Program-made: the position numbers and the translations under genes
Notes under the pieces: generated by a model
Database searches by the model: none
Told to the model about the DNA's origin: nothing
The model's input: only the letters and a program-made list of their open reading frames with translations
Shown: positions 1-46,275 of the stretch, piece by piece
Layout of the letters: the number at the start of each line of letters is the position of its first letter
Numbering within the stretch: the stretch's first letter is position 1
Assembly (NCBI GenBank): GCA_002423385.1
Contig: DIVV01000044.1
Coordinates: forward strand, 1 to 46,275
Direction of reading: 5' to 3'
From: a bacterium UBP16_UBA6123
GTDB lineage: Bacteria; Muiribacteriota; UBA9980
Length of the DNA stretch: 46,275 bases

Positions 1-1941
1 ACTATGGACTGGATGGTTCAGGAACGCGAACGCGGAATAACTATAACTTCGGCAGCTACAACCACCTACTGGAGAGGTAACCGTGTTAATATTATAGATA
101 CGCCCGGACACGTTGACTTCACGGTCGAGGTAGAAAGGTCGCTTCGCGTATTAGACGGCGCTGTCGCCGTGTTTTGCGCAGTGGGCGGCGTTCAGCCTCA
201 GTCCGAAACGGTCTGGAGACAGGCCGATAAGTACTGCGTTCCGAGGATCGCTTATGTTAATAAAATGGACCGTACCGGCGCCGATTTCGAGCGCGTGGTC
301 GACATGATTAAAACGCGTCTTGGCGCGAATCCCGTACCCATTCAGCTTCCGTTCGGAAAAGAAGATACTTTTAAAGGCTGTATCGATTTAATCGAAATGA
401 AACTTTATTTATTCGACGAATCGACTCTCGGCGTAAAATACGATATCCTCGAAATCCCGGCAGAATATTTAGAGGCGTGCAAACACGCCCGCGAATATAT
501 GATCGAAAAGGTTTCCGAGCACGACGAGGAATTGTATCATAAATACGTCGAAGGCGTAGAAGTCACCAAAGAAGAGCTAAAGCGCGCTTTAAGGAGCGCG
601 ACGGTTTCCATGAAAGTGATACCGGTTATCTGCGGTTCTTCTTTTAAGAATAAAGGCGTTCAAACGATGCTCGATGCGGTAATAGATTATCTGCCTTCGC
701 CGCTCGACGTTCCGCCGATCACGGGAATTCACCCGAAAACGGAAGAACCTTTAACGCGCATGACGGCTGATAACGAAAAATTCTCCGCTCTCGCCTTTAA
801 AATAATGACCGATCCTTACGTTGGAAAATTAACTTATTTCAGAGTTTATTCCGGCGTTTTAACTTCGGGTTCCTACATTTATAATTCGATGCGCGGCACT
901 ACCGAACGCATCGGCAGGCTTTTACAGATGCACGCAAACAGGCGCACTCAGGTTGACAGGGTTTACGCGGGCGATATAGCCGCCGCGGTAGGGTTGAAAA
1001 ATACCACTACGGGCGACACGCTTACCGAACAGAATAATCCGATCATACTCGAAAAGATTACCTTCCCCGATCCTGTCATATCGGTTGCGATAGAGCCTAA
1101 AACCAAAGCCGATCAAGATAAGTTAGGCACTTCTTTAGCTAAGTTAGTCGAAGAAGATCCGACGTTCAGAGTTTCGACGAACGAAGAAACCCAGCAGACG
1201 CTGATTGCGGGCATGGGCGAACTTCATCTCGAAATAATCGTAGACAGGCTTATCCGCGAGTTTAGAGTCGAGGCCAACGTGGGCAAACCTCAGGTTGCCT
1301 ATAAGGAAACGATTTCAAAAACGGCGAAGATCGAAGGCCGTTACGTCCGCCAGAGCGGCGGCCGCGGTCAGTACGGGCATTGCGAGCTTGAAATAAGCCC
1401 CGCGCCTCCAAAATCAGGGTTAATTTTTGAAAATAAGATTATCGGCGGAGTCATTCCGCGCGAATACATACCGGCGATTGAAAAAGGCGTGCGCGAGTCT
1501 GCTGAAAGCGGTACTCTCGCGGGTTTCCCGGTTGTCGACGTTTGCGTGAAATTACTCGACGGTTCTTACCACGAAGTGGATTCCTCTGAAATGGCTTTTA
1601 AAATAGCGGCGTCAATGGCGTTTCGCGACGGCTGCAAAAAATGCAGTCCCGTATTGCTCGAGCCGTATATGGAGATCGAGATCGTTGTCCCCGAAGAGTA
1701 CATGGGTGAAGTGTTAGGCGATCTTAACTCCAGAAGAGGTAAAATTGAAGGTATGGAAATGAGAGGCAACACTCAGATCATAAAAGGGCATGTTCCACTA
1801 TCAGAAATGTTTGGATATTCAACTTCATTACGGTCACTGACACAGGGGCGTGGAACCTATACCATGCAGTTCGCATGTTACGAACAATTACCTCAGTCGC
1901 TCTCAGAGCAAATAATTGAAAGATTTAGAGGCAGATCATAA
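1..1941 (+). CDS. fusA: Elongation factor G, 5'-truncated by the window edge (N-terminal G1 region missing)
   Basis: The translation carries EF-G hallmarks ([22 protein letters not shown], domain IV/V motifs such as [12 protein letters not shown]). The frame is open from nt 1, so the true start lies upstream of the window. Confidence 0.95.
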
Positions 1942-1976
1942 TAACGATATAGAGCGAAAATTAAATAAAATAAGTA

Positions 1977-2005
1977 TTTAACTTTCGTAAAAAGTATGTT
2001 ATAAT
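1977..2005 (+). promoter_or_regulatory. Putative sigma70-type promoter for tuf (TTTAAC -17- TATAAT with an extended -10 TGtTATAAT)
   Basis: tgttataat lies at about 1997-2005, with a weak -35 seventeen nt upstream and the tuf RBS AGGAGG at about 2047. Confidence 0.35.
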
Positions 2006-2062
2006 ATCTGGAATCAAAAAAAACAAGAAAAATTAATAAAAATTCAGGAGGATATATTTAAA

Positions 2063-3268
2063 ATGGCAAAAGAAAAATTCGAAAGAAATAAGCCGCATCT
2101 TAACATAGGCACAGTCGGACACGTTGACCACGGTAAAACCACGCTTACATCGGCTATCACAAAAGTTCTCTCGCACATCGGCCTCGCCGACGCAAAAGAC
2201 TTCTACGATATCGATAAAGCTCCCGAATCACGCGAACGCGGTATCACCATAGCTATCGCTCACGTTGAATACCAGACCAAAACCCGTCACTACGCTCACG
2301 TTGATTGCCCGGGCCACGCGGATTACATCAAAAACATGATCACCGGCGCGGCACAGATGGACGGAGCCATCCTCGTAGTATCGGCCGCTGACGGCCCGAT
2401 GCCTCAGACTCGCGAACACATACTTCTCGCCCGCCAGGTCGGCGTTCCGAGAATAGTCGTGTTTTTGAATAAAGTTGACATGGTTGACGATTCCGAATTA
2501 TTAGACCTTGTAGAGCTCGAAATGCGCGACCTTCTTACCAAGTACGAATTCCCGGGTTCCGAAATACCGATAATCCGCGGATCGGCTTTAAAAGCGATGG
2601 AAGACGCTACGGCTAACAATTACGACAGCAAATGGTGCAAAGCTATATACGAACTCATGGACGCGGTAGACGCTTATATCCCGCTTCCTCCGCGCGAAAC
2701 CGAAAAACCTTTCTTAATGCCGGTTGAAGACGTGTTCTCCATCACCGGACGCGGCACGGTCGCTACGGGCAGAATCGAACGCGGCATAGTTAAAGTCGGC
2801 GAAGAAGTCGAATTAATCGGCCTCAAAGAAAAAAGCACGAAAACCGTCGTTACCGGCGTTGAAATGTTTCGTAAACTCCTCGATGAAGGCCAGGCCGGCG
2901 ACAACGTGGGCTTACTTCTTCGCGGCGTAGACAAAGAAGCCATCGAACGCGGACAGGTTCTTGCTAAACCCGGTTCGATCAAGCCGCACACAAAATTCAA
3001 AGCCCAGGTTTACATACTTTCAAAAGAAGAAGGCGGACGTCACACTCCGTTCTTCAAAGGTTACAGGCCTCAGTTCTATTTCAGAACCACGGACGTAACC
3101 GGTTCGATCGAGCTTCCTGACGGCGCAGAAATGATTATGCCCGGCGACAACGTAGCCATCAACGTAGAGCTCATTATGCCTATCGCTATGGAAAAAGAAC
3201 TTCGCTTCGCTATCCGCGAAGGCGGCAGAACTGTCGGCGCAGGCGTAGTTTCAGAAGTTATCGACTAA
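2063..3268 (+). CDS. tuf: Elongation factor Tu
   Basis: [18 protein letters not shown] and NKVD GTPase motifs are present. The product is 401 aa, preceded by a strong RBS AGGAGG 8 nt upstream. Confidence 0.97.
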
Positions 3269-3283
3269 TTTTGTAAAAAAGCT

Positions 3284-3312
3284 TGACAACAAGCTAATTA
3301 GTGTGATATAAT
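3284..3312 (+). promoter_or_regulatory. Near-consensus sigma70 promoter (TTGACA -17- TATAAT, extended -10 TGaTATAAT)
   Basis: gcTTGACAacaagctaattagtgTGaTATAATtaac sits directly after the tuf stop. It probably drives rpmG-tRNA-Trp-secE-nusG. Confidence 0.6.
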
Positions 3313-3332
3313 TAACAGATGTTATTAAGCTA

Positions 3333-3369
3333 AGCCTGAAACGGCATTAAAAACCGTTTCAGGCTTAAG
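3333..3369 (+). promoter_or_regulatory. 12-bp perfect stem-loop in the 5' leader of rpmG (agcctgaaacgg / ccgtttcaggct, loop cattaaaaa)
   Basis: The inverted repeat is read directly from the sequence. No T-tract follows it, so it is not a canonical intrinsic terminator. Confidence 0.5.
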
Positions 3370-3459
3370 CGAACTAAAATATAAACCAAAAACACTGCGC
3401 CGCGTGAGGTTTTACACCACAAAGCGGCCGCAAAAAAAAGATAAGACAGGAGAATTAAC

Positions 3460-3609
3460 ATGCGCGAAATTATTACACTCGAATGCACGACCTGCAAAAA
3501 CAGGAACTATTCGACCACAAAAAACAAACGCAAGACGACTGACCGCCTTGTGTTAAAAAAATATTGCAAATATGATCGCAAGCATACCGACCACAAAGAA
3601 GCTAAATAA
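3460..3609 (+). CDS. rpmG: 50S ribosomal protein L33
   Basis: This 49-aa ORF ([49 protein letters not shown]) is absent from the ORF track because it is under 60 aa. It carries the L33 signature, an RBS GGAGAA upstream and the conserved position between tuf and secE. Confidence 0.85.
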
Positions 3610-3755
3610 TTGACGCTTGTGCGTTTTTATTCCGCGCTTTTTCTTTGTAATTGAACGGTTTGCGCGCGCATTAACGCCCGATAGTGCAAATTGGGCCGTT
3701 TAAAGAGGCGCGCCGCACGCCGGACGGACGGCAAAAAAGCGGTTGTCTTTCGCGA

Positions 3756-3826
3756 AGGGCTATAGTTCAATGGTAGAATAGCGGTCTCCAAAACCGTTGA
3801 TGGCGGTTCAAATCCGTCTGGCCCTG
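3756..3826 (+). tRNA. trnW: tRNA-Trp (anticodon CCA)
   Basis: AGGGCUAUAGUUCAAUGGUAGAAUAGCGGUCUCCAAAACCG...GGUUCAAAUCCGUCUGGCCCUG has a 7-bp acceptor stem, a TpsiC arm GGCGG/CCGTC, an anticodon loop cuCCAaa and no encoded CCA. It occupies the classic position between rpmG and secE. Confidence 0.85.
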
Positions 3827-3892
3827 TTTCATAATTTAATAACGAAACATAGTAATTATGTTAAAAAGTTTATACGGTGGTGAATTGTAACA

Positions 3893-4114
3893 ATGAGTTT
3901 AAGCGAATCAATAAAAGGCGGCTACGCAAGATTAAAAGAATTCCTCGGCCTCGAAGTTCCCGCGGAAATGAAAAAGGTCTCCTGGCCTAACAAACAGTCC
4001 GTTTACGCTTCCACTAAAGCCGTTGTAATATCGGTTATAATGATATCCATTTACATAGGCGTAGTTGATCAGGTTTTCAACCGCTTATTTGAAGTTATTT
4101 TAAAAGTAAAATAG
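3893..4114 (+). CDS. secE: Preprotein translocase subunit SecE
   Basis: The 73-aa product has a single C-terminal TM helix (VVISVIMISIYIGVVD) and lies immediately upstream of nusG, the conserved secE-nusG arrangement. Confidence 0.85.
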   Translation: MSLSESIKGGYARLKEFLGLEVPAEMKKVSWPNKQSVYASTKAVVISVIMISIYIGVVDQVFNRLFEVILKVK

Positions 4115-4246
4115 TTTTTTGCGCGTCCGGGCGTTTTATTAGCGTCCGGCATTGAATTTAATAGAAATGGGGTGCCGCTTTAAAAACAGAAAGCGACTTT
4201 TGGTCGGTTGAATATTCAACCTGGTAAAGCTTTTTGAGCGATATTT

Positions 4247-4777
4247 ATGGAAAGATCCTGGTATGTTGTTCACACTTATTCCGGTTCGGAAGATAAAGTA
4301 AAAACTAATATCCGTCAGCGTATCGAAAGCATGGGCATGAAGGACCAGATTTTTACTGTCGTCGTTCCTAAAGAAAAAGTCGTTGAAATTAAAGACGGCA
4401 AACGCATCGAAGTTGAGCGTAAAGTTTATCCCGGCTATATTTACGTCGAAATGATACTCACCGACGATTCATGGTATGTCGTGCGTAATACGCCCGGCGT
4501 CACCGGTTTTATCGGCTTCGGTAATAAACCCACTCCGCTTACCGAAAAAGACGTTCAGGGCATAATGAAACTGCTCGGATACGGCGAACAGAAACCCGAA
4601 GATAAAATCACTTTCAAAGTCGGGCAGAAAGTACGCGTTATCGAAGGTCCTTTCTCGGGCTTCAACGGAACAATCGACAGCATCAGCCCCGAAAAACATC
4701 TTGTTAAGATTATGCTCAAGATATTCGGCCGCGATACTTCGGTAGAACTCGATTTCGCACAAATTGAAGAAGCTTAA
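4247..4777 (+). CDS. nusG: Transcription termination/antitermination factor NusG
   Basis: An NGN domain (WYVVHTYSGSE) and a KOW motif (KVRVIEGPFSGFNGTI) are present. The product is 176 aa. Confidence 0.95.
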   Translation: MERSWYVVHTYSGSEDKVKTNIRQRIESMGMKDQIFTVVVPKEKVVEIKDGKRIEVERKVYPGYIYVEMILTDDSWYVVRNTPGVTGFIGFGNKPTPLTEKDVQGIMKLLGYGEQKPEDKITFKVGQKVRVIEGPFSGFNGTIDSISPEKHLVKIMLKIFGRDTSVELDFAQIEEA

Positions 4778-4882
4778 AATTAAGCGTTTTACGATTTTTA
4801 TATAAAATATTAGTTACTGTAAATAATCAGTTAATTATTAGCACAATAAAAATATCAAACACAACTCGGAAGGAGAAATATC

Positions 4883-5311
4883 ATGGCTAAAAAAGTCGTC
4901 GCCTATGTTAAACTGCAATGCCCGGCCGGCAAAGCTAATCCCGCGCCTCCAGTAGGTCCCGCACTCGGCCAGCACGGCGTTAACATCATGGCATTTTGTA
5001 AAGAGTTCAACGCCCGCACTTCGGCGCAGGCTGGAACTATTATCCCGGTTGTTATTACGGTTTACGCCGACAAGAGTTTTGATTTCATATGCAAAACTCC
5101 GCCTGCAGCGATTTTATTACGCGAAGCGTTAAAACTCGAAAAAGGTTCCGGCGTTCCTAATAAAACTAAAGTCGGCAAAATAACTATGTCGAAGCTCAAA
5201 GAGATCGCTAAAAGAAAACTTAACGACCTTAACGCTTACGACGAAGAACAGGGCGCGAAAATCATCGGCGGCACAGCACGCTCGATGGGCATCGACGTTA
5301 TCGAAGATTAA
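4883..5311 (+). CDS. rplK: 50S ribosomal protein L11
   Basis: The conserved [27 protein letters not shown] motif is present and the RBS is GGAAGGAG. Confidence 0.97.
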
Positions 5312-5414
5312 TTTAAATAATTAATCGACCTTACAGATTCATTTAAGGCGCCTCACGCGCGCCGCTATTTGTGGAAGGATTTAATCCGCTATACCACGAG
5401 GAGGTTTACAGTTA

Positions 5415-6104
5415 ATGGGTAAAAAATTCGAAGCCGCTTTAAAAAAAGTGGAAGCCAACAAACTTTATAACTATCAGGACGCCATAAAACTCGCTAAAGA
5501 AATCGCTTTTACCAAATTCGACTCTTCATTCGAAATTGCCTTCAAACTTGGCGTTGACCCGAAACATGCCGATCAGCAGGTTAGAAGCACGGTCGTTCTT
5601 CCTCACGGCACGGGTAAAAAGGTTAAAATATTAGTTTTCGCCGCCGGCGAAAAAGCAAAAGAAGCCGAACAGGCTGGCGCAGATTACGTAGGCGCTGACG
5701 ATTACGCCGAAAAAATCAAAAAAGAAAGCTGGACCGATTTCGATTTCGTAGTAGCTACTCCCGATATGATGAAAATCGTCGGACAGCTCGGTAAAATATT
5801 AGGCCCCCGCGGCTTAATGCCGAACCCGAAAACCGGAACGGTTACATTCGATATCGCTAAAACCGTTAAAGAATTAAAAGCCGGCCGTATCGAGTTCCGC
5901 ACCGAAAAAACCGGTATAATCCACGGACCGTTCGGTAAAACTTCTTTTGACGAACAGAAATTGAACGACAACTTCAAGTCTTTCTACGAAGCGGTCGTCA
6001 GAGCTAAACCGACAGGCGCAAAAGGCCAGTATATCAAAACCATAACTATATCCACTACTATGGGTCCCGGCATGCGCATCAATCCTACTTCGGCAGCTTT
6101 ATAA
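5415..6104 (+). CDS. rplA: 50S ribosomal protein L1
   Basis: The 229-aa product shows the L1 family pattern ([20 protein letters not shown]...[12 protein letters not shown]) and the RBS is GAGGAGG. Confidence 0.97.
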
Positions 6105-6346
6105 TATCGGCTTGCGCAACAAGTAGTTTATAAACTGGTTCTTTATATAAAAACGATTTTATAATTTGTTAAAGACAGCATGGCAGGCTTTTGCCTTTAA
6201 TCGCGCCTGATATTTTTCAGGGCGGCCGGCCGAAACAGTATAATATTTTTTTTGAATATGCTTATTTTATGTTATGCCCGCCGGCGTTACTCTTTGTGGC
6301 GGCGGCGGTAAATATAATTATAATCTGATATTCTAATAAAAAATAA

Positions 6347-6397
6347 CCCCGCGTTGTTTCGGCGTCATTTTATCGCAGCAGCGCGGGGTTTTTATTT
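6347..6397 (+). terminator. Intrinsic terminator/attenuator inside the ~350-nt rplJ leader
   Basis: A stem of about 12 bp (ccccgcgttgtt / agcagcgcgggg) is followed by TTTTTATTT, about 60 nt upstream of the rplJ start. Confidence 0.55.
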
Positions 6398-6457
6398 GAA
6401 GATCTAAATCAATGTAAAATAATACTAAATTAAAAATCAAAGGAGGTGTACACATTA

Positions 6458-6982
6458 ATGCCAACACCACAAAAAGAGCAAAAAGTTAAATTGATCAAAG
6501 AGAAATTAGGACAGGCGCAGGGATTTATTTTAACGGACTTCAAAGGCGTTACGGTTAAAGATATCTCGAATCTTCGCCGTAAATTAAGAGCCGAAAAAGT
6601 TGAATATCGCATATTCAAAAACAACCTCGCGCGTATCGCGGTTTCCGAATTCGGATACGCCGCAATCGAAAAGCACATGACCGGCACGACCGCTATAGCT
6701 ATAGCTTACGGCGATCCTATAGCCCCTCTGAAAGTGCTCCACGAGTTTGAAAAGGTTAAAAAAATACCTTTAAAAGCGGGCGTTATCAATGGTGAAATAT
6801 TTAACGCTGAACAGCTTATAGTTATGCGCAGCATACCGGCTATGCCGCAATTGCGCTCCATGTTCTTATCAGTTCTGCAGTCGCCTGCACGCGGTTTCGT
6901 TACCGTCGTTTCGGCCGGCGTGAGAGGTTTAGTACAGGTGCTTTCACAGCGCGCAAAGAAAATGGAAGAGGGCAACGCATAA
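6458..6982 (+). CDS. rplJ: 50S ribosomal protein L10
   Basis: MPTPQKEQKVKLIKEK... matches the L10 family. The ATG at 6458 sits 11 nt after the RBS AGGAGG. The ORF-track GTG start at 6446 overlaps that RBS and is less likely. Confidence 0.93.
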   Translation: MPTPQKEQKVKLIKEKLGQAQGFILTDFKGVTVKDISNLRRKLRAEKVEYRIFKNNLARIAVSEFGYAAIEKHMTGTTAIAIAYGDPIAPLKVLHEFEKVKKIPLKAGVINGEIFNAEQLIVMRSIPAMPQLRSMFLSVLQSPARGFVTVVSAGVRGLVQVLSQRAKKMEEGNA

Positions 6983-7087
6983 TTTTAGCGGAGACCAACG
7001 ATATAAAAATTTATATTTAAATCTTTATATTTTAAACAATAATATAGTTTAATTAATCCAAAATAATATCAGGAGGAAATAATTACA

Positions 7088-7450
7088 ATGACAAAAGATG
7101 AATTAATCCAGGCGCTTGAAAAAATGACCTTACTCGAAGTTAACGATTTAGTAAAAACCCTCGAAGAAAAATGGGGAGTTTCCGCGGCAGCTCCGGTAGC
7201 GGTAGCAGCAGCAGCTCCTGCGGCAGCGGCAGTTGAAAAAACTGAATTCGACGTTATCCTTACCGATTCCGGCGCAAACAAAATCAACGTTATCAAAGTT
7301 GTTCGCGAAATCACCGGCCTCGGCTTAAAAGATGCGAAAGACTTAGTTGACGGCGCTCCGAAACCCGTAAAAGAAGGCATCGCAAAGAAAGACGCTGAAG
7401 ACATAAAAGGTAAAATCGAAGCAGCAGGCGGAAAAGTAACACTCCAGTAA
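7088..7450 (+). CDS. rplL: 50S ribosomal protein L7/L12
   Basis: An Ala-rich hinge ([19 protein letters not shown]) and a C-terminal domain ([28 protein letters not shown]) are present. Confidence 0.97.
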
Positions 7451-7494
7451 TTGCTTTTTTGTGGTAAATAAAGCTTAAAGCTCGATAACATAAT

Positions 7495-7531
7495 AAAACC
7501 CCCGCGGAATTTGATTTCGCGGGGGTTTTTT
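7495..7531. terminator. Bidirectional intrinsic terminator shared by rplL (+) and the flotillin gene (-)
   Basis: AAAA-cccccgcg-(11-nt loop)-cgcggggg-TTTTTT has an 8-bp GC stem flanked by an A-tract and a T-tract, and sits between convergent genes. Confidence 0.8.
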
Positions 7532-7629
7532 ACGCCTGATTAATTTTTTAAAATATATTTACATTACATCATGTCATATTATGCCATATCATATCATTTT
7601 TTTATGATATTGATATACTAATGATATTT

Positions 7630-9156
7630 TTATTTTTTCTTTTCAGTTTCGCCTGCGCCCGGGGTTTCGGAATTATTCACATTTTCTTTACCCTCGAGCC
7701 TTTTAATTATATTTTCGAGTTTTATGCCGGTCAGCGATTCTATCGCCGGCGGAAGCTGCGCGATGACGCCGAGAACGTCGCGGGTCAGTTTGGATGCTCC
7801 GCCTTCGCCGCCGTTGCCCGAATTTATCATAACTATCTTTTCAGTGCGCGATAAAGGCTCGGCTACGGCACGGGCGAGCTCCGGCAGTTTTTCTACTACC
7901 ATCTGAACGATAGCAGCGTCGTTATATTTCTGCCATGCCGCCGCTTTTTCGCTCATCGCATCGGCTTCGGACTGGCCTTTCGCCTTTATGATTTCCGCTT
8001 CGGTTAACCCGCGGTTCTTTTCGATTTCGATCGCTGTGGCGCCTTTAGCTTTTTCGACTTCAGCCTCGGCCATACCTTTGGCTTTTTCGACTTCGACTTC
8101 GGTCAGGCTTTTAAATTTAGCCGCGCCTGCGAGCATTTCTATTTTCTGCTTTTCCGCTTCGGCCGCTTTAATTACCGTTGCCTCGAATTCCTGCTGTTTT
8201 CTTTTAACTTCTTTTTCCTGTATTTCAATCGATTTTTCTTTTTCGACGATCTGCACGTTCATTTCTTCACGCTTGACTTCCTGCTGCTTAATATTATATT
8301 CGAGATCGTAAGCAAGATCGGTCTGCGCCTTCTTTTTATTTACCGACGCCTGATATTCAGCCTGATTCATTTCGTAATCGCGGGTTTTTTCGGCGATTCT
8401 GGTCTTGGCTTCTATTTTAGCTATTTCGCCGTCGCGCGCGGCTTCGGAAGCCTTTATAGTGGCCGTCATCTGAGCGTTGGCTTCGCCTATCGAGGCGTCT
8501 TTTTTAATTTCGGCGATACGCGCTTTACCGAGCGATTCGAGGTACTGATTTTCGTCGGTTATATCGCGCAGCGTGAAGGATACGATACATAAACCCATGT
8601 TAGAAAGATCGGGAGCTGAAACCTGCTGAACCTTTATGGCGAACTCGTCGCGGTTTTTATAGATATCTTCGACGGTCATCGTGCCGAGTATGGCGCGCAA
8701 ATGACCTTCGAGCGTCTGGTGAGCGATTTTCATAATTTCAATCTGGGTTTTTGATAAGAATTGCTCCGCCGCGGTGCCTATGGATATTTCGTCTGATTTG
8801 ACTTTTATCTGGGCTACGCCGTCAACTAATACCGGAACGCCGTGCAGCGTTATAACCGGAGGGGTTTTAATATCGAGCGTGATTAATTCCATCGACATTA
8901 TCTGCGCCTGTTCGATAACCGGAATTACGAACGCGCCGCCGCCATGGACGATTCTATAGCCCACCACGGTCAGGGAGCCGTCGGGATGAATCACCTTGCG
9001 CTTGCGGCCCGAAATAATAAGAACTTCGTTAGGACCGACTTTAATATACCTCGACGCCCATATATAAGCGAAAAGGAATATTACCAGTAAGACGAAACCG
9101 GCCATATAAGCCGCCGTTGTTGACATGGAATTTAAAACTTCCATAGATTGCCCCAT
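7630..9156 (-). CDS. Flotillin-like SPFH/band-7 domain protein (YqiK/FloA-like)
   Basis: The product has an N-terminal TM helix, an SPFH domain and a long coiled coil with EA-rich repeats (AEAEVEKAKGMAEAEVEKAKG). The RBS is AAGGAGA. Confidence 0.9.
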   Translation of the reverse strand: MGQSMEVLNSMSTTAAYMAGFVLLVIFLFAYIWASRYIKVGPNEVLIISGRKRKVIHPDGSLTVVGYRIVHGGGAFVIPVIEQAQIMSMELITLDIKTPPVITLHGVPVLVDGVAQIKVKSDEISIGTAAEQFLSKTQIEIMKIAHQTLEGHLRAILGTMTVEDIYKNRDEFAIKVQQVSAPDLSNMGLCIVSFTLRDITDENQYLESLGKARIAEIKKDASIGEANAQMTATIKASEAARDGEIAKIEAKTRIAEKTRDYEMNQAEYQASVNKKKAQTDLAYDLEYNIKQQEVKREEMNVQIVEKEKSIEIQEKEVKRKQQEFEATVIKAAEAEKQKIEMLAGAAKFKSLTEVEVEKAKGMAEAEVEKAKGATAIEIEKNRGLTEAEIIKAKGQSEADAMSEKAAAWQKYNDAAIVQMVVEKLPELARAVAEPLSRTEKIVMINSGNGGEGGASKLTRDVLGVIAQLPPAIESLTGIKLENIIKRLEGKENVNNSETPGAGETEKKK

Positions 9157-9260
9157 CTCCTTTTTAATATAACTTGTTTTTATTAATGCCCGTGTGTAAA
9201 TCCGTATTTATCCCATATAAGTTCCGTTTGAATTGTATATCAATCGTGCGCTAATGCCTG

Positions 9261-9899
9261 TTATTCCTGAACATAAAGATAATTATTATCCGCTTTTATA
9301 ATATTTACTTTCCTGTTTTTTTCGATCATTTTTCCGTCGATAGATCTGGCCATCGCTACCTGGCGCCTTCCTTTGGCTGCGAATACGACCTGTCCGATAG
9401 GATTTTCATCATTTATACCGACGGTCAGTTCGCCGTTAATGCCTATCATATCGCTTTCTTTCACATTCGAAGAGCTCTGCACTTCACGAAAGACCATCGC
9501 AAAAGCGTAAAAAGTAAGCACGGCTATCATGCAGGCGAAAATAATGCCGGCTACTATGCCCATCACGGCGAAATAATTGCCGAAAACCTTCTGCCAGCAT
9601 ATTCCAAAGCCGCCGAAAGAAGTCGCGAACACCGATATCGTCATAGGAGAAAAAAGGGCCGGACCGGGAAGATTTGAATCGCCCGCGTCAGCTTGAGCGT
9701 GGGAAGTGTCATGACCGGCATGATGAATATCGACGACCCCGTCGCCTGAGTCATGAACTAATTCGTGCGACGAACTTAAATCGCCGTGATCAGCGTCGGA
9801 ATCGCCTGAAAAAGCTGAAAAAACTGCCGACAAAACGGCAAAACCAAGGCCCAGGACGAAGGAAAATGTGTATATTGACCCTAAATGCGCTTCCAGCAT
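9261..9899 (-). CDS. NfeD/YqiJ-like membrane protein, partner of the flotillin
   Basis: The product has multiple TM helices and a C-terminal NfeD-like OB-fold (GINGELTVGINDENPIGQVVFAAKGRRQVAMARSIDG). It lies directly upstream of the SPFH gene in the same orientation. An unusual His/Asp-rich loop (DSDADHGDLSSSHELVHDSGDGVVDIHHAGHDTSH) is also present. Confidence 0.75.
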   Translation of the reverse strand: MLEAHLGSIYTFSFVLGLGFAVLSAVFSAFSGDSDADHGDLSSSHELVHDSGDGVVDIHHAGHDTSHAQADAGDSNLPGPALFSPMTISVFATSFGGFGICWQKVFGNYFAVMGIVAGIIFACMIAVLTFYAFAMVFREVQSSSNVKESDMIGINGELTVGINDENPIGQVVFAAKGRRQVAMARSIDGKMIEKNRKVNIIKADNNYLYVQE

Positions 9900-10019
9900 A
9901 GCATATCTCCTTTTAATAAATTTCTTTTAATTCATTATAATTCTTCGAATACCCAAATAATCTTAACATATTTAGCTATATATGTCAATCTTGATTTTCA
10001 TTTTGATTTCCATTTTATC

Positions 10020-10049
10020 TTGACTGAATAAGTGCTTTCATGTTATAAT
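10020..10049 (+). promoter_or_regulatory. Sigma70-type promoter (TTGACT -17/18- TATAAT) ending about 7 nt before the ATG of the HAD gene, which points to a leaderless mRNA
   Basis: In cTTGACTgaataagtgctttcatgtTATAATtttcactATG there is no RBS between the -10 element and the ATG at 10057. Confidence 0.45.
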
Positions 10050-10056
10050 TTTCACT

Positions 10057-10725
10057 ATGAATTCCAGTAAAAAAAAGAGATTAATTTTACTCGATATCGA
10101 CGATACTTTATTTCGCTGCGACACTTTCGTGGCTCTTATAAAGCATTATCTGTCGGATAATTTCTTTAAGTTGATTTTTCTGCCGCGTCTGATATTTCTA
10201 GCCGCGCTTTTTAAACTCGGAGCGGTTACGAACGTAACTCTTAAAAAAAGCGCGCTGATGATACTTTCCGGCGAAAAGCGCGCGGCTTTAGTTAAACGCG
10301 CAAACCGGCTCATCGATAAACTCTTTTCTAAAAAACTCAACCGCGCGGTATCGGAAGCCGTCAGAAAAATGGCCGCGAGCGGGCTTTACGATATCATAGT
10401 AATATCAGCGTCACCGGCTTTTTACATCGATTTGATAGGGCGGCGGATCAACGCGGCCCATACGATCGCCACGCATATTAAATTCGACGAAAACGATGCC
10501 CTTCAGGCCGAGTTGATCGGTGAAAACTGCAAACACGAAGAAAAAATAACCAGGCTTAAACAAGTAATAAACTTAAACGATTACGACCTGCATAATTCAT
10601 ACGCTTTTTCAGACAGCATCACCGACCTGCCGATGTTCGAGCTCGTCGGCCGGCCCGTAGCCGTCACGCCCGATTTCAGGCTGCATTCACATGCCGTTCA
10701 GAACGGCTATCTTATAATCAATTAA
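10057..10725 (+). CDS. HAD-IB family hydrolase (phosphoserine-phosphatase-like)
   Basis: HAD motif I LLDIDDTLF is present, together with the C-terminal motif AFSDSITDLPMFELVGRPVAV that is typical of the HAD-IB subfamily. Confidence 0.7.
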   Translation: MNSSKKKRLILLDIDDTLFRCDTFVALIKHYLSDNFFKLIFLPRLIFLAALFKLGAVTNVTLKKSALMILSGEKRAALVKRANRLIDKLFSKKLNRAVSEAVRKMAASGLYDIIVISASPAFYIDLIGRRINAAHTIATHIKFDENDALQAELIGENCKHEEKITRLKQVINLNDYDLHNSYAFSDSITDLPMFELVGRPVAVTPDFRLHSHAVQNGYLIIN

Positions 10726-10729
10726 TAAT

Positions 10730-10785
10730 TTATCGACTTATCGACTTATCGACTTATCGACTTATTCACTTATTCGCTTATTCAC
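10730..10785. repeat. Tandem 8-bp repeat (TTATCGAC x4, then TTATTCAC/TTATTCGC/TTATTCAC)
   Basis: The repeat was read directly from the convergent intergenic region between the HAD gene (+) and the ankyrin gene (-). Confidence 0.85.
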
Positions 10786-10844
10786 TTTGTTATTTATCAT
10801 TTTTTCATTTAAATCGATAAAACCCGGCCGCGTCCTTTTTCGGC

Positions 10845-12071
10845 CTATTTGCTTTTTTCGATAAGTAAAGCGGTAATGCGCGAATGTCCCTCCCGCCGGG
10901 AAAGCGATAAAGGCGTATTGCCGTGAAGCGTTACAACGTTAATATCGGCGCCGGAATCTATTAAAAGTTTAGCCGAATCATAACTGCCGATGTAAGCGGC
11001 CCAGGTCAGCGCGGTGTCGCCGTAGCAATCTTTAGCGTTAATATCGACGCCTTTTTCGATTAATAATTTTAATATATCGACGCTTCCGTGTTTTACGGCA
11101 AACGTCGCCGGCTTCATTTTTTCGTTATTCTCGTGCCTGTAATTAGCGCCATTTTCAAGCAGCAGCCTGACGATTCCGGTGAAACGGCTTTCTATGGCAT
11201 AAAATAGAGCGGTATTTCCGGCCTGATCGATTATTTCCATATCGGCGCCTTTTTCCAATAAAAGTTTTACCAGATCGGCATAGCCGCTTTTAGCCGAAAG
11301 CATAAGAGCCGTTTTCGAAGATGAATCGATGGAATTAAGTTTGAACCGGCCGCTATTTATCGAATCTATGGCGCTTTTCGGGTCGCCGGCTTTAATAAGC
11401 TGAAAAATATAATCGCCGGAAACCGTTCCGACTTTTTTAACTTTTTTAACTCCTTTGCCATCCGTATAAGAAGACTCTGAAGTTTCTTCGTTTTTCGATA
11501 TATAAATGCCTATGGCTATCAAAAACAGCATCATGACAAAACCGTATTTTATTATGGTCATAATCAGCGAAAATAAAGCGCCCAATAAATTTTTATTCTG
11601 ACGCTCCGGCGAAGTATAAATGTAGTTATCATTATCCGGCTTCAACTTTTTATTTTTTCTCACGGTTACCACGCCGCCGCGGCCGGCGGAAAGCAGCGCC
11701 GATATTTTTTTTTGAGAATATAACTCGGCGAGTTCGGCGGCGGCAAGCCCGGCGTTATCTTTTAAATGAACATTTGCGCCATTTTTTATAAGCGCCGAAG
11801 CGCTATCCGCGTTGGCGTAAGAAATGGCGTAGATAAGCGCGCTGTTTTTATTTTCATCGACTTTATCTATCGCGGCGTTTTCATTGATAAGAAATTCGAC
11901 GGTTTCGTAAGTTCCCGCCATAGCGGCTATCATTAAAATGGTAATGCCGCTTTTATCAGACCAGTTAACTAAAGACGGATCGGAGGATATGATTTTTTCA
12001 ACTCCACCTTTATCGCCGGATATCGCCGCCGCGATAAGCCTGTCATGTATAAAATTTTTATTGTTGCTCAT
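10845..12071 (-). CDS. Ankyrin-repeat protein with a central transmembrane helix
   Basis: Ankyrin repeats occur both N-terminal (DKSGITILMIAAMAGTYETVEFLINENAAID) and C-terminal (KTALMLSAKSGYADLVKLLLEKGADMEIIDQAGNTALFYAI, GDTALTWAAYIGSYDSAKLLIDSGADIN) to a hydrophobic segment (LLGALFSLIMTIIKYGFVMMLFLIAIGIYI). There is no N-terminal signal peptide. Confidence 0.8.
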   Translation of the reverse strand: MSNNKNFIHDRLIAAAISGDKGGVEKIISSDPSLVNWSDKSGITILMIAAMAGTYETVEFLINENAAIDKVDENKNSALIYAISYANADSASALIKNGANVHLKDNAGLAAAELAELYSQKKISALLSAGRGGVVTVRKNKKLKPDNDNYIYTSPERQNKNLLGALFSLIMTIIKYGFVMMLFLIAIGIYISKNEETSESSYTDGKGVKKVKKVGTVSGDYIFQLIKAGDPKSAIDSINSGRFKLNSIDSSSKTALMLSAKSGYADLVKLLLEKGADMEIIDQAGNTALFYAIESRFTGIVRLLLENGANYRHENNEKMKPATFAVKHGSVDILKLLIEKGVDINAKDCYGDTALTWAAYIGSYDSAKLLIDSGADINVVTLHGNTPLSLSRREGHSRITALLIEKSK

Positions 12072-12183
12072 AAATCACCTTTAATGAATTTATTACGCTG
12101 CTAAATTTTTTTTACAATCATTAATACCGAGCATTATTTTCGCGCATTATTTTCACGCGCTCAAATTTTTACCGCCGGATATA

Positions 12184-13200
12184 TCATGATAAAGCCGAAA
12201 GAAGCTCATCGACGACCCAGCCGTTATCCACGCAAACAAAACTCCACACTTCAGCGTATTCAACCGGCACGTATTCATCGCCTTTAACGACAGAACCGCC
12301 GGATTCGTTTACAGTATAGTCTATCATCGAAAATTTAATAAGCGCTTTCATATACCCGGCACCTGAAACGTCGTCGTTTTTAATCTCTATTATTTTAACG
12401 TCGATAATTTCAACATTCGCAATTATATTGCGCTCGCCCTTTGCCGTTATATCTTCTATGCGGCGCTGCTGCCTGTAGAAAAATCGACGGCTCATATATT
12501 TTTCGGCGCTCGATAATTCCCTTTCGCTCCATGAGCGCTGCACACACTTAAAAACTTCTTTAACGCGCTCGTATAACCGATATAAATCCTGCGTGCCGAT
12601 TTCAGACTGTTTCGCGCCGCTCGTAAGCCCGCTCGCGCCCGCCGGCGAAGATAAAGCGGAAACTGAGGAAAACGAAGCATCCGGGACTAATAAAGAAGAG
12701 GTAACTGAAATTGGAGATAAATTAAAAGAAGATGCCGAAACCGTAGTTAAAGAAGAATTGAGTCTATTTTTAGTTGATAATTTAATATTTAAATAGTGAA
12801 CAATGCCCATGATTGAAATAATTACAAAGGTGCAGAATAAAATTATTGCCGAAGCCAGATGAGCGTGCAGCGAATTGTTACCGCTTGCATACGAAGATTT
12901 ATATCTGGCGGCGCCCGATTTAGCGAACGGCCGCTTTCTGGCCTCCGTCTTATCTTTATAACCATAGCCGAAATCAAGCCCGCCGCCGTAATCAGAAACC
13001 GAATGAACGGCCTGCGATGAGGAACTGACGCTTTTAGCCTGACGCGCATAGGCGCTTTGCGTAAAATAAATAAATAAAACGGCAAAGATAAATGCCGCGG
13101 CCAAAAATGAAAAAAAGGTAGTTTTAAAGCCTTTTTTTAATTTATTTATTACGCAATTAAAGTGATTTATATCTTCGATCTTAACCGTATGAGTCGACAT
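12184..13200 (-). CDS. Membrane protein with a C-terminal Tim44-like domain
   Basis: Two TM helices, Ser-rich low-complexity linkers and a C-terminal region of about 140 aa (LYRLYERVKEVFK...RRFFYRQQRRIEDITAKGERNIIANVEII...EVWSFVCVDNGWVVDEL) resemble Tim44-like domain proteins. The call rests on motif recognition only. Confidence 0.5.
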   Translation of the reverse strand: MSTHTVKIEDINHFNCVINKLKKGFKTTFFSFLAAAFIFAVLFIYFTQSAYARQAKSVSSSSQAVHSVSDYGGGLDFGYGYKDKTEARKRPFAKSGAARYKSSYASGNNSLHAHLASAIILFCTFVIISIMGIVHYLNIKLSTKNRLNSSLTTVSASSFNLSPISVTSSLLVPDASFSSVSALSSPAGASGLTSGAKQSEIGTQDLYRLYERVKEVFKCVQRSWSERELSSAEKYMSRRFFYRQQRRIEDITAKGERNIIANVEIIDVKIIEIKNDDVSGAGYMKALIKFSMIDYTVNESGGSVVKGDEYVPVEYAEVWSFVCVDNGWVVDELLSALS

Positions 13201-13464
13201 GTTTTTTATTATAACAGATTAGAAACAAAAATACAATTCAAAATTAAAGGCTTATAATAGCTCAATAATAGTGTTTTTTACTCGGAAGCGTTCGTTGAAA
13301 AATAAAATAACGGCATCGATAGCTTTAATAATCACAACAACAAATCCAGATAATTAAATTAAACGATAAGATAAAATAAAATGGAAATCCATATATATTA
13401 TTTTTATTTTTAGCCGATATGAAACGTAGTTTGTAAATATTTCGTTAAGACGCGGAGGTATATT

Positions 13465-14874
13465 TTGAGAAGAGTAGCTAAAAGTATTGCAACGGTTGTT
13501 ATTAGCGCATCATTAATGTTTAACGGCGGCGGAATTCATGCGGAAGAAATAAAAAACGAACGCATGAATAAAATAGATGTTCAAAAAACCCTCGATGAAA
13601 TCAGGGCTAAAGTAAATAAAAAAAGCGCTGAAATCAATATAAGCGCGTGCGCTGCCGATCAGCCATGCTCCGTTGAAAAAACTCAACAAACCGTAAAACC
13701 TATTAAAAAAGTAAAAGATTCACAAGATTCAGAATTTAAAAGCGAAGAATGCCTTCAGGCCGTTAAAGAAAAATCTTCGACCACGGCTAAAACTATAGCA
13801 AGTCATGAAGAAAAAATCCAGTTGGCCCAGGCCGCTCCCTTAGAAGTAAAAAAAATGGAAACAGCTCCCGCGCCTCCAACAGCGCCGGCGCCTGCTGCTG
13901 CACCGTCGCCCGTAGTTATTTCCGGCTACACACAGTTGTCGCACACGGTCAGCGACGTGCCGGCGGACAGCCACAGCTTTAACGTGGCAAGGACCAGATT
14001 CGTTTTCAAAAGAAAATTAGACGAAGACCTCAGCTTTTTTTCGCAGTTCAATATTACCGGCAATAACGCCGACTCTTCTCAAATGACGCTTACCGATTTA
14101 TTCGTGCAATATAACCTGGATAAATCACAAAATTTAATGCTCGGACAGTTCGTTGTTCCGGGTAACTATGAAGCCACAATTTCTCCGCGTGATTTGTATA
14201 TGATAAATTACGGACAACACATAATAAACACCGAACACGAAAATAGAGGCAACGACCTGCGCGACGTAGGTATAACCTACAATTACCGCAAGCCTGGCGA
14301 CAACTGGGGATTATCCATAGCGGCAGTTAACGGCGAAGGCATAAATACCCGCAACGATTCAACCGATTCAAAAACCATAATGGCGCGCCTGGACCTTGAA
14401 GCCGACAAGGCCCTCAAATTAGGCCTTTACGCCTCCGACGGCAAGCGCTTTAAAGCCGCATCCACGGCCGCTCAGGTAGCTTTTTACGGCGCAGACGGAG
14501 CCGCTACTACCGCAAAATCATTCGATAGAAAACGCGCCGGTTTTGACGCGCGCTATAAAAAAGATAAATTGACGCTTCAGGGCGTTTATGAAATTTTGGA
14601 AACCGGCCTCGCAGGCCGCGCCGGAAATCTCAAAGGTAAAGGTATGTTCGTTCAGGCCGGATATTTCGTTATGCCTAAACTTGAATTAACCTATAAACAC
14701 GACGCATTTACCCCTAATAAAGACAATACCGTTACCAAACGCACCATCAACGCCGCCGGTTTTAACTGGTTCATTAAAAAAGGCGCGAAATTACAGATGG
14801 TTTACCAGAAACAAAAAGAAACACCCGAAGTTAAAAACGACCGCCTGGATACGCTCGTTACAGTGGAATTCTAA
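13465..14874 (+). CDS. Outer-membrane beta-barrel protein, porin-like (possibly phosphate-selective porin O/P family)
   Basis: A TTG start with the strong RBS GGAGG is followed by a signal peptide (MRRVAKSIATVVISASLMFNGGGIHA). The product has a Pro/Ala-rich linker, alternating amphipathic strands and a C-terminal ...VTVEF ending in Phe. Confidence 0.6.
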   Translation: MRRVAKSIATVVISASLMFNGGGIHAEEIKNERMNKIDVQKTLDEIRAKVNKKSAEINISACAADQPCSVEKTQQTVKPIKKVKDSQDSEFKSEECLQAVKEKSSTTAKTIASHEEKIQLAQAAPLEVKKMETAPAPPTAPAPAAAPSPVVISGYTQLSHTVSDVPADSHSFNVARTRFVFKRKLDEDLSFFSQFNITGNNADSSQMTLTDLFVQYNLDKSQNLMLGQFVVPGNYEATISPRDLYMINYGQHIINTEHENRGNDLRDVGITYNYRKPGDNWGLSIAAVNGEGINTRNDSTDSKTIMARLDLEADKALKLGLYASDGKRFKAASTAAQVAFYGADGAATTAKSFDRKRAGFDARYKKDKLTLQGVYEILETGLAGRAGNLKGKGMFVQAGYFVMPKLELTYKHDAFTPNKDNTVTKRTINAAGFNWFIKKGAKLQMVYQKQKETPEVKNDRLDTLVTVEF

Positions 14875-14976
14875 TATGATAATAATCCGGTTAATTTGAT
14901 TTATTTTGATTTAACTTGATTTAATTTAATCGAGCTGACTTGAGCCAATTAAATTTAACTTAATATTTAATTTTTG

Positions 14977-15019
14977 AAGGGGAGGGAGAAAGGGTTAGCA
15001 ACCCTTTCTCCCTCCCCTT
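14977..15019. repeat. Perfect hairpin with 20-bp arms and a 3-nt loop (AAGGGGAGGGAGAAAGGGTT-agc-AACCCTTTCTCCCTCCCCTT)
   Basis: The hairpin was read directly; its purine arm and pyrimidine arm are exactly complementary. No T-tract follows, so it is not a classic terminator. Confidence 0.85.
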
Positions 15020-15090
15020 TACCCCTCCCTCTTTCGGCAAATTACCTGACGCTTTATCGCTGGTTTGTCGATAGCTTTTTCTGTCGTGGC

Positions 15091-15190
15091 TTTAATTTCT
15101 TTTTCTTTCTCTTTTTTACTTTTACTCTTTCTTTTTTGTTTCTTTATTGCTTTCTTGCCTTTTACTCATTTTTCTGCCAGCTTGCTTGTT
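15091..15190 (+). repeat. Polypyrimidine (about 85% C/T) tract on the + strand
   Basis: tttaatttctttttctttctcttttttacttttactctttcttttttgtttctttattgctttcttgccttttactcatttttctgcc was read directly from the sequence. Confidence 0.8.
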
Positions 15191-15191
15191 T

Positions 15192-15218
15192 GCATTTGCG
15201 TGCGGCGCACGCAAATGC
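15192..15218. repeat. Perfect 27-nt palindrome (13-bp arms, 1-nt centre): gcatttgcgtgcg-g-cgcacgcaaatgc
   Basis: Read directly; the motif is GC-rich within AT-rich surrounding DNA. Confidence 0.8.
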
Positions 15219-15493
15219 GCAGCGATAATGGCACTACCGTAACTATGCCTTGCGGCTCGCGGGAAAAACTAATGTAAATCGGTTTTGATAATTGCACCGT
15301 TAAAAATTATCGCAAAAATATTTAATATCGTAAAAGATAAAATTAAGTTTTGTCGAGGGCTTTTAAAATGGCGACTAATTAATTTTGTTTATCATTAACA
15401 AGGTTTATAATGCTTTTGTATAATAAAAGTTGTTATTTTTTAATGCCTTATCGTGAGCATCAATATTAAGTTCCGGCAGTGCGTAAATAGAAC

Positions 15494-15520
15494 GCCTTCG
15501 CGCGCGCCGCGCGCGAAGGC
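15494..15520. repeat. Perfect 27-nt palindrome (13-bp arms, 1-nt centre) with an alternating CG core: gccttcgcgcgcg-c-cgcgcgcgaaggc
   Basis: Read directly; its architecture matches the palindrome at 15192-15218. Confidence 0.8.
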
Positions 15521-15559
15521 AAAACTAACAAAAGACGTGAAAAAGGTTTATGGCATGAC

Positions 15560-15590
15560 AGAAAGAGAAGAAAGAGAAGAAAGAGAAAAG
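15560..15590 (+). repeat. Pure-purine run containing three tandem copies of GAAAGAGAA
   Basis: The sequence is a-gaaagagaa-gaaagagaa-gaaagagaa-aag, read directly. Confidence 0.8.
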
Positions 15591-15695
15591 CAAGGACTTT
15601 GTTTATGAGCTATTAAAAAACTTCGAAGCCGGCAGGAAATGCCGCTTGAAATAAAAAGGCTATGATAATAGACTTTTTATATTCCGGGAGAGATT

Positions 15696-15757
15696 GGGGG
15701 GCTATGGGGGGCAAGAGAGGGTCTTCGACCCTTTCTTCCCCCCCGTCCCGTTCCCGC
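15696..15757. repeat. Imperfect G/A-rich hairpin related to the one at 14977-15019 (GGGGGG..GGGGGGCAAGAGAGGGTC-ttc-GACCCTTTCTTCCCCCCC...)
   Basis: The core stem gagagggtc/gaccctttc has one G-T wobble and is extended by a G6/C7 pairing with a bulge. It shares the core agggtY...RaccctttcYYccc with hairpin A. Confidence 0.7.
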
Positions 15758-15789
15758 GTTGAAAGTATGGTTACAAATATAAGTTTTTC

Positions 15790-15818
15790 TTGACTTATTA
15801 TATATATTTTTATATACT
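15790..15818 (+). promoter_or_regulatory. Putative sigma70 promoter for the aminotransferase gene (TTGACT -17- TATACT)
   Basis: The sequence is cTTGACTtattatatatatttttaTATACTtaag, which would give a 5' UTR of about 80 nt. Confidence 0.4.
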
Positions 15819-15906
15819 TAAGACAAAAAAATAAAATAGTAATTTTGTATTCAAGTATTTAAATTTTATTTATAATGCTTACATAGAGCAATTAGGGGTG
15901 TCAAAG

Positions 15907-17253
15907 ATGAAATATGAAAAAATTGTTGTAAAAACCGAACTTCCGGGTCCGATTTCAAAGAAGATAATCGGCATCGATGAAAAGTTCGTTTCGCACTCGT
16001 ATACCAGAGATTACGGCATGGTAGCCAAACGCGGTGAAGGCGCATTTGTCGAAGATCCCGACGGTAACGTATTTCTCGATTTTTCAGCCGGAATAGCCGT
16101 TTGCTCGACCGGCCATTGCCACCCCGAAATTGTCGAGGTTATTCGCAAACAGTCTCAAGAATTAATACACATGTCCGGCACCGATTTTTACTATGAAACT
16201 CAAGTCATGCTGGCTGAAAAAATCTCGAAAATAGTGCCTATAGAAAATTCCAGCAGCGATAATCCCGTAATGTCGTTTTTCGGCAATTCCGGCGCGGAAG
16301 CCATCGAAGCTGTCATTAAAATCGCTCGCAGCCACACGCACCGTTCCCGCATGCTCGCCTTTATAGGCGCATTTCATGGCCGTACGATGGGCGCGCTTTC
16401 ACTTAACGGCTCTAAAATACGCCATCACGAACATTTTCACCCGCTAGTTCCCGGCGTCGTTCATGCGCCTTACGCTTATTGCAAACGCTGCCCTTATGGC
16501 GCGCATTATCCCGGTTGCAAGCTCGAATGTTTTGATTTTATTAAAAAAACGCTTATGACAAAGATAATATCGCCTGAAGATATATCCTGCGTTATAATGG
16601 AAGCCGTTCAGGGCGAAGGCGGATACGTAGTTCCGCCGGTTGAATTCGTAAAGGCGATGCGCGATCTGACTCGCGAACACGGAATATTGCTCGCTATCGA
16701 TGAAGTGCAGTCCGGCATGGGCCGCACCGGAAAAATGTTCGCCATCGAGCATTTCGGCGTTAAACCCGATATAATGGCCATAGCAAAGGGTATCGCCTCC
16801 GGCCTTCCGCTGTCGATAACCTGCGCCAGCCGCGAAGTAATGAACTGGAAACCTGGCGCTCACGCCTCCACTTTCGGCGGCAATCCAGTCGCCTGCGCCG
16901 CCGCTAATAAAACCATCGAGCTTCTCGAAAACGGTATTCTCGAAAATGTAAATGCTACCGGCGCATATTTAAAATCGAAACTCGAGGCCATGCAGAATAA
17001 ATATGAATTTATAGGCGACGTCCGCGGCCTCGGTCTCATGCTGGCCATCGAAATCGTCGATAACAAAAAAGATTTTAATCCCGACGCGGAGCTTCGCGAC
17101 AGAATACTTCACGCGGCTTTCGCTAAAGGCCTTATAATTTTAGGCTGCGGCCCTAACAGCGTCAGATTCGCGCCGCCGCTTATAGTTACTAAAGTCCACA
17201 TCGATATGGTGTGCGAAGTTTTAGAAAGCGTTTTCGAAGGCCTGAAAAAATAA
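15907..17253 (+). CDS. Class III PLP-dependent aminotransferase (GabT/ArgD/ornithine aminotransferase family)
   Basis: The product has a GNSGAEAIEAVIKIAR motif, the DEVQSGMGRTGKMFA PLP-lysine region and a TFGGNPVACAAA motif. The ATG at 15907 follows the RBS GGGGTG. The ORF-track GTG at 15898 overlaps that RBS. Confidence 0.9.
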   Translation: MKYEKIVVKTELPGPISKKIIGIDEKFVSHSYTRDYGMVAKRGEGAFVEDPDGNVFLDFSAGIAVCSTGHCHPEIVEVIRKQSQELIHMSGTDFYYETQVMLAEKISKIVPIENSSSDNPVMSFFGNSGAEAIEAVIKIARSHTHRSRMLAFIGAFHGRTMGALSLNGSKIRHHEHFHPLVPGVVHAPYAYCKRCPYGAHYPGCKLECFDFIKKTLMTKIISPEDISCVIMEAVQGEGGYVVPPVEFVKAMRDLTREHGILLAIDEVQSGMGRTGKMFAIEHFGVKPDIMAIAKGIASGLPLSITCASREVMNWKPGAHASTFGGNPVACAAANKTIELLENGILENVNATGAYLKSKLEAMQNKYEFIGDVRGLGLMLAIEIVDNKKDFNPDAELRDRILHAAFAKGLIILGCGPNSVRFAPPLIVTKVHIDMVCEVLESVFEGLKK

Positions 17254-17272
17254 ATCAATCAGGAGGCGACTT

Positions 17273-18112
17273 ATGTTTAAAAATATATTACTGCCGGTTG
17301 ACGGCTCCGAATACGGTGTTTCACAGCTTCGTCACGCGCTCGACTTTGCCGCTATATACGGCGGTAAAATAACGCTTTTGCATGTAGTAGATATCAAGAT
17401 CGTCGAAGGCCCTCTGCTGCGCGATCTTACCTTTTTATCCGAAGCGGTCACCGATTTCGAGTATCACAACGAAATAAAAAACTCTCTCGAAGAAAAAGGA
17501 AATCTCATACTGCAGAAACTTAGCGCTATTTGTGAAGAAGCCGGCGCGGTTTTTGAAACTAAACTGATACCCGGCATTATTTCAAATACCATTGCCGAAA
17601 ACGCCAGGACGGCCGATCTTGTCATTATGGGCAAGCGCGGTGAAAACGCGAGCTTCGGCAGCAGCGCTTTTTTAGGCTCCGTGGCTGAGGCTTCCACCAG
17701 GCTTTCAAATAAGCCGGTTATGCTCGTCGATGAAACCTATAAAAAGCTGGAAAAAGTTCTTTTCGCCTACGACGGAACTCAATCGGCGAATAAAGCGCTT
17801 CAATTGTTAGCGCAGTTAGTGATAGAGTCTAAATATGACCTTTCGGTTGTAACCGTATCCGATGACGATGTTGACGGAAAAGCCATATTAGACGAGGCTG
17901 TATCCTATCTGGAAACTTACAATATAAAACCCGTGCAGCTTTTAAAGAGCGGCGATGTCGTAAATACGATAATATTAACCGCTGAAGAAGCCGCCTGCGA
18001 CGCCATTATGATGGGCGCTTACGGTCATTCGGCCATTCATCAGATGCTTCTCGGCTCGACTACCACGCTTTTAGTCAGGGCCGCAAAGCTGCCGGTGATT
18101 TTATACCGTTAA
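17273..18112 (+). CDS. Universal stress protein with tandem UspA domains
   Basis: The 279-aa product contains two copies of the UspA fold pattern (ILLPVDGSEYG...LLHVV; VLFAYDGTQSANKAL...MMGAYGHSAIHQMLLGSTT). The RBS is AGGAGG. Confidence 0.85.
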   Translation: MFKNILLPVDGSEYGVSQLRHALDFAAIYGGKITLLHVVDIKIVEGPLLRDLTFLSEAVTDFEYHNEIKNSLEEKGNLILQKLSAICEEAGAVFETKLIPGIISNTIAENARTADLVIMGKRGENASFGSSAFLGSVAEASTRLSNKPVMLVDETYKKLEKVLFAYDGTQSANKALQLLAQLVIESKYDLSVVTVSDDDVDGKAILDEAVSYLETYNIKPVQLLKSGDVVNTIILTAEEAACDAIMMGAYGHSAIHQMLLGSTTTLLVRAAKLPVILYR

Positions 18113-18191
18113 TACGGCCGCCGGAATTTTAAATTTCCGGCCGCCGGTTTTAATAAAGCGTAGCAGGTAAAGTCTGGAACGGAGAATAGTT

Positions 18192-19544
18192 ATGTCAGAT
18201 GAGCAAAGTTACGATGTGGACGAAGGTGAACTTAAAAAGTATAACGCCCTGGTTTATAAGGTGGAACGCGGTTCTATCGCCTTCCGCGCCGGAATCAAGC
18301 CGAAAGACAGGATAATATCGATTAATTCGCATATATTGAGCGATCTTATCGATTATAATTATTGCGTCGGCGATTCTAATATAAAGGTTTTAGTAGAGAG
18401 GGGCCATAACGAGCTTATAGAGTTCGATATTGAAAAAGATTACGATGAAGATCTCGGCGTCGCTTTTGAAAGTCCGGTTTTTGATTCGATAACAAGATGC
18501 GCCAATTCATGTATATTTTGCTTTATGGACCAGATGCCGGGAGATCTTAGAAAATCTCTTTATTTAAAAGATGAAGACTACAGGCTTTCTTTTTTATACG
18601 GCAATTTCATAACGATGACCAGGATGAACGAGCAAGATTTCGAGCGCATTAAATCTTTATATCTTTCGCCGCTTTATATTTCAGTGCATACCACTAACAC
18701 GAAATTGCGCAAGCAGATATTAAAAAGCCATAAAGCCGAAAATATTTTAAAGCAGCTCGAAGAACTCACTTCGTCGGGAATATCGATTCATACTCAAATA
18801 GTTTTAATACCCGAAATAAACGACGGCGACGAATTAGTCAAGACCATAGAAGATCTTTCATATTTTTACCCTCAGCTCGAAAGCATAGGCATCGTGCCTG
18901 TAGGCCTTACTCAGTACCGTGAAGGGCTTACGGCTCTGCGCGAGTTCAGCGAAAAAGAGGCGCGCGCGGTAATCGCCATGATAAAGCCTTATCAAAAAAA
19001 ATTCAGGCGCCGTTTCGATAAAAATTTAATTTATCTTGCGGACGAATTTTACTATAAAGCCGGAGAGCCTCTTCCAGAGGGAAGCGAATACGACGATTAT
19101 CCCCAGTACGAAAACGGCATCGGCATAGCGCGCTATTTTTACGACGAGTACCACTCTAATTTGAGCAAGATACCTTCGAAGATTAAATATCCGAAAAAAT
19201 TCGCGATGGTAACCGGCGAGCTTGGCGCCATGGCTCTTTCTAATATAGTCCACGATCTTAATTCGCGTATCGCGGGCCTCGAAATAAAACTCGAAGCGGT
19301 CGAAAACGCTTTTTTCGGCGGCGGCGTTAATGTAACGGGCCTTCTTACGGGCCGCGATATAATAGCGCATTTTATGAAAAAGCCTAAAGATATTCCAGAA
19401 ACCATAGTTATTCCGTCGGTGATGCTTAACGGCGATATATTCTTAGACGAGGTAACTACAGATTATCTCAGAAATGAACTTTCCACGAATGTGGATATTA
19501 TCGATAATAACTTTAAAAGCCTTCTGGAATACATATTAAAATAA
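18192..19544 (+). CDS. DUF512-family protein (N-terminal PDZ-like domain plus a radical-SAM-like core)
   Basis: A PDZ-like N-terminus (KVERGSIAFRAGIKPKDRIISINSHIL) is followed by a CANSCIFCFMDQMPG Cys cluster. It lies immediately upstream of der, where DUF512 genes are commonly found. Confidence 0.65.
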   Translation: MSDEQSYDVDEGELKKYNALVYKVERGSIAFRAGIKPKDRIISINSHILSDLIDYNYCVGDSNIKVLVERGHNELIEFDIEKDYDEDLGVAFESPVFDSITRCANSCIFCFMDQMPGDLRKSLYLKDEDYRLSFLYGNFITMTRMNEQDFERIKSLYLSPLYISVHTTNTKLRKQILKSHKAENILKQLEELTSSGISIHTQIVLIPEINDGDELVKTIEDLSYFYPQLESIGIVPVGLTQYREGLTALREFSEKEARAVIAMIKPYQKKFRRRFDKNLIYLADEFYYKAGEPLPEGSEYDDYPQYENGIGIARYFYDEYHSNLSKIPSKIKYPKKFAMVTGELGAMALSNIVHDLNSRIAGLEIKLEAVENAFFGGGVNVTGLLTGRDIIAHFMKKPKDIPETIVIPSVMLNGDIFLDEVTTDYLRNELSTNVDIIDNNFKSLLEYILK

Positions 19545-19589
19545 AAAAATGTAATTATAACGAAACAAATTATAGATAAAATAAAATGA

Positions 19590-21197
19590 TTGACGGGTGA
19601 AAGAATGTTAGCAAAAGCTGTAATAATTGGCCGGCCAAACGTTGGAAAATCAACGCTCTTTAACAGGATTATAGGCAAAAGACGCGCGCTCACGCACGAA
19701 ACTCCGTACCTTACGCGCGATGCGCTCATAGAGATTGTCGCATGGAACGAGATGAAGTTTGAAATTATAGATACGGCCGGAATGGATATTAACGTTAAAA
19801 GTAAACTTAATACCAGTATTATAGAATTTTTAAAAGTTTATATCGAAAAAGCCGATCTTATATTTTTCGTAGTTGACGGGTTTTCGCAAATTACTCTGCT
19901 CGACGATCAGATAGTTAATCTGCTTAGAAAATCGGGCAAAAAAATAGCTCTGGTAGTTAATAAGGCCGATGATCCAAAGGCCGTTAAATTAAATTTTGAA
20001 TTCAGCAAGTTCGGTTTTAAAGATATGTTTTTAGTTTCGGCCATTCACGGCAGCGGAGTAGCCGATATTTTAGACTACGCCGCTAATTATTTTAAAGAAA
20101 TTGGCTTTAAGCCCGTCGCTAAAAAAACCGGAGCGTTAAAGCCTATAGTCGATGAAAAAAAACGCGGCCGTTCCGCAAAAGATAGAGACGCCGCTGCAAA
20201 AGCTAATCTTAAATCTAAAAAAACTTCCGGAGTCGATGATTACGCCGAGTATGAAGAAATCGAAGAGTTCGATCCGAAAACCGATATCAACGACGACGAT
20301 CCCGACGCCATTATTGAAAAGCAAAAGCTCGAGCACCGCGGTCTTTTAATAAAAAAAGCCATAGATATAGCGCTTGTCGGCCAGCCTAATTCGGGCAAGT
20401 CTTCTTATTTAAACAATATCCTGGGTTATCAGCGGACGCTTGTATGCGAAGAACCGGGCACCACGCGTGATTCCGTCGATACCCTCATAACTTTCGAAGG
20501 ACGCGAGATCAATTTGATCGATACGGCCGGAGTGCGTAAAAACACTTCTTCTTACGATAATATCGAATTCTATTCGGTCAAGCGCTCGATTGCGAGCCTT
20601 GAAAAGGCCGACGTAGCCATTATTTTAATCGACATTACAAAGGGTATAACCTTTCAGGATAAGCATCTTCTGGACCTTGCCTTCGAAAACGGCAAAGGCG
20701 TGGTTTTAGCTATTAATAAAGTCGATCTTGTCAAAAAAAGCGAGCTGGATAAATTATCTAACGATATCGTCGAATATATCCACAAAGAGTTTCCCGATTC
20801 GGCTAACGCGCCGAAATTTTTTATAAGCGCGCAGAAGGGCACCAATTCTTTCGCCCCTCTTCAAAAAGCCATAGAAATATATGAGAAAGCAGTCAATTCG
20901 GCTATCACTACCTCGGTTTTGAATTCATATCTTACCGAGATCGTTTCGCTGCATCCGCCCGCCTCGTATAAGGGCAAGCCGCTTAAAATTTATTATTCGA
21001 CTATAATAGCGCGCACTCCGCCCACTTTTATTTTATTCGTAAACGATCCGGCTTACGTTTCGCGGGCCTACAAGCGTTATATTATAAATAAATTCAGAGC
21101 CGCTTTCGAGTTCGAGGGTTACCCCGTCCGTCTGGTTTTTAAAAAGAGCCTTTCGCGCGATAAAGCCGTCGAAAGAGGAAGCGGGCGCAGGAGATAA
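19590..21197 (+). CDS. der: Ribosome-biogenesis GTPase Der (EngA) with an extended charged inter-domain linker
   Basis: Two GTPase domains are present (GRPNVGKSTLFNRI...DTAG...NKAD; GQPNSGKSSYLNNI...DTAG...NKVD) followed by a KH-like C-terminus. The alternative start ATG at 19605 gives MLAKAVIIGRPNVGKS. Confidence 0.92.
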   Translation: MTGERMLAKAVIIGRPNVGKSTLFNRIIGKRRALTHETPYLTRDALIEIVAWNEMKFEIIDTAGMDINVKSKLNTSIIEFLKVYIEKADLIFFVVDGFSQITLLDDQIVNLLRKSGKKIALVVNKADDPKAVKLNFEFSKFGFKDMFLVSAIHGSGVADILDYAANYFKEIGFKPVAKKTGALKPIVDEKKRGRSAKDRDAAAKANLKSKKTSGVDDYAEYEEIEEFDPKTDINDDDPDAIIEKQKLEHRGLLIKKAIDIALVGQPNSGKSSYLNNILGYQRTLVCEEPGTTRDSVDTLITFEGREINLIDTAGVRKNTSSYDNIEFYSVKRSIASLEKADVAIILIDITKGITFQDKHLLDLAFENGKGVVLAINKVDLVKKSELDKLSNDIVEYIHKEFPDSANAPKFFISAQKGTNSFAPLQKAIEIYEKAVNSAITTSVLNSYLTEIVSLHPPASYKGKPLKIYYSTIIARTPPTFILFVNDPAYVSRAYKRYIINKFRAAFEFEGYPVRLVFKKSLSRDKAVERGSGRRR

Positions 21198-21209
21198 AAG
21201 TATTTAATT

Positions 21210-21830
21210 ATGGATAATTTAAACGAGCTGATAATATTTTTAGCGGTCAGTTATTTGATCGGGTCCATACCCACCGCTTTTTTATTTGGAAAAATTTTAA
21301 AAAATGTCGATATAAGAAAAGAGGGATCTGGCAATATCGGCGCTTCGAACGCCTTTCGCGTGCTTGGCGCTAAAATAGGCGTTTTAGTGATGATCTTCGA
21401 TATTTTCAAGGGTTTTTCCCCTCTATATCTGGCTAAAGTTAAAATGACGCCCTGCGCCCGTTTTGAAATGTATCTTCTGATAATAGGGCTGGCGGCCGTT
21501 TTAGGACATATGTTCCCGTTGTTTTTAAAGTTTAAGGGCGGCAAGGGCGTTGCGACTACCGCCGGTGTTTTTCTGGCGCTCGCGCCCAAAGCGACCGGCC
21601 TTTGCATATTGATGTGGTTTTTGTTAGTCGCGATATCTAAAATGGCTTCGGTGGGATCGCTTGCGGCTGCGGCCGCGCTTCCTTTCGCCGTTTATTATAT
21701 CGAAGGCGCCTCGCTTTTTTTAACTTCGGTTTCAGCGGTGATAGGGCTTCTTGTAATAATAATGCACCGTAAAAATATTAAAAATTTAATCGCGGGAACC
21801 GAACTTAAGATTAATTCAAAAATTAAATGA
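21210..21830 (+). CDS. plsY: Glycerol-3-phosphate acyltransferase PlsY (acyl-phosphate dependent)
   Basis: GSGNIGASNAFRVLG and FKGGKGVATTAG motifs are present in a polytopic membrane protein. Confidence 0.93.
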   Translation: MDNLNELIIFLAVSYLIGSIPTAFLFGKILKNVDIRKEGSGNIGASNAFRVLGAKIGVLVMIFDIFKGFSPLYLAKVKMTPCARFEMYLLIIGLAAVLGHMFPLFLKFKGGKGVATTAGVFLALAPKATGLCILMWFLLVAISKMASVGSLAAAAALPFAVYYIEGASLFLTSVSAVIGLLVIIMHRKNIKNLIAGTELKINSKIK

Positions 21831-21846
21831 AGAAAAAATAAAGCTG

Positions 21847-22887
21847 GTGGTTGTCAGAATGAGTGTTTCGCAAACGGTTTCGATAATAGGCGCGGGTGCG
21901 TGGGGAACTACGCTGGCCTCGATGATCGCTCGTAAGGGCATTAAGGTGAAAATCTGGGCCTATAAAAAAGAAACCTGTGAAGATATTAATAAATTTCGTG
22001 AAAATCGGGAGTTTTTACCGGGAATAGCCGTCGCAGAAAGCGTTTCAGCTTCAGGCGATCTCGAATTCGTTTTAAGCGGCTCACGCTTTGTCGTGCTGGC
22101 TTCGCCGTCTCATACGCTTCGGCCGTTATTAAAAAAAATGGCGCCTTACCTGAGCGGTAAAAATGATTTTATATCGGTTGTTAAGGGCATCGAAGAAAAA
22201 ACTTTTTTAAGCGTATCGCAGCTTGTAGAGCAGGAATTCGAATCTATTGCCGGGCTGGAAAAAATAAAAAACAAAATAGCGGTGGTTTCGGGGCCAAATC
22301 TCGCCCGTGAAATCGCGGCCGGCCTGCCGTCTTCGACAGTGGCCGCGGCCAGGTCAAAAAAATTAAGGGACGAAGTCCAGTTGCTTTTATCCAACAATCG
22401 TTTTCGCGTATATACCTCCGATGATGTCGCCGGGCTCGAATTCGGCGGTTCGCTCAAGAATATAATGGCCATAGGCGCGGGAATTTGCGACGGTTTGAAT
22501 TACGGCGATAACACCAAATCGGCGTTTCTGACCAGGGCGCTTCGTGAAATGGTTATGATAGGCGAGTTGCGCGGAGCGCGCCGCGACACTTTTTACGGTT
22601 TATCGGGCGTGGGCGATCTTTTCGCTACGAGTTTTTCAAAATATTCACGCAACCGTTCGTTCGGCGAGAAATTAGCCCGCGGAATGAGCCGCGCCGAAGC
22701 GGAAGGCGCGATAACCGGAATAGCCGAGGGTGTGCATACTGCCCGCGCCGCTTATCTTTTTGGCCGGAAAGAAAAATTGGAATTTCCGGTGATAAATGAA
22801 ATATATTGCATAATTTACGAGCAGAAGGAGCCGGCCGAATCGGTGATGGCGCTTATGACAAGAACCCTTAAGGGCGAGTGCGAGTGA
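21847..22887 (+). CDS. gpsA: NAD(P)H-dependent glycerol-3-phosphate dehydrogenase
   Basis: The Rossmann motif IIGAGAWGTTLA is present and the central and C-terminal regions match GpsA (GLEFGGSLKNIMAIGAGICDGL). The alternative ATG start is at 21859. Confidence 0.93.
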   Translation: MVVRMSVSQTVSIIGAGAWGTTLASMIARKGIKVKIWAYKKETCEDINKFRENREFLPGIAVAESVSASGDLEFVLSGSRFVVLASPSHTLRPLLKKMAPYLSGKNDFISVVKGIEEKTFLSVSQLVEQEFESIAGLEKIKNKIAVVSGPNLAREIAAGLPSSTVAAARSKKLRDEVQLLLSNNRFRVYTSDDVAGLEFGGSLKNIMAIGAGICDGLNYGDNTKSAFLTRALREMVMIGELRGARRDTFYGLSGVGDLFATSFSKYSRNRSFGEKLARGMSRAEAEGAITGIAEGVHTARAAYLFGRKEKLEFPVINEIYCIIYEQKEPAESVMALMTRTLKGECE

Positions 22888-22894
22888 GGTCGAT

Positions 22895-24487
22895 ATGAAA
22901 AAGGCTGATAATAAAGGCTTTGATAACGACGAACTTTATAATGACGGGGCGCGGGAAGACGATTTAAAAGATATTCCGAGCGGCGACGGCGAAGACGATA
23001 CGGAGTGCGAAGGCGGCGGCTATATGATAAGCGGCGGCATCAGGCGCTACGAAACCGCGGGTGAAGCCGGCGAAGAAATCGAAGAACGTGAAACCGCCGC
23101 GAAGAAAATATTCGTTTACCTTTCCTACGCTATAATATTCGCCACTTTAGTAGCGTTATGCTTTTTTTTATACGAGGTTAAGGTAGTTCTTGACGATCCG
23201 TGCGTTCCGAATAACGTTTTTTTTCTTAACGAAAATTTAGGCGGCACTAATTATAAAAATTTAGATCGCGTCGTGTCGGCCATAGCTGATAAAATTGGCC
23301 ACCGTCCTATATATTTGAGTGCCGCCGGAAATAATTTTATGATTTTGCCGGCTAAAGACATCGATTTTAAAATAAATACCGGCCTGATTTGTGATCAGGC
23401 TTTAAAAGTCGGCAATCAGGGCAATTTATTTCAGCGCGTTAAATATAAAATCCGTTTAAAAACGGGTCGTATGAAGTTGAATTTAACCTGCCGTTATTAT
23501 TTCAATCGGACAAAACTGGAGAATTTATCTTCGATTATTGCCGAAAAATTGAATAAGGCCCCGAAAAGCGCCACTATCGTGGAATCTGAAAGTGGATATA
23601 AAAAAATTGAAAGAGATTCGCCCGGCGTTCGTATTTCACACGAAGAAATATACCGGCAGTTAAAAAATGAAATATCGCGCCTTTCTTCAGCGAATTTTGC
23701 AGTGGCGGCTATAGAATACGAACGGATAAAGCCGCCGGTAACGCTTGAAGATAAATTAAACCAGCTTAATTCTAGCGATTTGCTCTCGTCTTTTGAGGCG
23801 GATTATATAAGCGATAATCCGAGCATAAAAAATAACGTAGAAAATGCGGCGCGAATGATAGACGGACTTATTTTAAAACCGCTCGAAGTTTTTTCATTCA
23901 ATAAGTTCATGGGTGCGGTTAAATATAAAAACGAGCGCGACGCGGTTATTTTTAATTCTAACAGGCTCGGTTTTTTCCCCGATGTTTCAGGCGGCGCGGG
24001 CGTGTTCGCTTCCGCTCTTTATAACGCTGTATTGTTTACCCGCGTTGAAATTCTTGAAAGATACAATCACGCCAATTACGACAAAAATTATGCGTATTGT
24101 CCGCCCGGCCGCGACGCGCAGGTTATTTTCGGCTCAAAAGACCTTAAATTTATGTTAAGCAAGAATTCGCAGCCGCTTATTATTTTAAGCCAGGCCGATA
24201 ACAACAGGCTACGCGTGTTGATATACGGTCGGAAGCAGTCCGGCGAAACGATCCAGATCGAAACCGGGGAGGTTAATATAAGCGAGCCGCCGGTTAAGAA
24301 GTTAAAAGATTATTCAATGAAAAAAGGCGAAGAAAAGGTTGAAAATGCAGGACTGCCCGGCTATGAAATAAAAACGGTCAAAATAGTCAGCGTCAACGGC
24401 GAACAGAATTACCGCAGCGTTATATCCACCGATATTTACGCGTCGGTTCCGAAGATAATTAGAATCGGCGATTCCGCTGAAGAATGA
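22895..24487 (+). CDS. Membrane-anchored VanW-domain protein
   Basis: An acidic N-terminus and one TM helix (IFVYLSYAIIFATLVALCFFLY) precede a VanW-like core (GGAGVFASALYNAVLFTRVEILERYNHANY...GRDAQVIFGSKDLKFMLSKNSQPLIILS). Confidence 0.5.
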   Translation: MKKADNKGFDNDELYNDGAREDDLKDIPSGDGEDDTECEGGGYMISGGIRRYETAGEAGEEIEERETAAKKIFVYLSYAIIFATLVALCFFLYEVKVVLDDPCVPNNVFFLNENLGGTNYKNLDRVVSAIADKIGHRPIYLSAAGNNFMILPAKDIDFKINTGLICDQALKVGNQGNLFQRVKYKIRLKTGRMKLNLTCRYYFNRTKLENLSSIIAEKLNKAPKSATIVESESGYKKIERDSPGVRISHEEIYRQLKNEISRLSSANFAVAAIEYERIKPPVTLEDKLNQLNSSDLLSSFEADYISDNPSIKNNVENAARMIDGLILKPLEVFSFNKFMGAVKYKNERDAVIFNSNRLGFFPDVSGGAGVFASALYNAVLFTRVEILERYNHANYDKNYAYCPPGRDAQVIFGSKDLKFMLSKNSQPLIILSQADNNRLRVLIYGRKQSGETIQIETGEVNISEPPVKKLKDYSMKKGEEKVENAGLPGYEIKTVKIVSVNGEQNYRSVISTDIYASVPKIIRIGDSAEE

Positions 24488-24596
24488 TCGATTAAATTAA
24501 AGTTTTTTATATGCTTTTTTAAACCGATTTTGCGCTTTTAAAATATAATGTGTAAAATATAATGTTGACTTTTAAGGGGTGTTTATAGTAGAATAA

Positions 24597-25931
24597 ATGA
24601 AATTTTATCAAGGATGTAAAATGAGACCGGGATGGCCGCATTTACCTATAATTTTAATATTTACGGTTTTTTCAGCTTTAGCGTTTTTTGAAATAAATAC
24701 GGTATGCGCCGAAGAGTACAGATGCCAGAAAACCATTGGCGTTTACGGCACTAAAGATGCCGGTTTGTATTATCCGTGCGGAGTCGCCCTCGATTCCGTC
24801 GGTAATATTTATGTGACCGACTGGCGTAATAAAAAAGTGAGCAAGTTCAATCAGGAAGGCAAGTTTATATTGAACTTCGAGTCGAAAGCTAAAGTTTACA
24901 TGAAGTTGAAAGGCCCCGCCGGAATAGCTATCGATTCCAACGACAATATTTTCGTCGTCGATCAGTACGTCGCTAAAGTGTTTAAATATAATACAAAAGG
25001 CGAATATATCGGTTCTTTCGGTAATTACGGCAGCGCGAGCGGCAAGTTTTTAAATCCGCGCGGCGTGGCCTGCGACGGCAATAATAATATATACGTCGCG
25101 GACTATGATAATTTCAGAGTGCAAAAATTCAGCCCGAAGGGCGAATATATCGGCGAATTTAAATATATGGGCCTGGATACCAGAAAGCTGGCTAAGCCGC
25201 GCGGCGTGGCCTGTGACGCTAATAACAATATTTACGTGGTTTACAGCGATATTAATAAAGTGGCCGTATTTACGCAGGAGGCTAAAATGATCGTCGATTA
25301 CGGCGAAGAAGGCCAACTGCCGGGGCAATTTATGAACCCGCGCTATGTAGCCTGCGATAATATCGGTAATATTTATGTAACTTGCTATAAAAATCACAGG
25401 GTGCAAAAGTTTTCTAAAGATATGAAATTATTGACTTCATTCGGCGAATTCGGTAAAAAATATGAGAATTTTAGAAATCCCGAAGGAATATGCGTGGACG
25501 TATCGGGCAACGTGTTTGTGGCGGACGCTCTTAACGACAGGGTTTCAAAGTGGGAGCCGGAAGAATATATAAAGCATTTAAACTGGGCGGCGTTATTTGA
25601 AAAAAAGGCAATGCTCGCCGATGCGATAAAAGAATATAACGATATTTTAAAAATACGGCCGCAGGATGCTAAAATTACTGCGGCGATAATAGAGTTAAGC
25701 CTTAAAGCCGCAAAAAAATGTCAGCTCGATAAAGATATCGAAGGCGCCAAAAAATATTACGCGGAAGTGCTTAAATTAAATTCACTAAATGAAGTGGCCA
25801 TAAGGGAAATCAAAGATCTTCAGGAAGGCGGCCGCGAGAAGAAAGAAGAGAAGAAGCAAAATTTCGTGATAGGGCTTTTAGTCGTTCTCGCTGTTTTGAT
25901 CTCGATGATTATGACGTTTAAAAACGTGTGA
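24597..25931 (+). CDS. NHL-repeat beta-propeller protein with a TPR-like segment and a C-terminal TM anchor
   Basis: Six NHL-type repeats are present (PCGVALDSVGNIYVTDWRNKKVSKF; PAGIAIDSNDNIFVVDQYVAKVFKY; PRGVACDGNNNIYVADYDNFRVQKF and further copies). The likely start is the ATG at 24621 (MRPGWPHLPIILIFTVFSALA signal/TM). The C-terminal hydrophobic tail is FVIGLLVVLAVLISMIMTF. Confidence 0.7.
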   Translation: MKFYQGCKMRPGWPHLPIILIFTVFSALAFFEINTVCAEEYRCQKTIGVYGTKDAGLYYPCGVALDSVGNIYVTDWRNKKVSKFNQEGKFILNFESKAKVYMKLKGPAGIAIDSNDNIFVVDQYVAKVFKYNTKGEYIGSFGNYGSASGKFLNPRGVACDGNNNIYVADYDNFRVQKFSPKGEYIGEFKYMGLDTRKLAKPRGVACDANNNIYVVYSDINKVAVFTQEAKMIVDYGEEGQLPGQFMNPRYVACDNIGNIYVTCYKNHRVQKFSKDMKLLTSFGEFGKKYENFRNPEGICVDVSGNVFVADALNDRVSKWEPEEYIKHLNWAALFEKKAMLADAIKEYNDILKIRPQDAKITAAIIELSLKAAKKCQLDKDIEGAKKYYAEVLKLNSLNEVAIREIKDLQEGGREKKEEKKQNFVIGLLVVLAVLISMIMTFKNV

Positions 25932-25964
25932 GTTTTTTTAATATAATTTGATTGGAGAGCTATA

Positions 25965-26444
25965 ATGGTATTGTTTGAAAATCAGCTCTATATAGAGTTT
26001 CCATCAAAAAAAGATTTTATAGATTTTGTGTCGAATAAGGTTATTTCATCTATTAACACTATCGCGCAGGAAGTTCATTCACAAAATATAAACGACGAAA
26101 CTTCCATGCCTCAAGATTTGAATATTTTCGGCTTTGGCATGAATCTTTCCATAGATGAAGCTCTTAAAAATGCTATAGTGCATGGAAACCGGGTCGATCC
26201 CCTGAAAAAAGTCGCGCTATCCTACTATATCAATTCGGAAAAACTCGAAATAATAGTCAGGGACGAAGGGATCGGTTTCGATCATAAAAATTATAAGGCA
26301 AATCAGGAAATTGACGCGGAAGCCGGGCGCGGGCTTCTTTTAATCAATAACTTTATGGATGAAATAAAATTTAATGAATCTGGAAATGAAATTACAATGA
26401 TTAAATATTTAGGAAAAAGTAAAACGGCAAGGGAGGACTTTTAA
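25965..26444 (+). CDS. Anti-sigma regulatory factor / Ser-Thr protein kinase of the partner-switching family (RsbW/SpoIIAB-like HATPase)
   Basis: The HATPase_c N-box and G-boxes are present (ALKNAIVHGN...IIVRDEGIGFD...GRGLLLINNFMDEIKF). The product is 159 aa. Confidence 0.75.
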   Translation: MVLFENQLYIEFPSKKDFIDFVSNKVISSINTIAQEVHSQNINDETSMPQDLNIFGFGMNLSIDEALKNAIVHGNRVDPLKKVALSYYINSEKLEIIVRDEGIGFDHKNYKANQEIDAEAGRGLLLINNFMDEIKFNESGNEITMIKYLGKSKTAREDF

Positions 26445-26785
26445 TGGAAATAACCACCAAAGACTGTAACGATGTGAAGGTGGTCAGCTTTAAAGGCCGA
26501 ATTGTCTATGATACCGAAGAAATAGTTAAGCGTGAAACTGAAAAATTAGTGAAAGGCACGGTTAAAAACTTAGTTTTTAACTTCGGCGAGCTGACTTATA
26601 TTAACTCGTCAGGACTCGGGCTTTTGATTAACGTTTTAAAGCAGATTCGCGCGGCGAAAGGCGACGTAAAACTTTCCAATCTCCGACCAGAATTAATGGA
26701 ATTGTTTAAAATCACCAGTTTGAATTCGGTTTTCGACATATCGCCCGATGAAGAAACGGCTGTTAATAAATTCGTTAAAAAATAG
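26444..26785 (+). CDS. STAS-domain anti-sigma-factor antagonist (RsbV/SpoIIAA-like)
   Basis: The STAS fold carries the conserved phosphorylatable Ser context (LTYINSSGLGLL). Its start overlaps the kinase stop by 1 nt. Confidence 0.8.
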   Translation: MEITTKDCNDVKVVSFKGRIVYDTEEIVKRETEKLVKGTVKNLVFNFGELTYINSSGLGLLINVLKQIRAAKGDVKLSNLRPELMELFKITSLNSVFDISPDEETAVNKFVKK

Positions 26786-26883
26786 CTTTTTGATTCATAA
26801 TTTATTGTATCCGGCCCGGCAATGTTATTAAATTGCCGGCGCTGTTTTCTGTTATATTTATGCTGAAATGAGGATAATTATTA

Positions 26884-28689
26884 ATGGGTACTTCGCATAT
26901 AAGAAACTTTTCGATCATAGCGCATATCGATCACGGTAAATCGACTCTCGCTGATAGAATTTTAGAAATTACCGGCGCCGTGGCGAAACGCGATATGTCC
27001 AATCAGCTTCTGGATTCGATGGACCTTGAGCGCGAGCGCGGCATAACCATAAAAGCCTCCGCGGTACGCTTCGATTATAAGGCCCTGTCGGGTGAAACCT
27101 ATCTTATGAACCTGATAGACACGCCCGGTCACGTCGATTTTACTTACGAAGTGAGCCGCGCGCTGGCCGCATGCGAAGGAGCTCTTTTAGTCGTTGACGC
27201 CACTCAGGGAGTCGAGGCCCAGACGGTCGCGAATATGTACCTGGCTCTTGAAAATAACCTCGAAATAATTCCGGTTATTAATAAAATCGATTTACCCTCC
27301 GCTATGGCGGATCATGTCGAAGAAGAAATAGTCAAGGTTCTCGGCATCGATCACATTAAACCGCCGAAAATATCAGCTAAAGAAGGAAAAAATATAGGCG
27401 AGGTTCTCGAAAGCATCGTCGCTCACGTGCCCGCGCCGAAGGATAATTCTCATCTTCCTCTGAGGGCGCTGGTTTTCGATTCTTTTTACGATTCGTATAA
27501 AGGCGTTATAGCCTATATAAGGGTATTCGACGGCGAGATCAAAAAAGGCCAGAGAATTAAATTCATGGCTAATAATAAAGAACACGAGGTTATGGAAACG
27601 GGTATGCTGATGCCGAAAATGACCGAAGTGGCTTCACTTTCGAGCGGCCATGTCGGTTACGTCGCGGCTAACGTAAAAACCGTAAGCGATTTAAGAATCG
27701 GCGACACCATCACTTCGGCTGAAAACCCCGCCCTGGTGGCTTTAGCGGGTTATAAAGACAGTAAACCTATGGTTTTTTGCGGAGTATATCCGGTAGATAA
27801 TACTAAATACGAAGTGCTCAGGGAAGCTCTTAATAAATATAAACTTAACGATTGTTCGGTAGTTTTTGAACCCGAAAATTCGGTGGCGCTCGGATTCGGC
27901 TTCCGTTGCGGCTTTCTGGGGCTTTTACATATGGACGTTTTTCAGGAGAGAATCGAAAGGGAATACGGGTTGGAAGTCATTACTACCGCGCCTTCCGTTA
28001 AATATCGCGTCATCACTAAAGCGGGCGCGGAGTTTTTTTTCGACAACCCGGCTAAAATGCCCGATCCGACTGAAATTGAAAGAACTTACGAGCCGTTTAT
28101 TAAAGCTAGTATTTTCACGCCGAAAGATTACGTCGGCACTATAATGGACCTTATGCGCGAACGCCGCGGCACTTATTTAAGCATGGATTACATCGACGAT
28201 AAAAGAGTGACGCTGCACTATGAAATGCCGCTGGCTGAAATGGTAATAGATTTTTATGATAAACTCAAATCCAGAACTAAAGGCTATGCATCGCTGGATT
28301 ACGAGCTTGGCGAATATAAGGAGTCTGATGTCGTTAAAATCGATATCCTTCTTAATAACGAGCCTATCGACGCGCTTTCTTTTATAACTCATAAAGATTT
28401 CGCTTATCAGCGTTCTAAAATATTATGCGAAAAATTAAAAAAATCGATACCGCGCCAGCTTTTTGTTATTCCGATACAGGGCGCTATCGGCAATAAAATA
28501 ATATCGCGCGAGACCATCGGCGCTCTCAGAAAGGACGTTACCGCTAAATGCTATGGCGGCGACATTTCCCGTAAAAGAAAACTTCTCGAAAAACAGAAGG
28601 AAGGCAAAAAGCGGATGAAAATGGTCGGCACGGTAGAAATCCCGCAGGAGGCGTTTATGTCGCTTCTGCAGATAGGCGAAGAAGAATAA
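26884..28689 (+). CDS. lepA: Elongation factor 4 (LepA)
   Basis: [22 protein letters not shown] and NKIDL motifs are present, along with the LepA-specific C-terminal domain ([15 protein letters not shown]). Confidence 0.97.
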
Positions 28690-28736
28690 TCGTGTAAAGA
28701 TCACCGGTTTATAAAATTTTAGTCGGGGGTAATGAT

Positions 28737-29018
28737 ATGGACGGTCAGGATAGGGTAGTAGTCAGCGTCATAGGCGTCAACCGTGTCGGCATAGTGTCGA
28801 AAATATCGACGGTAGTGGCGGAATTGAACGCGAGCATTCTCGATATATCGCAGACGCTTATAGGCGATTTGTTTTCGATGATAATGATTATCGACGTGGC
28901 AAAATCGAATTTAGAATTTAAATTTTTACGTGAAAAACTCGAAACCGCCGGTAATGAAATGGGCGTTAAAGCTATCGTTCTTCACGAAAATACTTTCAGA
29001 TATATGCACAGGGTTTAG
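28737..29018 (+). CDS. ACT-domain protein (UPF0237 family)
   Basis: The 93-aa product VVVSVIGVNRVGIVSKISTVVAELNASILDISQT shows the ACT beta-alpha-beta-beta-alpha-beta pattern. Confidence 0.7.
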   Translation: MDGQDRVVVSVIGVNRVGIVSKISTVVAELNASILDISQTLIGDLFSMIMIIDVAKSNLEFKFLREKLETAGNEMGVKAIVLHENTFRYMHRV

Positions 29019-29237
29019 TGATTTTGAAAAAAATATAAAAAGTGGACGAACAAAAATAGAGTGGAGTGGAGTGGAATAAAATAAAATAAAAAATAATTGA
29101 TAAATTGATTATTTTCTGTTAAAATGATTCTGTCATTAACAAGCAGTCGTTAAAAATAAATAATAAGCGGTTTTGCTTGCGGGTGTTCTACATTTTGATA
29201 GTGAGTGCCGTTTGTTAAAAAAATCTATCCGGTTTCG

Positions 29238-29266
29238 TTAAATTTGTAAATATTTACCGGTATAAT
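29238..29266 (+). promoter_or_regulatory. Putative sigma70-type promoter upstream of cheA (TTAAAT -17- TATAAT)
   Basis: The sequence is cgTTAAATttgtaaatatttaccggTATAATg, about 80 nt upstream of the cheA ATG. Confidence 0.35.
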
Positions 29267-29347
29267 GTTTTTATATAGAGCCGGATCGATTGCATTCGGT
29301 CGATATTGTTGGAATATAAAGATTTTAATTGTGGGCGGCATTAAAAT

Positions 29348-32300
29348 ATGGAAAATAATCAAATAAATCTTGATGGCAGAACGGATACGGCGAAAAAATT
29401 TTTAAACGATTCGCTTTCTTTATTGATTCAGGCTGATATTTCGTCAGCCGATTTTTCGACTATTATTACCCGGATTAAATTAAATATCGACGATGCGCTC
29501 AAACTTTCTTCGTCTTCTTCCGAAACCGACCTGCTGTCGGTTTCTTTAAATTCGGCCAGTTCGATATTGTTTGAGACCGATCCAGAAATAATTAAAGTGT
29601 TAGTGGAGCTGCTTGAAAGCTCGTTAGCCAAAGCTATCGAGCATTTCGACGCTCTCGAAATCGCGGCGGACGGGCCGTCGCAGGCTGAACCTGCTAAAAC
29701 TGAAACGGTGAGAGATAAAAGTGCCGAGCGCGAAATATTGCTCACTTTTATTGACGAATGCGGCGAGCATATACAGGCGGCTGAAGAATCGCTTTTAAAA
29801 CTCGAAGAAGACCCTTCACGCCTGGATTCGCTTAACGACGTATTTCGTTCATTCCATACGATAAAAGGTTCGGCGCATTTTTTAAATTTAAAAAACATAT
29901 CTGAATTTGCGCATGAGGCCGAGAATTTTTTGAGTGAAATACGCGAAGGTAAAGTTAAATTCAGTAAAAGCAATCTCGAACTGGCTTTTCGCGCGATCGA
30001 CGAGTTAAAAATGCTTGTGGCCGGAGTTAAAGCGGATGGCAGTGATTCTAAGAGTCCCGATTATCGAAGGCTGATGACGGCCTTTAAAAAAGGCGGAGCG
30101 CATGAGGCGCCGGCAAGCGTCGAAGAAGTCGCGGCGGTTCCTCTTACAGCCGAAGGCCTGGCTAAAAAAGTAATAAGCGACCTGGAACATATATCTAATG
30201 CCTTGATGCAGGCTGAAACCGACGATCTTAAAACTTTTATAAATCTTAAAAATTCTCTGAACAGCGTTGCGAAGGTCTGCACCGACGAAGTAGCCGTTTC
30301 GGTAATTGAAGCGGCTGGTTTTCAGCTCGATGAAATTATTACAAGCACGGCAGATGACTGCTTTCAAATAGTCAGCGTTGCAAGCGCGATGATTGAATCC
30401 TGCATAACCCATCTTGAAAGCCGAATTTCCGGCCAAAAATCTAAAGCAGCCGCGCCGGCGGTCAGGACCGCTGTTTCCAGAGCAGTCAAACCGGCCGCGG
30501 AAAAAATCGAAAAAACCGTCATTGAACCCGCGGCGGAGGTTGTTATAGCCGAATCCCTGCCGGCAATCGAAGTCAGCTTCGAATTCGAACCCGATAGTAT
30601 CGATCGTGAAATGTTTTTGACTTTTATCGATGAATGCCTCGAACATATCCAGGCGTCTGAAGAAGCGCTTTTAAACTTAGAAAACAATCTCGAAGATATA
30701 ACTTCCATAAACACGGTTTTCAGGGCGTTTCATACAGTAAAAGGCTCTTCGTCGTTTCTGGGTCTCGCGGGAGTTACGGAGCTGGCACATCACGCCGAAT
30801 CGCTTTTAGTTAAAATACGCGATAAAGAAATACCATATAATAAAAGCTTCGCCGATATCTGTCTCAGATCGGTCGATATATTAAAAACGCTTATCGTTTC
30901 ACTTAAAATCGGCGATTATAAAAAGCCCGATAATTACGACGATCTGTTAAGGCTTTTAATGAGCCCTGAATTAAAAAAAGGAATCGTGCCGCAGTTTGCG
31001 GCAGCGTCGAAAGTTAAGCCGGGTTCTTCGGCTGCCACGGCGTCTCCAGCCGCCGTCGTTTCTTTAAAATCGCCGGTTGAATCATTTGCGGTCGCGCCGG
31101 CCGTTAAAATAACCGAAACCGCTCCGCGGTTAAATGTTCCGGCCGCCGCCGCGCAAGTTAAATCCGCCGTGGAGGCGCCTGAAGCAAAAAAAACGCCCGT
31201 TTCTACAAACGATGAAGAAGAATCAACGGTCCGCGTTAAAATTGCGCGAATCGATAAGCTTATCGATATGGTCGGAGAGCTGGTTATTTCACATTCGATG
31301 GTCGCGCAGGATGAGGCCATGGTAAACGGAGCCAACCATATACTGGCAAAAAAAGTAATGCAGTCAGGTAAAATTATTCGCGAATTGCAGGATTTAAGCA
31401 TGACTATGCGTATGATACCCTTCCGCGCAACTTTTCAAAAAATGGCCCGCGTGGTGCGCGATATTTCCGGTAAAAACGGCAAAGAAATAGATTTTATAAC
31501 TTCCGGTAAAGAAACGGAAGTTGACCGTAATCTTGTAGATATAATTAACGACGCGCTTATGCACATGGTAAGAAACTCCGTAGATCACGGTATCGAGCCG
31601 CCCGAAGTAAGAAAGCAGGCGGGCAAGCCTGAAAAAGGCCGCGTAGTGCTTTCGGCGTTTCATTCAGGCGGCAATGTCGTAATCGAAATAAAAGACGACG
31701 GCAAGGGGCTGGATCGTCCCAAAATCGTTAAAAAAGCTATTGAAAAGGGCCTGATTAAATCCGATGAAACTATGAGCGATTCAGAAGTTTTCAATCTCGT
31801 CTTTCTTCCCGGATTTTCTACGGCGGATCAGATTACCGATATATCCGGCCGCGGCGTCGGTATGGACGTGGTTAAAACATCCATAGAATCCTTGCGCGGG
31901 CGTATCGATATAACCTCGATGCCCGGTAACGGCTGTTGCTTTTCGATCAAAGTGCCGCTAACTCTCGCCGTTACCGATGGTATGCTTATAAAGGTGGGAT
32001 CGCAGCGTTATATAATACCTACCGCCAATATTTATCTTACTTTCAGGCCTAAAATCGAAGATATATTTACAATGGCCGGCCGCGGCGAAATGGTAATGCT
32101 TCACCAGAAGATGATACCGGTTTTCAGGCTTCATAAAATTTTCAACATATCCAATGCGATTGAAAATCCATGGGATTCTTTATTCGTAGTTATCGACGAC
32201 GGCGATAATAAGCACTGCGCGGTACTGGTAGACGAACTTCTCGGCCAGCAGCAGATAGTGGCTAAACCGCTCGGTAACGCGCTCGGTAAAATCGAAGGCA

Positions 32301-32413
32301 TTTCCGGCGGCGCGATACTCGGCGACGGCAAGGTGGGCCTTATAATAGACACTAAAGAGATAGTCAGCATTGCCCGCCAGATGGCCAACGTTCAGATCAA
32401 GCAGATCGCGTGA
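29348..32413 (+). CDS. cheA: Chemotaxis histidine kinase CheA with two tandem Hpt (P1) domains
   Basis: Hpt-1 is ILLTFIDECGEHIQAAEE...FRSFHTIKGSAHFL and Hpt-2 is EMFLTFIDECLEHIQASEE...FRAFHTVKGSSSFL. A dimerisation domain (VRVKIARIDKLIDMVGELVI), a HATPase domain (DALMHMVRNSVDHGIE...GRGVGMDVV) and a C-terminal CheW-like domain follow. Confidence 0.92.
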   Translation: MENNQINLDGRTDTAKKFLNDSLSLLIQADISSADFSTIITRIKLNIDDALKLSSSSSETDLLSVSLNSASSILFETDPEIIKVLVELLESSLAKAIEHFDALEIAADGPSQAEPAKTETVRDKSAEREILLTFIDECGEHIQAAEESLLKLEEDPSRLDSLNDVFRSFHTIKGSAHFLNLKNISEFAHEAENFLSEIREGKVKFSKSNLELAFRAIDELKMLVAGVKADGSDSKSPDYRRLMTAFKKGGAHEAPASVEEVAAVPLTAEGLAKKVISDLEHISNALMQAETDDLKTFINLKNSLNSVAKVCTDEVAVSVIEAAGFQLDEIITSTADDCFQIVSVASAMIESCITHLESRISGQKSKAAAPAVRTAVSRAVKPAAEKIEKTVIEPAAEVVIAESLPAIEVSFEFEPDSIDREMFLTFIDECLEHIQASEEALLNLENNLEDITSINTVFRAFHTVKGSSSFLGLAGVTELAHHAESLLVKIRDKEIPYNKSFADICLRSVDILKTLIVSLKIGDYKKPDNYDDLLRLLMSPELKKGIVPQFAAASKVKPGSSAATASPAAVVSLKSPVESFAVAPAVKITETAPRLNVPAAAAQVKSAVEAPEAKKTPVSTNDEEESTVRVKIARIDKLIDMVGELVISHSMVAQDEAMVNGANHILAKKVMQSGKIIRELQDLSMTMRMIPFRATFQKMARVVRDISGKNGKEIDFITSGKETEVDRNLVDIINDALMHMVRNSVDHGIEPPEVRKQAGKPEKGRVVLSAFHSGGNVVIEIKDDGKGLDRPKIVKKAIEKGLIKSDETMSDSEVFNLVFLPGFSTADQITDISGRGVGMDVVKTSIESLRGRIDITSMPGNGCCFSIKVPLTLAVTDGMLIKVGSQRYIIPTANIYLTFRPKIEDIFTMAGRGEMVMLHQKMIPVFRLHKIFNISNAIENPWDSLFVVIDDGDNKHCAVLVDELLGQQQIVAKPLGNALGKIEGISGGAILGDGKVGLIIDTKEIVSIARQMANVQIKQIA

Positions 32414-32463
32414 AAAATAAAAATAAAAATAAATAAATAAAGTAATTTTGTACACTGGGAAGG

Positions 32464-33000
32464 ATGAAATCAAAGATGAGCGAAGAAGTCAACAGAAATT
32501 CCGGATTCGGTTCCATCGCCGCGGCCGTGAAAAAAATCGAAGGCGGCAAGTTTCTTACTTTCTATCTGGGCAGTGAAGAATATGGAATTCAGATACTTAA
32601 AGTTCAGGAAATAATCGGTATAATGGAAATCACGCCCGTGCCGCGCACTCCCGATTTTATTAAAGGGGTTATCAATTTGCGCGGCCATATAATTCCTATA
32701 ATTTATCTAAGGTCTAAATTCGGAATGCCTCAGATTGAAAATACCGAACAAACTTGTATAGTCGTAGTCAAAACCAGAAATCTTATAATGGGCCTGATAG
32801 TCGATAGAGTATGCGAAGTTTCCGATATTCCTACTAATGATATCGATGAAGCGCCGTCATTCGGCACTTTCGTCAACACCGAATATATACTTGGAATAGG
32901 AAAATTCGCGAGTAAAGTTAAATTGCTGTTAGACATAGATAAAGTTATTACCGCCCAGGAATATGACGGTATAGCGAAAATAGTCCAGAGCGCCGCTTAA
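32464..33000 (+). CDS. cheW: Chemotaxis coupling protein CheW
   Basis: The CheW fold is recognisable (FLTFYLGSEEYGIQILKVQEIIGIMEITPVPRTPDFIKGVINLRGHIIPIIYLR). Confidence 0.9.
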   Translation: MKSKMSEEVNRNSGFGSIAAAVKKIEGGKFLTFYLGSEEYGIQILKVQEIIGIMEITPVPRTPDFIKGVINLRGHIIPIIYLRSKFGMPQIENTEQTCIVVVKTRNLIMGLIVDRVCEVSDIPTNDIDEAPSFGTFVNTEYILGIGKFASKVKLLLDIDKVITAQEYDGIAKIVQSAA

Positions 33001-33066
33001 GCTATATTAACGATTAAACTAACAAACAATTCATTGATAAATTATTAATTTATAGTCAACAAAATT

Positions 33067-36000
33067 ATGGAGGTCGTAATGGAGTCACTGAAACGCAGGT
33101 TAATGCTTACGGGTGCATTTATTGTTTTTTTTCCGATGTTAATAACCATAGGCGCGCTTTATATTACAGGCGCTCTTAAAACGCCCGTATTGCTGGCGGT
33201 AGCAGGCGGCGCTATAGTCGGTCTCGCCGCGGCGCTTCTTGCCGTGGAAAAAATCATGGCTTCGGCCGTTAAACTCAATTCCGCCGTAGAAAAAATTTCG
33301 AAAGGCGAAACCGTTAAAATTGTTGGAGCCGACAGGACCGATTATTTTTATTTGATAATTGAAAACTTAAATCAAATGATTAATAATTGTGATAGTTTTA
33401 AAAAAGATATCGGAACGGTTATGGACAGCCTGATTAACGGCGATTGTACCTTTAATGTTAATTTAAGCCAGTATGACGGAAATTACCGCGTGGCGCTCGA
33501 AAAAATAATCGAATCATGCAAAAAAGTCAATGAACCGCTCAGTGTTATGAACGGCGTTATCGATAAAGTCAGCAAGGGCGATATTACAAGCGAACGAATT
33601 AACGTAGAGACCAGAGGCGCCATGACCTCGCTTAAAAATAACACCAACTCGCTTCTTAACACGATAGATAATCTTTTAAATGAAGTTAAGGTAGTTTGTA
33701 TCGCCACTATTTTCGAAGGCAAACTCGATAAGCGCGCTAACGTATCTCTGTTTAGCGGTCGCTGGGCGCGTTTGGCGACGGGCATAAACGATATAGTAAA
33801 CACATTCGTTAAACCGCTCACGCTATCCTCCGATTATATAACCTCGATAAGCTGCGGCAATATTCCGGCTAAAATTACGGAAGAATACAAGGGCGATTTT
33901 AATATACTCAAAAATTCGTTCAATCTCTGCATAGGCAATCTTCAATCGATGATAAAAGAAGTCAACGACCTTACGCATGCGGCGGCGGACGGCAATCTCA
34001 AAAAAAGAGGCAATGCCGATAAATATGAAGGCGCTTATCGTGAAATCATATCCGGCATCAATCAAACTCTGGATTCCGTCATTAATCCCGTTAGTAAAAT
34101 GAATGAATATTTAGTGCAGCTCAGCAAAGGCGAAATCGCCGGCAAAATCGAAGATGATTGCAAAGGCGATTTCTGCGAGCTCAAAGACAGCCTCAATAAA
34201 CTTATAACGACGCTCGATAACCTGCTTAATGAAGTCAAGGTAGTTTGTATCGCTACTATTTTCGAAGGTCACATAGATAAGCGCGCTAACGTATCGCTTT
34301 TTTCCGGCCGCTGGGCTAAGCTGGCCTCGGGTATAAACGATCTTATCAACGCTTTCGCCAACCCTCTGAAGATGTCGGCGAGCTATATCACCCAAATCGG
34401 CAGCGGCACGATACCGCCCGTGATCACTGAAGAATATAAAGGCGATTTCAATTTAATCAAAAATTCGTTCAATAGTTGCATAGGCAATTTGAATAACTTA
34501 ACGGTCGAAGTCGAAGCGCTCACGCACGCGGCTACCGACGGCAAGCTGAAAGTGCGCGGTAATGCCGATAAATTCGAAGGCGTTTACAGGGAAATAATAG
34601 TGGAAATAAACAGCACGCTCGATGCTATCGTTAATCCGCTTAACGTTGCCGCCGATTATGTGGCTAAAATAAGCAGAGGCGAAGTTTCTGAGAAAATCAC
34701 AGCCGAGTACAAGGGCGATTTCAACGATATCAAACTGAATCTTAACAGTCTCATAAATACGGTAGATACTATGCTCGGCGAAATAAAAACTATATGTATC
34801 GCGGTTATATTTGAAGGCAAACTCGATAAACGCACCAGCGTCTCACAATTCAGCGGCCGCTGGGCTAAACTCGCTTCGGGTATAAACGATATAGTAAATT
34901 CTTTAGTCAATCCCTTAAAGGTATCTTCGGATTATCTGCTTAAAATAAGCCATGGTGAAATACCTTCTAAAATTACCGAAGAATATAAAGGCGATTTTAA
35001 CGAAATCAAAAGCAGTATCAATACCTGTCTGGATACTTTGACTTCGCTTATTATAACCGACGGCGGCGCGGCGCTTCAGGCGGCGGCCGATAAAGACCTT
35101 ACCGCACGGGTTAAAAAGACCTATAGCGGTTTATACGATAAAATGAAGGAAAATATTAATTCGCTGATTGAAAATCTGGAGGAAATGTTTAAAAATATAG
35201 GCGCGAACGCTGAAAACGTTTCATCTTCGTCGAGCCAGATCAGTAAAGGCGCGCAGTCTCTCGCGCAGGGCGCCTCCGAACAGGCGAGCGCTCTGGAAGA
35301 AGTATCGAGCAGTCTTCATCAGATGAATTCGATGGCCAGACAGAATGCCGCCAATGCCAAGGAAGGTCAGAATCTTACTACGAGCGCCCGCAGCAGCACC
35401 GAACGCGGCGTTGACAGCATGAAAAAAATGTCGGTGGCTATAAACCAGATCAAAGATTCGTCGAATAACACGGCTAAGATATTAAAAACCATTGACGAAA
35501 TAGCTTTTCAAACCAATCTTCTCGCTTTGAACGCGGCCGTCGAAGCGGCGCGCGCGGGTGATGCGGGCAAGGGCTTCGCGGTCGTCGCCGATGAAGTGAG
35601 AAATCTGGCTATGAGAAGCGCGGAGGCCGCTAAAAATACGGCGCGTATGATAGAAGAATCGGTTAAATACGCTAATAACGGCGTTGGTATAAACGAGGAA
35701 GTAATGAAAAACCTCGATGAAATCAACGGCCAGGTAAAAAAAGTAAATGAATTCATGTCCGAAATTTCCGCCGCTTCAGAGCAGCAGAGCGAAGGCATTA
35801 ATCAAATTAACACCGCGGTCGCGCAGATGAATCAGGTCACGCAGCAGAACGCCGCTTATTCCGAAGAATCGGCGAGCGCTTCACAGGAGCTTACCTATCA
35901 GGCCGATCAGATGAAAAATATGATCTTGCAGTTTAAACTCAGCAGCGTTAAAACGAGGGTAATGAATGGAGGCTTCGATTATAACTCGGCTCCCGGGTAT

Positions 36001-36171
36001 AACAGGCGGCCGATAATTCAGCCTATAGCGCCGCCGGCCGCGCATGCGCCTCACATGAAAAAAGATTTTGGCGAATATGAAAATTATCAGGCGTCTTCAA
36101 AAAGTATAGAGGCCGACCCAAAAAAAGTGATACCCTTCGAAGACGATACTAATGTGCTGCATGAGTTTTAA
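33067..36171 (+). CDS. Methyl-accepting chemotaxis protein with two N-terminal TM helices, no periplasmic domain and a cytoplasmic poly-HAMP-like repeat array
   Basis: A canonical MCP signalling domain is present ([45 protein letters not shown]). Six HAMP-like units of about 90 aa come in two alternating flavours (..[32 protein letters not shown].. and ..[34 protein letters not shown]..). The likely start is the ATG at 33079, which follows GGAGG. Confidence 0.9.
33640..35030 (+). repeat. Three tandem copies of a ~549-bp intragenic repeat inside the MCP gene
   Basis: Near-identical stretches occur at 33679-33735, 34228-34284 and, more diverged, 34811-34834 (aatgaagtYaaggtagtttgtatcgcYactattttcgaagg...gataagcgcgctaacgtatc). 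The period is 549 bp, or 183 aa. Confidence 0.85.
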
Positions 36172-36206
36172 CAGGATGAATATCCCGGCTTCAGGGCGGG
36201 AATAAA

Positions 36207-37046
36207 ATGGAATATATTTCGGCTAAATTAAGTGATTATGAATTCGACAGAATATCCGGTCTGGTATATTCACTTTGTGGAATAAGCCTCGGCAGCGGAA
36301 AGAAAGAATTAGTGACGGCCCGCCTGGCCAAAAGGCTTAACGAGCTCAAACTTCAGAGTTATGACGCTTATCTTAAGTATTTAAGCGGCGATGAGAGCGG
36401 TTACGAGCTGCTACAGCTTATAGACGTAATAACTACCAATGTAACGAGTTTTTTTCGGGAAATGCACCATTTTGATTATATCAGGGAGCGTATTCTGCCG
36501 GAATATAGAATTAAATCGGAAAAGATCCGCGTCTGGAGCGCCGGCTGCTCTTCGGGTGAAGAACCTTACTCGATGGCGGTTCTGCTTTTTGAAGAAATCG
36601 GAAATCTTATGCTTCGCGACGTGAAAATATTGGCTACGGATATATCCACTAACATTCTGACGAAGGCCAAAGAAGGCGTCTATGATAAGCAGCTCGTGAA
36701 CGGCGTTCCAAAGATGCTGTTGAACAAATATTTCGACGCTTTCACGGACAGGGACGAATACGGCAGAACTTTATATAATTTTAAAGTTAAATCCGACATA
36801 AGGAGCGTCGTGCGCTTCGCGCGTCTTAATTTAATGGAAGATTGGCCTATGAAGGGGCCGTTTAAAATTATATTCTGCCGTAACGTTATGATTTATTTCG
36901 ATAAAAAAACTCAGGAAAAATTAGTCGGCAAGTATCACGCCCTGCTCGAAACCGGCGGACATTTATTCATCGGTCATTCTGAAAATTTATCGTCTATTTC
37001 GCATTCGTTTAAATATGTTCAGCCGGGGGTGTATCTGAAATGTTAA
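36207..37046 (+). CDS. cheR: Chemotaxis protein methyltransferase CheR
   Basis: The SAM-binding motif VWSAGCSSGEEPYSMAV is present and the product has CheR-typical length and architecture. Confidence 0.9.
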   Translation: MEYISAKLSDYEFDRISGLVYSLCGISLGSGKKELVTARLAKRLNELKLQSYDAYLKYLSGDESGYELLQLIDVITTNVTSFFREMHHFDYIRERILPEYRIKSEKIRVWSAGCSSGEEPYSMAVLLFEEIGNLMLRDVKILATDISTNILTKAKEGVYDKQLVNGVPKMLLNKYFDAFTDRDEYGRTLYNFKVKSDIRSVVRFARLNLMEDWPMKGPFKIIFCRNVMIYFDKKTQEKLVGKYHALLETGGHLFIGHSENLSSISHSFKYVQPGVYLKC

Positions 37047-37513
37047 AAGTCGTAGGCATGGCGGATATGAAAATATCGAACGCCGACAGCGATATAATCG
37101 TCACTTACGCGCTTGGAAGCTGCATCGGGCTTACCGTTTACGATCCTTTAACCAGGGTCGGCGGCATGATGCATGCGATGATGCCTGATTCAAAAATAGA
37201 CCCGCCGCGTTCGAAAGAAAATCCCTTTATTTTCGTGGATACCGGATTTCCTCTGCTCATCGACGAATGCCTTAAATACGGGGCTAAAAAGGAACGCCTT
37301 CAAATAAAAGCGGCAGGCTGTTCAGCGCTTAAAACGGGTCATTTTTTTAAGATCGGGTATAAAAATTTTAACTGCTTGAACGATCTTTTAAGTTCTTATA
37401 ATTTATCGCTTCATGCTTACGACGTAGGCGGCGCGGCATCGCGAACTATGAAACTGGCGATTTCAGACGGCGAAGTCCTCGTTGAAGATAACCGGAAAAA
37501 AATAAAACTATAA
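37040..37513 (+). CDS. cheD: Chemoreceptor glutamine deamidase CheD
   Basis: The CheD signature ALGSCIGLTVYDP...GGMMHAMMP is present. The gene overlaps the 3' end of cheR. Confidence 0.85.
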   Translation: MLKVVGMADMKISNADSDIIVTYALGSCIGLTVYDPLTRVGGMMHAMMPDSKIDPPRSKENPFIFVDTGFPLLIDECLKYGAKKERLQIKAAGCSALKTGHFFKIGYKNFNCLNDLLSSYNLSLHAYDVGGAASRTMKLAISDGEVLVEDNRKKIKL

Positions 37514-37529
37514 ATTCGGGGGAATAAAA

Positions 37530-38585
37530 TTGATTAAAGTATTGATAGTAGATGATTCCGCGGTAGTCAGAAAAGTTTTGAGCGAAGAACTTTCTAAGTT
37601 CAGTGATATTTCCGTTATAGGAACGGCTCCCGACGCTTACGTGGCGCGCGAAAAAATAGTTAAATTAATGCCGGACGTGATCACCCTCGATATCGAAATG
37701 CCGCGCATGGACGGTCTTACTTTTTTAGAAAAATTAATGACGCATTTTCCGATACCGGTAGTTATAGTAAGTTCGCTCGCTCCGAAAACCAGCGATAACG
37801 CGATTAAAGCCATGATGCTCGGCGCCGTCGAGATCGTCAATAAAACGGGCTCGCAGTATTCGCTGCCGGACGTCGCCGGAAGTCTCGTGCGCGCCATTCG
37901 CAACGCCGCCGGCGCTAAAGTATTCGCGCGCGGCGTACAATCCGGCGCGGCGGCGGCAAGGGAGGTTAAACCTCAATTTACGGCTATTTCGGAAAACGAT
38001 ATTAAACTTCAAACCACTCATAAAATTATAGCCATAGGGGCTTCTACCGGCGGCACGCAGGCTACCGAAGCGGTTTTAAAAGCTCTTCCGTTGAGCTCTC
38101 CCGCTATTATTATCGTTCAGCACATGCCGGAAGGTTTTACCAATTTTTACGCTAGAAGGCTTAACGAGGTATGCGCTATCGAAGTGCGCGAAGCTAAAGA
38201 CGACGATTATCTCGTGCCGGGTATGGCGCTTCTCGCGCCTGGCGGAAAGCATATGGTGCTTCATAAAAGCGGCGCGCGTTATTTCGTCAAACTTAAAGAA
38301 GGGCCCGCGGTTCATCATCAGAAACCGAGCGTCGATGTGCTATTTCAATCAGTCGCGAGGTCGGCGGGTAAAAACGCGGTCGGCGTAATACTTACCGGGA
38401 TGGGTTCCGACGGTGCGGCCGGTCTTCTTGAAATGAAAAAAAACGGCGCCCATACCATCGCTCAGGATGAAAAAACCTGCGTGGTTTTCGGAATGCCCAA
38501 AGAAGCCATTAACGCAGGCGCGGTTGACGAAACTTTGTCCATCGACGATATCGCCCGCGCGATGCTCACGGCTTCGGCTAAATAA
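37530..38585 (+). CDS. cheB: Chemotaxis response regulator protein-glutamate methylesterase CheB
   Basis: A receiver domain (KVLIVDDSAVVR...DVITLDIEMPRMDG) is joined to a methylesterase domain (IIAIGASTGGTQA...HMPEGFT...GMGSDGA). The gene has a TTG start. Confidence 0.93.
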   Translation: MIKVLIVDDSAVVRKVLSEELSKFSDISVIGTAPDAYVAREKIVKLMPDVITLDIEMPRMDGLTFLEKLMTHFPIPVVIVSSLAPKTSDNAIKAMMLGAVEIVNKTGSQYSLPDVAGSLVRAIRNAAGAKVFARGVQSGAAAAREVKPQFTAISENDIKLQTTHKIIAIGASTGGTQATEAVLKALPLSSPAIIIVQHMPEGFTNFYARRLNEVCAIEVREAKDDDYLVPGMALLAPGGKHMVLHKSGARYFVKLKEGPAVHHQKPSVDVLFQSVARSAGKNAVGVILTGMGSDGAAGLLEMKKNGAHTIAQDEKTCVVFGMPKEAINAGAVDETLSIDDIARAMLTASAK

Positions 38586-38613
38586 AGATTTGTTTTGACA
38601 CTTCGTTTAAAAT

Positions 38614-39522
38614 ATGATAAAATTTCATATTATGAATGAAGGTTTTCACGCACAACTAAACGACAGGCTCAAAAACATAAAATATCTCGCAATCGATATG
38701 GACGGTACTTTACTGCCCGACGATAAAAACATACCCGATTTTACATTCGATGTTCTCTGCGAAGCACGCGCCGCCGGATATACGCTTTGTATATGCACGG
38801 GGCGTTCTTTTAACGGCGTTTATAAATATGAGCGGCTCAGAAGCGTTATAAGCTATTACGTATGCTTCGAGGGCGGCTATATAGTCGATAACACCGATTC
38901 TTCAAATCCCGTTCTTATTCACAATTATTGCATACCAGAAAAAGAAGTGCAAGTTATTACTCGCGCGTGCAGGGAGGCGGGCGTTATGCTCGCGCTTCTA
39001 TCCGATAATGAAGGTTTTTGTCTTAACTGCGACGACGACGTATTTTCGAGCGTCAGAATATGGGGAGCGGTTCCGGGCGTTACAGATTACGATAAAATCG
39101 GCGCAGCGGTCCTGGGCCGTTCTATTTATATAGCATTGGTTTACGGCGGGCGCGACCAGATAAATTGCGTATGGGATAATTTTTCAAAAGAAATTAAAAG
39201 CGGTTTCGACGTTATAGATACTTACCTGGATTTTAAAGATATTCATCACCTCGTACTTAAGGCCCCCGGCGTTAATAAATGGAACGGAATCGCGCGCGTG
39301 CTCGAGTTAAACGGAGTTAAAGCCGATAATTTAATAGCTTTCGGCGACTGGCACAACGATTTCGAAATGATAAAAAACGCAGGGGTGGGCGTCGCCATGA
39401 AAAATGCCGAACGCGCCATAATTGAAGCGGCCCTGGTTATCACCAGTCATAATAACAACGAGGAAGGCGTGGCTAAATTTATAAAAGAAAAATTATTCTC
39501 GATACGCGAAAATAATTTATAA
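38614..39522 (+). CDS. Cof-type HAD-IIB family hydrolase
   Basis: Motif I LAIDMDGTLL is present, with the C-terminal motifs (IAFGDWHNDFEMIKNAGVGVAMKNA). Confidence 0.75.
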   Translation: MIKFHIMNEGFHAQLNDRLKNIKYLAIDMDGTLLPDDKNIPDFTFDVLCEARAAGYTLCICTGRSFNGVYKYERLRSVISYYVCFEGGYIVDNTDSSNPVLIHNYCIPEKEVQVITRACREAGVMLALLSDNEGFCLNCDDDVFSSVRIWGAVPGVTDYDKIGAAVLGRSIYIALVYGGRDQINCVWDNFSKEIKSGFDVIDTYLDFKDIHHLVLKAPGVNKWNGIARVLELNGVKADNLIAFGDWHNDFEMIKNAGVGVAMKNAERAIIEAALVITSHNNNEEGVAKFIKEKLFSIRENNL

Positions 39523-39577
39523 GTTTATAAAGTAATAAAATAAAAGTTAAAAAATAATGCGACGGGATTGAGTTGAA

Positions 39578-40636
39578 ATGAAAATTTTAGTTACGGGCGC
39601 GGCTGGTTTTATCGGATTTCATCTTGTAAAAAAACTCGCCGACAGAGGCGACGAAGTCGTCGGATTGGATAATATCAACGATTACTATGATCTTAATTTA
39701 AAATACGCCCGCCTTAAAGAAACGGGTATAGAAAAAGATCGTATAGAATACGGGCGCGAAGTGGAAAGCGCGGTTTATCGAAATTATAAATTCATTAAAT
39801 TAAACCTTGAAGATCGTGATGGCGTGAGCGCTTTATTTAAAAAAGAAAAATTCGACGCCGTATGTAATCTTGCCGCTCAGGCGGGCGTGCGATATTCGCT
39901 TATCAACCCCGGCGCCTACGTCGATTCAAATATATCAGGATTCGTTAATATTGCTGAAGCCTCGCGGCATAACGGCGTCGGTCATTTAGTTTACGCTTCG
40001 AGTTCATCGGTTTACGGTTTGAACGAACGGATGCCTTTTTCAACTTCGGACAACGTCGATCATCCGATATCGCTTTATGCGGCGAGCAAAAAAGCTAATG
40101 AATTAATGGCGCACACTTACAGTCATTTATTCAACATGCCGACTACCGGCCTTCGCTTCTTTACGGTTTACGGGCCTTATGGAAGGCCTGATATGGCGCT
40201 TTTTCTTTTTTGCCGCGCTATAATCGAAAATAAGCCCATCGATGTATATAATTACGGCGATATGAAGCGGGACTTTACATATATCGACGATATTATCGAA
40301 GGCGTGGCGCGCGTGATAGACAGGCCGGCGGCTAAAGACGAAAATTGGAGCGGAATGCGGCCCAACCCGCAATCCAGCCGTGCGCCTTATAAAATATATA
40401 ATATCGGAAACGGCCGGCCGGTAAAATTACTCGATTTTATAGAGGCTATCGAAGAAAACCTCGGTAAAAAGGCCGTCAAAAACATGCTTGAAATGCAGCC
40501 TGGCGATGTTTATGCTACCTGGGCCGATACGAACGGGCTCTGTGAAGATATGGATTACCGGCCGGCTACGGATATCAAAGACGGCGTTAAAAAATTCATT
40601 GAATGGTATATTAAATTCTACGGAGTGAAGTTATGA
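39578..40636 (+). CDS. NAD-dependent nucleotide-sugar epimerase (UDP-glucuronate 4-epimerase-like, SDR family)
   Basis: The product shows [16 protein letters not shown], the DNxNDYYD signature and the YAASKKANE catalytic motif. Confidence 0.85.
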
Positions 40637-41910
40637 AAAAATCAGCGATTAAAAGCGGCAAAATTAAAATAGGCGTTATAGGCCTGGGTTACGTAGGCCT
40701 GCCGCTGGCCGTTGAATTTGGACGTTTATACGAAGTGACGGGTTTTGACATCAGCGAAAACCGCGTCGCCGAGCTTAAAAAAGGCGTCGATAAAACCCTG
40801 GAAGTCGCGCGCGGCGAGCTTAAAAACTCGGCTTTTTTAAGGTTCACTTCTAAAGCGGCCGATTTAAAAGGCTGCAATTACTATATAGTGAGCGTTCCCA
40901 CGCCGGTTAATGAGCATAAAATACCCGATCTGGGTCCGCTTTTAAGTGCCTGCGAAACCGTCGGCCGGCTTTTGACGAAAGGCGATATAGTAATATTTGA
41001 ATCTACCGTGTATCCGGGCGCGACTGAAGAAGACTGCGTGCCGGTACTCGAGAAACACTCAGGGCTTAAATTCAACCGTGATTTTTATTGCGGTTACAGT
41101 CCGGAGCGGATAAATCCAGGCGATAAGAAACATACGCTCGTGAATATAAAAAAGGTCACTTCCGCTTCCACGCCCGCCGCGGCGGCTAAGGTCGATGCTC
41201 TTTACAAATCGATAATCACCGCGGGCACTCATCTTGCGCCTTCCATAAAAGTGGCGGAGGCCGCGAAGGTAATCGAAAATTCTCAACGCGATATTAACAT
41301 AGCTTTTATCAACGAGCTTTCAAAAATATTCAATAAAATGAATATAGATACCGGCGACGTACTTGCCGCCGCCGCTACCAAGTGGAATTTTCTTTCATTC
41401 AAGCCGGGTCTTGTCGGCGGGCACTGCATAGGCGTCGATCCTTATTATTTGACTTACAAAGCGCAAAGCCTCGGATATATACCCGAAATAATACTCGCCG
41501 GCCGGCGTTTGAACGATAATATGGGCGGCTATGTGGCAAACCAGATTATAAAGCTGATGATAAAAAAAGAGATATTGATCAATAAGTCGAAAGTCCTGGT
41601 TCTGGGAATGACTTTTAAAGAAAACTGCCCGGATATACGCAACTCGCGTGTTATAGATATAATTAACGAAATGCGCGAATTCGGAGCGGATGTCGGCGTA
41701 TTTGATCCGTGGGCCGACGCGGCGGAGGTTTGCGCCGAATATGGCGTTAAATTAGTTAAAGATATTAAAAATCAAAAATATGACGCGATAGTTCTGGCGG
41801 TAGCGCATGAAGCCTTCGCCGCCCTGGATATCGAGTCATTAAAAAAGAAAAAATCGGTTATATACGACGTTAAAGGTTTTTTAACTATAGCCGTCGATGG
41901 AAGGTTGTAA
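40633..41910 (+). CDS. Nucleotide-sugar dehydrogenase (UDP-glucose/GDP-mannose dehydrogenase family; WbpA/TviB-like)
   Basis: The Rossmann motif [13 protein letters not shown] and the catalytic Cys context [12 protein letters not shown] are present. The gene overlaps the preceding stop by 4 nt. Confidence 0.85.
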
Positions 41911-41914
41911 TAAT

Positions 41915-42796
41915 ATGAAAGCTATTATTTTAGCCGGGGGTGCAGGTACAAGATTGCATCCGATAACTAAGGCCATTTCAAAACAATTGCTTCCGGTTTA
42001 TGACAAGCCCATGATTTATTATCCGCTTTCAGTGATTATGCTTTCGGGTATCAGGGAAGTTCTTTTAATTTCTACGCCTAACGATCTGGCTAAATTTGAA
42101 GAGCTTTTAGGAGATGGCAGCCGGTTCGGCATTTCGATTCAATACGCCGCGCAGGCCGCTCCGAACGGAATCGCCGAGGCGTTTATAATAGGCGAAAAGT
42201 TTATAGGCGGCGATTGCGTATGCCTGATATTGGGCGATAATATATTTTATGGATTTTCATTCAGTGATATGCTTAAAAAAGCGGCCGCGCTCAAAGAAGG
42301 CGCCATGGTTTTCGGTTATTATGTAAAAGATCCCGAGCGCTACGGTGTGGTGGATTTTAATGATAATATGACCGTAGTTTCGATAGAAGAAAAGCCGAAA
42401 AATCCAAAATCGCATTATGCGGTTACTGGCCTCTATTTTTATGATAATAAAGTCGTTGAAATAGCTAAAAATATAAAACCGTCCGCTCGCGGCGAACTCG
42501 AAATAACCGACGTGAATAACGCTTACTTGAAGGCTGGCTCGCTCAAGCTCGAATTAATGGGGCGCGGCATGGCGTGGCTGGATACGGGCACGCACGAAAG
42601 TCTTTTAGAGGCAAGCGTATTCATCGAAACCATCGAGCACCGTCAGGGTCTTAAAATAGCCTGTCTGGAAGAAATAGCCTATAATCGAGGATATATAGGC
42701 AGGCAGAAACTTTTAGAGTACGCAGCGGAGCTTAAAAATAATCAGTACGGACAATATCTGGCGCAGATAGCCGAAATGAAACCCGGTCTGAAATAA
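41915..42796 (+). CDS. rfbA: Glucose-1-phosphate thymidylyltransferase
   Basis: [38 protein letters not shown] is the canonical RfbA/RmlA N-terminus. The ATG at 41915 follows GGAAGG. The ORF-track start at 41897 lies inside the upstream gene. Confidence 0.92.
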
Positions 42797-42878
42797 AACG
42801 GGTTCATCTGCATCCATATCCCATATCCCTTATAAATTATAATTGACTTTTATCGAATAATATAATAAAATATAGCCT

Positions 42879-43745
42879 ATGATACAACCATTGAGCGGCA
42901 ACGTAAAAATAAACCGTTTTACCGATAATCGTCTTATATTAGGTCTTTTACTTATCGTGCTGTTACTTTTAACGGCTATAGTCGATGATAAGTTCGACAA
43001 GCCTAAAGTGGTTGAGTTTTATGATGGGCTGAAAACGCACGTAGTCAAAACTTACGAAAACGACGTCGATTCTTTTTTAAGAAGCCAGAATGTATCTCTT
43101 TCAAAAAGCGATATACTTTTGAACTCGCTTTCAGAACTTCTGGTTGATTCGATGGAAATACGCCTGATAAAAGTCAGTGAAGAAATAACTATTGAAGAAG
43201 AAACTATCAATTATAAACAGCTTATGATTTCTTCGAACTATATTCCCGATGGCCATATTATTGAGTTAAGGCCGGGCCTGGCAGGCTTGAAGAAAAATTA
43301 CTATAAACTTACATGTCAGAATTCAATTCAAAAATCAAGACAGCTTTTAGGCGAAGTGATTTGTGAAAAACCGGTGGATCGTATTATTTTGTGCCAGCCA
43401 GGCTCTTTGCGTGAAGCCGCAGGCGCGGCGGCGGAGCTTATGAGCGTCAACGTAACGCTTGCAAACGATTTGCAGGCCCGCTGGAAGGATGCGCTCGGCG
43501 ACAACGGAGCGATGCTTGGAATCGCGCTGTTTCCTGCCGGTATTATTGGAGAAAATTCCATAGTCGAGATCGAGGGTTACGGAAGGTTTATAGTCAAAAA
43601 CGAGGCCCGGAAGAGCAGCGAGCCGGACGCCGTGAAGGCGGCGCCGGTTTCAACGTTTCCGATTAATATAAAACTGGTTATGCCCATTGAAATATCGAAG
43701 AATTTAAGCGCGCGTAAAAAAAACGCGAGCGTAAGGCTTATCTAA
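42879..43745 (+). CDS. Hypothetical membrane-anchored protein with DUF348-like and G5-like segments (YabE-like)
   Basis: An N-terminal TM helix is followed by a ubiquitin-like DUF348 pattern (VVEFYDGLKTHVVKTYENDVDSFLRSQNVSLSKSDIL...IRLIKV) and a G5-like region (EEETINYKQLMISSNYIPDGHIIELRPGLAGLKKNYYKL). The assignment is weak. Confidence 0.4.
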   Translation: MIQPLSGNVKINRFTDNRLILGLLLIVLLLLTAIVDDKFDKPKVVEFYDGLKTHVVKTYENDVDSFLRSQNVSLSKSDILLNSLSELLVDSMEIRLIKVSEEITIEEETINYKQLMISSNYIPDGHIIELRPGLAGLKKNYYKLTCQNSIQKSRQLLGEVICEKPVDRIILCQPGSLREAAGAAAELMSVNVTLANDLQARWKDALGDNGAMLGIALFPAGIIGENSIVEIEGYGRFIVKNEARKSSEPDAVKAAPVSTFPINIKLVMPIEISKNLSARKKNASVRLI

Positions 43746-43821
43746 GCGTAAGGCAAATGATAAATAATGATATATCTCGATGGCGCATGAAAGTTAAAGA
43801 TAAAATTATAAAAATAAATGA

Positions 43822-44421
43822 ATGCAGGTGAAAAAAATGCCCGTAAAAAAAAGCGCTAAAGCTCCGCAGAAGAATAAAACTACAGGCCATCCTTCTCCGG
43901 GTGCGGAAAAGAAAATTTCGAATCCCGGTGAATTGTTTAATTTAATTAAATATCTCGAAACCGAAAAAGTCGATGAGTTCGAATACAGCGAAGCGGATTT
44001 CAGCGTAAGTTTAAAAAGAACGGTTAAAAACGATTTTAATAATAACGCCGGTTTTGATGCAAGCCTGTTGAATATGCTCATAAACAGGCCGGCCGCCGCG
44101 AGCGTTGCGCCGCGGTCTCCGGGCGCCTCGGAAAAAATTGAAAGTAAAAAAGCGGAGCAGCCGGCGGAAGATGAAAGCAAATTTAAATTTATAGAATCGC
44201 CTATTATCGGAACTTTTTATCGCGCGCCGTCACCGAGTTCGCCCGCATACGCGGAAGTCGGCCAGAAGGTGAAAAAAGGCCAGGTAGTTTGTATAGTCGA
44301 AGCGATGAAGTTGATGAACGAAATCAAATCGGAATGCGACGGGGTTATCGAAAGAATTTGCGTCGAAAATGGTACTTTAGTGCAGACAAAACAGCGGCTG
44401 TTTTACGTTACGGCCGAATAA
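43822..44421 (+). CDS. accB: Biotin carboxyl carrier protein (BCCP)
   Basis: The N-terminal LIKYLETEKVDEFEY region, a Pro/Ala linker and the biotinyl domain IIGTFYRAPSPSSPAYAEVGQKVKKGQVVCIVEAMKLMNEI are all present. Confidence 0.8.
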   Translation: MQVKKMPVKKSAKAPQKNKTTGHPSPGAEKKISNPGELFNLIKYLETEKVDEFEYSEADFSVSLKRTVKNDFNNNAGFDASLLNMLINRPAAASVAPRSPGASEKIESKKAEQPAEDESKFKFIESPIIGTFYRAPSPSSPAYAEVGQKVKKGQVVCIVEAMKLMNEIKSECDGVIERICVENGTLVQTKQRLFYVTAE

Positions 44422-44472
44422 TTTCCGGGACGCGTTAAGCGTTATTATATTTAATTTTCAAGGAGTACTTTT

Positions 44473-45882
44473 ATGTCTGATAATGTTTTTGATATTATAG
44501 TTTTAGGCGGCGGTCCGGGCGGATATACGGCGGCAGTCAAGGCGGCCCGCGCCGGCATGAAAACCGCGCTTATCGAGGCCGATAATCTCGGCGGCACATG
44601 TCTTAACCGCGGCTGCATTCCGACAAAAGCGCTTTTAGCTTCGGCCCATGCTTATCACGAAATGAAAAAAGCCCATGAGTTCGGCGTCGAGTGCGAAAAA
44701 ATATCGTTTAGCCTCGAAAAAATAATGAAGCGCAAAGACGATATAGTTTCTAAACTGCGCGACGGAATCGCCCATCTTATAAAAGCCAATAAAATAACTC
44801 ATATAAAGGGATTTGGAAAGATAACCGGAGAACATAGTATTTCCGTCGGCGAAACCGGAAATTTCACTTTTAAAAAACTCATTATCGCCACCGGTTCGAA
44901 ACCTCTCAATCTTCCTTTGATGCCGCCTAATTCACCTTATATGATAAACTCCGATCAGGCGCTTAATCTTAGTAAACTGCCCAAAAAACTGCTCGTAATA
45001 GGCGGCGGAGTTATCGGCGTCGAAATGGCTAATTTTTTCGCGTTTTTAGGCGTAAACGTTTGCATAGTCGAACTTATGCCTCAGCTTCTGCCGTCGGAAG
45101 ACGCATCGATCGCCAGGCGCCTCGCCTCGATTTTTAAAAAATACGGCATAAGCGTTAAAACCGGTAAAAAAGTATCTGAAATTAAAGAAGACCGCCAGGC
45201 CGGCTGCGTTATTGTGAAACTCGAAGGCGAAAACGATCCGGCGAGTTTCGATATGGTGCTTCAGGCGGTTGGCCGTTCGAGAAATATAAGCGATATAGGT
45301 CTTGAAAAAGCATCGGTGAAAACTGACGGCAAGAAAATAGTCGTTGACCAATATTTTCAGACATCGAATTCCGATATCTTCGCCATAGGCGATTGCGCCT
45401 CCGATATAATGCTCGCCCACCTGGCCTCGCATCAGGCCGTAACGGCCGCTTACAATGCCTCCTGCGCGTCGCGCGAGCAAATGCATAAGCTCGACGCCGC
45501 AGTGCCGTCCTGTGTTTATACGATTCCCGAGGTCGCTTCCTGCGGCATGAGCGCCGATAAAGCTAAAAAAGCCGGTATCGAAACCGTTTCAGGAAAATAT
45601 ATGTTTAATATGCTCGGCCGCGCCATGTGTATGCAGGCAAATGAAGGATTGGTAGAAATTTTTGCCGATTCCGCCACGCAGAAAATAACGGGCGCTAATA
45701 TTCTGGGGCCTTCCGCCACTGAGCTTATATGCTGCGTACAGTCCGCCATGGTATCCGGATTGAGCGCGAAGGAATTTTGTGAAAAAATGATATTCGCGCA
45801 TCCGACGCTTTCGGAAGCTATGGGCGAGGCTTTCGCCGATATTTTCGGCGGGGCGGTCCATGTGGCTCCGCCTTTGCATTAA
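44473..45882 (+). CDS. lpdA: Dihydrolipoyl dehydrogenase
   Basis: The FAD motif DIIVLGGGPGGYTAAVKAA, the redox-active disulfide GGTCLNRGCIPTK and the C-terminal HPTLSEA interface motif are present. Confidence 0.92.
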   Translation: MSDNVFDIIVLGGGPGGYTAAVKAARAGMKTALIEADNLGGTCLNRGCIPTKALLASAHAYHEMKKAHEFGVECEKISFSLEKIMKRKDDIVSKLRDGIAHLIKANKITHIKGFGKITGEHSISVGETGNFTFKKLIIATGSKPLNLPLMPPNSPYMINSDQALNLSKLPKKLLVIGGGVIGVEMANFFAFLGVNVCIVELMPQLLPSEDASIARRLASIFKKYGISVKTGKKVSEIKEDRQAGCVIVKLEGENDPASFDMVLQAVGRSRNISDIGLEKASVKTDGKKIVVDQYFQTSNSDIFAIGDCASDIMLAHLASHQAVTAAYNASCASREQMHKLDAAVPSCVYTIPEVASCGMSADKAKKAGIETVSGKYMFNMLGRAMCMQANEGLVEIFADSATQKITGANILGPSATELICCVQSAMVSGLSAKEFCEKMIFAHPTLSEAMGEAFADIFGGAVHVAPPLH

Positions 45883-45894
45883 GGGGCGCCTGAT

Positions 45895-46275
45895 ATGCCC
45901 ACGCTATTTTCCCGTTATCGTAAATATTTAGGCCATAAAGAGCAGCTTCCTTATTATGGACTCTACGAGGGCAATACGCCGCTCGTCCGTTCGAAGTCTC
46001 TGGGCGGCGAGCTCGGCGGTAACATCGATCTTTTTTTCAAGCAGGAAAACGTCAATCCGTCGTATTCATTTAAAGACAGGGGCGTTTCAAACGCCGTTGC
46101 CGCCGCCCGATATAAAGGGCGGCCGGGCATTGTCTGCTGCAGCGCCGGAAATCTTGGAATTTCATGCGCTATGTATGCGGCGCGCGCAAGTTTGAAGGCG
46201 GTCGTTTTAATTCCGAAATTATTCGCCAACGAAGAAAAGATAAAGCGCATCCAGATGTATGAAGCCAGCGTTATA
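45895..46275 (+). CDS. thrC: Threonine synthase, 3'-truncated by the window edge
   Basis: MPTLFSRYRKYLGHKEQLPYYGLYEGNTPLV...SFKDRG carries the PLP-lysine motif. This frame was not listed in the ORF track because there is no stop codon inside the window. The RBS is AAGGGG. Confidence 0.75.
   Translation, partial: MPTLFSRYRKYLGHKEQLPYYGLYEGNTPLVRSKSLGGELGGNIDLFFKQENVNPSYSFKDRGVSNAVAAARYKGRPGIVCCSAGNLGISCAMYAARASLKAVVLIPKLFANEEKIKRIQMYEASVI

Follow-up and report, generated by a model that had tools for sequence, protein, structure and literature searches.

Genes and features of the locus

The window, that is, the whole stretch of 46,275 nucleotides that was analysed (contig DIVV01000044.1), carries a minus-strand pair of genes encoding a Tim44-like membrane protein and an ankyrin-repeat protein (ANK protein) with one internal hydrophobic segment (TM). 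The features are as follows.

12184–13200, minus strand: gene of the Tim44-like membrane protein, 338 aa (Pfam PF04280).
12072–12183, minus strand: spacer between the Tim44-like and ANK genes, with a ribosome-binding site (RBS) and a 13-bp direct repeat at 12131–12158 (sequence, tandem-repeat finder).
10845–12071, minus strand: ANK-TM-ANK gene, ATG start, 408 aa, with an AAGGTGA-type RBS upstream.
11685–12059, minus strand: N-terminal ankyrin domain, residues 5–129, a capping repeat and three repeats (AlphaFold2 helix pairs, pLDDT 84–91).
11589–11684, minus strand: linker 1 (residues 130–143, variable) and the juxtamembrane motif LKPxxxNYIYxSxxRQN (residues 144–161).
11499–11588, minus strand: hydrophobic membrane segment, residues 162–191, with a central K175-Y176-G177-F178.
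11412–11498, minus strand: linker 2, residues 192–220, an acidic stretch abutting the membrane segment and then a K-rich stretch.
10854–11411, minus strand: C-terminal ankyrin domain, residues 221–406, six helix pairs (pLDDT 83–95).
10730–10787: 8-bp tandem repeat, TTATCGAC-like, about seven copies, between the convergent stop codons of the HAD and ANK genes.

The ANK gene is real and conserved, and its product has ankyrin domains on either side of one very hydrophobic segment. Pfam recognised Ank_2 (E=3.6e-48, 162.5 bits, cut-off 27.3) and Ank (E=2e-42, 141.2 bits, cut-off 21.1, six stretches), the best stretches lying within the C-terminal domain. In the AlphaFold2 model the solenoids comprise four and six helix pairs with 33-residue spacing (pLDDT 83–95), close to the estimate of about four and about five repeats made in an earlier note on this DNA. 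The segment LLGALFSLIMTIIKYGFVMMLFLIAIGIYI (residues 162–191) has a Kyte-Doolittle (KD) 19-residue maximum of 2.36, and this average exceeds 1.5 in the protein only across residues 160–197. No signal peptide was detected, the first 33 residues containing no window above KD 1.0. Pfam, AlphaFold2 and the hydropathy profile thus bear out the architecture that the note had described, ankyrin blocks on both sides of a single hydrophobic segment without a signal peptide. Foldseek searches against the PDB gave DARPins and ankyrin-R/B as top matches (E=1e-15), generic ankyrin and DARPin structures that offered no functional lead.

For the partner, the Tim44-like assignment of the earlier note was confirmed by a PF04280 score of 50.6 bits against a gathering cut-off of 29.6. 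According to the alignment, the protein starts with a signal/anchor helix, continues through an S/Y/G/R-rich loop to a conserved second TM (SAIxLFxTFIIIxxIGxxHYL) and ends, after an S-rich linker, in a Tim44-like alpha+beta domain. AlphaFold2 placed helices at residues 9–57 and 109–146 and the alpha+beta domain at residues 204–337 (three helices and a curved sheet, pLDDT about 70), a model of which, at a mean pLDDT of 50.6, only the domain layout is usable. The JGI name of the partner orthologue P0123 is 'predicted lipid-binding transport protein (Tim44 family)'.

Wherever a locus includes upstream sequence, the Tim44-like gene directly precedes the ANK gene on the same strand, and this holds to protein identities as low as 34%. 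The spacer ranges from 12 to 112 bp across loci, and because it measures merely 12–40 bp in L004, L006, L007 and L012, the two genes are probably co-transcribed. The pair sits beside a ribosomal-protein cluster, and its chromosomal position and synteny are fixed in every carrier genome, although part of this conserved synteny may merely reflect the close kinship of the genomes (NusG 98–100% identical). HAD, NfeD-like, FloT and porin-like genes are the other neighbours of the ANK gene, with no catalase gene nearby. The 8-bp tandem repeat mentioned in the earlier note is real. Its adjacent porin, a 469-aa protein with a signal-like N-terminus and a C-terminus ending in VTVEF, has a match to PF07396 (Porin_O_P) among the precomputed Pfam hits, whereas a separate Pfam scan returned nothing even at E<=1, so that this identification holds in part.

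Distribution, conservation and selection

Of 5.8 billion clusters at 90% identity, the ANK family accounts for about 11, to which one 36%-identical member (L012) is added; ten full-length orthologues are 51–91% identical. Every member stems from an uncultured source, a MAG or a metagenome contig; those relatives that bear a name are Candidatus Wallbacteria, and the family is confined to one clade of this candidate phylum. In more distant Wallbacteria both genes of the pair are absent from the same locus. Activated sludge is given as the source in the record names of L016 and L019.

A profile of the central module (residues 140–200), searched against 1.84 billion representatives, recovered the family's own representatives and one spurious repetitive match; it missed L012, which was found instead by synteny, and the result is to be read as a module without close relatives elsewhere and not as proof of absence. 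A metagenome scan with an enlarged alignment (two peptide patterns) added six close members (51–74% identity) and 36 generic ankyrin loci, and yielded no new divergent members.

The membrane segment is the best-conserved region of the ANK protein (identity 0.74). Mean pairwise identity is 0.62–0.64 in the ankyrin domains (0.64 in the N-terminal one) and about 0.3 in the linkers. Linker 1 is disordered in the AlphaFold2 model (pLDDT about 29) and has an identity of 0.31, against 0.63 for the juxtamembrane motif, in which K144, P145, Y150, Y152, S154 and N159 are invariant in 11 sequences; L012 retains P145 and N159 only. Linker 2 (pLDDT 30–46, identity 0.29) contains indels of up to about 20 residues. 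Invariant surface residues are M51, L109 and Y118 in the N-terminal domain and K327, D352, Y360 and H383 in the C-terminal domain, the latter also with the motif DTALTWAAY. The canonical ankyrin binding surface has an entropy of 1.05–1.12 bits against 0.75–0.79 for the framework, with some positions invariant, a pattern typical of ankyrin proteins that points to no compartment and no ligand.

Selection on the ANK gene is purifying, with a dN/dS of 0.19 overall (against L003) and no sign of diversifying selection. The value is 0.048 for the membrane segment together with the juxtamembrane motif and 0.15–0.22 for the ankyrin domains; for the Tim44-like partner it is 0.49. By identity and dN/dS, constraint on the membrane helix exceeds that on the ankyrin domains, which points to a functional membrane helix.

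GC and codon usage are native, and as a test for horizontal transfer they were negative. Horizontal acquisition of the ANK gene, at which the earlier note had hinted, is thus not supported by its composition, and neither is it by the fixed synteny and the purifying selection. That note had also considered that the gene might be a widespread core gene of the lineage with a known function; it is fixed in its clade but without known function, and the finding stands.

A further suggestion of the earlier note was host interaction. The protein would then be a secreted effector aimed at eukaryotes, whose TM inserts into the membrane of a host such as a protist, like the TM-containing Ank effectors of Legionella, Coxiella, Rickettsia and Wolbachia. 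Partial matches to NCBIfam models of Dot/Icm Ank effectors (AnkY, AnkH, AnkG and others) agree with this, as does the fact that the ANK and Tim44-like proteins evolve far faster than their neighbours, being 34–84% and 34–67% identical, respectively, where FloT is 88–99% identical. However, the matches to AnkY, AnkH, AnkG, AnkX, AnkF, AnkI, AnkQ and AnkC reach 24–107 bits against cut-offs of 450–1400 and cover repeats only. No secretion-system gene was found among the genes examined in positions 1–28689 or in related loci, the sources, where named, are activated sludge and nothing host-associated, and the operon partner, too, is integral to the membrane. Native composition, the fixed position beside the ribosomal-protein cluster, the low overall dN/dS and binding-surface positions only modestly more variable than the framework also speak against an effector, which is regarded as highly improbable.

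Still smaller is the probability given to anti-phage defence, with the repeats as a sensor domain in the manner of MzaA or PDC-M72A. PADLOC does list PDC-M72A (E=1e-48), 'Ankyrin' and MzaA, and the NCBIfam MzaA model gave 121 bits, but the cut-off of the latter is 800, the matches cover only the ankyrin repeats (residues 244–406), and none of five neighbouring proteins had a PADLOC match. Pfam found no sigma-factor, nuclease or ATPase domain in the ANK protein or the partner, and the locus is fixed and not a variable island. The effector and defence assignments were both rejected, their PADLOC and NCBIfam matches being at repeat level only.

The membrane segment and its topology

The summed Hessa-type insertion energy was −1.17 for residues 166–187 and −3.20 for the 12-residue core, and it was favourable in all 12 family members (−0.7 to −2.0). 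In the SRP window (12–17 residues) the energies ranged from −2.7 to −4.65 across the same members. The SRP-recognised range is −1 to −2 kcal/mol, and SRP-escaping effectors lie at 0 to +1; in about 80% of the TM effectors of Legionella/Coxiella and B. abortus analysed the TM is below SRP-recognised hydrophobicity (PMC12981334). Highly hydrophobic TM effectors with an inner-membrane intermediate have been proposed in the same work, a point in favour of the effector reading, against which stand the energies of the family. The segment is much too hydrophobic to evade SRP, which would deliver it to the cell's own inner membrane.

In the AlphaFold2 model (input alignment of 11 sequences, membrane not modelled) residues 156–194 form one continuous, unkinked helix (pLDDT 48–73), which is isolated between the two disordered linkers, and the two ankyrin domains are not in contact (pTM 0.48). 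The segment is not a buried ankyrin helix, a possibility raised in the earlier note, since AlphaFold2 puts it outside both solenoids. Cleavage as an internal signal peptide was rejected on sequence only, no A-x-A-type site being present past the hydrophobic core.

Across the family the segment is 29–33 residues long, K-Y-x-F is invariant, none of the 12 sequences contains proline, and the central Gly is replaced by Ser in L012. The arm on the N-side of the central Lys measures 11 residues in L012 and 13–15 elsewhere, and the C-side arm 16–17. Net charge is 0 to +2 in the 12 residues before the segment and −3 to 0 in the 12 residues after it; the N-side flank is the more positive in 11 sequences and tied in one, although the bias is small. 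With few exceptions, members carry a net acidic stretch in the 8–12 residues that immediately follow the segment. Downstream K/R residues number 3–7 within 20 residues and 3–9 within 30, and over 20–30 residues the counts are similar on both sides, so that only the 8–12-residue flanks show a consistent bias; windows of 15, 20 and 30 residues were also tried, with an ambiguous outcome. Under the positive-inside rule and the 'export initiation domain' concept, K/R residues after the segment disfavour translocation of its C-side.

The continuous helix, the absence of proline, the replacement of Gly by Ser, the variable N-side arm and the more positive N-side flanks together favour a single span with N-in/C-out orientation. 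The K/R-rich linkers on both sides, for their part, keep alive a monotopic or re-entrant anchor, with a helix-turn-helix at K175-Y176-G177 and both ankyrin domains in the cytoplasm, where, held next to each other at the inner membrane face, they may clamp a partner, for example the Tim44-like domain. At about 26 residues each, the linkers hardly differ in length, and K/R residues abound in both within 20–30 residues, as for two cytoplasmic sides. A length of about 30 residues with an invariant polar K-Y-G/S at the exact centre resembles a helical hairpin and counts against a single span; the lack of a signal peptide agrees with a hairpin, and so strongly conserved a segment is in keeping with specific packing. 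Eukaryotic ANKRD22 is an ankyrin protein with such a hydrophobic hairpin anchor (PMC12687448). The hairpins described in that work, however, often have a central kink proline, unlike the family, and the Gly is not kept. In addition, the N-side arm is too short to reach across or pack symmetrically, the Lys at a half-buried tip would sit in the bilayer core, the predicted helix is straight with no contact between the ankyrin domains, and the residues directly after the segment are acidic. The re-entrant anchor is considered less likely than the single span, if by no means negligible. The earlier note had offered either a re-entrant anchor or ankyrin domains in separate compartments, and these are still the standing readings.

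An inverted N-out/C-in topology, or a dual topology possibly with antiparallel dimers, was also weighed. Flank charges are nearly balanced over 20–30 residues, and near-balanced flank charge is a condition for dual-topology proteins. The immediate-flank bias is, however, consistently opposite, and a folded N-terminus of 160 residues would have to cross without a signal peptide, for which no efficient bacterial route is known. Inverted or dual insertion is accordingly judged very improbable.

Proposed role and comparison with known systems

From the sequence and model evidence, we place about even confidence in the ANK protein being an inner-membrane scaffold for the cell's own use, a single-span signal-anchor protein of N-in/C-out topology that works with the Tim44-like partner. 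The N-terminal part of 160 residues, including the four-repeat ankyrin domain, would fold in the cytoplasm. As the hydrophobic segment (approximately residues 166–191) leaves the ribosome, SRP would bind it and SecYEG would insert it as a single-span signal-anchor; K175 would snorkel to the interface on the cytoplasmic side, and Y176 and Y190 would each occupy one of the two interfaces. Co-translational passage into the periplasm would follow for everything downstream, namely the acidic stretch, the K/P/Q-rich spacer and the C-terminal ankyrin domain with its six repeats. Each face of the inner membrane would thus carry an ankyrin surface able to bind proteins. The constrained helix probably has another helix as packing partner, for which the conserved second TM of the Tim44-like protein is the likeliest candidate, and the two proteins may form a lineage-specific two-protein membrane module.

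More tentatively, and with less than even confidence, the protein could be a true two-compartment ankyrin adaptor, its cytoplasmic and periplasmic domains joined by a sequence-specific TM helix that docks on the Tim44-like protein. The pair would then make up a lineage-specific transmembrane scaffold of Wallbacteria, not described before, that physically links a cytoplasmic partner to one in the periplasm or outer envelope and would be the bacterial analogue of membrane-cytoskeleton adaptors in eukaryotes. If the domains truly lie in different compartments, the protein would be a simple means by which a bacterium couples what happens on the two sides of its inner membrane. It would also serve as a clean model of how a fast-folding repeat domain is exported co-translationally when it follows an internal signal-anchor.

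The ANK-TM-ANK architecture and the pairing with a Tim44-like protein are unusual. Neither was described in the literature consulted, which covered the biology of Wallbacteria, Tim44-like proteins of bacteria and ankyrin proteins that are bitopic or periplasmic, and no association of the Tim44-like family with ankyrin proteins was found there. Ankyrin repeats are generic protein-binding modules, and what sets this protein apart is their placement on either side of a membrane segment that is its most conserved part, and the fixed, operon-like Tim44-like pairing. Practical impact is limited: the family occurs in a single clade of a candidate phylum without cultured members, and it bears on no long-standing question.

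The partner resembles bacterial Tim44-like (PF04280) proteins in its gathering score, signal/anchor, low-complexity loop, TM and C-terminal alpha+beta domain, and differs from that group in its very fast evolution.

AnkB of Pseudomonas aeruginosa (katB-ankB operon; Howell et al. 2000, as cited in PMC12754779) is described there as periplasmic and as working with the product of its operon partner. As far as that citation goes, it is likewise a bacterial ankyrin protein for the cell's own use with an operon partner, but it has a single ankyrin block and a catalase partner, whereas the ANK protein has two blocks around an internal TM, no N-terminal signal and a Tim44-like partner. An adjacent catalase gene and an N-terminal export signal, by which a helper of the KatB-AnkB type would be recognised, are both missing here, the ANK protein having no N-terminal hydrophobic segment.

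With the Dot/Icm TM-Ank effectors of Legionella and Coxiella the ANK protein shares ankyrin repeats and a hydrophobic TM; unlike most of the Legionella/Coxiella/B. abortus effectors (about 80%, PMC12981334), its TM is in the SRP-recognised range. Eukaryotic monotopic hairpins of the ANKRD22 type (PMC12687448) also combine a hydrophobic region of about 30 residues and a polar centre with ankyrin repeats, an arrangement that would account for two soluble domains in a single compartment. The ANK protein differs from them in the missing central proline, the Gly that is not kept, the variable and asymmetric arms and the straight AlphaFold2 helix, and it would reside in the bacterial inner membrane instead of the ER or lipid droplet.

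A search for bacterial ankyrin proteins gave 2776 significant matches among 8000 scored candidates, and about 33 of the 110 non-family matches listed (about 30%) start with a signal-like hydrophobic segment. Export is common among bacterial ankyrin proteins, and the view of the earlier note that they are uncommon and usually soluble is not supported. Export or membrane attachment is frequent in ankyrin proteins of environmental bacteria, and such proteins should not automatically be annotated as 'eukaryote-like effectors'.

A close architectural parallel is P0114 (MBP6407312.1), an independent 'ankyrin repeat domain-containing protein' of an uncultured Fusobacteriaceae bacterium with the order signal peptide-ANK-TM-ANK. 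Its one strongly hydrophobic TM is flanked by ankyrin repeats at either end, which shows that two-compartment ankyrins occur elsewhere. In contrast to the ANK protein, it possesses a clear signal peptide and the residues RGKKNSKYK directly after the TM, which make it unambiguously N-out/C-in. It is also longer (637 aa, about 12 + 6 repeats), comes from a different phylum, has an unrelated TM without the K-Y-G-F motif, and is encoded next to a MarR regulator and an efflux adaptor with no Tim44-like gene. The architecture of P0114, together with the signal-like segments in about 30% of the listed ankyrin matches, makes the export of ankyrin domains feasible.

Architecture of the ankyrin protein

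The gene of the ankyrin protein (ANK) and the features closest to it were as follows:

10730–10787, 8-bp tandem repeat, TTATCGAC four times, then TTATTCAC/TTATTCGC variants, about seven copies
10845–12071, minus strand, ANK open reading frame, ATG start, 408 aa, with an AAGGTGA-type ribosome-binding site before the start
12184–13200, minus strand, Tim44-like gene, 338 aa

The open reading frame is real, and the architecture described in the earlier note, ankyrin blocks flanking a single hydrophobic segment, was confirmed; the note's interpretation found support in part. ANK matched Ank_2 of Pfam (E = 3.6e-48), and an AlphaFold2 model from 11 family sequences (mean pLDDT 77) contained two confident solenoids, the N-terminal one of four helix pairs (residues 5–129) and the C-terminal one of six (residues 221–406). 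The linkers (130–155 and 195–220) were of low confidence and the region between them formed one continuous helix (156–194, pLDDT 48–73). The pTM was low (0.48), so the mutual orientation of the two solenoids is not fixed by the model. Canonical groove positions invariant among the 11 aligned family members were M51, L109 and Y118 in the N-terminal domain and K327, D352, Y360 and H383 in the C-terminal domain, a sequence pattern that suggests conserved ligands for both.

The hydrophobic segment quoted in the earlier note comprised residues 162–191 (Kyte–Doolittle 19-residue maximum 2.36) and was the only one of such hydrophobicity. Alone of its kind in the protein and modelled as a helix between the linkers, it is not a buried ankyrin helix. 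The hydrophobicity scan revealed no signal-like segment at the N-terminus, in agreement with the lack of a signal peptide noted earlier. The segment was the best-conserved region of the alignment, with a mean pairwise identity of 0.74 versus 0.62–0.64 in the domains and 0.3 in the linkers; K175, Y176 and F178 were invariant, even in L012, the locus of the most divergent carrier. Against L003, the closest relative at the DNA level (dS about 0.45), dN/dS was 0.19 for the whole of ANK, 0.048 for the juxtamembrane motif plus hydrophobic segment, 0.15 and 0.22 for the ankyrin domains, and 0.3–0.6 for the linkers. Such conservation indicates more than a passive anchor, and the membrane helix most probably makes specific contacts.

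Membrane topology

Insertion energies were estimated by a Hessa-type sum; on this basis the 12-residue core of the segment gave −2.7 to −4.65 across the family, versus a range of −1 to −2 recognised by SRP (PMC12981334). Co-translational insertion by the SRP/Sec route is therefore expected. This route permits the export of fast-folding ankyrin domains.

We give about an even chance to a single span in N-in/C-out orientation. Proline was absent from the segment in all 12 family sequences and the AlphaFold2 helix was unbroken, whereas a central proline kink is frequent in described monotopic hairpins (PMC12687448). Both features speak against a hairpin, in which the segment would fold back and both ankyrin domains would be cytoplasmic, a less likely arrangement in favour of which are the 30-residue length with a polar K-Y-G at its exact centre, the similar length of the two linkers, and K/R-rich stretches in both of them within 20–30 residues. 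The central Gly is replaced by Ser in L012, and the arms are unequal, 11–15 residues before the Lys and a constant 16–17 after it, unlike a symmetric hairpin; these lengths fit a transmembrane core behind a snorkelling Lys, with a Tyr at each interface. The 12-residue flanks also argue for the single span, with a net charge of 0 to +2 before the segment and −3 to 0 after it, the N-side flank being the more positive in 11 of the 12 sequences (one tie). The probability left over falls to readings other than these two.

About 33 of the 110 unrelated ankyrin matches listed (P0011–P0120) started with a signal-peptide-like or lipoprotein-like segment, as judged by a hydrophobicity heuristic and not by SignalP. 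Exported ankyrin proteins appear to be common in environmental bacteria, and this was counted in favour of an external C-terminal domain, as was the Fusobacteriaceae protein P0114 described below, with its repeats on either side of a transmembrane helix.

Gene neighbourhood, Tim44-like partner and distribution

ANK had a GC content of 0.431 and a GC3 of 0.466, which, like its codon-usage distance, fell within the range shown by the window's 33 other ORFs; the composition check thus did not bear out the hint at horizontal transfer. By composition, constant gene order and low dN/dS, ANK is a native and functional gene. The sole clear outlier among the 34 ORFs was an anti-sigma-factor-like kinase gene (HATPase_c_2, 25965–26444, 159 aa; GC 0.348, GC3 0.358), about 3 sd under the window mean (0.446 ± 0.031).

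All carriers shared one gene order: porin-like (opposite strand), Tim44-like, ANK, HAD (opposite strand), NfeD-like and FloT. Overall, ANK is evolving much faster than the genes around it (34–84% identity across the family where FloT shows 88–99% and NusG 98–100%). The 8-bp repeat, present as the earlier note had stated, falls within the 119 bp that separate the convergent stops of HAD (10725) and ANK (10845). A weak hairpin (GGCCG-N10-CGGCC, 10826–10845) abuts the ANK stop, and on the minus strand a T-rich run comes after it. The NfeD-like/FloT (flotillin) pair (7630–9899) shares the strand of the Tim44-like/ANK pair, and the opposite-strand HAD-IB hydrolase gene is all that stands between the two pairs. 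In the ANK clade FloT comes straight after the ribosomal L10-L7/L12 genes, a place usually taken by rpoB/rpoC; in more distant Wallbacteria it adjoins peptidase M23 and the ATP synthase operon instead.

The reported porin neighbour was supported in part. The 469-aa ORF at 13465–14874 has PF07396 (Porin_O_P) in a precomputed Pfam listing, but a separate Pfam-A scan gave no match even at E ≤ 1. The N-terminus of its product is signal-like, its sequence contains an A/P-rich spacer, and it ends in ...VTVEF. Between this gene and an aminotransferase gene, about 1 kb (14875–15897) lacks a long ORF and any Rfam family at the gathering threshold; it contains three strong GC-rich palindromes (about 14977–15020, 15488–15522 and 15690–15750), CT-rich low complexity (15096–15155) and AGAAAGAGA three times (15560–15587).

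The partner passed the Pfam Tim44 threshold (PF04280), as expected from the earlier note. Its predicted layout, from alignment and AlphaFold2, is:

N-terminal signal/anchor helix, ending in an A-x-A-R-like motif
60-residue S/Y/G/R-rich loop
second transmembrane helix, well conserved, SAIxLFxTFIIIxxIGxxHYL
S/G-rich linker
C-terminal alpha+beta Tim44-like domain

In every locus with upstream sequence it was located directly upstream of ANK and in the same orientation, with a spacer of 112 bp in the window versus 12–40 bp in L004, L006, L007 and L012, and at the locus of more distant genomes (L009, L010, L011) both genes were missing together. Constant adjacency, short spacers and joint absence indicate that the two are likely co-transcribed. 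The partner evolves very fast (dN/dS 0.49; 34–67% identity where FloT shows 88–99%). In the orthologues of L004, L006, L007 and L012 the S/Y/G/R-rich low-complexity stretches are wholly different between sub-lineages, while the second transmembrane helix and the C-terminal domain stay conserved. The spacer of the window contains a 13-bp direct repeat (GCATTATTTTCAC, 2.2 copies, plus strand, 12131–12158), which could act as an internal promoter or operator peculiar to this lineage.

Among 5.8 billion protein clusters, ten full-length relatives of ANK were found (51–91% identity, 407–427 aa), below which scores fell steeply to generic ankyrin proteins. Across GTDB it was present in five loci, one genome per species, all uncultured MAGs, one of them named Candidatus Wallbacteria bacterium GWC2_49_35; source names of NfeD-like orthologues were also Candidatus Wallbacteria. 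Metagenomes (241 million records scanned) yielded six further loci, only two of them (L016 and L019) with a named source, activated sludge. With identity of the adjacent NfeD-like protein as the divergence ruler, about 12 NfeD-like clusters at ≥71% matched about 11 ANK clusters. L012 (63%) kept the pair, its ANK being only 36% identical to that of the window, and in L009, L010 and L011 (48–55%) unrelated genes occupied the position of the pair; L010 is an assembly from NCBI in which the NfeD-like protein (P0147) is labelled Candidatus Wallbacteria bacterium. The pair is thus fixed in one Wallbacteria clade and absent from the locus outside it. A central-module profile retrieved nothing beyond the family among 1.84 billion representatives; since L012 too escaped it, very divergent relatives may exist. 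The source names of carriers gave no indication of the host association raised earlier.

Proposed role and comparison with known ankyrin proteins

The suggestion of a host-interaction effector was not sustained: matches to Dot/Icm Ank effector equivalogs covered ankyrin repeats only and were far below the cut-offs, no secretion system was found among the genes examined in the window and related loci, and no host source was indicated. Anti-phage defence was rejected, as PADLOC and MzaA matches were repeat-only and the neighbours matched no PADLOC model. A KatB-AnkB type helper was also rejected, with no catalase gene adjoining ANK.

ANK would be a self-targeted inner-membrane scaffold. The hydrophobic segment would insert as a signal-anchor, the N-terminal ankyrin domain would remain in the cytoplasm, and the C-terminal one, linked by a flexible K/P/Q-rich spacer, would be periplasmic. 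A second helix would pack onto the conserved one, and the conserved transmembrane helix of the Tim44-like partner is the obvious candidate for it. As a whole this is the most likely mechanism, which, apart from the topology evidence, we infer.

No account of the ankyrin–transmembrane–ankyrin architecture or of an ankyrin/Tim44-like pairing was found in the literature. An independent bacterial case of repeats on either side of one transmembrane helix is the Fusobacteriaceae protein P0114 (MBP6407312.1; L008, 2787–4700; 637 aa, 91 near-identical public sequences), in which a signal peptide precedes about 12 ankyrin repeats, one transmembrane helix, RGKKNSKYK and about six further repeats; its gene adjoins a MarR regulator and an efflux adaptor. 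Unlike P0114, ANK has no signal peptide. ANK is a new variation in architecture within a very well-known repeat family, in one clade of an uncultured phylum.

Follow-up and report, generated by a model that had tools for sequence, protein, structure and literature searches.

The intergenic island between the porin and aminotransferase genes of the window (the whole 46,275-nt stretch that was analyzed) is, in our reading, one copy of a dispersed, multi-copy, non-coding composite DNA repeat that is confined to a clade of Candidatus Wallbacteria relatives, acts through its structure, and spreads at the DNA level. We give this reading a probability of about 70%. The repeat is previously undescribed, and the clade is a small group of Wallbacteria-like bacteria. 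The original prediction had singled out the gap for an abnormal density of structure-forming motifs and as a candidate for something undescribed; it was right on both points, and every structural feature that it listed is found at the positions given, far above chance. Among the explanations that it offered, a genome-specific repeat is the one borne out, as related copies lie beside unrelated genes and orthologous sites are empty, truncated or internally deleted.

The gap extends from the porin stop at 14874 to the aminotransferase start at ATG 15907, which opens a 448-aa product and is called identically in three independent assemblies. Its non-coding character stands as predicted, and its length is revised from 1023 nt, measured to an in-frame GTG at 15898 that had been taken as the start, to 1032 nt. 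The median spacer in the window is 77.5 nt, and the two other large gaps are occupied by small genes or tRNA. The features of the gap, with window coordinates and strand, are as follows.

14875 to 14971, plus strand: porin 3′ flank, AT-rich, outside the element and assigned to the porin-side (P) locus.
14972 to 15035, minus strand (outward): L terminus, from hairpin, mirror, triplex-finder and G-quadruplex computations.
15037 to 15098, minus strand: L outer conserved block, including the inverted repeat TATCG (15055-15059) N9 CGATA (15069-15073).
15075 to 15175, no strand assigned: L-arm variable region, 86% pyrimidine on the plus strand and purine-rich outward, overlapping the L outer block at 15075-15098.
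15192 to 15218, no strand assigned: L-arm GC palindrome GCATTTGCGTGCG-G-CGCACGCAAATGC, predicted DNA dG −15.2 kcal/mol, z = −3.8.
15219 to 15300, minus strand: L leader block, conserved in the L arms of all copies, with an invariant CG..AGC.
15301 to 15424, no strand assigned: AT-rich centre, with promoter-like sites facing both directions.
15425 to 15493, plus strand: R leader block, conserved in R arms.
15494 to 15520, no strand assigned: R-arm GC palindrome GCCTTCGCGCGCG-C-CGCGCGCGAAGGC, predicted DNA dG −18.2 kcal/mol, z = −4.1.
15521 to 15609, plus strand: A-rich linker (AAAACTAACAAAA) followed by a purine-rich variable region, from tandem-repeat and composition analysis.
15614 to 15685, plus strand: R outer conserved block, with a hairpin at ~15621-15649, then a terminator-like hairpin and a T-rich run.
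15686 to 15746, plus strand (outward): R terminus, from hairpin, triad, G-quadruplex and triplex-finder computations.
15784 to 15906, plus strand: the aminotransferase's own promoter and 5′UTR, outside the element and conserved in L004-L007.

The edges of the gap belong to the neighboring genes. On the porin side, the flank carries a TTAATTTGAT tandem repeat (×3.7 at 14891-14927, TRF); this segment is identical in L083 and missing from L001, whose identity to the window starts at ~14969. The promoter-like element reported at the 3′ end is present (−35 TTGACT at 15790-15795 and −10 TATACT at 15813-15818, with 17-nt spacing) but belongs to the aminotransferase and not to the island element. It precedes a 5′UTR of ~90 nt with the Shine-Dalgarno sequence AGGGG. 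This stretch, 15784-15906, is the only part of the gap conserved in L004-L007 (77-80%), where it sits 40-190 nt past the upstream gene. Relatives whose aminotransferase is 84-91% identical have just 150-300 nt upstream of that gene and share only the same stretch with the window. The element is a lineage-specific insertion upstream of the aminotransferase, and the genes beside it, which retain promoters of their own, are not under its control.

The element is ~0.8 kb long in the window, and other copies span ~0.45-0.95 kb. Two diverged types of arm, L and R, make it up; they stand head to head and always occur together. Moving outward from the AT-rich centre, each arm consists of a conserved leader, a GC palindrome with 13-bp arms, hypervariable purine-rich tandem repeats, and a terminus made of a purine mirror repeat and an 18-22-bp hairpin, such that the ends of the element coincide exactly with the two G/A-rich hairpins. 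The two halves of the island are colinear in inverted orientation, with a score of 138 versus 52.6 ± 12.9 for shuffles. Ten arms could be aligned, with 63-80% identity within a type (69-80% among L arms) and 48-59% between L and R. No further copies were found inside the 46-kb window.

Several related uncultured populations carry copies of the element, at four or more loci, and we recovered at least about eight copies from about six populations. Copy A, on the aminotransferase side, is represented by L001/L204, L002/L205 and L206, and copy P, on the porin side, by L083; further copies are L172, L185, L208, L215 and L212. (A second gene-free gap in L204, at 1480-2665, is a tRNA cluster and not an element.) A metagenome scan with a loose degenerate palindrome pattern gave, among the 120 matches listed, 118 chance matches in GC-rich genomes and two real ones, L172 and L185. 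The search for homology in relatives that had been proposed at the outset yields element copies in related genomes, with compensatory changes in the palindrome. The genes next to the copies are unrelated to one another: porin and nuoF, a 698-aa gene and the aminotransferase, a DegT-like gene, and those of one more locus. A single site may be full, internally deleted, reduced to a remnant or empty. Between porin and nuoF, the element is full in L208 and L215, internally deleted in L212 (which lacks the R palindrome and R body) and reduced to a solo L end in L214, and the site is empty, with a canonical terminator, in L209, L210 and L211. Alternatively, the occupation of this site in several populations could reflect long-term retention for a host function.

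Copies cluster by genome and not by locus: the R arms of copies A and P in sp1 are 80% identical, versus 66% for the P-copy R arms of sp1 and sp2, and pairwise similarity among copies is mosaic. This distribution would fit spread and homogenization at the DNA level, by transposition in trans and/or gene conversion between copies. No transposase, recombinase or RAYT gene was found near any copy or anywhere in the window. We infer mobility from distribution because none of the recovered copies has coding capacity, and no target-site duplication could be read from the flanks of the copies, since these are AT-rich and diverged.

The copy in the window is a hybrid of the two paralogous copies, with the P/A crossover inside the left hairpin at 14998-15035. 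In relatives, on nuoF contigs from neighboring populations, the porin gene is followed by nuoF and not by the aminotransferase, and for this reason the porin–aminotransferase adjacency, which appears in no relative and in no other recovered assembly of the species, is probably a product of misassembly or recombination. Users of the 46-kb contig should bear in mind that it is probably chimeric or rearranged at the element. Contigs start or end inside the hairpins in L083, L206, L212, L213 and L214, and perfect palindromes of the element type terminate contigs in at least five public assemblies. The hybrid left junction and these breaks might raise the suspicion that the whole island is an assembly artefact. 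That is barely plausible, however, because independent assemblies of other samples (L001/L204 from ENA, L002/L205 from JGI, L206 from Logan) reproduce 14969-15906 with 99.7-100% identity and complete elements lie inside long contigs, such as the 74.7-kb contig of L215; suspicion is limited to the porin-side join.

The two perfect 27-nt GC palindromes of identical architecture were correctly recognized from the start, each with 13-bp arms around a 1-nt centre. Together with the left terminal hairpin, they are the only perfect hairpins with arms of at least 11 nt in the 46 kb. Across the first ten palindrome copies, all 130 pairs are Watson-Crick, with no G·T, and 7 of the 13 positions have changed on both sides, a pattern of covariation. 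Imperfect palindromes are seen in the L arms of L212 (one mismatch) and L215 (split by a ~45-nt insert). In an RNAalifold analysis of eight arms, the palindrome is the only conserved structure.

Perfect two-fold symmetric sites upstream of a gene, within an unusually long gap, are also what would be expected of a regulatory region for the aminotransferase and/or the porin, with dimeric regulators on the palindromes, and the original prediction had raised such a hub. We regard this explanation as scarcely credible, however, because the compensatory substitutions preserve the shape of the palindrome and not a recognition sequence, and because relatives retain the aminotransferase promoter and 5′UTR with no element upstream. 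The element also lies beside unrelated genes, and the porin–aminotransferase arrangement itself is missing from the relatives and from the other assemblies recovered for the species.

The interior of the element combines conserved and highly variable blocks. The L outer block is 93% identical between copies A and P and 91% between P and the L208 copy (within longer matches spanning the L terminus), occurs also in L207, L212, L214 and L215, and is non-coding, because its frame is broken between copies. The ~100-nt polypyrimidine tract of the prediction corresponds to the L-arm variable region (15075-15175), which contains degenerate 6-, 11- and 20-nt tandem repeats; the same position is filled differently in other copies, with a 12-mer (L172), a 10-mer (L185) or CTCCTCTTTT runs (L208). 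The R leader and palindrome of copies A and P are 79.6% identical over a 167-nt match. Beyond them, the triple tandem purine 9-mer is confirmed as AGAAAGAGA ×3.1 (15560-15587, 100% matches), and its position is taken by ATAGATG ×8.3 in P and by GAGAAA-type runs in L208. The R outer block, which includes an A/T-flanked terminator-like hairpin (ATAAAAAGGCTAT / ATAGACTTTTTAT at 15651-15680) ahead of the T-rich run, matches the L208 copy at 92.5% identity over 67 nt; L172 has it too, whereas L185 lacks it and P lacks most of it.

A decayed protein-coding gene, or a pair of small-protein genes, might be suspected from a 51-aa ORF called by one annotation pipeline (L002 213-368, equivalent to window 15453-15608) and from a 52-codon stop-free minus-strand frame over the purine tract, with a 22-codon ATG ORF in the same frame in P. 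We consider this almost certainly wrong. The 15453-15608 ORF has a stop in P and its GTG is GTA in L172 and L185; in L208, a 1-nt indel shifts the frame. Mismatches by codon position (6/13/11, 1/4/4 and 12/6/9) have no periodicity, cross-copy ORF similarities detected by blastp cross reading frames, and no Shine-Dalgarno sequence is present in a genome with strong ones. With premature stops, lost starts and frameshifts separating the ORFs of different copies, the claim that the gap holds no credible ORF is upheld.

The palindromes flank the AT-rich centre, local GC/AT skew flips sign there, and the centre of the P copy is a 15-nt ×10.3 tandem array that resembles iterons. These features recall a replication or partition cis site, remnant or functional, from an integrated small replicon, with the centre as an unwinding element accompanied by iterons. 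Such an origin has very little chance of being correct, however. DnaA boxes are at chance level in the window (40 versus 33 ± 6 expected), with one, carrying one mismatch, in the island; no rep, par, integrase or initiator gene lies nearby; sensitive blastn gave no similarity to plasmid or phage records, and two pattern scans of viral contigs gave no matches. The iteron-like array is confined to one copy, and the several copies per genome all lie in core chromosomal contexts.

Each terminus of the element consists, reading outward, of a third-strand purine segment, a loop, a purine arm, a second loop and a pyrimidine arm. In the L terminus, the purine segment R1 GAAAGAGGGAGGGG (15022-15035) is followed by the loop TAAA and hairpin A (14977-15019), which is the perfect 20-bp-arm hairpin of the original prediction (14977-14996 / 15000-15019, 20/20 pairs, 3-nt loop) and has a predicted DNA dG of −24.2 kcal/mol (z = −5.8). 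In the R terminus, R1 GGGAGAGATTGGGGGG (15686-15701) and the loop CTAT lead into hairpin B (15706-15744), rightly described as related to A, from which it is 727 nt away and with which it shares 74% identity. Among its 18 pairs are one G·T and one C·C, and it is computed to be 7 kcal/mol more stable on the outward strand. In R-end hairpins as a group, the outward strand has 2-4 G·T and is favored by 5-7 kcal/mol, and the L001 SNP and the L212 palindrome mismatch are likewise wobbles on the outward strand. Homology between paralogous copies starts at TTTT(T)GAA just beyond the L hairpin and stops 3 nt past the C-run of the R terminus.

Both termini carry a predicted class I purine-motif intrastrand-triplex motif and a G-quadruplex motif, and all three G-quadruplex motifs of the 46-kb window lie at the two termini, one of them at 15010-15029 on the minus strand. 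By definition (PMC4666352), an intrastrand triplex motif has three blocks in a row on a single strand, able to form G·G-C, A·A-T or T·A-T triads in a class I or class II layout; its stem is 8 or longer and its loops are 1-6 long. Five termini fall within this sequence definition, with 14-16 allowed triads of 15-16 and loops of 3-4 nt, and permutations of the third strand match them in at most 4 of 5000 cases. The L terminus has 14/14 mirror positions and 14/16 allowed triads (reached by 3/5000 permutations), and the R terminus has 15/16 allowed triads (1/5000). Stems of 14-16 triads exceed any in the scrambled-genome controls of a bacterial survey (PMC4666352). Applied to the window, L001-L012 and all 121 loci L083-L203, our triplex finder gave matches only at element ends and in a single low-complexity, AT-only stretch of L001. 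Departures from mirror symmetry are mostly T opposite A, itself an allowed triad. The third strand itself seems to have evolved under purifying selection, in that it has taken only substitutions permitted by reverse-Hoogsteen rules. The L-end hairpin is also identical between populations whose porin is only 74% identical, which suggests a sequence-level constraint on it beyond selfish persistence. It is possible, though on balance we doubt it, that the termini are selected class I DNA triplexes of 14-16 triads that would serve as structure-specific ends for copying, homogenizing or recombining a new composite element, one route being the folding of the outward strand when transcription or replication displaces it; the E. 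coli TM_ECO triplex forms in vitro on single strands and was undetected in vivo (PMC4666352).

The original prediction had suggested a single large structured RNA; this is not supported for the island as a whole, with no Rfam match, RNAalifold structure confined to the palindrome and a hypervariable interior, and could hold for sub-parts. Another reading takes the element to be primarily a cassette of two divergently transcribed small non-coding RNA genes, each with its promoter in the centre, a GC hairpin at the 5′ end, a purine-rich body and a 3′ hairpin; the usefulness of the RNAs would explain why it was duplicated to several loci. In copy A, the plus strand of the centre agrees with the sigma-70 consensus at 11/12 positions (TTAACA-18-TATAAT, 15395-15424), and weaker minus-strand sites lie at 15356-15327 and 15334-15306; an extended −10 (TGATATAAT / TGGTATAAT) lies at the homologous place in P and L208, and an AATAA box is semi-conserved across all arms. 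Three R arms have a terminator-like hairpin and T-run, the outward strands are purine-loaded, the G·U wobbles of the terminal hairpins favor the outward strand, and the putative transcripts have more stable predicted folds than shuffled sequences (z = −4.3 and −6.5).

We nevertheless judge this cassette to be unlikely. In a consensus scan, the promoter-like sites of the centre are not conserved at homologous positions of other copies, including L172, L185 and P. The sole structure supported by covariation, the palindrome, has no G·U in 130 pairs, the body consists of different tandem repeats in every copy, and L212 has neither the R palindrome nor the R body. U-tracts are missing from the terminal hairpins, though the clade uses canonical terminators. 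Rfam 15 at gathering score matched only the tRNA at 3756-3826 in the window, and permissive searches gave sub-threshold generic hairpin (miRNA model) matches for the island and none for five other copies. The mirror-repeat rule of the ends, moreover, agrees with a purine-motif triplex, a structure that RNA cannot adopt (PMC4666352). Outward transcription may occur from some copies as a property that is not conserved.

For the composite DNA repeat, we propose that the conserved modules act as DNA structures and not as sequence-specific protein sites or one RNA. The outward single strand could fold into the terminal hairpin plus a third strand in reverse-Hoogsteen pairing (G·G-C, A·A-T, T·A-T); a G-quadruplex is the alternative fold. 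The internal 13-bp GC palindromes could extrude as hairpins or cruciforms. Recombination, deletion and assembly breaks would concentrate at the element through these structures, and such events are seen directly, in the P/A crossover of the window inside the left hairpin and in the deletion derivatives of other populations. If the termini are indeed selected triplex ends, the element would be a built-in, programmable recombination and deletion hotspot in Wallbacteria genomes. The full, deleted, solo-end and empty states, together with the crossover, make it a useful locus for the study of non-B-DNA instability in an uncultured phylum. The family also offers a test case for bacterial triplex repeats, which have been catalogued and still await an agreed function. 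It adds comparative evidence that was lacking in earlier work, in that the third strand tracks the purine arm across diverged copies and the exceptions are allowed T·A-T triads. Compensatory pairing in the hairpin combined with third-strand tracking would make a testable case that triplex geometry, and not the hairpin alone, is maintained.

Several known systems share features with the element. The pilE locus of Neisseria, a system associated with Cahoon and Seifert, reportedly uses a G-quadruplex and an sRNA as a recombination initiator, at a single locus within a dedicated antigenic-variation system. Like the element, it has a G-quadruplex-forming tract beside a promoter that transcribes through it, and a recombination event at the structure. 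The element differs in having several dispersed copies and no target gene family, and its link to transcription is putative. REP and BIME sequences are imperfect palindromes of 20-40 nt, present in hundreds of copies with a cognate RAYT gene. Palindromes of REP size are present in the element, and no Y1 transposase was found in the 46 kb or in the flanks of copies. REP/RAYT systems and the hairpin ends of IS200/IS605 elements, including PATEs, resemble the element in their hairpin boundaries and in a G·T strand asymmetry that suggests recognition of a folded single strand. In contrast to these systems, the element has no RAYT or TnpA(Y1) gene that we could find and no GTAG/CTAC-type tetranucleotide, and whereas IS200/IS605 ends are asymmetric and on one strand, those of the element are mirror images on opposite strands.

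MITEs and composite repeats such as Correia/NEMIS, ERIC, BOX and BIME are likewise non-coding, intergenic, multi-copy and modular, with inverted-repeat ends, presence/absence polymorphism and use as recombination substrates, and some have outward promoters or terminator-like hairpins. Like a MITE, the element is non-coding and multi-copy with insertion polymorphism at orthologous sites. MITEs also share terminal inverted repeats with an autonomous IS and have target-site duplications; the ends of the element are inverted-repeat-like (74% identity), with homology stopping there. No target-site duplication or parent IS was identified, the latter in the window, the flanks of other copies, or plasmid, phage and viral collections. 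Typical MITEs are under 200-300 bp and have simple TIRs, whereas the element is larger, its ends are self-folding hairpins with mirror repeats, and each of its long arms (~150-400 nt) belongs to one of two fixed types.

The closest known analogue is the BoxC/PIT/TM_ECO triplex repeat of E. coli (Hoyne et al. 2000; Holder et al. 2015, PMC4666352). Intrastrand-triplex repeats lie between genes in multiple copies, at times as inverted pairs of two types, and are tied to rearrangement; work on those of E. coli detected neither a promoter or terminator signal nor a triplex in vivo (PMC4666352). Shared with the element are three consecutive blocks of one strand (pyrimidine arm, purine arm, purine third strand); G-rich GGGNGAGGG-like arms; a strictly intergenic, multi-copy distribution with no linked transposase; and occasional inverted pairs of two distinct types with local rearrangement or deletion. 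The TM_ECO consensus (CCCTCNCCC N3-6 GGGNGAGGG N3 GGGNGAGGG) has no match in the window. Whereas TM_ECO is class II with 9 triads, the element is class I, with the third strand at the 5′ end and 14-16 triads per terminus, and its two motifs stand ~0.45-0.85 kb apart, bracketing leaders, 13-bp GC palindromes and tandem repeats. Finally, TM_ECO is a repeat of Proteobacteria, whereas the host of the element belongs to a candidate phylum.

The gap between the Porin_O_P porin and the class III aminotransferase extends from the porin stop codon at 14874 to an ATG at 15907, a start that we adopted because three other assemblies call the same 448-aa product. At 1032 nt it is, as the original prediction held, unusually long: no spacer in the window exceeds it, the median being 77.5 nt, and the remaining large gaps hold rpmG, a tRNA, secE or a small ORF. 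The absence of a credible ORF was also upheld, a coding check of the island copies having ruled out coding sequence, and each of the motifs first noted was recovered:

Motifs in the gap
14977-15019: hairpin A, in the L terminus (outward strand minus), 20 perfect pairs
15075-15175: polypyrimidine tract, 86% pyrimidine
15192-15218 and 15494-15520: 27-nt GC palindromes
15560-15587: tandem purine 9-mer, x3.1
15706-15744: hairpin B, in the R terminus (outward strand plus)
15790-15818: promoter-like site at the 3' end of the gap

Hairpin A and the two palindromes are the only perfect hairpins with arms of at least 11 nt in the 46 kb, and none comparable was found in ≈100 kb of relatives' loci. Separately, past the porin stop but ahead of the element, 14891-14927 is a tandem repeat of a 10-nt unit (TTAATTTGAT, x3.7), and a related repeat (AACTTGATTT) occupies the equivalent position in two relatives' loci (L207 and L215). 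In another gap, of 658 nt (28689-29348), there is a small ORF that had not been called (MDGQDRVVVSVIGVNRVGIV...) and that by eye resembles an ACT domain, together with a run of GAGTG x3 and, after it, AAAATAAAAT repeats.

The window corresponds to an entire NCBI contig of 46,275 nt that carries core genes (fusA, tuf, nusG, rplKAJL, a chemotaxis operon, der, plsY, gpsA, and lepA) and no transposase or recombinase genes. Among named genomes, the nearest to it are Candidatus Wallbacteria MAGs (GWC2_49_35 at 90% amino-acid identity), a label that the NuoF homologs of the same clade likewise carry. Comparison with plasmid, phage, and viral collections ruled out such an origin for the island, and a replication origin was ruled out as well. 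Adjoining the porin, 10845-13200 encodes a many-ankyrin-repeat protein and a Tim44-like-domain protein, a pair whose synteny is kept across the clade (L207, L209, and L215).

In relatives with an 84-91% identical aminotransferase, only 150-300 nt separate the upstream gene from the start codon, and the sole part of the gap conserved there is 15784-15906, which comprises a TTGACT-17-TATACT promoter and a ≈90-nt 5'UTR; the element proper therefore spans ≈14972-15746. On this comparison, the island is an insertion rather than an expanded regulatory region. Between species (L004-L007, the relatives' aminotransferase loci), DNA conservation of the promoter and 5'UTR is 77-80%, the conserved leader is longer in L008 and L009, and Rfam returned no match for it; this stretch could be a regulatory leader.

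The element consists of two head-to-head arms, L and R. When 14965-15360 is reverse-complemented, its colinear alignment with 15361-15785 scores 138, compared with 52.6 ± 12.9 for block shuffles that keep local composition. Ten arms from five elements align with one another, and each arm has the following order.

Arm modules, innermost to outermost
1: leader with an AATAA box and invariant CG..AGC
2: GC palindrome, 13-bp arms
3: A-rich linker
4: hypervariable purine-rich stretch, its tandem repeats differing from copy to copy
5: arm-specific outer block
6: terminus

The arms fall into separate L and R clusters (63-80% identity within a type versus 48-59% between types), from which it follows that the L+R pair is the unit of propagation and the ancestral form. 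In some R arms a further GC palindrome, the third (AAAACTGCGCGCGC..GCGCGCGCAGTTTT), borders the R terminus on its inner side (L172 487-513; L208 ≈2845-2875).

Of the alternatives first offered, the genome-specific repeat element is the one borne out, the island being one copy of a dispersed family:

Copies and site states in relatives and other assemblies
L172, L185: additional copies
L208, L215: complete copies between porin and nuoF
L212: internally deleted copy
L214: solo L-end remnant, in the MAG of the closest relative
L209, L210, L211: empty sites with ordinary U-tract terminators

Occupancy is thus polymorphic and deletion derivatives exist; one end of the L212 deletion lies within the third R-arm palindrome. 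Homology between paralogous copies ends within a few bases beyond the terminal hairpins. The copies group by genome, not by locus, and their pairwise similarity is mosaic, a pattern that indicates gene conversion or turnover.

Each terminus reads R1, loop, R2, loop, Y on the outward strand, where pairing of R2 with Y makes the hairpin and R1 mirrors R2, the layout of the class I triplexes of Holder et al. (PMC4666352). Allowed purine-motif triads account for 14-16 of 15-16 positions in five termini, a count attained by permuted R1 in 0-4 of 5000 trials, and departures of R1 from mirror symmetry are mostly T opposite A, itself an allowed T·A-T triad. Purine-motif triplexes are reported not to form in RNA, and scrambled genomes to hold no triplex stems >11 (Holder et al., PMC4666352). 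A finder built for this layout, run on the window, L001-L012, and L083-L203, matched only element ends plus one AT-only stretch in L001. The same terminal G-runs supply the window's only three G4 motifs. Compensatory changes occur in the terminal hairpins of L207/L215 and L212. The R-end hairpins have 2-4 G·T pairs when read on the outward strand, where they are computed to be 5-7 kcal/mol more stable, which suggests that the outward single strand is the one that folds.

In the first ten palindrome copies, all 130 of 130 pairs are Watson-Crick and none is G·T, although 7 of 13 positions have changed on both sides between copies. Of two copies found later, L212-L has one mismatch (G·T on the outward strand) and L215-L is interrupted by a ≈45-nt insert. 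Because shape is conserved while sequence varies, sequence-specific dimeric regulators are disfavored, and the proposed regulatory hub found no support. As a weaker argument, the lack of G·U would place the constraint at the DNA rather than the RNA level. Nor was the suggested large structured non-coding RNA supported, as the island matches no known RNA family. Copy A, the aminotransferase-side copy, has strong outward promoters, which are not conserved at homologous positions in other copies, and a terminator-like hairpin is present in three R arms only; small RNA expression from some copies is possible but, for these reasons, is not the common denominator.

Two contigs of sample ERZ27315036 reveal how the island's copy was composed. 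On the aminotransferase contig (L001/L204), the upstream neighbor is not the porin but a 698-aa gene, the ortholog of the relatives' aminotransferase-upstream gene, and identity to the window starts at ≈14969. On the porin contig (L083), the match ends at 15098 and a second, diverged copy P follows. In a three-way alignment, the window is of the P type up to and including 14997 and of the A type from 15036 onward, placing the crossover in 38 nt common to both copies (14998-15035), within hairpin A and its third-strand segment. The porin adjoins the nuo operon in relatives, being followed by nuoF in four related populations; since neither nuoF nor the 698-aa protein is encoded on the window, we regard the porin-aminotransferase adjacency as a product of misassembly or of recombination/deletion. 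The 46,275-nt contig is probably chimeric or rearranged at 14998-15035, where a hybrid of two element copies joins the two neighborhoods. The sequence starts or stops within or at the terminal hairpins in at least five public contigs (the L083 end and the L206, L212, L213, and L214 starts), which suggests palindrome-caused assembly breaks. The center of copy P (L083 6894-7047) holds an iteron-like 15-nt x10.3 array (TCAAGTCATATTAAG; 45-nt super-period) that is not present in other copies. In the segment skipped by the window's contig, L204 1600-2600 (ENA ERZ27315036 k141_100327) is a gene-free 1.2-kb gap upstream of a HEAT-repeat gene in which, by eye, about nine tRNA genes are clustered.

The element is a dispersed, non-coding, two-armed repeat bounded by hairpin/mirror-repeat modules, with a crossover inside one terminal structure. 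We propose that it spreads and is homogenized at the DNA level and that its ends and palindromes may work by folding, as hairpin/cruciform, triplex, or G4 DNA, which would make it recombinogenic and deletion-prone. The island is genuine and unusual, and it is best placed with the bacterial interspersed structured repeats. Its nearest analog is the BoxC/PIT/TM_ECO class, to which it does not belong by sequence. The reported proneness of the Escherichia coli TM_ECO repeats to recombination and deletion agrees with the behavior proposed here.

Follow-up and report, generated by a model that had tools for sequence, protein, structure and literature searches.

The ends of IS200/IS605 insertion sequences are asymmetric, with the left end abutting a fixed short flank and no duplication of the target, and the known TnpA hairpins are short and imperfect. 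Members of this family have subterminal hairpins that are recognised at both ends, and their transposition proceeds through single-stranded DNA (PMC3201880, PMC6006769). REPs measure 20–40 nt, occur in high copy and have a conserved GTAG-type head (PMC8266576). The locus described here lies in a window of 46,275 nt (the whole stretch of DNA that was analysed) and contains two hairpins, A and B, which are the two termini of a discrete, noncoding and protein-free element of ~785 nt, so far undescribed. The coordinates of the element and of its parts are collected in Table 1.

Table 1. Parts of the hairpin-ended element and adjoining features, in window coordinates
Feature	Position	Strand	Remarks
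Whole noncoding element, ~785 nt	14972–15756	+	Hairpin A to extended hairpin B
Hairpin A, left terminus	14977–15019		Perfect 20+3+20 palindrome
38-nt stretch common to both paralogous copies	14998–15035		Switch point from porin-locus to aminotransferase-locus contig
C-box ACCCCTCCCTC and 'block 1' GCAAATTnCCTGACGCTTTATCGyTGGTTTGTCGATArCTTTTTCTGTC	15020–15092	+	
CT-rich, G-poor tract, variable in length and microsatellite-like	15093–15185	+	
GC palindrome 1	15186–15228		Core 15192–15218 (13+1+13); conserved flanks TTGTTTGCA...TGCG
Left arm GGCTCGCGGGAA of 10–12-nt inverted repeat around centre	15254–15265	+	By eye from alignment
AT-rich variable centre	15284–15415		Alignment of copies
Promoter-like site TTAACA-18-TATAAT, rightward	15395–15424	+	11/12 consensus matches
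Right arm TTATCGTGAGCA of centre-flanking inverted repeat	15448–15459	+	Alignment
GC palindrome 2 (13+1+13), then conserved AAAACTrACAAA	15494–15520		
GA-rich tract, approximately complementary to CT tract; variable, microsatellite-like in other copies	15555–15593	+	
Small hairpin CGGCAGGAAATGCCG and AT-rich terminator-like hairpin AAAAAGGCTATgataATAGACTTTTT	15630–15680	+	
Hairpin B, right terminus	15685–15756	+	G-box GGGGGG-CTAT 5' of core 15706–15744
Native aminotransferase promoter TTGACT-17-TATACT, outside element	15790–15818	+	

Hairpin A is, as an earlier note on this DNA had recognised, a flawless 20+3+20 palindrome, AAGGGGAGGGAGAAAGGGTT-agc-AACCCTTTCTCCCTCCCCTT, its 5' arm rich in purines and its 3' arm in pyrimidines; by chance, 46 kb would be expected to contain ~4e-8 perfect inverted repeats of 20 bp with exactly 3 nt between the arms. 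When both hairpins were folded as RNA, as the note had proposed, each bettered all 200 of its shuffles: the minimum free energy of A was −41.1 kcal/mol against −22.6±3.6 kcal/mol for dinucleotide shuffles (0/200 folded as well), and the extended, imperfect form of B reached −46.4 kcal/mol (0/200 as good). Hairpin B and its relationship to A had also been read correctly. Its 18-pair core, GGGGGGCAAGAGAGGGTC-ttc-GACCCTTTCTTCCCCCCC, includes a C.C mismatch and a G.T, and A and B are 74% identical across 39 nt. Counting the shared core pattern, a check that the note had named for the whole genome, returned only A and B in the 46-kb window (4 strand-hits vs 0.01 expected).

No T-run follows either hairpin, the sequence directly 3' of A being TTTACCCCTCCC and that directly 3' of B GTCCCGTTCCCG. 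An intrinsic terminator was taken here as a GC-rich stem-loop with T or U in at least 5 of the 8 positions immediately after it, a proportion that neither TTTACCCC behind A nor GTCCCGTT behind B attains, and a terminator-like scan of the window listed neither hairpin, in agreement with the earlier view that these are not canonical terminators. The claim that the two lie in the same orientation needs correcting: each stem is palindromic and orientation is unreadable from it, and a covariance model of A with its flank scored B alike on both strands (32.6 bits minus, 32.5 plus) because the ends are palindromic. The C-box 3' of A and the G-box 5' of B are both found on the inner sides of the element, and the 5' arm of A and the 3' arm of B, the latter reverse-complemented, agree at 15 of 18 nt, so that the unit has terminal inverted repeats as MITEs do; the flanking boxes and the interior layout suggest that A and B are laid out as inverted terminal repeats. 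Triplex or G-rich structures, which had also been raised, gained nothing from the data, the arms being inverted and not mirror repeats.

Homology between independent genomic contexts begins at TTTTTGAAGGGG and stops at approximately CCCCCGTCnCGTTC, and the native aminotransferase promoter marks the resumption of homology to element-free relatives. The conserved block beside hairpin A is ~75 nt long, and the composition of 15020–15185 (CT tract included) is 53% T, 25% C and 12% G. The interior is roughly two-fold, with palindrome 1 and palindrome 2 81% complementary to each other and the CT tract matched by the GA tract. The centres of other copies hold tandem repeats (a 15-mer approximately nine times in L004, GCCCCTTATTGG three times in L089). 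Palindrome 2 is terminator-like on the minus strand only, and the hairpins at 15630–15680 are also present in L089 and are missing from L004 and L094.

In one Wallbacteria population the element is found at two loci, one between porin and nuoF and the other between a gene for a 698-aa protein and an aminotransferase gene; contigs L001 (698-aa gene, element, aminotransferase) and L004 (porin, element) represent the two in one and the same sample. The same spacers in close relatives are short and without the element, with canonical terminators at three of four such element-free sites. Relatives with a 90–91% identical aminotransferase have the same gene order and a 155–300-bp spacer from which the element is missing, and the porin–nuoF spacer of L088 has a canonical terminator and no element, while the element is present in that spacer in L089, L094, L091, L093, L087 and L004. 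The order of modules (A and block 1, CT tract, palindrome 1, AT centre with promoter-like site, palindrome 2, GA tract, B) is constant in five diverged copies; L091 is a copy from which an internal deletion has removed palindrome 2 and the GA tract, and L093 is a truncated remnant in which only A and block 1 are left. These contigs place the element in one sub-clade of Candidatus Wallbacteria.

In Wallbacteria loci totalling ~297 kb, the covariance model of A and its flank matched element ends only, and no extra copies were found by blastn and covariance model against all the loci compared. The earlier suggestion of REP/MITE-like copies therefore survives in its MITE-like half, as a bracketed unit at two loci, and finds no support for a dispersed REP, with element ends as the only matches in ~297 kb. 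High copy number was not seen across the ~297 kb scanned, nor a GTAG head at the hairpin feet or an HUH gene in the window. The 5' flank of A is TTTTT at both loci; in copy v1 TTTTT precedes A and also the −35 region on the right, which in AT-rich DNA is weak as a target-site duplication. The spacers of the relatives are too diverged for the insertion point to be mapped. Three candidate observations were rejected: an insertion in the 698-aa gene at its 3' end (beside its orthologues the protein is full length), a target preference for TTTTTCTTGACT (no more than the promoter consensus of the locus, found again at 10015), and a second island at 1560–2620 of L001 (a tRNA cluster).

Contig overlaps indicate that the window contig is itself probably a chimera, spliced within the 38-nt stretch that starts in the 3' arm of A: window 3465–15035 is 100% identical to L004 and window 14998–27253 is 100% identical to L001, and the two contigs continue differently. 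The earlier note had remarked neither on this probable misjoin nor on the promoter-like site and the larger conserved layout with palindromes 1 and 2. Seven related contigs (L002, L003, L004, L087, L091, L092 and L093) stop inside the element. Such hairpins break or misjoin short-read assemblies, which matters for synteny work with these MAGs.

All four stem-loops have kept their pairing via changes on both sides. Hairpin A is identical at 43/43 positions between the window and L089, compared with 65% at porin third-codon positions and 46% in the adjacent spacer, and by this comparison its rate of change is far below that of neutral sites; L087 and L094 have a compensated G-C to A-T variant and L001 has one uncompensated change. 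No part of the element is better conserved than A with the C-box and block 1 (88–96% among full copies). The core helix of B, 98.6% paired in four copies, has three pairs in which both partners differ and a G.U constant in all of them, palindrome 1 differs in sequence in every copy and is palindromic throughout (six pairs changed on both sides), and palindrome 2 has five pairs with both-side changes across copies, counts that come from 4–5 related sequences and are suggestive, not decisive. Template-switch 'palindrome correction' can yield compensated changes in perfect palindromes without selection. In the alignment, a putative closing helix between the inner flanks of A and B shows uncompensated changes. 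A picture of the whole element as a tight foldback rod found weak support and was set aside, its z of −10 coming mostly from the four local hairpins, and strand assignment by whole-element folding energy was dropped, the copies being inconsistent.

Rfam searches of the window at the gathering threshold returned one tRNA only, and at a relaxed threshold the island gave only sub-threshold matches of miRNA-precursor type on the bare hairpins. An exact scan of GTDB genomes with the conserved interior pattern gave 0 matches, as did the hairpin-A pattern in viral contigs, and blastn with the element found no match in plasmids and phages; a loosened interior pattern gave two chance matches in JGI metagenomes (L005 and L006), both in unrelated eukaryote-like coding DNA. 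The ORFs of the island (84, 70, 51 and 43 aa) are unconserved, with frameshifts and stops between copies, a pseudo-ORF across hairpin A had no matches in the protein database, and the changes in block 1 (2 synonymous : 4 non-synonymous) give no sign of selection on coding. No transposase, recombinase, integrase, invertase or HUH gene was found in the 46-kb window. The ssoA-type CS-6 loop, DnaA boxes, retron a1/a2 and attC were considered by their generally known defining motifs and rejected, these being absent or unconserved among the copies.

The reading that we favour, to which we would give about an even chance of being right, makes A and B the terminal stem-loops of a non-autonomous insertion element of low copy number, with a further role as a transcript-end or insulator structure. 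The element would be MITE- or PATE-like and would have been copied at least once, probably via a single-stranded intermediate whose end hairpins would be recognised or give protection. After insertion, A and the C-rich, G-poor tract behind it may serve the upstream gene as its 3'-end structure or as a barrier to transcription, and B would close the unit ahead of the promoter of the next operon, where it could end or insulate a transcript from the internal promoter. Hairpin A lies 102 nt past the porin stop and, in L001, 96 nt past that of the 698-aa gene, and at both occupied sites there is no canonical terminator between the upstream stop codon and A; B stands behind no gene. That such hairpins are simply the terminator style of the organism, an outcome that the earlier note had allowed for, is not supported, canonical hairpin and T-run terminators being used elsewhere (for example window 7495–7529, L001 2601–2632, and in L088, L090 and L008).

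Several observations count against an insertion element. The documented loci are two, of which only one is lineage-specific, which amounts to one copying event, and this could be a hairpin-bounded segmental duplication, not transposition. Copy number looks low and no autonomous parent is known. Strong purifying selection on A and block 1 in a vertically inherited copy fits a host function, as an RNA gene or terminator, at least equally well.

A host noncoding-RNA locus with two paralogues, producing a ~0.8-kb structured RNA or an sRNA of ~250–330 nt from the internal promoter, is a possible reading, though one that we would not expect to prevail; A and B would then be 5'/3' stability, processing or termination structures, much as the earlier note had suggested for the two ends of an RNA, and mobility would be incidental. 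The −10 of the promoter-like site retains its upstream TG (TGnTATAAT) in four of the five copies and is followed by ~150 nt of conserved sequence, change at A with block 1 and at B is slower than at neutral sites, and U.G pairs are conserved in the extended helix of palindrome 1. The conserved G.U pairs of B on the plus strand, by which B of the window copy folds better on that strand (−46.4 vs −38.8 kcal/mol), weakly favour an RNA, and the remainder of the element still beats shuffles with the four hairpins removed (z −3.5 in v1, −4.3 in v3), although whole-element folding of v3 and v4 has no consistent strand asymmetry. A long-range pairing, GGCTCGCGGTAA / TTACCGTGAGCC, is compensated and has G.T on the plus strand, but it encloses the promoter, and an RNA derived from that promoter would therefore be without one of the arms. 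Furthermore, A and palindromes 1 and 2 are perfect to the centre, with 0–3 nt between their arms, as is typical of DNA-level symmetry and not of RNA hairpins under selection, L091 has dispensed with palindrome 2 and the GA tract and L093 with all but A and block 1, the helix that would close the inner flanks of A and B is not kept by compensatory changes, and no Rfam family matches.

A more novel proposal, which we consider doubtful, is a new kind of hairpin-ended noncoding element, either a structured-RNA or ssDNA mobile unit of ~0.8 kb or a portable 'insulated promoter cassette'. As a mobile unit, its long purine/pyrimidine stem-loops would be recognised by some trans-acting enzyme that copies it; as a cassette, it would replace the terminator of a gene and add a transcription start upstream of the next operon, with a central promoter that is possibly invertible. 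The sequence-free covarying palindromes at fixed positions might then act as structural signals in a so far undescribed mechanism.

It is unlikely that A and B just terminate or insulate the flanking operons, as unconventional structures poor in U-tract, and that what lies between them is ordinary fast-evolving spacer. The distance of A from the porin stop, with no other terminator there, the canonical terminators at that position in element-free relatives and the likeness of the C-rich, G-poor tract past A to a Rho loading site would all suit such a role, as would the truncated L093, which retains exactly A and block 1. However, the whole set of modules recurs in the same order at a second unrelated locus, such a hairpin is found at no other gene in ~297 kb of Wallbacteria sequence, B ends no gene, and the T-run is missing from both hairpins.

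Very unlikely is an inverton, in which the AT-rich centre would be an invertible promoter within the 12-nt inverted repeat and would drive transcription to either end hairpin. The 10–12-nt repeat (15254–15265 pairing with 15448–15459, with G.T pairs on the plus strand) does flank a promoter-bearing segment of 180–300 bp, with a coordinated, compensated change in L089 (GCTTACGGTA / TACCGTAAGC), and the rough two-fold layout of the interior would fit, but one orientation is seen in all five assemblies, three copies retain a G/A mismatch between the arms and no invertase gene is nearby in the window. Scarcely credible are attL/attR- or dif-type sites of a tyrosine/Xer recombinase, or integron-cassette attC sites: A and B are each a dyad, like recombinase core sites, and delimit a discrete unit between related sites, but their centres (AGC/GGC in A vs TTC/ATT in B) and the adjacent bases differ, and there is therefore no identical crossover region for A x B recombination, arms of 18–20 bp around a spacer of 3 nt are at odds with the 6–8-bp overlap geometry of such sites, A is perfect, without the bulges or extrahelical bases and the GTTRRRY at the outer ends of an attC, and the window holds no integrase.

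Should the insertion-element reading be right, a candidate phylum known from metagenomes only would carry a small noncoding element with at least one move behind it, replacing canonical terminators, placing a promoter-like site ahead of core operons (nuo and aminotransferase/EngA) and keeping four stem-loops conserved by structure and not by sequence. It would also offer a tractable case for studying how hairpin-ended, protein-free elements are copied and how transcription boundaries are rewired.

Compared with intrinsic terminators, A is similarly a stable GC-rich stem-loop at ~100 nt past a stop, in the position of the canonical terminator of the relatives, but its stem of 20–22 bp is perfect and lacks the U-tract, and B is not behind a gene. 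Like OLE, GOLLD, ROOL and HEARO (Rfam), the element is several hundred nucleotides long, noncoding and narrow in phylogenetic range, with several conserved helices that covary; unlike them, it has no Rfam match, perfect palindromes and large deletions in some copies. With RAYT-associated REP/REPIN sequences it shares intergenic palindromes downstream of genes that are able to stabilise or terminate upstream transcripts, whereas its hairpins are confined to the ends of a 0.8-kb unit, in low copy and without GTAG at their feet. The ORF-less derivatives of IS200/IS605 (PATEs) are similar in having hairpins at both ends, and the left flank here is TTTTT at both loci, but the stems are 18–22 bp and GC-rich, that of A is perfect, and a Y1/HUH transposase gene is absent from the 46-kb window. 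The element departs from MITEs in that each of its 'TIRs' is a stem-loop of 40–70 nt, ~0.8 kb is large for a MITE, the interior has covarying palindromes and a promoter-like site, and there are two loci only, with no demonstrable target-site duplication and no parent IS with matching ends known. Nevertheless, like MITEs and other non-autonomous IS derivatives, it is short and protein-free, its ends are related and its outer arms are inverted (15/18 nt), and, as with MITEs, it is intergenic, occupies more than one locus, is present or absent among relatives and has left internal deletions and truncated remnants.

Hairpins A and B bound a discrete, protein-free unit of about 785 nt. It occupies two loci and is missing from orthologous sites; structure is what is conserved in its stem-loops, and strong constraint acts on its left end. 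Hairpin A is a perfect 20+3+20 inverted repeat (AAGGGGAGGGAGAAAGGGTT-agc-AACCCTTTCTCCCTCCCCTT) with an RNA fold of -41.1 kcal/mol, against -22.6±3.6 for dinucleotide shuffles (0 of 200 as good), while hairpin B has a core of 18 pairs (GGGGGGCAAGAGAGGGTC-ttc-GACCCTTTCTTCCCCCCC) and, in its extended, imperfect form, folds at -46.4 kcal/mol (0 of 200 shuffles as good). Sequence and folding thus confirmed that both hairpins of the earlier note are real and non-random, and the shared core it described was borne out by 74% identity across 39 nt and by a motif count giving 4 strand-hits in the 46-kb window (0.01 expected), all at these two sites. As it had also observed, no T-run follows A or B in the window sequence, and a terminator scan of the window detected neither. 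Its statement that A and B share one orientation did not hold: palindromic stems have no direction of their own, and a covariance model of A and block 1 (the conserved stretch just 3' of A) matched B at equal score on both strands. The inner flanks (a C-box 3' of A, a G-box 5' of B) and the interior layout, in which palindrome 1 shows 81% complementarity to palindrome 2 and a CT tract is set against a GA tract, suggest from sequence that the ends are terminal inverted repeats.

Contigs L001 and L004, both from ENA sample ERZ27315036, were found by exact-protein look-ups. L001 carries a 698-aa gene, the island (copy v1) and the aminotransferase gene in that order; L004 carries the porin gene, hairpin A and a diverged island paralogue (v2), inside whose hairpin B the contig stops, and homology between the two begins at TTTTTGAAGGGG, five bases 5' of A. 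The nearest genomes were MAGs of Candidatus Wallbacteria and relatives (aminotransferase identity 90–96%). L008, L009 and L011 (aminotransferase 90–91% identical) share the L001 gene order (HEAT/WG protein, PNP_UDP protein, 698-aa orthologue, aminotransferase), the orthologue having ~700 aa in L009 and L011 and being a 440-aa ORF in L008; the element is absent from their orthologue–aminotransferase spacers (155–300 bp), and similarity returns at the aminotransferase promoter (TTTTyCTTGACTTATTATATATATTTTTATATACT, window ~15783-15818). The 698-aa protein is full length, and the insertion is therefore intergenic. In the porin–nuoF spacer the element is complete in L089 (v3) and L094 (v4), has lost internal sequence in L091 (v5), is partial in L087 and survives in L093 as hairpin A and block 1 alone; the same site in the more distant L088 (porin 69% identical) lacks the element and has a canonical terminator in a 258-bp spacer, and GWC2_49_35 and L098 have no element and different neighbours. 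Given occupancy in several porin–nuoF lineages and the empty aminotransferase sites, the element is so taken to be old at porin–nuoF in one sub-clade and to have been copied later to the aminotransferase locus. A T-run followed by CTTGACT (TTTTTCTTGACT...TATAAT) is common to several strong promoters of the lineage, and both element copies lie directly 5' of such promoters; it appears to be a local promoter consensus and not an insertion target.

In the window, which makes up one entire NCBI contig of 46,275 bp, positions 3465-15035 are 100% identical to L004 and 14998-27253 to L001, the two parts overlapping by just 38 nt (14998-15035: the last loop base of A, its 3' arm and the C-box). L001 and L004, separate contigs in another assembly of this population (one sample, k=141), continue differently, and synteny in relatives favours porin to nuoF and 698-aa gene to aminotransferase; on this basis the most likely origin of the window's porin–island–aminotransferase arrangement is a chimeric join through the 38-nt repeat, a real recombinant being less likely. 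Seven related short-read contigs, drawn from different samples, stop within the element (five in A or B), and these GC-rich stem-loops appear to break assemblies via coverage drop-out or repeat collapse. L007 starts outside the element, 4 nt 5' of the aminotransferase ATG.

The remaining window genes are housekeeping (fusA, tuf, a tRNA, secE-nusG-rplKAJL, a chemotaxis cluster), and no transposase, recombinase or reverse transcriptase is found among the window genes. Genes for ankyrin-repeat and Tim44-like proteins, whose domains are eukaryote-like and unusual in a bacterium, adjoin the ribosomal-protein cluster in every Wallbacteria relative examined. Tandem ~10-nt repeats (TTGATTTAAn x3–4) lie within the AT-rich spacer from the porin stop to A, with a longer array in L094 and L087; this spacer is outside the element because it is missing from the L001 copy. 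In L089 the porin stop codon lies within an 18-nt direct duplication (CAGTGGAATTTTAATTAA x2).

Positions and composition of features (window coordinates unless a contig is named)
Feature	Position	Description
Porin_O_P-type gene	13465-14874	left neighbour of island
Island (intergenic)	14875-15906	between porin and aminotransferase
Class-III aminotransferase	15907-17253	right neighbour; then Usp, radical-SAM/DUF512, EngA genes
Module 1	14977-15019	hairpin A
Module 2	15020-15092	C-box and conserved ~75-nt block
Module 3		CT-rich, G-poor tract, length variable
Module 4		TTGTTTGCA, then GC palindrome 1, then TGCG
Module 5		conserved stretch with GGCTCGCGGTAA at its end
Module 6		AT-rich variable centre; 15-mer x~9 (L004), GCCCCTTATTGG x3 (L089)
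Module 7		-10 preceded by TG (TGnTATAAT), retained by 4 of 5 copies
Module 8		TTACCGTGAGCC
Module 9		GC palindrome 2, then AAAACTrACAAA
Module 10		GA-rich tract
Module 11		variable stretch; AT-rich terminator-like hairpin in v1 and v3
Module 12	B core 15706-15744; extended 15685-15756	CCGGGAGAG, G-box, hairpin B, then GTCnCGTTC
Promoter-like site	15395-15424	TTAACA-18-TATAAT, 11/12 matches
Satellite arrays	L004 11905-12045, 12265-12310; L089 2205-2260, 2395-2460, 2660-2710; L094 3775-3815	
Additional palindrome (v3)	L089 2841-2871	AAAACTGCGCGCGC-aca-GCGCGCGCAGTTTT
Interrupted palindrome 1 (v4)	L094 3368-3440	GCAGGCGCGCGTG-[...]-CACGCGGCCTGC
T-run+CTTGACT promoters	15785-15795, 10015-10025; L088 11675-11690; L094 3958-3992	
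TTGATTTAAn repeats	14891-14930	
Direct duplication	L089 2020-2055	
Canonical hairpin+T-run terminators	7495-7529, 3331-3367; L001 2601-2632	
tRNA cluster	L001 1560-2640	~nine genes
Ankyrin-repeat protein gene	10845-12071 (-)	408 aa
Tim44-like-domain protein gene	12184-13200 (-)	
Contig breaks	15241; 15743	L002 start; L003 start
Contig breaks		L004, L087 ends; L091, L092, L093 starts

Module order, taken from an eight-sequence alignment, is constant. Conservation is highest in A and block 1 (88–96% among full copies), with 50–81% in interior blocks and 72–91% in B. Copy-specific micro- and minisatellites fill the variable parts of different copies (TAAGTCAAGyTATAT x~9, (GATGGTA)n, (CTCCTCTTTT)n, GCCCCTTATTGG x3 at ~27-nt spacing, (GAGAAA)n, (ACCACTAATG)n); the 15-mer and 12-mer arrays occupy positions that could hold a site for a replication or regulatory protein, with no link between copies. 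The additional perfect GC palindrome of v3, just 5' of hairpin B and flanked by A and T runs, has the shape of a canonical bidirectional terminator, and its right half alone (CGCAGTTTT) occurs in L091 at the edge of the internal deletion. In v4, palindrome 1 is interrupted by a GC-rich insert of ~46 nt, its outer arms still pairing.

Hairpin A is identical in the window and L089 (43/43), against 65% at porin third-codon positions and 46% in the spacer just 5' of A. In L087 and L094 a left-arm G-to-A change is compensated by a right-arm C-to-T, so that the palindrome remains perfect; the single change in L001 has no partner change. Across four copies, pairing in the hairpin B core helix stands at 98.6%, with both-side changes at three pairs; one G.U pair is invariant, and with the other G.U pairs the + strand folds better. 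Palindromes 1 and 2 differ in sequence in almost every copy and are palindromic at the same positions throughout (six and five both-side-changed pairs, respectively), and a 12-nt inverted repeat around the centre changes coordinately in L089 to GCTTACGGTA / TACCGTAAGC. These pairing comparisons cover just 4–5 related sequences. The palindromes are perfect to their centres (0–3 nt between arms), a perfection that template-switch mutation, besides selection, can maintain.

The whole element folds at -290.7 kcal/mol, against -210±8 for shuffles, with the four local hairpins contributing most; with these removed, v1 still gave z of -3.5 (+) and -1.7 (-), and v3 about -4.4 for either strand. Strand asymmetry was inconsistent among copies, and uncompensated changes accumulate in the putative closing helix between the flanks of A and B. 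These results do not establish that the element forms a tight foldback rod.

We favour, with about even confidence, a composite reading: a non-autonomous insertion element of low copy number, with terminal stem-loops that would function in single-stranded nucleic acid and with hairpin A serving the upstream gene as a transcript-end or barrier structure. Neither occupied site has a canonical terminator from the upstream stop codon to A, whereas three of four element-free sites examined have one (L008, L088, L090), and the C-rich, G-poor tract behind A (T 53%, C 25%, G 12%) looks, on composition, like a Rho loading site; these observations argue that hairpin A and the tract probably now end transcripts or act as a barrier. 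The putative internal promoter faces hairpin B and the operon beyond.

A host ncRNA locus is the next most likely reading and clearly less probable. Plain unconventional terminators are improbable. The organism has canonical hairpin+T-run terminators elsewhere, among them those behind the porin genes of L088 and L090, which argues against the 'terminator style' raised earlier. As a baseline for terminator style, bidirectional canonical terminators follow rplL (AAAACCCCCGCGGAATTTGATTTCGCGGGGGTTTT) and tuf in the window, and one closes the L001 tRNA cluster. Recombination sites and an invertible promoter carry small weight; an attC site was ruled out (A is perfect, without extrahelical bases), as was an att-site pair (A and B have unlike centres), integrase being absent nearby in both cases.

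Of the earlier note's options, a MITE-like element or RNA-end structures proved partly right; a REP-like high-copy family found no support, A/B-type hairpins occurring solely at element ends in ~297 kb of Wallbacteria loci. No Rfam family matched the unit, and no ORF is conserved among copies. Plasmids, phages and viral contigs yielded no relative, and searching GTDB genomes and JGI metagenomes by pattern gave no genuine match. We regard the element as a new variant in the broad class of noncoding palindromic and insertion elements.

What the first reader, a model, noticed from the sequence alone, without database searches (positions are those of the whole stretch)
25965..26785. Orphan partner-switching pair (RsbW-like kinase then STAS antagonist) with no sigma factor, directly upstream of lepA
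Canonical modules are ordered antagonist-kinase-sigma (rsbV-rsbW-sigB; spoIIAA-AB-AC). Here the order is inverted (HATPase kinase first, STAS second, with a 1-nt overlap) and the next gene is lepA, not a sigma factor. Such orphan pairs are known to control non-sigma outputs in other bacteria, but the target here is unknown. Neighbours that could plausibly be a target are the membrane NHL/TPR propeller protein and the VanW protein upstream, or the chemosensory cluster downstream.
Basis: partly seen in the sequence, partly recalled or inferred. Interest (0 to 1): 0.55.

Follow-up and report, generated by a model that had tools for sequence, protein, structure and literature searches.

The report
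Kinase–STAS switch in envelope operon
The two genes are a real, intact RsbW-like serine kinase and its STAS-domain substrate. Their constant partner in two candidate phyla is the upstream membrane NHL-propeller gene, not lepA or the chemotaxis genes, so this is an ordinary orphan partner switch with a newly defined, envelope-linked context.

Summary
Window 25965-26444 encodes a 159-aa HATPase_c_2 (RsbW/SpoIIAB-like) kinase with all catalytic motifs. Window 26444-26785 encodes a 113-aa STAS protein whose Ser55 aligns with the SpoIIAA phospho-serine. The genes overlap by 1 nt, and no sigma factor or PP2C lies within about 20 kb.

Two of the "odd" features are not odd:
- Kinase-first order occurs in about half of the related pairs I fetched.
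- None of about 145 related loci has an adjacent group-3 sigma.

lepA adjacency looks incidental. A terminator-like hairpin separates STAS from lepA. More distant relatives have murJ or a pilin-like gene there instead. The che cluster is next to the pair only in the closest relatives.

The invariant feature is the cassette NHL-propeller membrane protein, then kinase, then STAS. NHL is upstream in 21/21 and STAS downstream in 22/22 non-redundant relatives from Walliibacteriota and Muiribacteriota. The cassette usually follows der-plsY-gpsA-vanW.

NHL and VanW are almost entirely extracytoplasmic, so they are poor direct binding targets. My best reading is an envelope-linked phospho-switch whose phosphatase and output are encoded elsewhere. 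A non-sigma output is slightly favoured over a distant sigma factor.

Side finding: Omnitrophota-like MAGs carry kinase-STAS-mlaEFD-CHASE2/PP2C cassettes.

Verdict: new member of a known kind, of modest interest.

The parts
24565..24594 (+). Sigma-70-type promoter-like element (TTGACT, 18 nt, TAGAAT) directly upstream of the NHL gene; probable start of the NHL-kinase-STAS transcription unit
   Evidence: Consensus scan scored 10/12. The roughly 50-nt block containing it is invariant in 5 relatives while the rest of the vanW-NHL spacer has diverged. The -10 element abuts the first ATG, so the true NHL start codon is probably a little downstream (for example Met9).
24597..25931 (+). Membrane-anchored NHL beta-propeller / TPR-like protein (444 aa); the invariant upstream partner gene of the kinase-STAS pair
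   Evidence: Pfam NHL, E=1.5e-31. The AF2 model has pLDDT 88: N-terminal signal/TM helix 15-34, six-bladed propeller 42-320, five helices 323-409, and a C-terminal helix containing a TM segment, leaving a cytoplasmic tail of only 3 aa. Foldseek matches NHL propellers, including the PknD extracellular sensor 1rwi. It lies immediately upstream of the kinase in 21/21 relatives.
25965..26444 (+). RsbW/SpoIIAB-like GHKL serine protein kinase (159 aa). N-box E65..N69..H73-G74-N75 (26157-26189); G1 D100-x-G-x-G104 (26262-26276); G2 G121-R-G123 (26325-26333); clade-specific ~24-aa insertion with invariant G56-F57-G58 (about 26082-26138)
   Evidence: Pfam and NCBIfam hits. The motifs are invariant in 19 homologues. 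The best PDB sequence hits are RsbW 6m36 and SpoIIAB 1til/1l0o. The AF2 model has pLDDT 81, and its top Foldseek hits are SpoIIAB and RsbW at E about 2e-9.
26444..26785 (+). Single-domain STAS protein (113 aa), RsbV/SpoIIAA-like; predicted phospho-acceptor Ser55 (codon 26606-26608) in the motif INSSGLG
   Evidence: Pfam STAS and TIGR00377 hits. Ser55 is invariant. It aligns with the residue that is Ser in 1th8_B and Ala in 1tid_B, which I take to be the phospho-acceptor. The protein is 86-98% identical across Walliibacteriota relatives.
26812..26855 (+). Terminator-like stem-loop (26812-26844) followed by a U-rich tract, in the STAS-lepA spacer
   Evidence: It is the best terminator-like site in the 10.5 kb scanned. 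Folding gives dG -19.9 kcal/mol, z=-4.4, and 0/200 shuffles fold as well. Hairpin-plus-U-run elements of different sequence occupy the same spacer in L001, L010, L012, L014, L015 and L003.
22895..24487 (+). VanW / PG_binding_4 / G5 membrane protein (530 aa); frequent but not invariant upstream neighbour of the cassette
   Evidence: Pfam hits. It is present upstream of NHL in most relatives but absent in L017 and L101. Its N-terminal cytoplasmic acidic tail exists only in Walliibacteriota.

Best explanation
The pair is a functional phospho-switch of the partner-switching type. In Walliibacteriota it forms the distal two genes of a three-gene operon: NHL-propeller membrane protein, kinase, STAS.

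Proposed mechanism:
- The kinase uses ATP to phosphorylate STAS on Ser55.
- A SpoIIE-family phosphatase encoded elsewhere removes the phosphate.
- The phosphorylation state of STAS decides which partner it occupies.

The cassette always sits among cell-envelope biogenesis genes (der-plsY-gpsA-vanW upstream, and murJ downstream in the more distant relatives). I therefore take the switch to be wired to envelope or membrane homeostasis. I slightly favour a model in which unphosphorylated STAS is itself the output and binds a cytoplasmic face of a membrane machine. That would resemble MlaB on MlaF, SypA, or the STAS domain of All4160, rather than the kinase sequestering a sigma factor. lepA and the che cluster are bystanders.

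Status of each step:
- Shown here: gene integrity, catalytic and acceptor residues, fold, purifying selection, operon signals, and the conserved NHL-kinase-STAS synteny.
- Inferred by homology: phosphotransfer to Ser55.
- Inferred from context only: the envelope link and a non-sigma output.
For: Kinase and acceptor:
- Kinase motifs are invariant in 19 homologues.
- The nearest solved relatives by sequence and fold are RsbW and SpoIIAB.
- STAS Ser55 is invariant and aligns with the SpoIIAA acceptor position.

Selection:
- STAS dN is at or below lepA dN. STAS is also more conserved than the kinase (dN 0.023 against 0.097 versus L001). That fits a STAS protein with several partners.

Synteny:
- In 23 non-redundant kinases at 97-44% identity, NHL is upstream in 21/21 and STAS downstream in 22/22.
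- Spacers range from a 23-nt overlap to 35 nt.
- The Muiribacteriota locus L019 has der-plsY-gpsA-vanW-NHL-kinase-STAS packed with overlaps.
- murJ follows STAS at 32 nt in L017/L104, and follows after one gene in L019/L091.

Operon signals:
- A conserved sigma-70-like promoter lies before NHL.
- A terminator-like hairpin lies after STAS.

No sigma or PP2C was found within the flanks of any in-clade locus, with a working PP2C positive control.

Precedents for non-sigma outputs:
- Kinase-first kinase-STAS pairs lie directly upstream of mlaE-mlaF-mlaD with a CHASE2-SpoIIE phosphatase in L029, L039, L145, L147 and L148.
- The in-clade locus L017 has mlaEFD 4.6 kb downstream of STAS on the same strand.
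- Published non-sigma partner switches include SypE/SypA, BtrUWV, RbaVW and HmpUVW (PMC8256260) and HenR/Alr3423/All4160.
Against: - No target has been identified.
- No mla, PP2C or sigma gene lies near the pair in the window.
- NHL and VanW expose almost nothing to the cytoplasm. The NHL tail is 3 aa, and the VanW N-terminal tail is absent in Muiribacteriota. How an envelope signal would reach the kinase is therefore unexplained.
- The Mla-linked kinases are not the sister group of this clade in a neighbour-joining tree.
- The window STAS is no closer to Mla-linked STAS proteins (25-32% identity) than to other STAS proteins.
- The NCBIfam MlaB score is far below its cutoff (17.8 bits against 90).
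- The conserved neighbourhood could partly reflect general collinearity of a housekeeping region rather than functional coupling.
- All solved close relatives are anti-sigma factors.
Confidence: 0.42

Rival explanations
1. Classical anti-sigma / anti-anti-sigma module with dispersed components. The kinase sequesters a group-3 (SigB/SigF/FliA-like) sigma factor encoded elsewhere in the genome. Unphosphorylated STAS releases that sigma factor, and a distant PP2C provides the input. Any envelope link would then be at the input or in the regulon.
For: - The best sequence and fold matches are RsbW, SpoIIAB and UsfX bound to their sigma factors or antagonists.
- The STAS protein passes the TIGR00377 anti-sigma-factor-antagonist cutoff.
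- Dispersed Rsb genes are known, for example in Chlamydia (PMC11619594, abstract listed).
Against: - No sigma-70-family gene lies in the window or in the flanks of any of 23 relatives.
- None of about 145 related loci has an adjacent group-3 sigma. The sigma queries had no positive hit to prove their sensitivity.
- The operon has a sigma-70-type promoter, not a SigB/F-type one.
- Scores are far below the RsbW and SpoIIAB equivalog cutoffs (54 against 145, and 44 against 135).
Confidence: 0.35
2. The pair is the output or modulator of the downstream chemosensory cluster (cheA-cheW-mcp-cheR-cheD-cheB), as in Che-linked partner switches.
For: - Outgroup locus L110 has REC-SpoIIE, kinase, STAS, CheA-REC, MCP and CheW in one string. 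L112 and L136 are similar.
- The window che cluster lies 2.5 kb downstream and lacks a cheY.
Against: - The che cluster accompanies the pair only in relatives with at least 84% kinase identity. It is absent in L003/L015/L016 and in all Muiribacteriota loci.
- lepA and the ACT-domain gene intervene, and a terminator-like hairpin follows STAS.
- No REC-PP2C gene is present in the window.
Confidence: 0.05
3. The pair regulates the adjacent downstream gene (lepA) directly, in the manner of CapK/CapS, where a kinase-first pair controls the next operon through a DNA-binding STAS protein.
For: The kinase-first order upstream of another gene resembles capK-capS followed by its operon (PMC13373217).
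Against: - CapK is HTH-STAS-GHKL and CapS is STAS-wHTH. The window proteins are single-domain with no HTH.
- Neither protein hits PADLOC.
- lepA adjacency is lost in relatives below 68% identity.
- A terminator-like hairpin lies in the spacer.
Confidence: 0.03
4. The pair is a decaying or non-catalytic remnant with no signalling role.
For: None was found beyond the absence of nearby partner genes.
Against: All catalytic motifs and the acceptor serine are invariant. dN is very low. The cassette is conserved across two candidate phyla.
Confidence: 0.02

Closest known systems
RsbW-RsbV (sigma-B) and SpoIIAB-SpoIIAA (sigma-F) of Bacillus
   Same: - Same GHKL kinase fold, with N-box, G1 and G2 motifs.
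- Same STAS fold, with the acceptor serine in the D/N-S-S-G-L-G motif.
- These are the closest solved structures by sequence (E=8e-9 to 7e-12) and by fold (E about 2e-9).
   Different: - Kinase-first gene order.
- No sigma factor or PP2C in the operon or within about 20 kb.
- Scores are far below the NCBIfam equivalog cutoffs.
- There is a ~24-aa insertion with an invariant GFG between helix 1 and the N-box helix, and a shorter ATP lid.
- The pair is co-transcribed with an extracytoplasmic NHL-propeller protein.
Non-sigma ('non-canonical') partner switches: SypE/SypA, BtrU/W/V, RbaV/W, HmpU/V/W, HenR/Alr3423/All4160
   Same: These use a kinase plus a phosphorylatable STAS protein with no cognate sigma factor. 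Their outputs are on envelope polysaccharide, secretion or motility (PMC8256260; bioRxiv 10.64898/2026.04.08.717354). BtrV and BtrW are adjacent genes (BP2226/BP2227; PMC7498569).
   Different: Those loci carry their PP2C or their regulated genes nearby, or have a genetically defined output. Here neither the phosphatase nor the output is identified, and the constant neighbour is an NHL-propeller membrane protein.
MlaB (STAS subunit of the MlaFEDB lipid transporter), and the kinase-STAS-mlaEFD-CHASE2/SpoIIE cassettes seen here in Omnitrophota-like MAGs
   Same: - A single-domain STAS protein with a Ser/Thr at the equivalent position. MlaB Thr52 lies at the MlaF interface, and whether it is phosphorylated is an open question (PMC7367683).
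- The cassettes share the kinase-first order.
- The context is membrane-lipid related, comparable to plsY-gpsA here. The in-clade locus L017 has mlaEFD 4.6 kb downstream of STAS.
   Different: - No mla genes are in the window.
- The NCBIfam MlaB score is 17.8 bits against a cutoff of 90.
- The Mla-linked kinases and STAS proteins are not specifically related to the window clade.
PknD acting on Rv0516c in Mycobacterium tuberculosis
   Same: An extracytoplasmic six-bladed NHL propeller is linked to a Ser/Thr kinase that phosphorylates a STAS (anti-anti-sigma homologue) protein (PMC1847690). The PknD sensor 1rwi is a Foldseek match of the window NHL model (E=1.5e-16).
   Different: - PknD is a single polypeptide with a Hanks-type kinase.
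- Here the propeller is a separate protein with essentially no cytoplasmic part, and the kinase is a soluble GHKL type.
- Coupling between the propeller and the kinase is not demonstrated.
CapK-CapS
   Same: A kinase-first GHKL kinase plus STAS substrate with a conserved serine, placed upstream of another transcription unit.
   Different: CapK and CapS are multi-domain and carry HTH/wHTH domains, and they sit upstream of immune operons. The window proteins are single-domain, have no PADLOC hit, and lie in a housekeeping context.

Membership tests
Partner-switching module (RsbW/RsbV-SpoIIAB/SpoIIAA type) | GHKL serine kinase with an intact N-box (E..N..HG), G1 (DxGxG) and G2 (GxG) | tested here: met
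   E65, N69, H73, G74, D100, G102, G104, G121 and G123 are invariant in 19 homologues. Pfam HATPase_c_2, E=5e-19. The fold matches SpoIIAB and RsbW.
Partner-switching module (RsbW/RsbV-SpoIIAB/SpoIIAA type) | Single-domain STAS protein with a phosphorylatable Ser/Thr at the start of helix 2 | tested here: met
   Ser55 in INSSGLG is invariant. It aligns with the Ser of 1th8_B, which is Ala in 1tid_B. TIGR00377 scores 63.8 bits against a cutoff of 53.45.
Partner-switching module (RsbW/RsbV-SpoIIAB/SpoIIAA type) | Cognate PP2C (SpoIIE-family) phosphatase | tested here: inconclusive
   None was found in the 46-kb window or in the flanks of 23 in-clade loci. The RsbU query does find PP2C genes next to outgroup pairs. 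The rest of the genome could not be searched.
Partner-switching module (RsbW/RsbV-SpoIIAB/SpoIIAA type) | Target sigma factor, classically encoded in the same operon | tested here: not met
   There is no Sigma70_r2/r4 protein in the window or in the flanks of any relative. Whether a cognate sigma factor exists elsewhere in the genome is not testable with these tools.
Partner-switching module (RsbW/RsbV-SpoIIAB/SpoIIAA type) | Physical kinase-STAS complex and phosphotransfer | not testable with these tools
   Needs biochemistry or a multimer structure prediction. Only single chains could be modelled.
NCBIfam equivalogs RsbW (NF003144, TIGR01924), SpoIIAB (TIGR01925) and SpoIIAA (TIGR02886) | Whole-protein score at or above the curated cutoff | tested here: not met
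   Scores against cutoffs: 54.1 vs 145; 45.9 vs 155; 44.2 vs 135; 53.0 vs 114.75.
MlaB (STAS subunit of MlaFEDB) | Gene lies in or next to an mlaFED operon, and the protein matches the MlaB model | tested here: not met
   No MlaE/MlaF/MlaD homologue was found in the window or in the Walliibacteriota loci. The mlaB_1 model scores 17.8 bits against a cutoff of 90.
CapK/CapS | Domain architecture HTH-STAS-GHKL kinase plus STAS-wHTH repressor, upstream of an immune operon | tested here: not met
   Both window proteins are single-domain. They have no PADLOC hit. The family architecture is taken from PMC13373217.
Stressosome (RsbR/RsbS/RsbT) | Two STAS proteins, one carrying an N-terminal sensor domain, together with an RsbT-type kinase | tested here: not met
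   Only one STAS gene is present (113 aa, STAS domain only), and there is no RsbR-like gene in the window.

The most novel reading that the evidence does not exclude
The NHL propeller, the kinase and STAS form a split trans-envelope signalling device. It would be a GHKL-kinase analogue of PknD acting on Rv0516c. The extracytoplasmic propeller would report envelope state. The phosphorylation state of STAS would then directly gate a membrane lipid or peptidoglycan machine (an Mla-type transporter, MurJ or PlsY) instead of a sigma factor. That would give a phosphorylation-controlled MlaB-like regulator, a possibility raised but not tested for E. coli MlaB.
Probability: 0.2. Interest if true: 0.6.

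Novelty: new member of a known kind. Interest (0 to 1): 0.3.

Why it matters
Taken alone the pair is ordinary. Orphan RsbW/RsbV-like pairs are very common outside Firmicutes, and their outputs are mostly unknown.

What this analysis adds:
- The conserved functional unit is NHL-kinase-STAS inside an envelope-biogenesis neighbourhood in two uncultured candidate phyla.
- lepA and the che cluster are removed as candidate partners.
- The search for a target is narrowed to cytoplasmic faces of envelope machines or a distant sigma factor.

The side observation may be more useful than the window pair itself. Related kinase-first pairs are embedded in mlaEFD operons together with a CHASE2-PP2C phosphatase. 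That offers natural systems in which to test whether MlaB-type STAS subunits are controlled by phosphorylation.

Tried and rejected
- lepA as functional partner: rejected on synteny and the terminator-like hairpin.
- Che cluster as partner: rejected on synteny.
- NHL or VanW as direct cytoplasmic binding targets: unlikely, because neither has a conserved cytoplasmic segment.
- CapK/CapS-type or other defence-associated module: rejected on domain architecture and PADLOC.
- MlaB identity for the window STAS: not supported by score, tree or local gene content.
- Looking for the same NHL-TPR protein elsewhere: Atribacterota homologues (35% identity, 85% coverage) lie next to a PlsC-type acyltransferase but lack the kinase-STAS pair. 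The pair is therefore an addition specific to Walliibacteriota and Muiribacteriota.
- Rfam scan of the window: only tRNA-Trp was found.
- A genome-wide search for sigma factors, PP2C phosphatases or further STAS proteins in the source genome was not possible. No tool returns whole MAGs, and the collection scans have no taxon filter.
- dS was saturated in most comparisons, so dN/dS could be computed only for some pairs.
Full report
**1. Observation**

Window 25965..26444 (+) encodes 159 aa and 26444..26785 (+) encodes 113 aa. They overlap by one base (TAATG), and each has a strong Shine-Dalgarno sequence.

The first protein is a Pfam HATPase_c_2 protein (E=5e-19). The second is a STAS protein (E=1.9e-17) and passes the NCBIfam anti-sigma-factor-antagonist superfamily model TIGR00377. 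lepA follows at 26884.

I found no sigma-70-family protein and no SpoIIE/PP2C phosphatase anywhere in the 46-kb window. This rests on two searches:
- Pfam scans of nearly all ORFs of at least 140 aa.
- phmmer of SigB, SigF, FliA and RsbU queries against all ORFs of at least 50 aa.

Pfam confirmed SigB, SigF and RsbU as genuine Sigma70_r2/r3/r4 or SpoIIE sequences; FliA was not checked. The RsbU query found PP2C genes in many outgroup loci, so it worked as a positive control. The sigma queries gave almost no hits anywhere, so their sensitivity is unproven.

**2. Are the proteins intact?**

Kinase:
- In an alignment of 19 homologues at 97-39% identity, the N-box (E65, N69, H73, G74, N75), the G1 box (D100, G102, G104) and the G2 box (G121, R122, G123) are invariant.
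- The closest solved relatives by sequence are RsbW (6m36, E=8e-9) and SpoIIAB (1til/1l0o, E=5e-8).
- An AlphaFold2 model (pLDDT 80.9) has the expected Bergerat fold. Its best Foldseek matches in the PDB are SpoIIAB and RsbW at E about 2e-9.

STAS:
- The closest solved relatives are SpoIIAA (1th8_B, E=7e-12) and RsbV.
- Ser55 lies in the motif INSSGLG. It aligns with the residue that is Ser in 1th8_B and Ala in 1tid_B, which I take to be the phospho-acceptor. It is invariant in relatives.

Selection:
- Non-synonymous divergence of STAS against three relatives is 0.023, 0.112 and 0.073. That is at or below lepA in the same genomes (0.041, 0.126, 0.125).
- The kinase values are 0.097, 0.168 and 0.146.

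Differences from the Bacillus proteins:
- Scores are far below the RsbW, SpoIIAB and SpoIIAA equivalog cutoffs.
- The full-length subfamily is small. Only 9 of 1.84 billion 50%-identity cluster representatives score E<=1e-30 against its profile, and about 7 of those are full-length.

**3. Source organism**

The named relatives are Candidatus Wallbacteria MAGs (phylum Walliibacteriota), at up to 86% kinase identity with full synteny, for example GWC2_49_35. More distant relatives at 44-47% are Candidatus Muiribacteriota.

**4. What is conserved around the pair**

I fetched loci through exact-protein look-ups, one scan of species-representative genomes and one scan of metagenome contigs. I labelled their ORFs with phmmer. 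This gave 23 non-redundant in-clade kinases at 97-44% identity.

- The NHL-repeat membrane protein gene lies immediately upstream in 21 of the 21 loci where upstream sequence exists.
- The STAS gene lies immediately downstream in 22 of 22.
- Kinase-NHL spacing ranges from a 23-nt overlap to about 35 nt.
- VanW/G5 precedes NHL in most loci, but not in L017 or L101.

The gene after STAS varies with distance from the window:

| Gene after STAS | Where |
|---|---|
| lepA | 11 loci, all with at least 68% kinase identity |
| murJ (32-nt gap; Pfam MurJ E=1e-120) | L017, L104 |
| pilin-like N_methyl gene, usually convergent | 5 Muiribacteriota-type loci |

In L019/L102 and L091, murJ comes next after the pilin-like gene. 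In L019/L102, lepA and the ACT-domain gene follow murJ.

In L019, the genes der-plsY-gpsA-vanW-NHL-kinase-STAS are packed with overlaps. The likely ancestral arrangement is der-plsY-gpsA-vanW-NHL-kinase-STAS-(pilin-like)-murJ-lepA-ACT. On that reading, lepA became the direct neighbour in Walliibacteriota through loss or relocation of the intervening genes.

The che cluster accompanies the pair only in relatives with at least 84% kinase identity. It is absent from L003, L015 and L016.

**5. Operon signals in the window**

- A near-consensus sigma-70-type promoter (TTGACT, 18 nt, TAGAAT; 24565-24594) lies directly upstream of the NHL gene. It sits in a ~50-nt block that is invariant in five relatives while the surrounding spacer has diverged.
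- The STAS-lepA spacer holds the best terminator-like site of the 10.5 kb scanned. It is a stem-loop at 26812-26844 followed by a U-rich tract (dG -19.9 kcal/mol, z=-4.4, 0/200 shuffles fold as well).
- Hairpin-plus-U-run elements of different sequence occupy the same spacer in six relatives.

In Walliibacteriota the transcription unit is therefore most likely NHL-kinase-STAS, with lepA transcribed separately.

**6. The NHL protein and VanW**

The AlphaFold2 model of the NHL protein (pLDDT 88.4) shows four parts:
- an N-terminal signal or TM helix;
- a six-bladed propeller (42-320);
- five TPR-like helices (323-409);
- a long C-terminal helix containing a TM segment.

After that TM segment the window protein has only three residues (KNV). 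Other lineages have a basic tail of variable length and sequence. The propeller and stalk are therefore extracytoplasmic.

VanW has a cytoplasmic acidic N-terminal extension only in Walliibacteriota. Muiribacteriota orthologues have just a signal anchor.

Neither protein offers a conserved cytoplasmic surface. They are conserved co-transcribed partners, but improbable direct binding targets of the soluble kinase/STAS pair.

The propeller resembles NHL domains generally, including the extracellular sensor of M. tuberculosis PknD (1rwi, E=1.5e-16). PknD phosphorylates a STAS protein, Rv0516c (PMC1847690). This is an analogy, not a demonstrated mechanism.

Homologous NHL-TPR membrane proteins in Atribacterota lie next to a PlsC-type acyltransferase without any kinase-STAS pair.

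**7. How unusual are the "odd" features?**

- Gene order: among outgroup loci, kinase-first and STAS-first orders are about equally frequent, roughly 13 against 14.
- Missing sigma: none of the roughly 145 loci has an adjacent group-3 sigma factor.
- Precedent: orphan or non-sigma partner switches are an established category. Examples are SypE/SypA, BtrU/W/V, RbaV/W and HmpU/V/W (PMC8256260), HenR/Alr3423/All4160 and CapK/CapS.

The window pair is not a CapK/CapS system. It has no HTH domains and no PADLOC hit.

**8. A lead from outgroups**

In five loci (L029, a Candidatus Omnitrophota MAG; L039; L145; L147; L148), a kinase-first kinase-STAS pair is followed within 4-200 nt by mlaE, an mlaF-type ABC ATPase and mlaD. 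In four of the five, a membrane CHASE2-SpoIIE phosphatase lies 0.1-4 kb beyond mlaD; none is annotated in the 14.4 kb held for L148, whose flank ends 4.3 kb past mlaD. L146 has the pair with the phosphatase but no mla genes.

This looks like a phosphorylation-controlled MlaB-type STAS subunit. Kolich et al. state that whether MlaB is phospho-regulated at Thr52 is an open question (PMC7367683). No paper in the searchable library combines Mla terms with RsbW, SpoIIE or partner-switching terms.

For the window pair this is only an analogy:
- The Mla-linked kinases are not sister to the window clade in a neighbour-joining tree.
- The window STAS is equally distant (25-32% identity) from Mla-linked and other STAS proteins.
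- No mla genes are in the window.
- The in-clade locus L017 does carry mlaE-mlaF-mlaD 4.6 kb downstream of STAS on the same strand.

**9. Most likely mechanism**

- Shown: the pair is an intact, strongly conserved kinase/STAS couple, and it is co-located with an extracytoplasmic NHL protein in an envelope-biogenesis neighbourhood.
- Inferred from promoter and terminator signals: the three genes are co-transcribed.
- Inferred by homology: ATP-dependent phosphorylation of STAS Ser55, and reversal by a distant SpoIIE-family phosphatase.
- Inferred from context: the switch serves envelope or membrane homeostasis.

| Explanation | Probability |
|---|---|
| Unphosphorylated STAS is the output and acts on a non-sigma target | 0.42 |
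| Kinase is an anti-sigma factor for a distantly encoded sigma factor | 0.35 |
| Che-linked module | 0.05 |
| CapK/CapS-like regulator of lepA | 0.03 |
| Non-functional remnant | 0.02 |

The slight preference for STAS as the output rests on three points. The envelope context is constant. STAS is more conserved than the kinase. The Mla, Syp and All4160 systems provide precedents.

**10. Verdict**

This is a new member of a known kind, the orphan RsbW/RsbV-type partner switch. Its conserved unit is now defined as NHL-kinase-STAS, and two of the suggested partners (lepA and the che cluster) are removed. Interest is modest (0.3). The more novel reading, a split trans-envelope sensor gating a lipid or peptidoglycan machine, is not excluded (probability about 0.2).

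Noticed in passing
L029:6674-12103; L039:9896-17917; L145:7001-14356; L147:7001-14465; L148:7001-10139; L146:4615-9269: In Omnitrophota-like MAGs, a kinase-first RsbW-like kinase + STAS pair sits directly upstream of mlaE-mlaF-mlaD. Except in L148, a membrane CHASE2-SpoIIE (PP2C) phosphatase lies 0.1-4 kb beyond mlaD. L146 has the pair with the phosphatase but no mla genes. This looks like a phosphorylation-controlled MlaB-type subunit. Whether MlaB is phospho-regulated is stated as an open question in PMC7367683, and no paper in the searchable library links the two sets of terms.
   Followed up: partly
L090:52-2133; L092:5254-7336: Atribacterota encode a homologous NHL + TPR membrane protein (471 aa, 35% identity over 85% of the window protein). 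It lies next to a PlsC-type acyltransferase with no kinase-STAS pair. The NHL-TPR protein is thus syntenic with phospholipid-synthesis genes in several candidate phyla (plsY-gpsA in the window).
   Followed up: partly
L008:2920-3978(-); L019:10777-11835(-); L020:2688-3701(-); L101:7380-8144(-); L091:4375-5478(+): In Muiribacteriota-type loci the gene right after STAS is repeatedly a 250-370-aa protein with a type IV pilin N-methylation motif. It is usually convergent and overlaps the STAS 3' end by about 20 nt. No counterpart was seen next to the pair in the window.
   Followed up: no
L110:4928-12655: An outgroup metagenome locus has REC-SpoIIE phosphatase, RsbW-like kinase, STAS, CheA-REC hybrid, MCP and CheW in one string. 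This is a chemosensory pathway with a partner-switch module attached.
   Followed up: partly
window 29348-38585: The chemosensory cluster is cheA (1021 aa, two Hpt domains), cheW, an MCP with six HAMP_2 repeats (1034 aa), cheR, cheD and cheB. It has no cheY gene in the cluster.
   Followed up: no
window 13465-15897: A 469-aa ORF (13465-14874, TTG start) has no Pfam match. It is followed by about 1 kb (14875-15897) with no ORF of at least 90 aa and no Rfam hit.
   Followed up: no
window 10845-13200 (-): Two adjacent minus-strand genes in a housekeeping region encode an ankyrin-repeat protein (408 aa) and a Tim44-like-domain protein (338 aa). Both domain types are more typical of eukaryotes.
   Followed up: no
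window 24597-25931: The NHL protein gives a weak PADLOC hit to PD-T4-6 (E=1.7e-9). The matched stretch lies in the NHL repeats, so it is probably repeat-driven rather than a sign of a defence function.
   Followed up: no

What the first reader, a model, noticed from the sequence alone, without database searches (positions are those of the whole stretch)
33067..36171. MCP with no periplasmic sensor and a recently triplicated 549-bp repeat encoding a poly-HAMP-like array
The two N-terminal TM helices are separated by only about 3 residues (..[15 protein letters not shown]..), so there is no periplasmic ligand-binding domain. Downstream, about 550 aa consist of six HAMP-like units in two alternating sequence flavours. 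These are organised as three ~183-aa double units whose DNA copies retain long near-identical stretches (for example 33679-33735 versus 34228-34284), which points to recent tandem duplication. Poly-HAMP receptors such as Aer2 are known but rare. This one looks built to transduce a membrane or cytoplasmic signal through an extended HAMP relay. The repeat also creates potential for copy-number variation by recombination.
Basis: partly seen in the sequence, partly recalled or inferred. Interest (0 to 1): 0.6.

Follow-up and report, generated by a model that had tools for sequence, protein, structure and literature searches.

The report
Membrane-anchored chemoreceptor with 14 HAMP domains
This gene encodes a bacterial chemotaxis receptor whose signal-relay region is a chain of 14 HAMP domains built from an old, not recent, internal triplication. 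It belongs to an already described "poly-HAMP" receptor class, and two related lineages have each lost one 549-bp repeat.

Summary

**What is there.** The ORF (most likely 33079-36171) is a methyl-accepting chemotaxis protein. It lies in a cheA-cheW-mcp-cheR-cheD-cheB cluster of a Candidatus Wallbacteria genome. It has a two-helix membrane hairpin with no periplasmic domain, a long HAMP array and a signalling domain of Tsr length.

**Corrections.**
- The array holds 14 HAMP domains (7 di-HAMP modules), not six. Each 183-aa repeat contains four HAMPs.
- The triplication is old. The DNA copies are 66-72% identical, dS is about 1.4 or more, and the longest shared exact word is 20 nt. Each copy is 81-99% identical to its positional counterpart in other species but only 47-63% identical to its sister copies.
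- Poly-HAMP chemoreceptors are not rare. A 2026 paper lists 723, and my search found homologues with 6 to about 25 HAMPs.

**Copy number.** It does vary. Two separate lineages carry clean 549-bp in-frame deletions with different breakpoints, both inside the most conserved stretch.

**Conservation.** HAMPs 4-14 are conserved almost as strongly as the kinase-control domain. The membrane hairpin and HAMPs 1-2 evolve fast.

**Verdict.** New member of a known kind, of modest interest.

The parts
33079..36171 (+). MCP gene. This is the probable true start; the longest ORF begins at 33067. Product is 1030 aa (1034 aa from 33067). Residue numbers in this report use the 1034-aa numbering.
   Evidence: ORF list. 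GGAGG lies 5 nt upstream of ATG 33079. Database orthologues all start at this Met.
33100..33246 (+). Transmembrane hairpin. TM1 is about aa 12-33, the loop TGALKTP is aa 34-40, and TM2 is about aa 41-60. The KRR motif before TM1 suggests an N-in topology. There is no periplasmic domain.
   Evidence: Kyte-Doolittle scan. The AF2 secondary structure shows two helices, 2-33 and 39-78 (low confidence). This is the fastest-evolving part, 36-52% aa identity between lineages.
33247..33528 (+). HAMP1 (canonical-like, aa 61-108) and HAMP2 (non-canonical-like, aa 109-154). Both are divergent.
   Evidence: My canonical HMM, which was not trained on H1, hits aa 70-110 with E = 1.4e-3. hhalign matches H1 to the canonical profile at E = 3.4e-3 and H2 to the non-canonical profile at E = 7.9e-4. 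Pfam does not detect either in isolation. AF2 secondary structure shows connectors at 79-94 and 124-138.
33529..33681 (+). HAMP3 (canonical, subtype A2, aa 155-205).
   Evidence: Pfam HAMP_2 E = 1.3e-8 on the isolated fragment. HMM hit.
33682..34233 (+). Repeat copy 1 at protein level: HAMP4 (B1), HAMP5 (A1), HAMP6 (B2), HAMP7 (A2), aa 206-389. This block is absent from the two-copy orthologues.
34234..34785 (+). Repeat copy 2: HAMP8 (B1), HAMP9 (A1), HAMP10 (B2), HAMP11 (A2), aa 390-573.
   Evidence: It aligns with the AskA 6-HAMP structure 9TRK.
34786..35184 (+). Repeat copy 3, incomplete: HAMP12 (B1), HAMP13 (A1), HAMP14 (divergent B2, aa 664-706). HAMP14 leads into the signalling domain.
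33673..33777 (+). Most conserved stretch of the repeat (aa 203-237, [31 protein letters not shown]). Its counterpart is at 34222-34326. Both natural 549-bp deletions have their breakpoints here, and local gene conversion is possible.
   Evidence: Breakpoint mapping. Local pS is 0.29-0.46 against 0.64 overall. Concerted synonymous sites number 28, against 5 orthologous and 5 cross (confounded by GC3 drift).
35185..35946 (+). Methyl-accepting / kinase-control domain (aa 707-960). It is the same length as E. coli Tsr and carries EQ/EE methylation-type sites at about aa 738-745 and 932-934.
   Evidence: Pfam MCPsignal E = 1.1e-45. Gapless alignment to Tsr residues 273-517, E = 1e-49 to 1e-50. Motif scan.
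35947..36168 (+). Variable, probably disordered C-terminal tail. It ends in the conserved motif DPKKVIPF-x-D-x-x-VL-x-EF.
   Evidence: Alignment A2. No secondary structure in the AF2 model. 53-61% identity between lineages.
29348..33000 (+). Upstream operon partners: CheA (29348-32413, two Hpt domains) and CheW (32464-33000).
   Evidence: Pfam. Synteny is conserved in orthologous loci.
36207..38585 (+). Downstream operon partners: CheR (36207-37046), CheD (37040-37513), CheB (37530-38585).
   Evidence: Pfam. Synteny is conserved.

Best explanation
**What it is.** The gene encodes the dedicated receptor of a cheA-cheW-mcp-cheR-cheD-cheB cluster in a Candidatus Wallbacteria genome. The protein is a homodimeric methyl-accepting chemotaxis protein. 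A two-helix hairpin with no external sensor domain anchors it in the membrane. Next comes a tightly concatenated array of 14 HAMP domains. These form seven di-HAMP modules in which canonical HAMPs (NPL..SKGEI..EEYKGDF) alternate with non-canonical HAMPs (EG/DG-KL-x-KR..G-[RAV]-[WY]). The protein ends in a Tsr-length kinase-control domain with methylation sites.

**How the array arose.** It was built by an ancient amplification of a 4-HAMP (183-aa, 549-bp) block to about three copies, before the sampled Wallbacteria species diverged. Each position has since been held under purifying selection. Homologous recombination within the most conserved 100 nt of the block has removed one block, in frame, in two separate lineages. 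Each deletion shortens the array from 14 to 10 HAMPs and keeps the canonical/non-canonical alternation intact.

**Inferred mechanism (not shown here).** A conformational input arises at the membrane hairpin or within the array. It passes down the array by alternating helix rotation or packing changes (gearbox or dynamic-bundle models) to the methyl-accepting domain. That domain controls CheA through CheW. CheR, CheB and CheD adapt it by methylation, demethylation and deamidation.
For: **Domain identity**
- Pfam HAMP_2 x7 (E = 3.6e-131) and MCPsignal.
- Isolated fragments H3, H5, H7 and H13 each hit HAMP_2.
- 266 aa of the array align to 272 aa of the AskA 6-HAMP crystal structure 9TRK (E = 7e-19), which gives about 45 aa per HAMP.
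- My HMMs find 7 canonical and 6 non-canonical units. H2 matches the non-canonical profile weakly.
- AF2 secondary structure shows 14 connectors in aa 61-706 and 6 in the H3-H8 fragment (low confidence).
- By my reading of the sequences printed, capping glycines 12-13 residues apart are present in 13 of 14 HAMPs at each cap position. The regex in that call mislocated several of them.

**Topology:**

**Signalling domain:** gapless alignment to Tsr.

**Operon:**, with conserved synteny.

**Age of the repeat**
- Paralogous units are 47-63% identical in amino acids. Orthologous units are 81-99% identical.
- dS is 1.44 for copies 1-2 and 2.4 or saturated for comparisons with copy 3. dN/dS is 0.12-0.20.
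- Three-copy forms occur in four lineages, including the most divergent one.

**Deletions**
- P0004 and P0005 each lack exactly 183 aa.
- Each is sister to a three-copy form.
- The breakpoints differ and both lie within aa 203-237.
- The 839-aa form is seen in three assemblies.

**Class already described:** PMC13446029.
Against: - No structure of adequate confidence was obtained (pLDDT 39 and 43). HAMP1 and HAMP2 therefore rest on weak profile matches.
- Neither the input signal nor the output is known. No CheY-like receiver is encoded anywhere in the 46-kb window other than CheB's own.
- The membrane hairpin, the assumed input site, is the least conserved part. This fits poorly with a specific conserved sensing role there.
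- The three assemblies carrying the 839-aa two-copy form may derive from the same sample. The 846-aa form rests on one 4.5-kb contig.
Confidence: 0.85

Rival explanations
1. The poly-HAMP array is itself the sensor, and the hairpin is only an anchor. On this view HAMPs 4-14 detect a cytoplasmic or physical cue, such as osmolarity, temperature, pH, a small molecule, a covalent modification or a partner protein.
For: - HAMP4-14 are 80-98% identical between lineages (pN 0.02-0.12), almost as conserved as the kinase-control domain (94-97%).
- The hairpin and HAMP1-2 are only 36-54% identical.
- Coles et al. 2026 state that poly-HAMP arrays typically lack upstream sensors. [quoted passage not shown]
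Against: - There is no direct evidence for it here.
- Strong conservation could equally reflect tight inter-HAMP packing constraints.
- Two lineages tolerate the loss of four HAMPs.
- Most homologues with similar arrays do have periplasmic 4HB, Cache or PAS sensors. This shows that such arrays can act as relays.
Confidence: 0.3
2. The array is mainly a rigid spacer or length ruler. It places the CheA/CheW baseplate far from the membrane and keeps this receptor's lattice separate from those of shorter MCPs. Array length is the tunable property.
For: - The gene sits with its own CheA and CheW.
- Length changes occur in whole 4-HAMP steps that preserve alternation.
- Homologues span 6 to about 25 HAMPs.
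Against: - A spacer would not need position-specific conservation of 80-98% at every HAMP. Nor would it need the four distinct subtypes A1, A2, B1 and B2 to be retained.
- No imaging data exist.
Confidence: 0.2
3. The repeat is a recent tandem triplication, or it is homogenised along its whole length by ongoing gene conversion.
For: - A short stretch (aa 203-237) is 82-92% identical between copies within a genome. It shows more genome-specific ('concerted') synonymous sites than orthologous ones: 28 versus 5.
Against: - Outside that stretch, the copies are no more alike within a genome than between genomes.
- Overall dS is 1.44 or more.
- Units cluster by position across species.
- GC3 ranges from 0.38 to 0.72 among the orthologues. 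That alone produces 'concerted' synonymous patterns.
Confidence: 0.05
4. The repeat number is an assembly artefact, with copies expanded in the window or collapsed in the two-copy orthologues.
For: - All the sequences are metagenome-assembled.
- Several database contigs end inside this gene, giving partial products of 374, 401 and 713 aa. The region is therefore hard to assemble.
Against: - The copies differ at 28-34% of bases and share no exact word longer than 20 nt. De Bruijn collapse or expansion is therefore unlikely.
- Three-copy genes of 1022-1030 aa appear in at least seven independent assemblies.
- The 839-aa form appears in three assemblies.
- The reading frame and HAMP alternation are preserved at both deletion junctions.
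Confidence: 0.03

Closest known systems
Chemoreceptor-associated poly-HAMP arrays (HAMP groups A and B) described by Coles, Dunin-Horkawicz et al., Protein Sci 2026 (PMC13446029), and earlier by Dunin-Horkawicz & Lupas 2010
   Same: - Five or more directly concatenated HAMPs lie upstream of a methyl-accepting domain.
- Canonical and non-canonical HAMPs alternate strictly as di-HAMP modules.
- Capping glycines are conserved, followed by a bulky aromatic residue (GDF, GRW, GAY).
- There is no dedicated upstream sensor domain.
- Related proteins differ in module number.
   Different: - The paper describes these chemoreceptors as soluble. This one has an N-terminal membrane hairpin.
- In many bacterial arrays the di-HAMP modules are nearly identical (recent amplification). 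Here the modules are old and have diverged into four conserved subtypes.
- The repeating block is two di-HAMPs (four HAMPs), not one.
Myxococcus xanthus AskA poly-HAMP histidine kinase (PDB 9TRK, 9TRJ)
   Same: It is the best solved-structure match, with six consecutive HAMPs aligned at E = 7e-19. Spacing is the same at about 45 aa per HAMP, and canonical and non-canonical types alternate in the same way.
   Different: - It belongs to the kinase family (HAMP groups C/D followed by GAF, DHp, CA and REC). Coles et al. consider that family to have arisen independently.
- It is soluble.
- Its output is a histidine kinase, not an MCP signalling hairpin.
Pseudomonas aeruginosa Aer2 (PDB 3LNR, 3VOL, 4I3M)
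   Same: It is an MCP with several HAMPs, including a concatenated HAMP2-HAMP3 di-HAMP. There is weak sequence similarity (E = 7e-5 to 3VOL). Pfam HAMP_2 matches the window's array.
   Different: - Aer2 has five HAMPs split by a haem-PAS sensor and is soluble.
- Coles et al. class it as 'multi-HAMP', not poly-HAMP.
- No PAS or haem domain is present here.
HtrI/HtrII phototransducers and other MCPs with two TM helices and no periplasmic domain
   Same: They have a membrane hairpin with a minimal external loop, followed by more than one HAMP and an MCP signalling domain. In Htr proteins the input comes from within the membrane (established knowledge, cited).
   Different: - Htr proteins have two HAMPs, not 14.
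- They are encoded next to their sensory rhodopsin partner. No membrane-protein partner gene is conserved next to this MCP.
Fungal group III hybrid histidine kinases (Nik1/Os-1/Bos1)
   Same: They have a poly-HAMP array of ~92-aa di-HAMP repeats without an upstream sensor. Repeat number varies between relatives, and the array is implicated in sensing (from PMC13446029).
   Different: They are eukaryotic and soluble, with a histidine-kinase output and different HAMP sequence groups.

Membership tests
Methyl-accepting chemotaxis protein (MCP) | Conserved cytoplasmic signalling (MA) hairpin domain | tested here: met
   Pfam MCPsignal E = 1.1e-45 against a cutoff of 34.6 bits. Gapless 245-residue alignment to E. 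coli Tsr, E = 1e-50.
Methyl-accepting chemotaxis protein (MCP) | Methylation-type Glu/Gln pairs in the adaptation region, with CheR/CheB available | tested here: met
   EQ/EE pairs align with the Tsr methylation helices. CheR, CheD and CheB lie immediately downstream. Actual methylation was not tested.
Chemoreceptor-type poly-HAMP array (Coles et al. 2026) | [quoted passage not shown] | tested here: met
   There are 14 units in aa 61-706. Thirteen were detected by HMM, Pfam or the PDB alignment, and one (H2) only weakly.
Chemoreceptor-type poly-HAMP array (Coles et al. 2026) | Strict alternation of canonical and non-canonical HAMPs (di-HAMP modules) | tested here: met
   Canonical HMM hits fall at H1, 3, 5, 7, 9, 11 and 13. 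Non-canonical hits fall at H4, 6, 8, 10, 12 and 14.
Chemoreceptor-type poly-HAMP array (Coles et al. 2026) | Conserved capping glycines at HAMP-HAMP junctions, and a bulky hydrophobic residue at the interface | tested here: met
   By my reading of the sequences printed, the AS1-cap Gly is present in 13 of 14 HAMPs (H14 has Lys) and the AS2-cap Gly in 13 of 14 (H1 lacks it). The spacing is 12-13 residues, followed by F, W or Y. The regex in that call mislocated some positions.
Chemoreceptor-type poly-HAMP array (Coles et al. 2026) | Membership of HAMP sequence groups A and B in the authors' cluster map | not testable with these tools
   The authors' profiles are not available here. The weak matches to Aer2 HAMP2, which the authors place in group A, are consistent with membership.
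Chemoreceptor-type poly-HAMP array (Coles et al. 2026) | Soluble protein, as the family is described in the abstract | tested here: not met
   Two N-terminal hydrophobic helices are present. Among 115 homologues, 81 have TM helices with a periplasmic domain, 26 are soluble, about 5 have a hairpin and 3 have a single TM block. Solubility is therefore not universal for arrays of this sequence type.
Aer2-type receptor | Haem-binding PAS domain between HAMP blocks | tested here: not met
   No PAS hit in Pfam at E <= 1.
36H length class of MCP signalling domains (Alexander & Zhulin 2007; Tsr is the type example, from my own knowledge) | Same number of heptads as Tsr, with no indels relative to it | tested here: met
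   Query residues 13-259 align to Tsr 273-517 with only a 2-residue end difference and no internal gaps. The alignment to the 44H-type T. maritima receptor 2CH7 needs length differences: 213 versus 227 residues.

The most novel reading that the evidence does not exclude
The conserved part of this receptor is the array, not the membrane anchor. HAMPs 4-14 are kept at 80-98% identity across species whose hairpin and first two HAMPs have drifted to 36-54%. This leaves open that the poly-HAMP array is itself the input device, sensing a cytoplasmic or physical cue or binding a partner along its surface. If so, the natural 14-HAMP and 10-HAMP orthologues in an otherwise identical che operon would be evolution's own length-tuning experiment. 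The still unknown function of chemoreceptor poly-HAMP arrays would become directly testable by swapping these alleles.
Probability: 0.2. Interest if true: 0.55.

Novelty: new member of a known kind. Interest (0 to 1): 0.3.

Why it matters
Poly-HAMP arrays are a described receptor module, but they are functionally unexplained. [quoted passage not shown] This locus adds a clean natural example of that idea:
- The ancestral state is datable. The 14-HAMP form is present in four lineages.
- Two independent, in-frame, parity-preserving 4-HAMP deletions have mapped breakpoints.
- A per-domain conservation profile shows that the array is under stronger constraint than the membrane anchor.

This is useful material for anyone testing how signal sign and gain depend on array length. 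It does not reveal a new kind of system. It also corrects the idea that such arrays occur only in soluble receptors.

Tried and rejected
- **Tandem Repeats Finder** found nothing, because its longest period is 500. The repeat was recovered with the repeat finder and a lag-identity profile.
- **AlphaFold2 on the full-length monomer with a 5-sequence alignment** gave pLDDT 39.
- **AlphaFold2 on the H3-H8 fragment with a 9-row alignment** gave pLDDT 43.
- In both models only the secondary-structure strings were used, as weak support. No fold search was run, because low-confidence models give meaningless matches. An obligate dimeric coiled coil cannot be modelled properly as a single chain with this tool.
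- **Pfam on isolated H1 and H2 fragments** found no HAMP family. These two units rest on my own HMM and hhalign.
- **First test for gene conversion, using all sites**. I rejected it as confounded by amino-acid differences.
- **Corrected test using synonymous third positions**. It still shows an excess of genome-specific sites in aa 203-237. However, GC3 differs from 0.38 to 0.72 among the orthologues, so I treat this as suggestive only.
- **Ligand-binding fold for the repeats:** considered and rejected. No such Pfam or PDB hit was found.
- **Assembly artefact:** considered and rejected, given the copy divergence and multiple assemblies.
- **Mobile or viral origin:** considered and rejected. 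The flanks are core chromosome genes (EF-G, EF-Tu, NusG, L11/L1/L10, Der, PlsY, GpsA, LepA).
Full report
**1. What is in the sequence**

The finding's coordinates hold a single ORF, 33067-36171 on the + strand, of 1034 aa. GGAGG lies at 33070-33074, just upstream of a second ATG at 33079. Every database orthologue begins at that Met. The gene is therefore most likely 33079-36171 (1030 aa). I keep the 1034-aa numbering below.

The gene sits between CheA (29348-32413) plus CheW (32464-33000) and CheR, CheD and CheB (36207-38585). The surrounding region is core chromosome: EF-G, EF-Tu, NusG, L11/L1/L10, Der, PlsY, GpsA and LepA. The same order, LepA-ACT-CheA-CheW-MCP-CheR-CheD-CheB, is found in orthologous loci. 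The named sources are Candidatus Wallbacteria MAGs, for example GWC2_49_35 and ADurb.Bin243.

**2. Checking the observation**

*Topology.* A hydropathy scan shows two hydrophobic blocks at about aa 12-33 and 41-60. They are joined by TGALKTP, and KRR precedes the first block.

*The DNA repeat.*
- A direct repeat of period 549 with three copies is real.
- In 60-nt windows, lag-549 identity reaches 0.55-0.88. The background elsewhere in the window is 0.264 +/- 0.06, with a maximum of 0.45.
- The copies are only 72% (1 versus 2) and 66% (1 versus 3) identical.
- The cited 'near-identical' pair matches at 50 of 57 positions.
- The longest exact word shared by any two copies is 20 nt.
- The third copy fades after about 35030.

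*Domain identity.* Pfam assigns the region to HAMP_2 (PF18947), with seven stretches and E = 3.6e-131, followed by MCPsignal. The refutation criterion that the repeats belong to a ligand-binding fold is therefore not met.

**3. Anatomy of the array**

The best HAMP_2 match covers aa 502-567. By my parse, that is the second helix of a preceding non-canonical HAMP plus one complete canonical HAMP. On this reading the seven HAMP_2 stretches mark seven di-HAMP modules. Five lines of evidence support a count of 14 HAMPs in aa 61-706:

- (a) 266 aa of the array align to 272 aa of the AskA 6-HAMP crystal structure 9TRK at E = 7e-19, which gives about 45 aa per HAMP.
- (b) HMMs built from units H3-H14 of five orthologues find 7 canonical units, including H1, which was not in the training set (E = 1.4e-3). 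They also find 6 non-canonical units.
- (c) H2 matches the non-canonical profile only weakly, at hhalign E = 7.9e-4. Pfam does not see H1 or H2 in isolation.
- (d) Both AF2 models are unreliable in three dimensions (pLDDT 39 and 43). Even so, they show long helices interrupted by 14 connectors in the full protein and 6 in the H3-H8 fragment.
- (e) By my reading of the sequences, each unit carries the two capping glycines 12-13 residues apart, followed by F, W or Y. The exceptions are H1 at the second cap and H14 at the first. Coles et al. single out these features for chemoreceptor poly-HAMP arrays.

The units fall into four subtypes:

| Subtype | Members | Identity within subtype |
|---|---|---|
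| A1 (canonical) | H5, H9, H13 | 55-63% |
| A2 (canonical) | H3, H7, H11 | 41-42% |
| B1 (non-canonical) | H4, H8, H12 | 68-81% |
| B2 (non-canonical) | H6, H10; H14 and H2 divergent | H6-H10 68% |

The 183-aa repeat is therefore B1-A1-B2-A2, which is four HAMPs.

*Signalling domain.* It aligns without internal gaps to E. coli Tsr residues 273-517, so it has the Tsr (36H) length. Methylation-type EQ/EE pairs lie at the equivalent positions.

**4. Age of the repeat**

- Nei-Gojobori distances between copies are dS 1.44 (1-2) and 2.4 or saturated (with copy 3). dN/dS is 0.12-0.20.
- Across orthologues, units cluster by position. u1-u1 is 87-90% identical, u2-u2 79-92% and u3-u3 85-99%. Within one protein, u1-u2 is about 60-63% and u1 or u2 against u3 is 45-53%.
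- Three-copy genes of 1022-1030 aa occur in four lineages, including the most divergent one (L010, 77% identical).

The triplication therefore predates the divergence of these species and is not recent.

*The locally high identity at aa 203-237.* This is mostly explained by near-invariant protein sequence. There is an excess of genome-specific synonymous sites in that stretch: 28 concerted against 5 orthologous and 5 cross. In the rest of the unit the counts are 41, 25 and 17. This hints at short-tract gene conversion. However, GC3 ranges from 0.38 to 0.72 among the orthologues, so I treat it as suggestive only.

**5. Copy-number variation**

- Two orthologues, P0004 (846 aa) and P0005 (839 aa, Wallbacteria GWC2_49_35), lack exactly 183 aa.
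- Flank identities give the tree (window, P0004), (P0003, P0005), P0002. Each two-copy form is therefore sister to a three-copy form.
- At DNA level each two-copy gene is a u1/u2 chimera. The switch points are about 75 nt apart, and both lie in the conserved B1 HAMP stretch.
- These are therefore two independent homologous-recombination deletions of 549 bp. Each removes four HAMPs and preserves the frame and the alternation.
- The 839-aa form appears in three assemblies, possibly of the same sample. The 846-aa form rests on one 4.5-kb contig.
- Collapse by an assembler is unlikely, given how little exact sequence the copies share.

**6. Constraint along the protein**

| Region | Amino-acid identity between the three main lineages |
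|---|---|
| Membrane hairpin | 36-52% |
| H1 | 38-42% |
| H2 | 43-54% |
| H3 | 65-71% |
| H4-H14 | 80-98% (pN 0.02-0.12) |
| Signalling domain | 94-97% |
| C-terminal tail | 53-61% |

The array is thus not a freely drifting spacer, and the anchor is not a conserved sensor.

**7. Comparison with what is known**

Coles, Dunin-Horkawicz and colleagues (Protein Sci 2026, PMC13446029) report the following:
- They define poly-HAMP arrays as tightly concatenated di-HAMP modules of canonical plus non-canonical HAMPs.
- They found 723 chemoreceptors and 4778 kinases with five or more consecutive HAMPs.
- They note that relatives differ in module number.
- They state that such arrays usually lack an upstream sensor.
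- They say the role of these arrays is unclear.
- They class Aer2 separately, as 'multi-HAMP'.

My searches agree that the class is common. They returned hundreds of HAMP_2-rich MCPs from Desulfobacterales, Bacillota, Cloacimonadales, Kapaibacteria, Methanospirillum and others, with 6 to about 25 HAMPs each.

Among 115 homologues, 81 have a periplasmic domain, 26 are soluble, about 5 have a bare hairpin and 3 have a single TM block. The hairpin form is thus a minority, but it is not unique. 'Soluble' is not a general property of arrays of this sequence type.

**8. Mechanism**

*Shown:*
- the domain composition
- the operon context
- the age of the repeat
- purifying selection on the array
- the recombinational deletions

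*Inferred from established models (gearbox and dynamic bundle, as summarised):*
- The dimer forms 14 stacked four-helix bundles.
- A conformational change passes through them with alternating sense to the methyl-accepting domain. That domain regulates the adjacent CheA through CheW.
- CheR, CheB and CheD adapt the receptor.
- Removing four HAMPs keeps the parity, and so presumably the sign, of the relay.

Where the input enters is unknown. The conservation gradient favours the array over the hairpin somewhat, but packing constraints could give the same pattern. I give the 'array is the sensor' reading about 0.2-0.3.

**9. Verdict**

This is a real and correctly located feature. It is a new member of a known kind (chemoreceptor poly-HAMP), here in a membrane-anchored, anciently diversified form. 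The claims of recency and rarity are not supported. The copy-number claim is supported and is the most useful part.

Noticed in passing
window 33067-33081: The longest ORF starts at ATG 33067. However, GGAGG (33070-33074) sits 5 nt upstream of a second ATG at 33079, and all database orthologues start at that second Met. The annotated start should probably be 33079.
   Followed up: yes
window 29348-32413 (+): The CheA here is 1021 aa and has two Hpt (P1) domains. Each carries a phospho-His box: FRSFHTIKG at aa 166 and FRAFHTVKG at aa 458. The orthologous CheA of the P0003/P0005 lineage is about 905 aa and matches that box pattern only once.
   Followed up: partly
window 36115-36168 (MCP C-terminus): After a poorly conserved tail, the last ~18 residues, DPKKVIPF(E/D)(D/E)D(T/S)xVLxEF, are conserved in all orthologues. 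The position recalls the CheR/CheB-tethering pentapeptide of Tar and Tsr (NWETF, from memory). However, the second position is Leu, not an aromatic residue.
   Followed up: no
window 1-46275: A phmmer search with CheB's receiver domain against all ORFs of 70 aa or more finds only CheB itself. No CheY-like response regulator is encoded anywhere in the window, so the output partner of this che cluster lies elsewhere.
   Followed up: partly
window 33079-33528 versus 33682-35946: There is a steep conservation gradient within one gene. The membrane hairpin and HAMP1-2 are 36-54% identical between lineages, while HAMP4-14 and the signalling domain are 80-98% identical.
   Followed up: yes
MCP genes: window 33079-36171; L004 6001-9069; L006 909-3977; L010 4001-7069: GC3 of the orthologous MCP genes ranges from 0.38 (L010) through 0.50 (window) and 0.59 (L006) to 0.72 (L004). 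This is a strong base-composition drift among these Wallbacteria lineages, and it confounds tests for gene conversion.
   Followed up: partly
proteins P0125, P0126, P0128 (cluster of P0002): Several MAG contigs end inside this gene, giving partial products of 401, 713 and 374 aa. The repeat region evidently breaks short-read assemblies even though the copies are diverged.
   Followed up: no
L034 (contig CAYTCW010000029.1), match 4001-5476: The same MAG that carries the 94%-identical orthologue (L007) also has a second poly-HAMP MCP, 50% identical to residues 196-1030. Another Wallbacteria MAG has two more distant ones (L052, L078). These genomes therefore hold several receptors of this type.
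   Followed up: no
window 10845-13200 (-): Two adjacent genes stand out. One encodes an ankyrin-repeat protein (10845-12071). The other carries a Tim44-like domain (12184-13200). Neighbouring ORFs 9261-9899 and 13465-14874 have no Pfam family.
   Followed up: no
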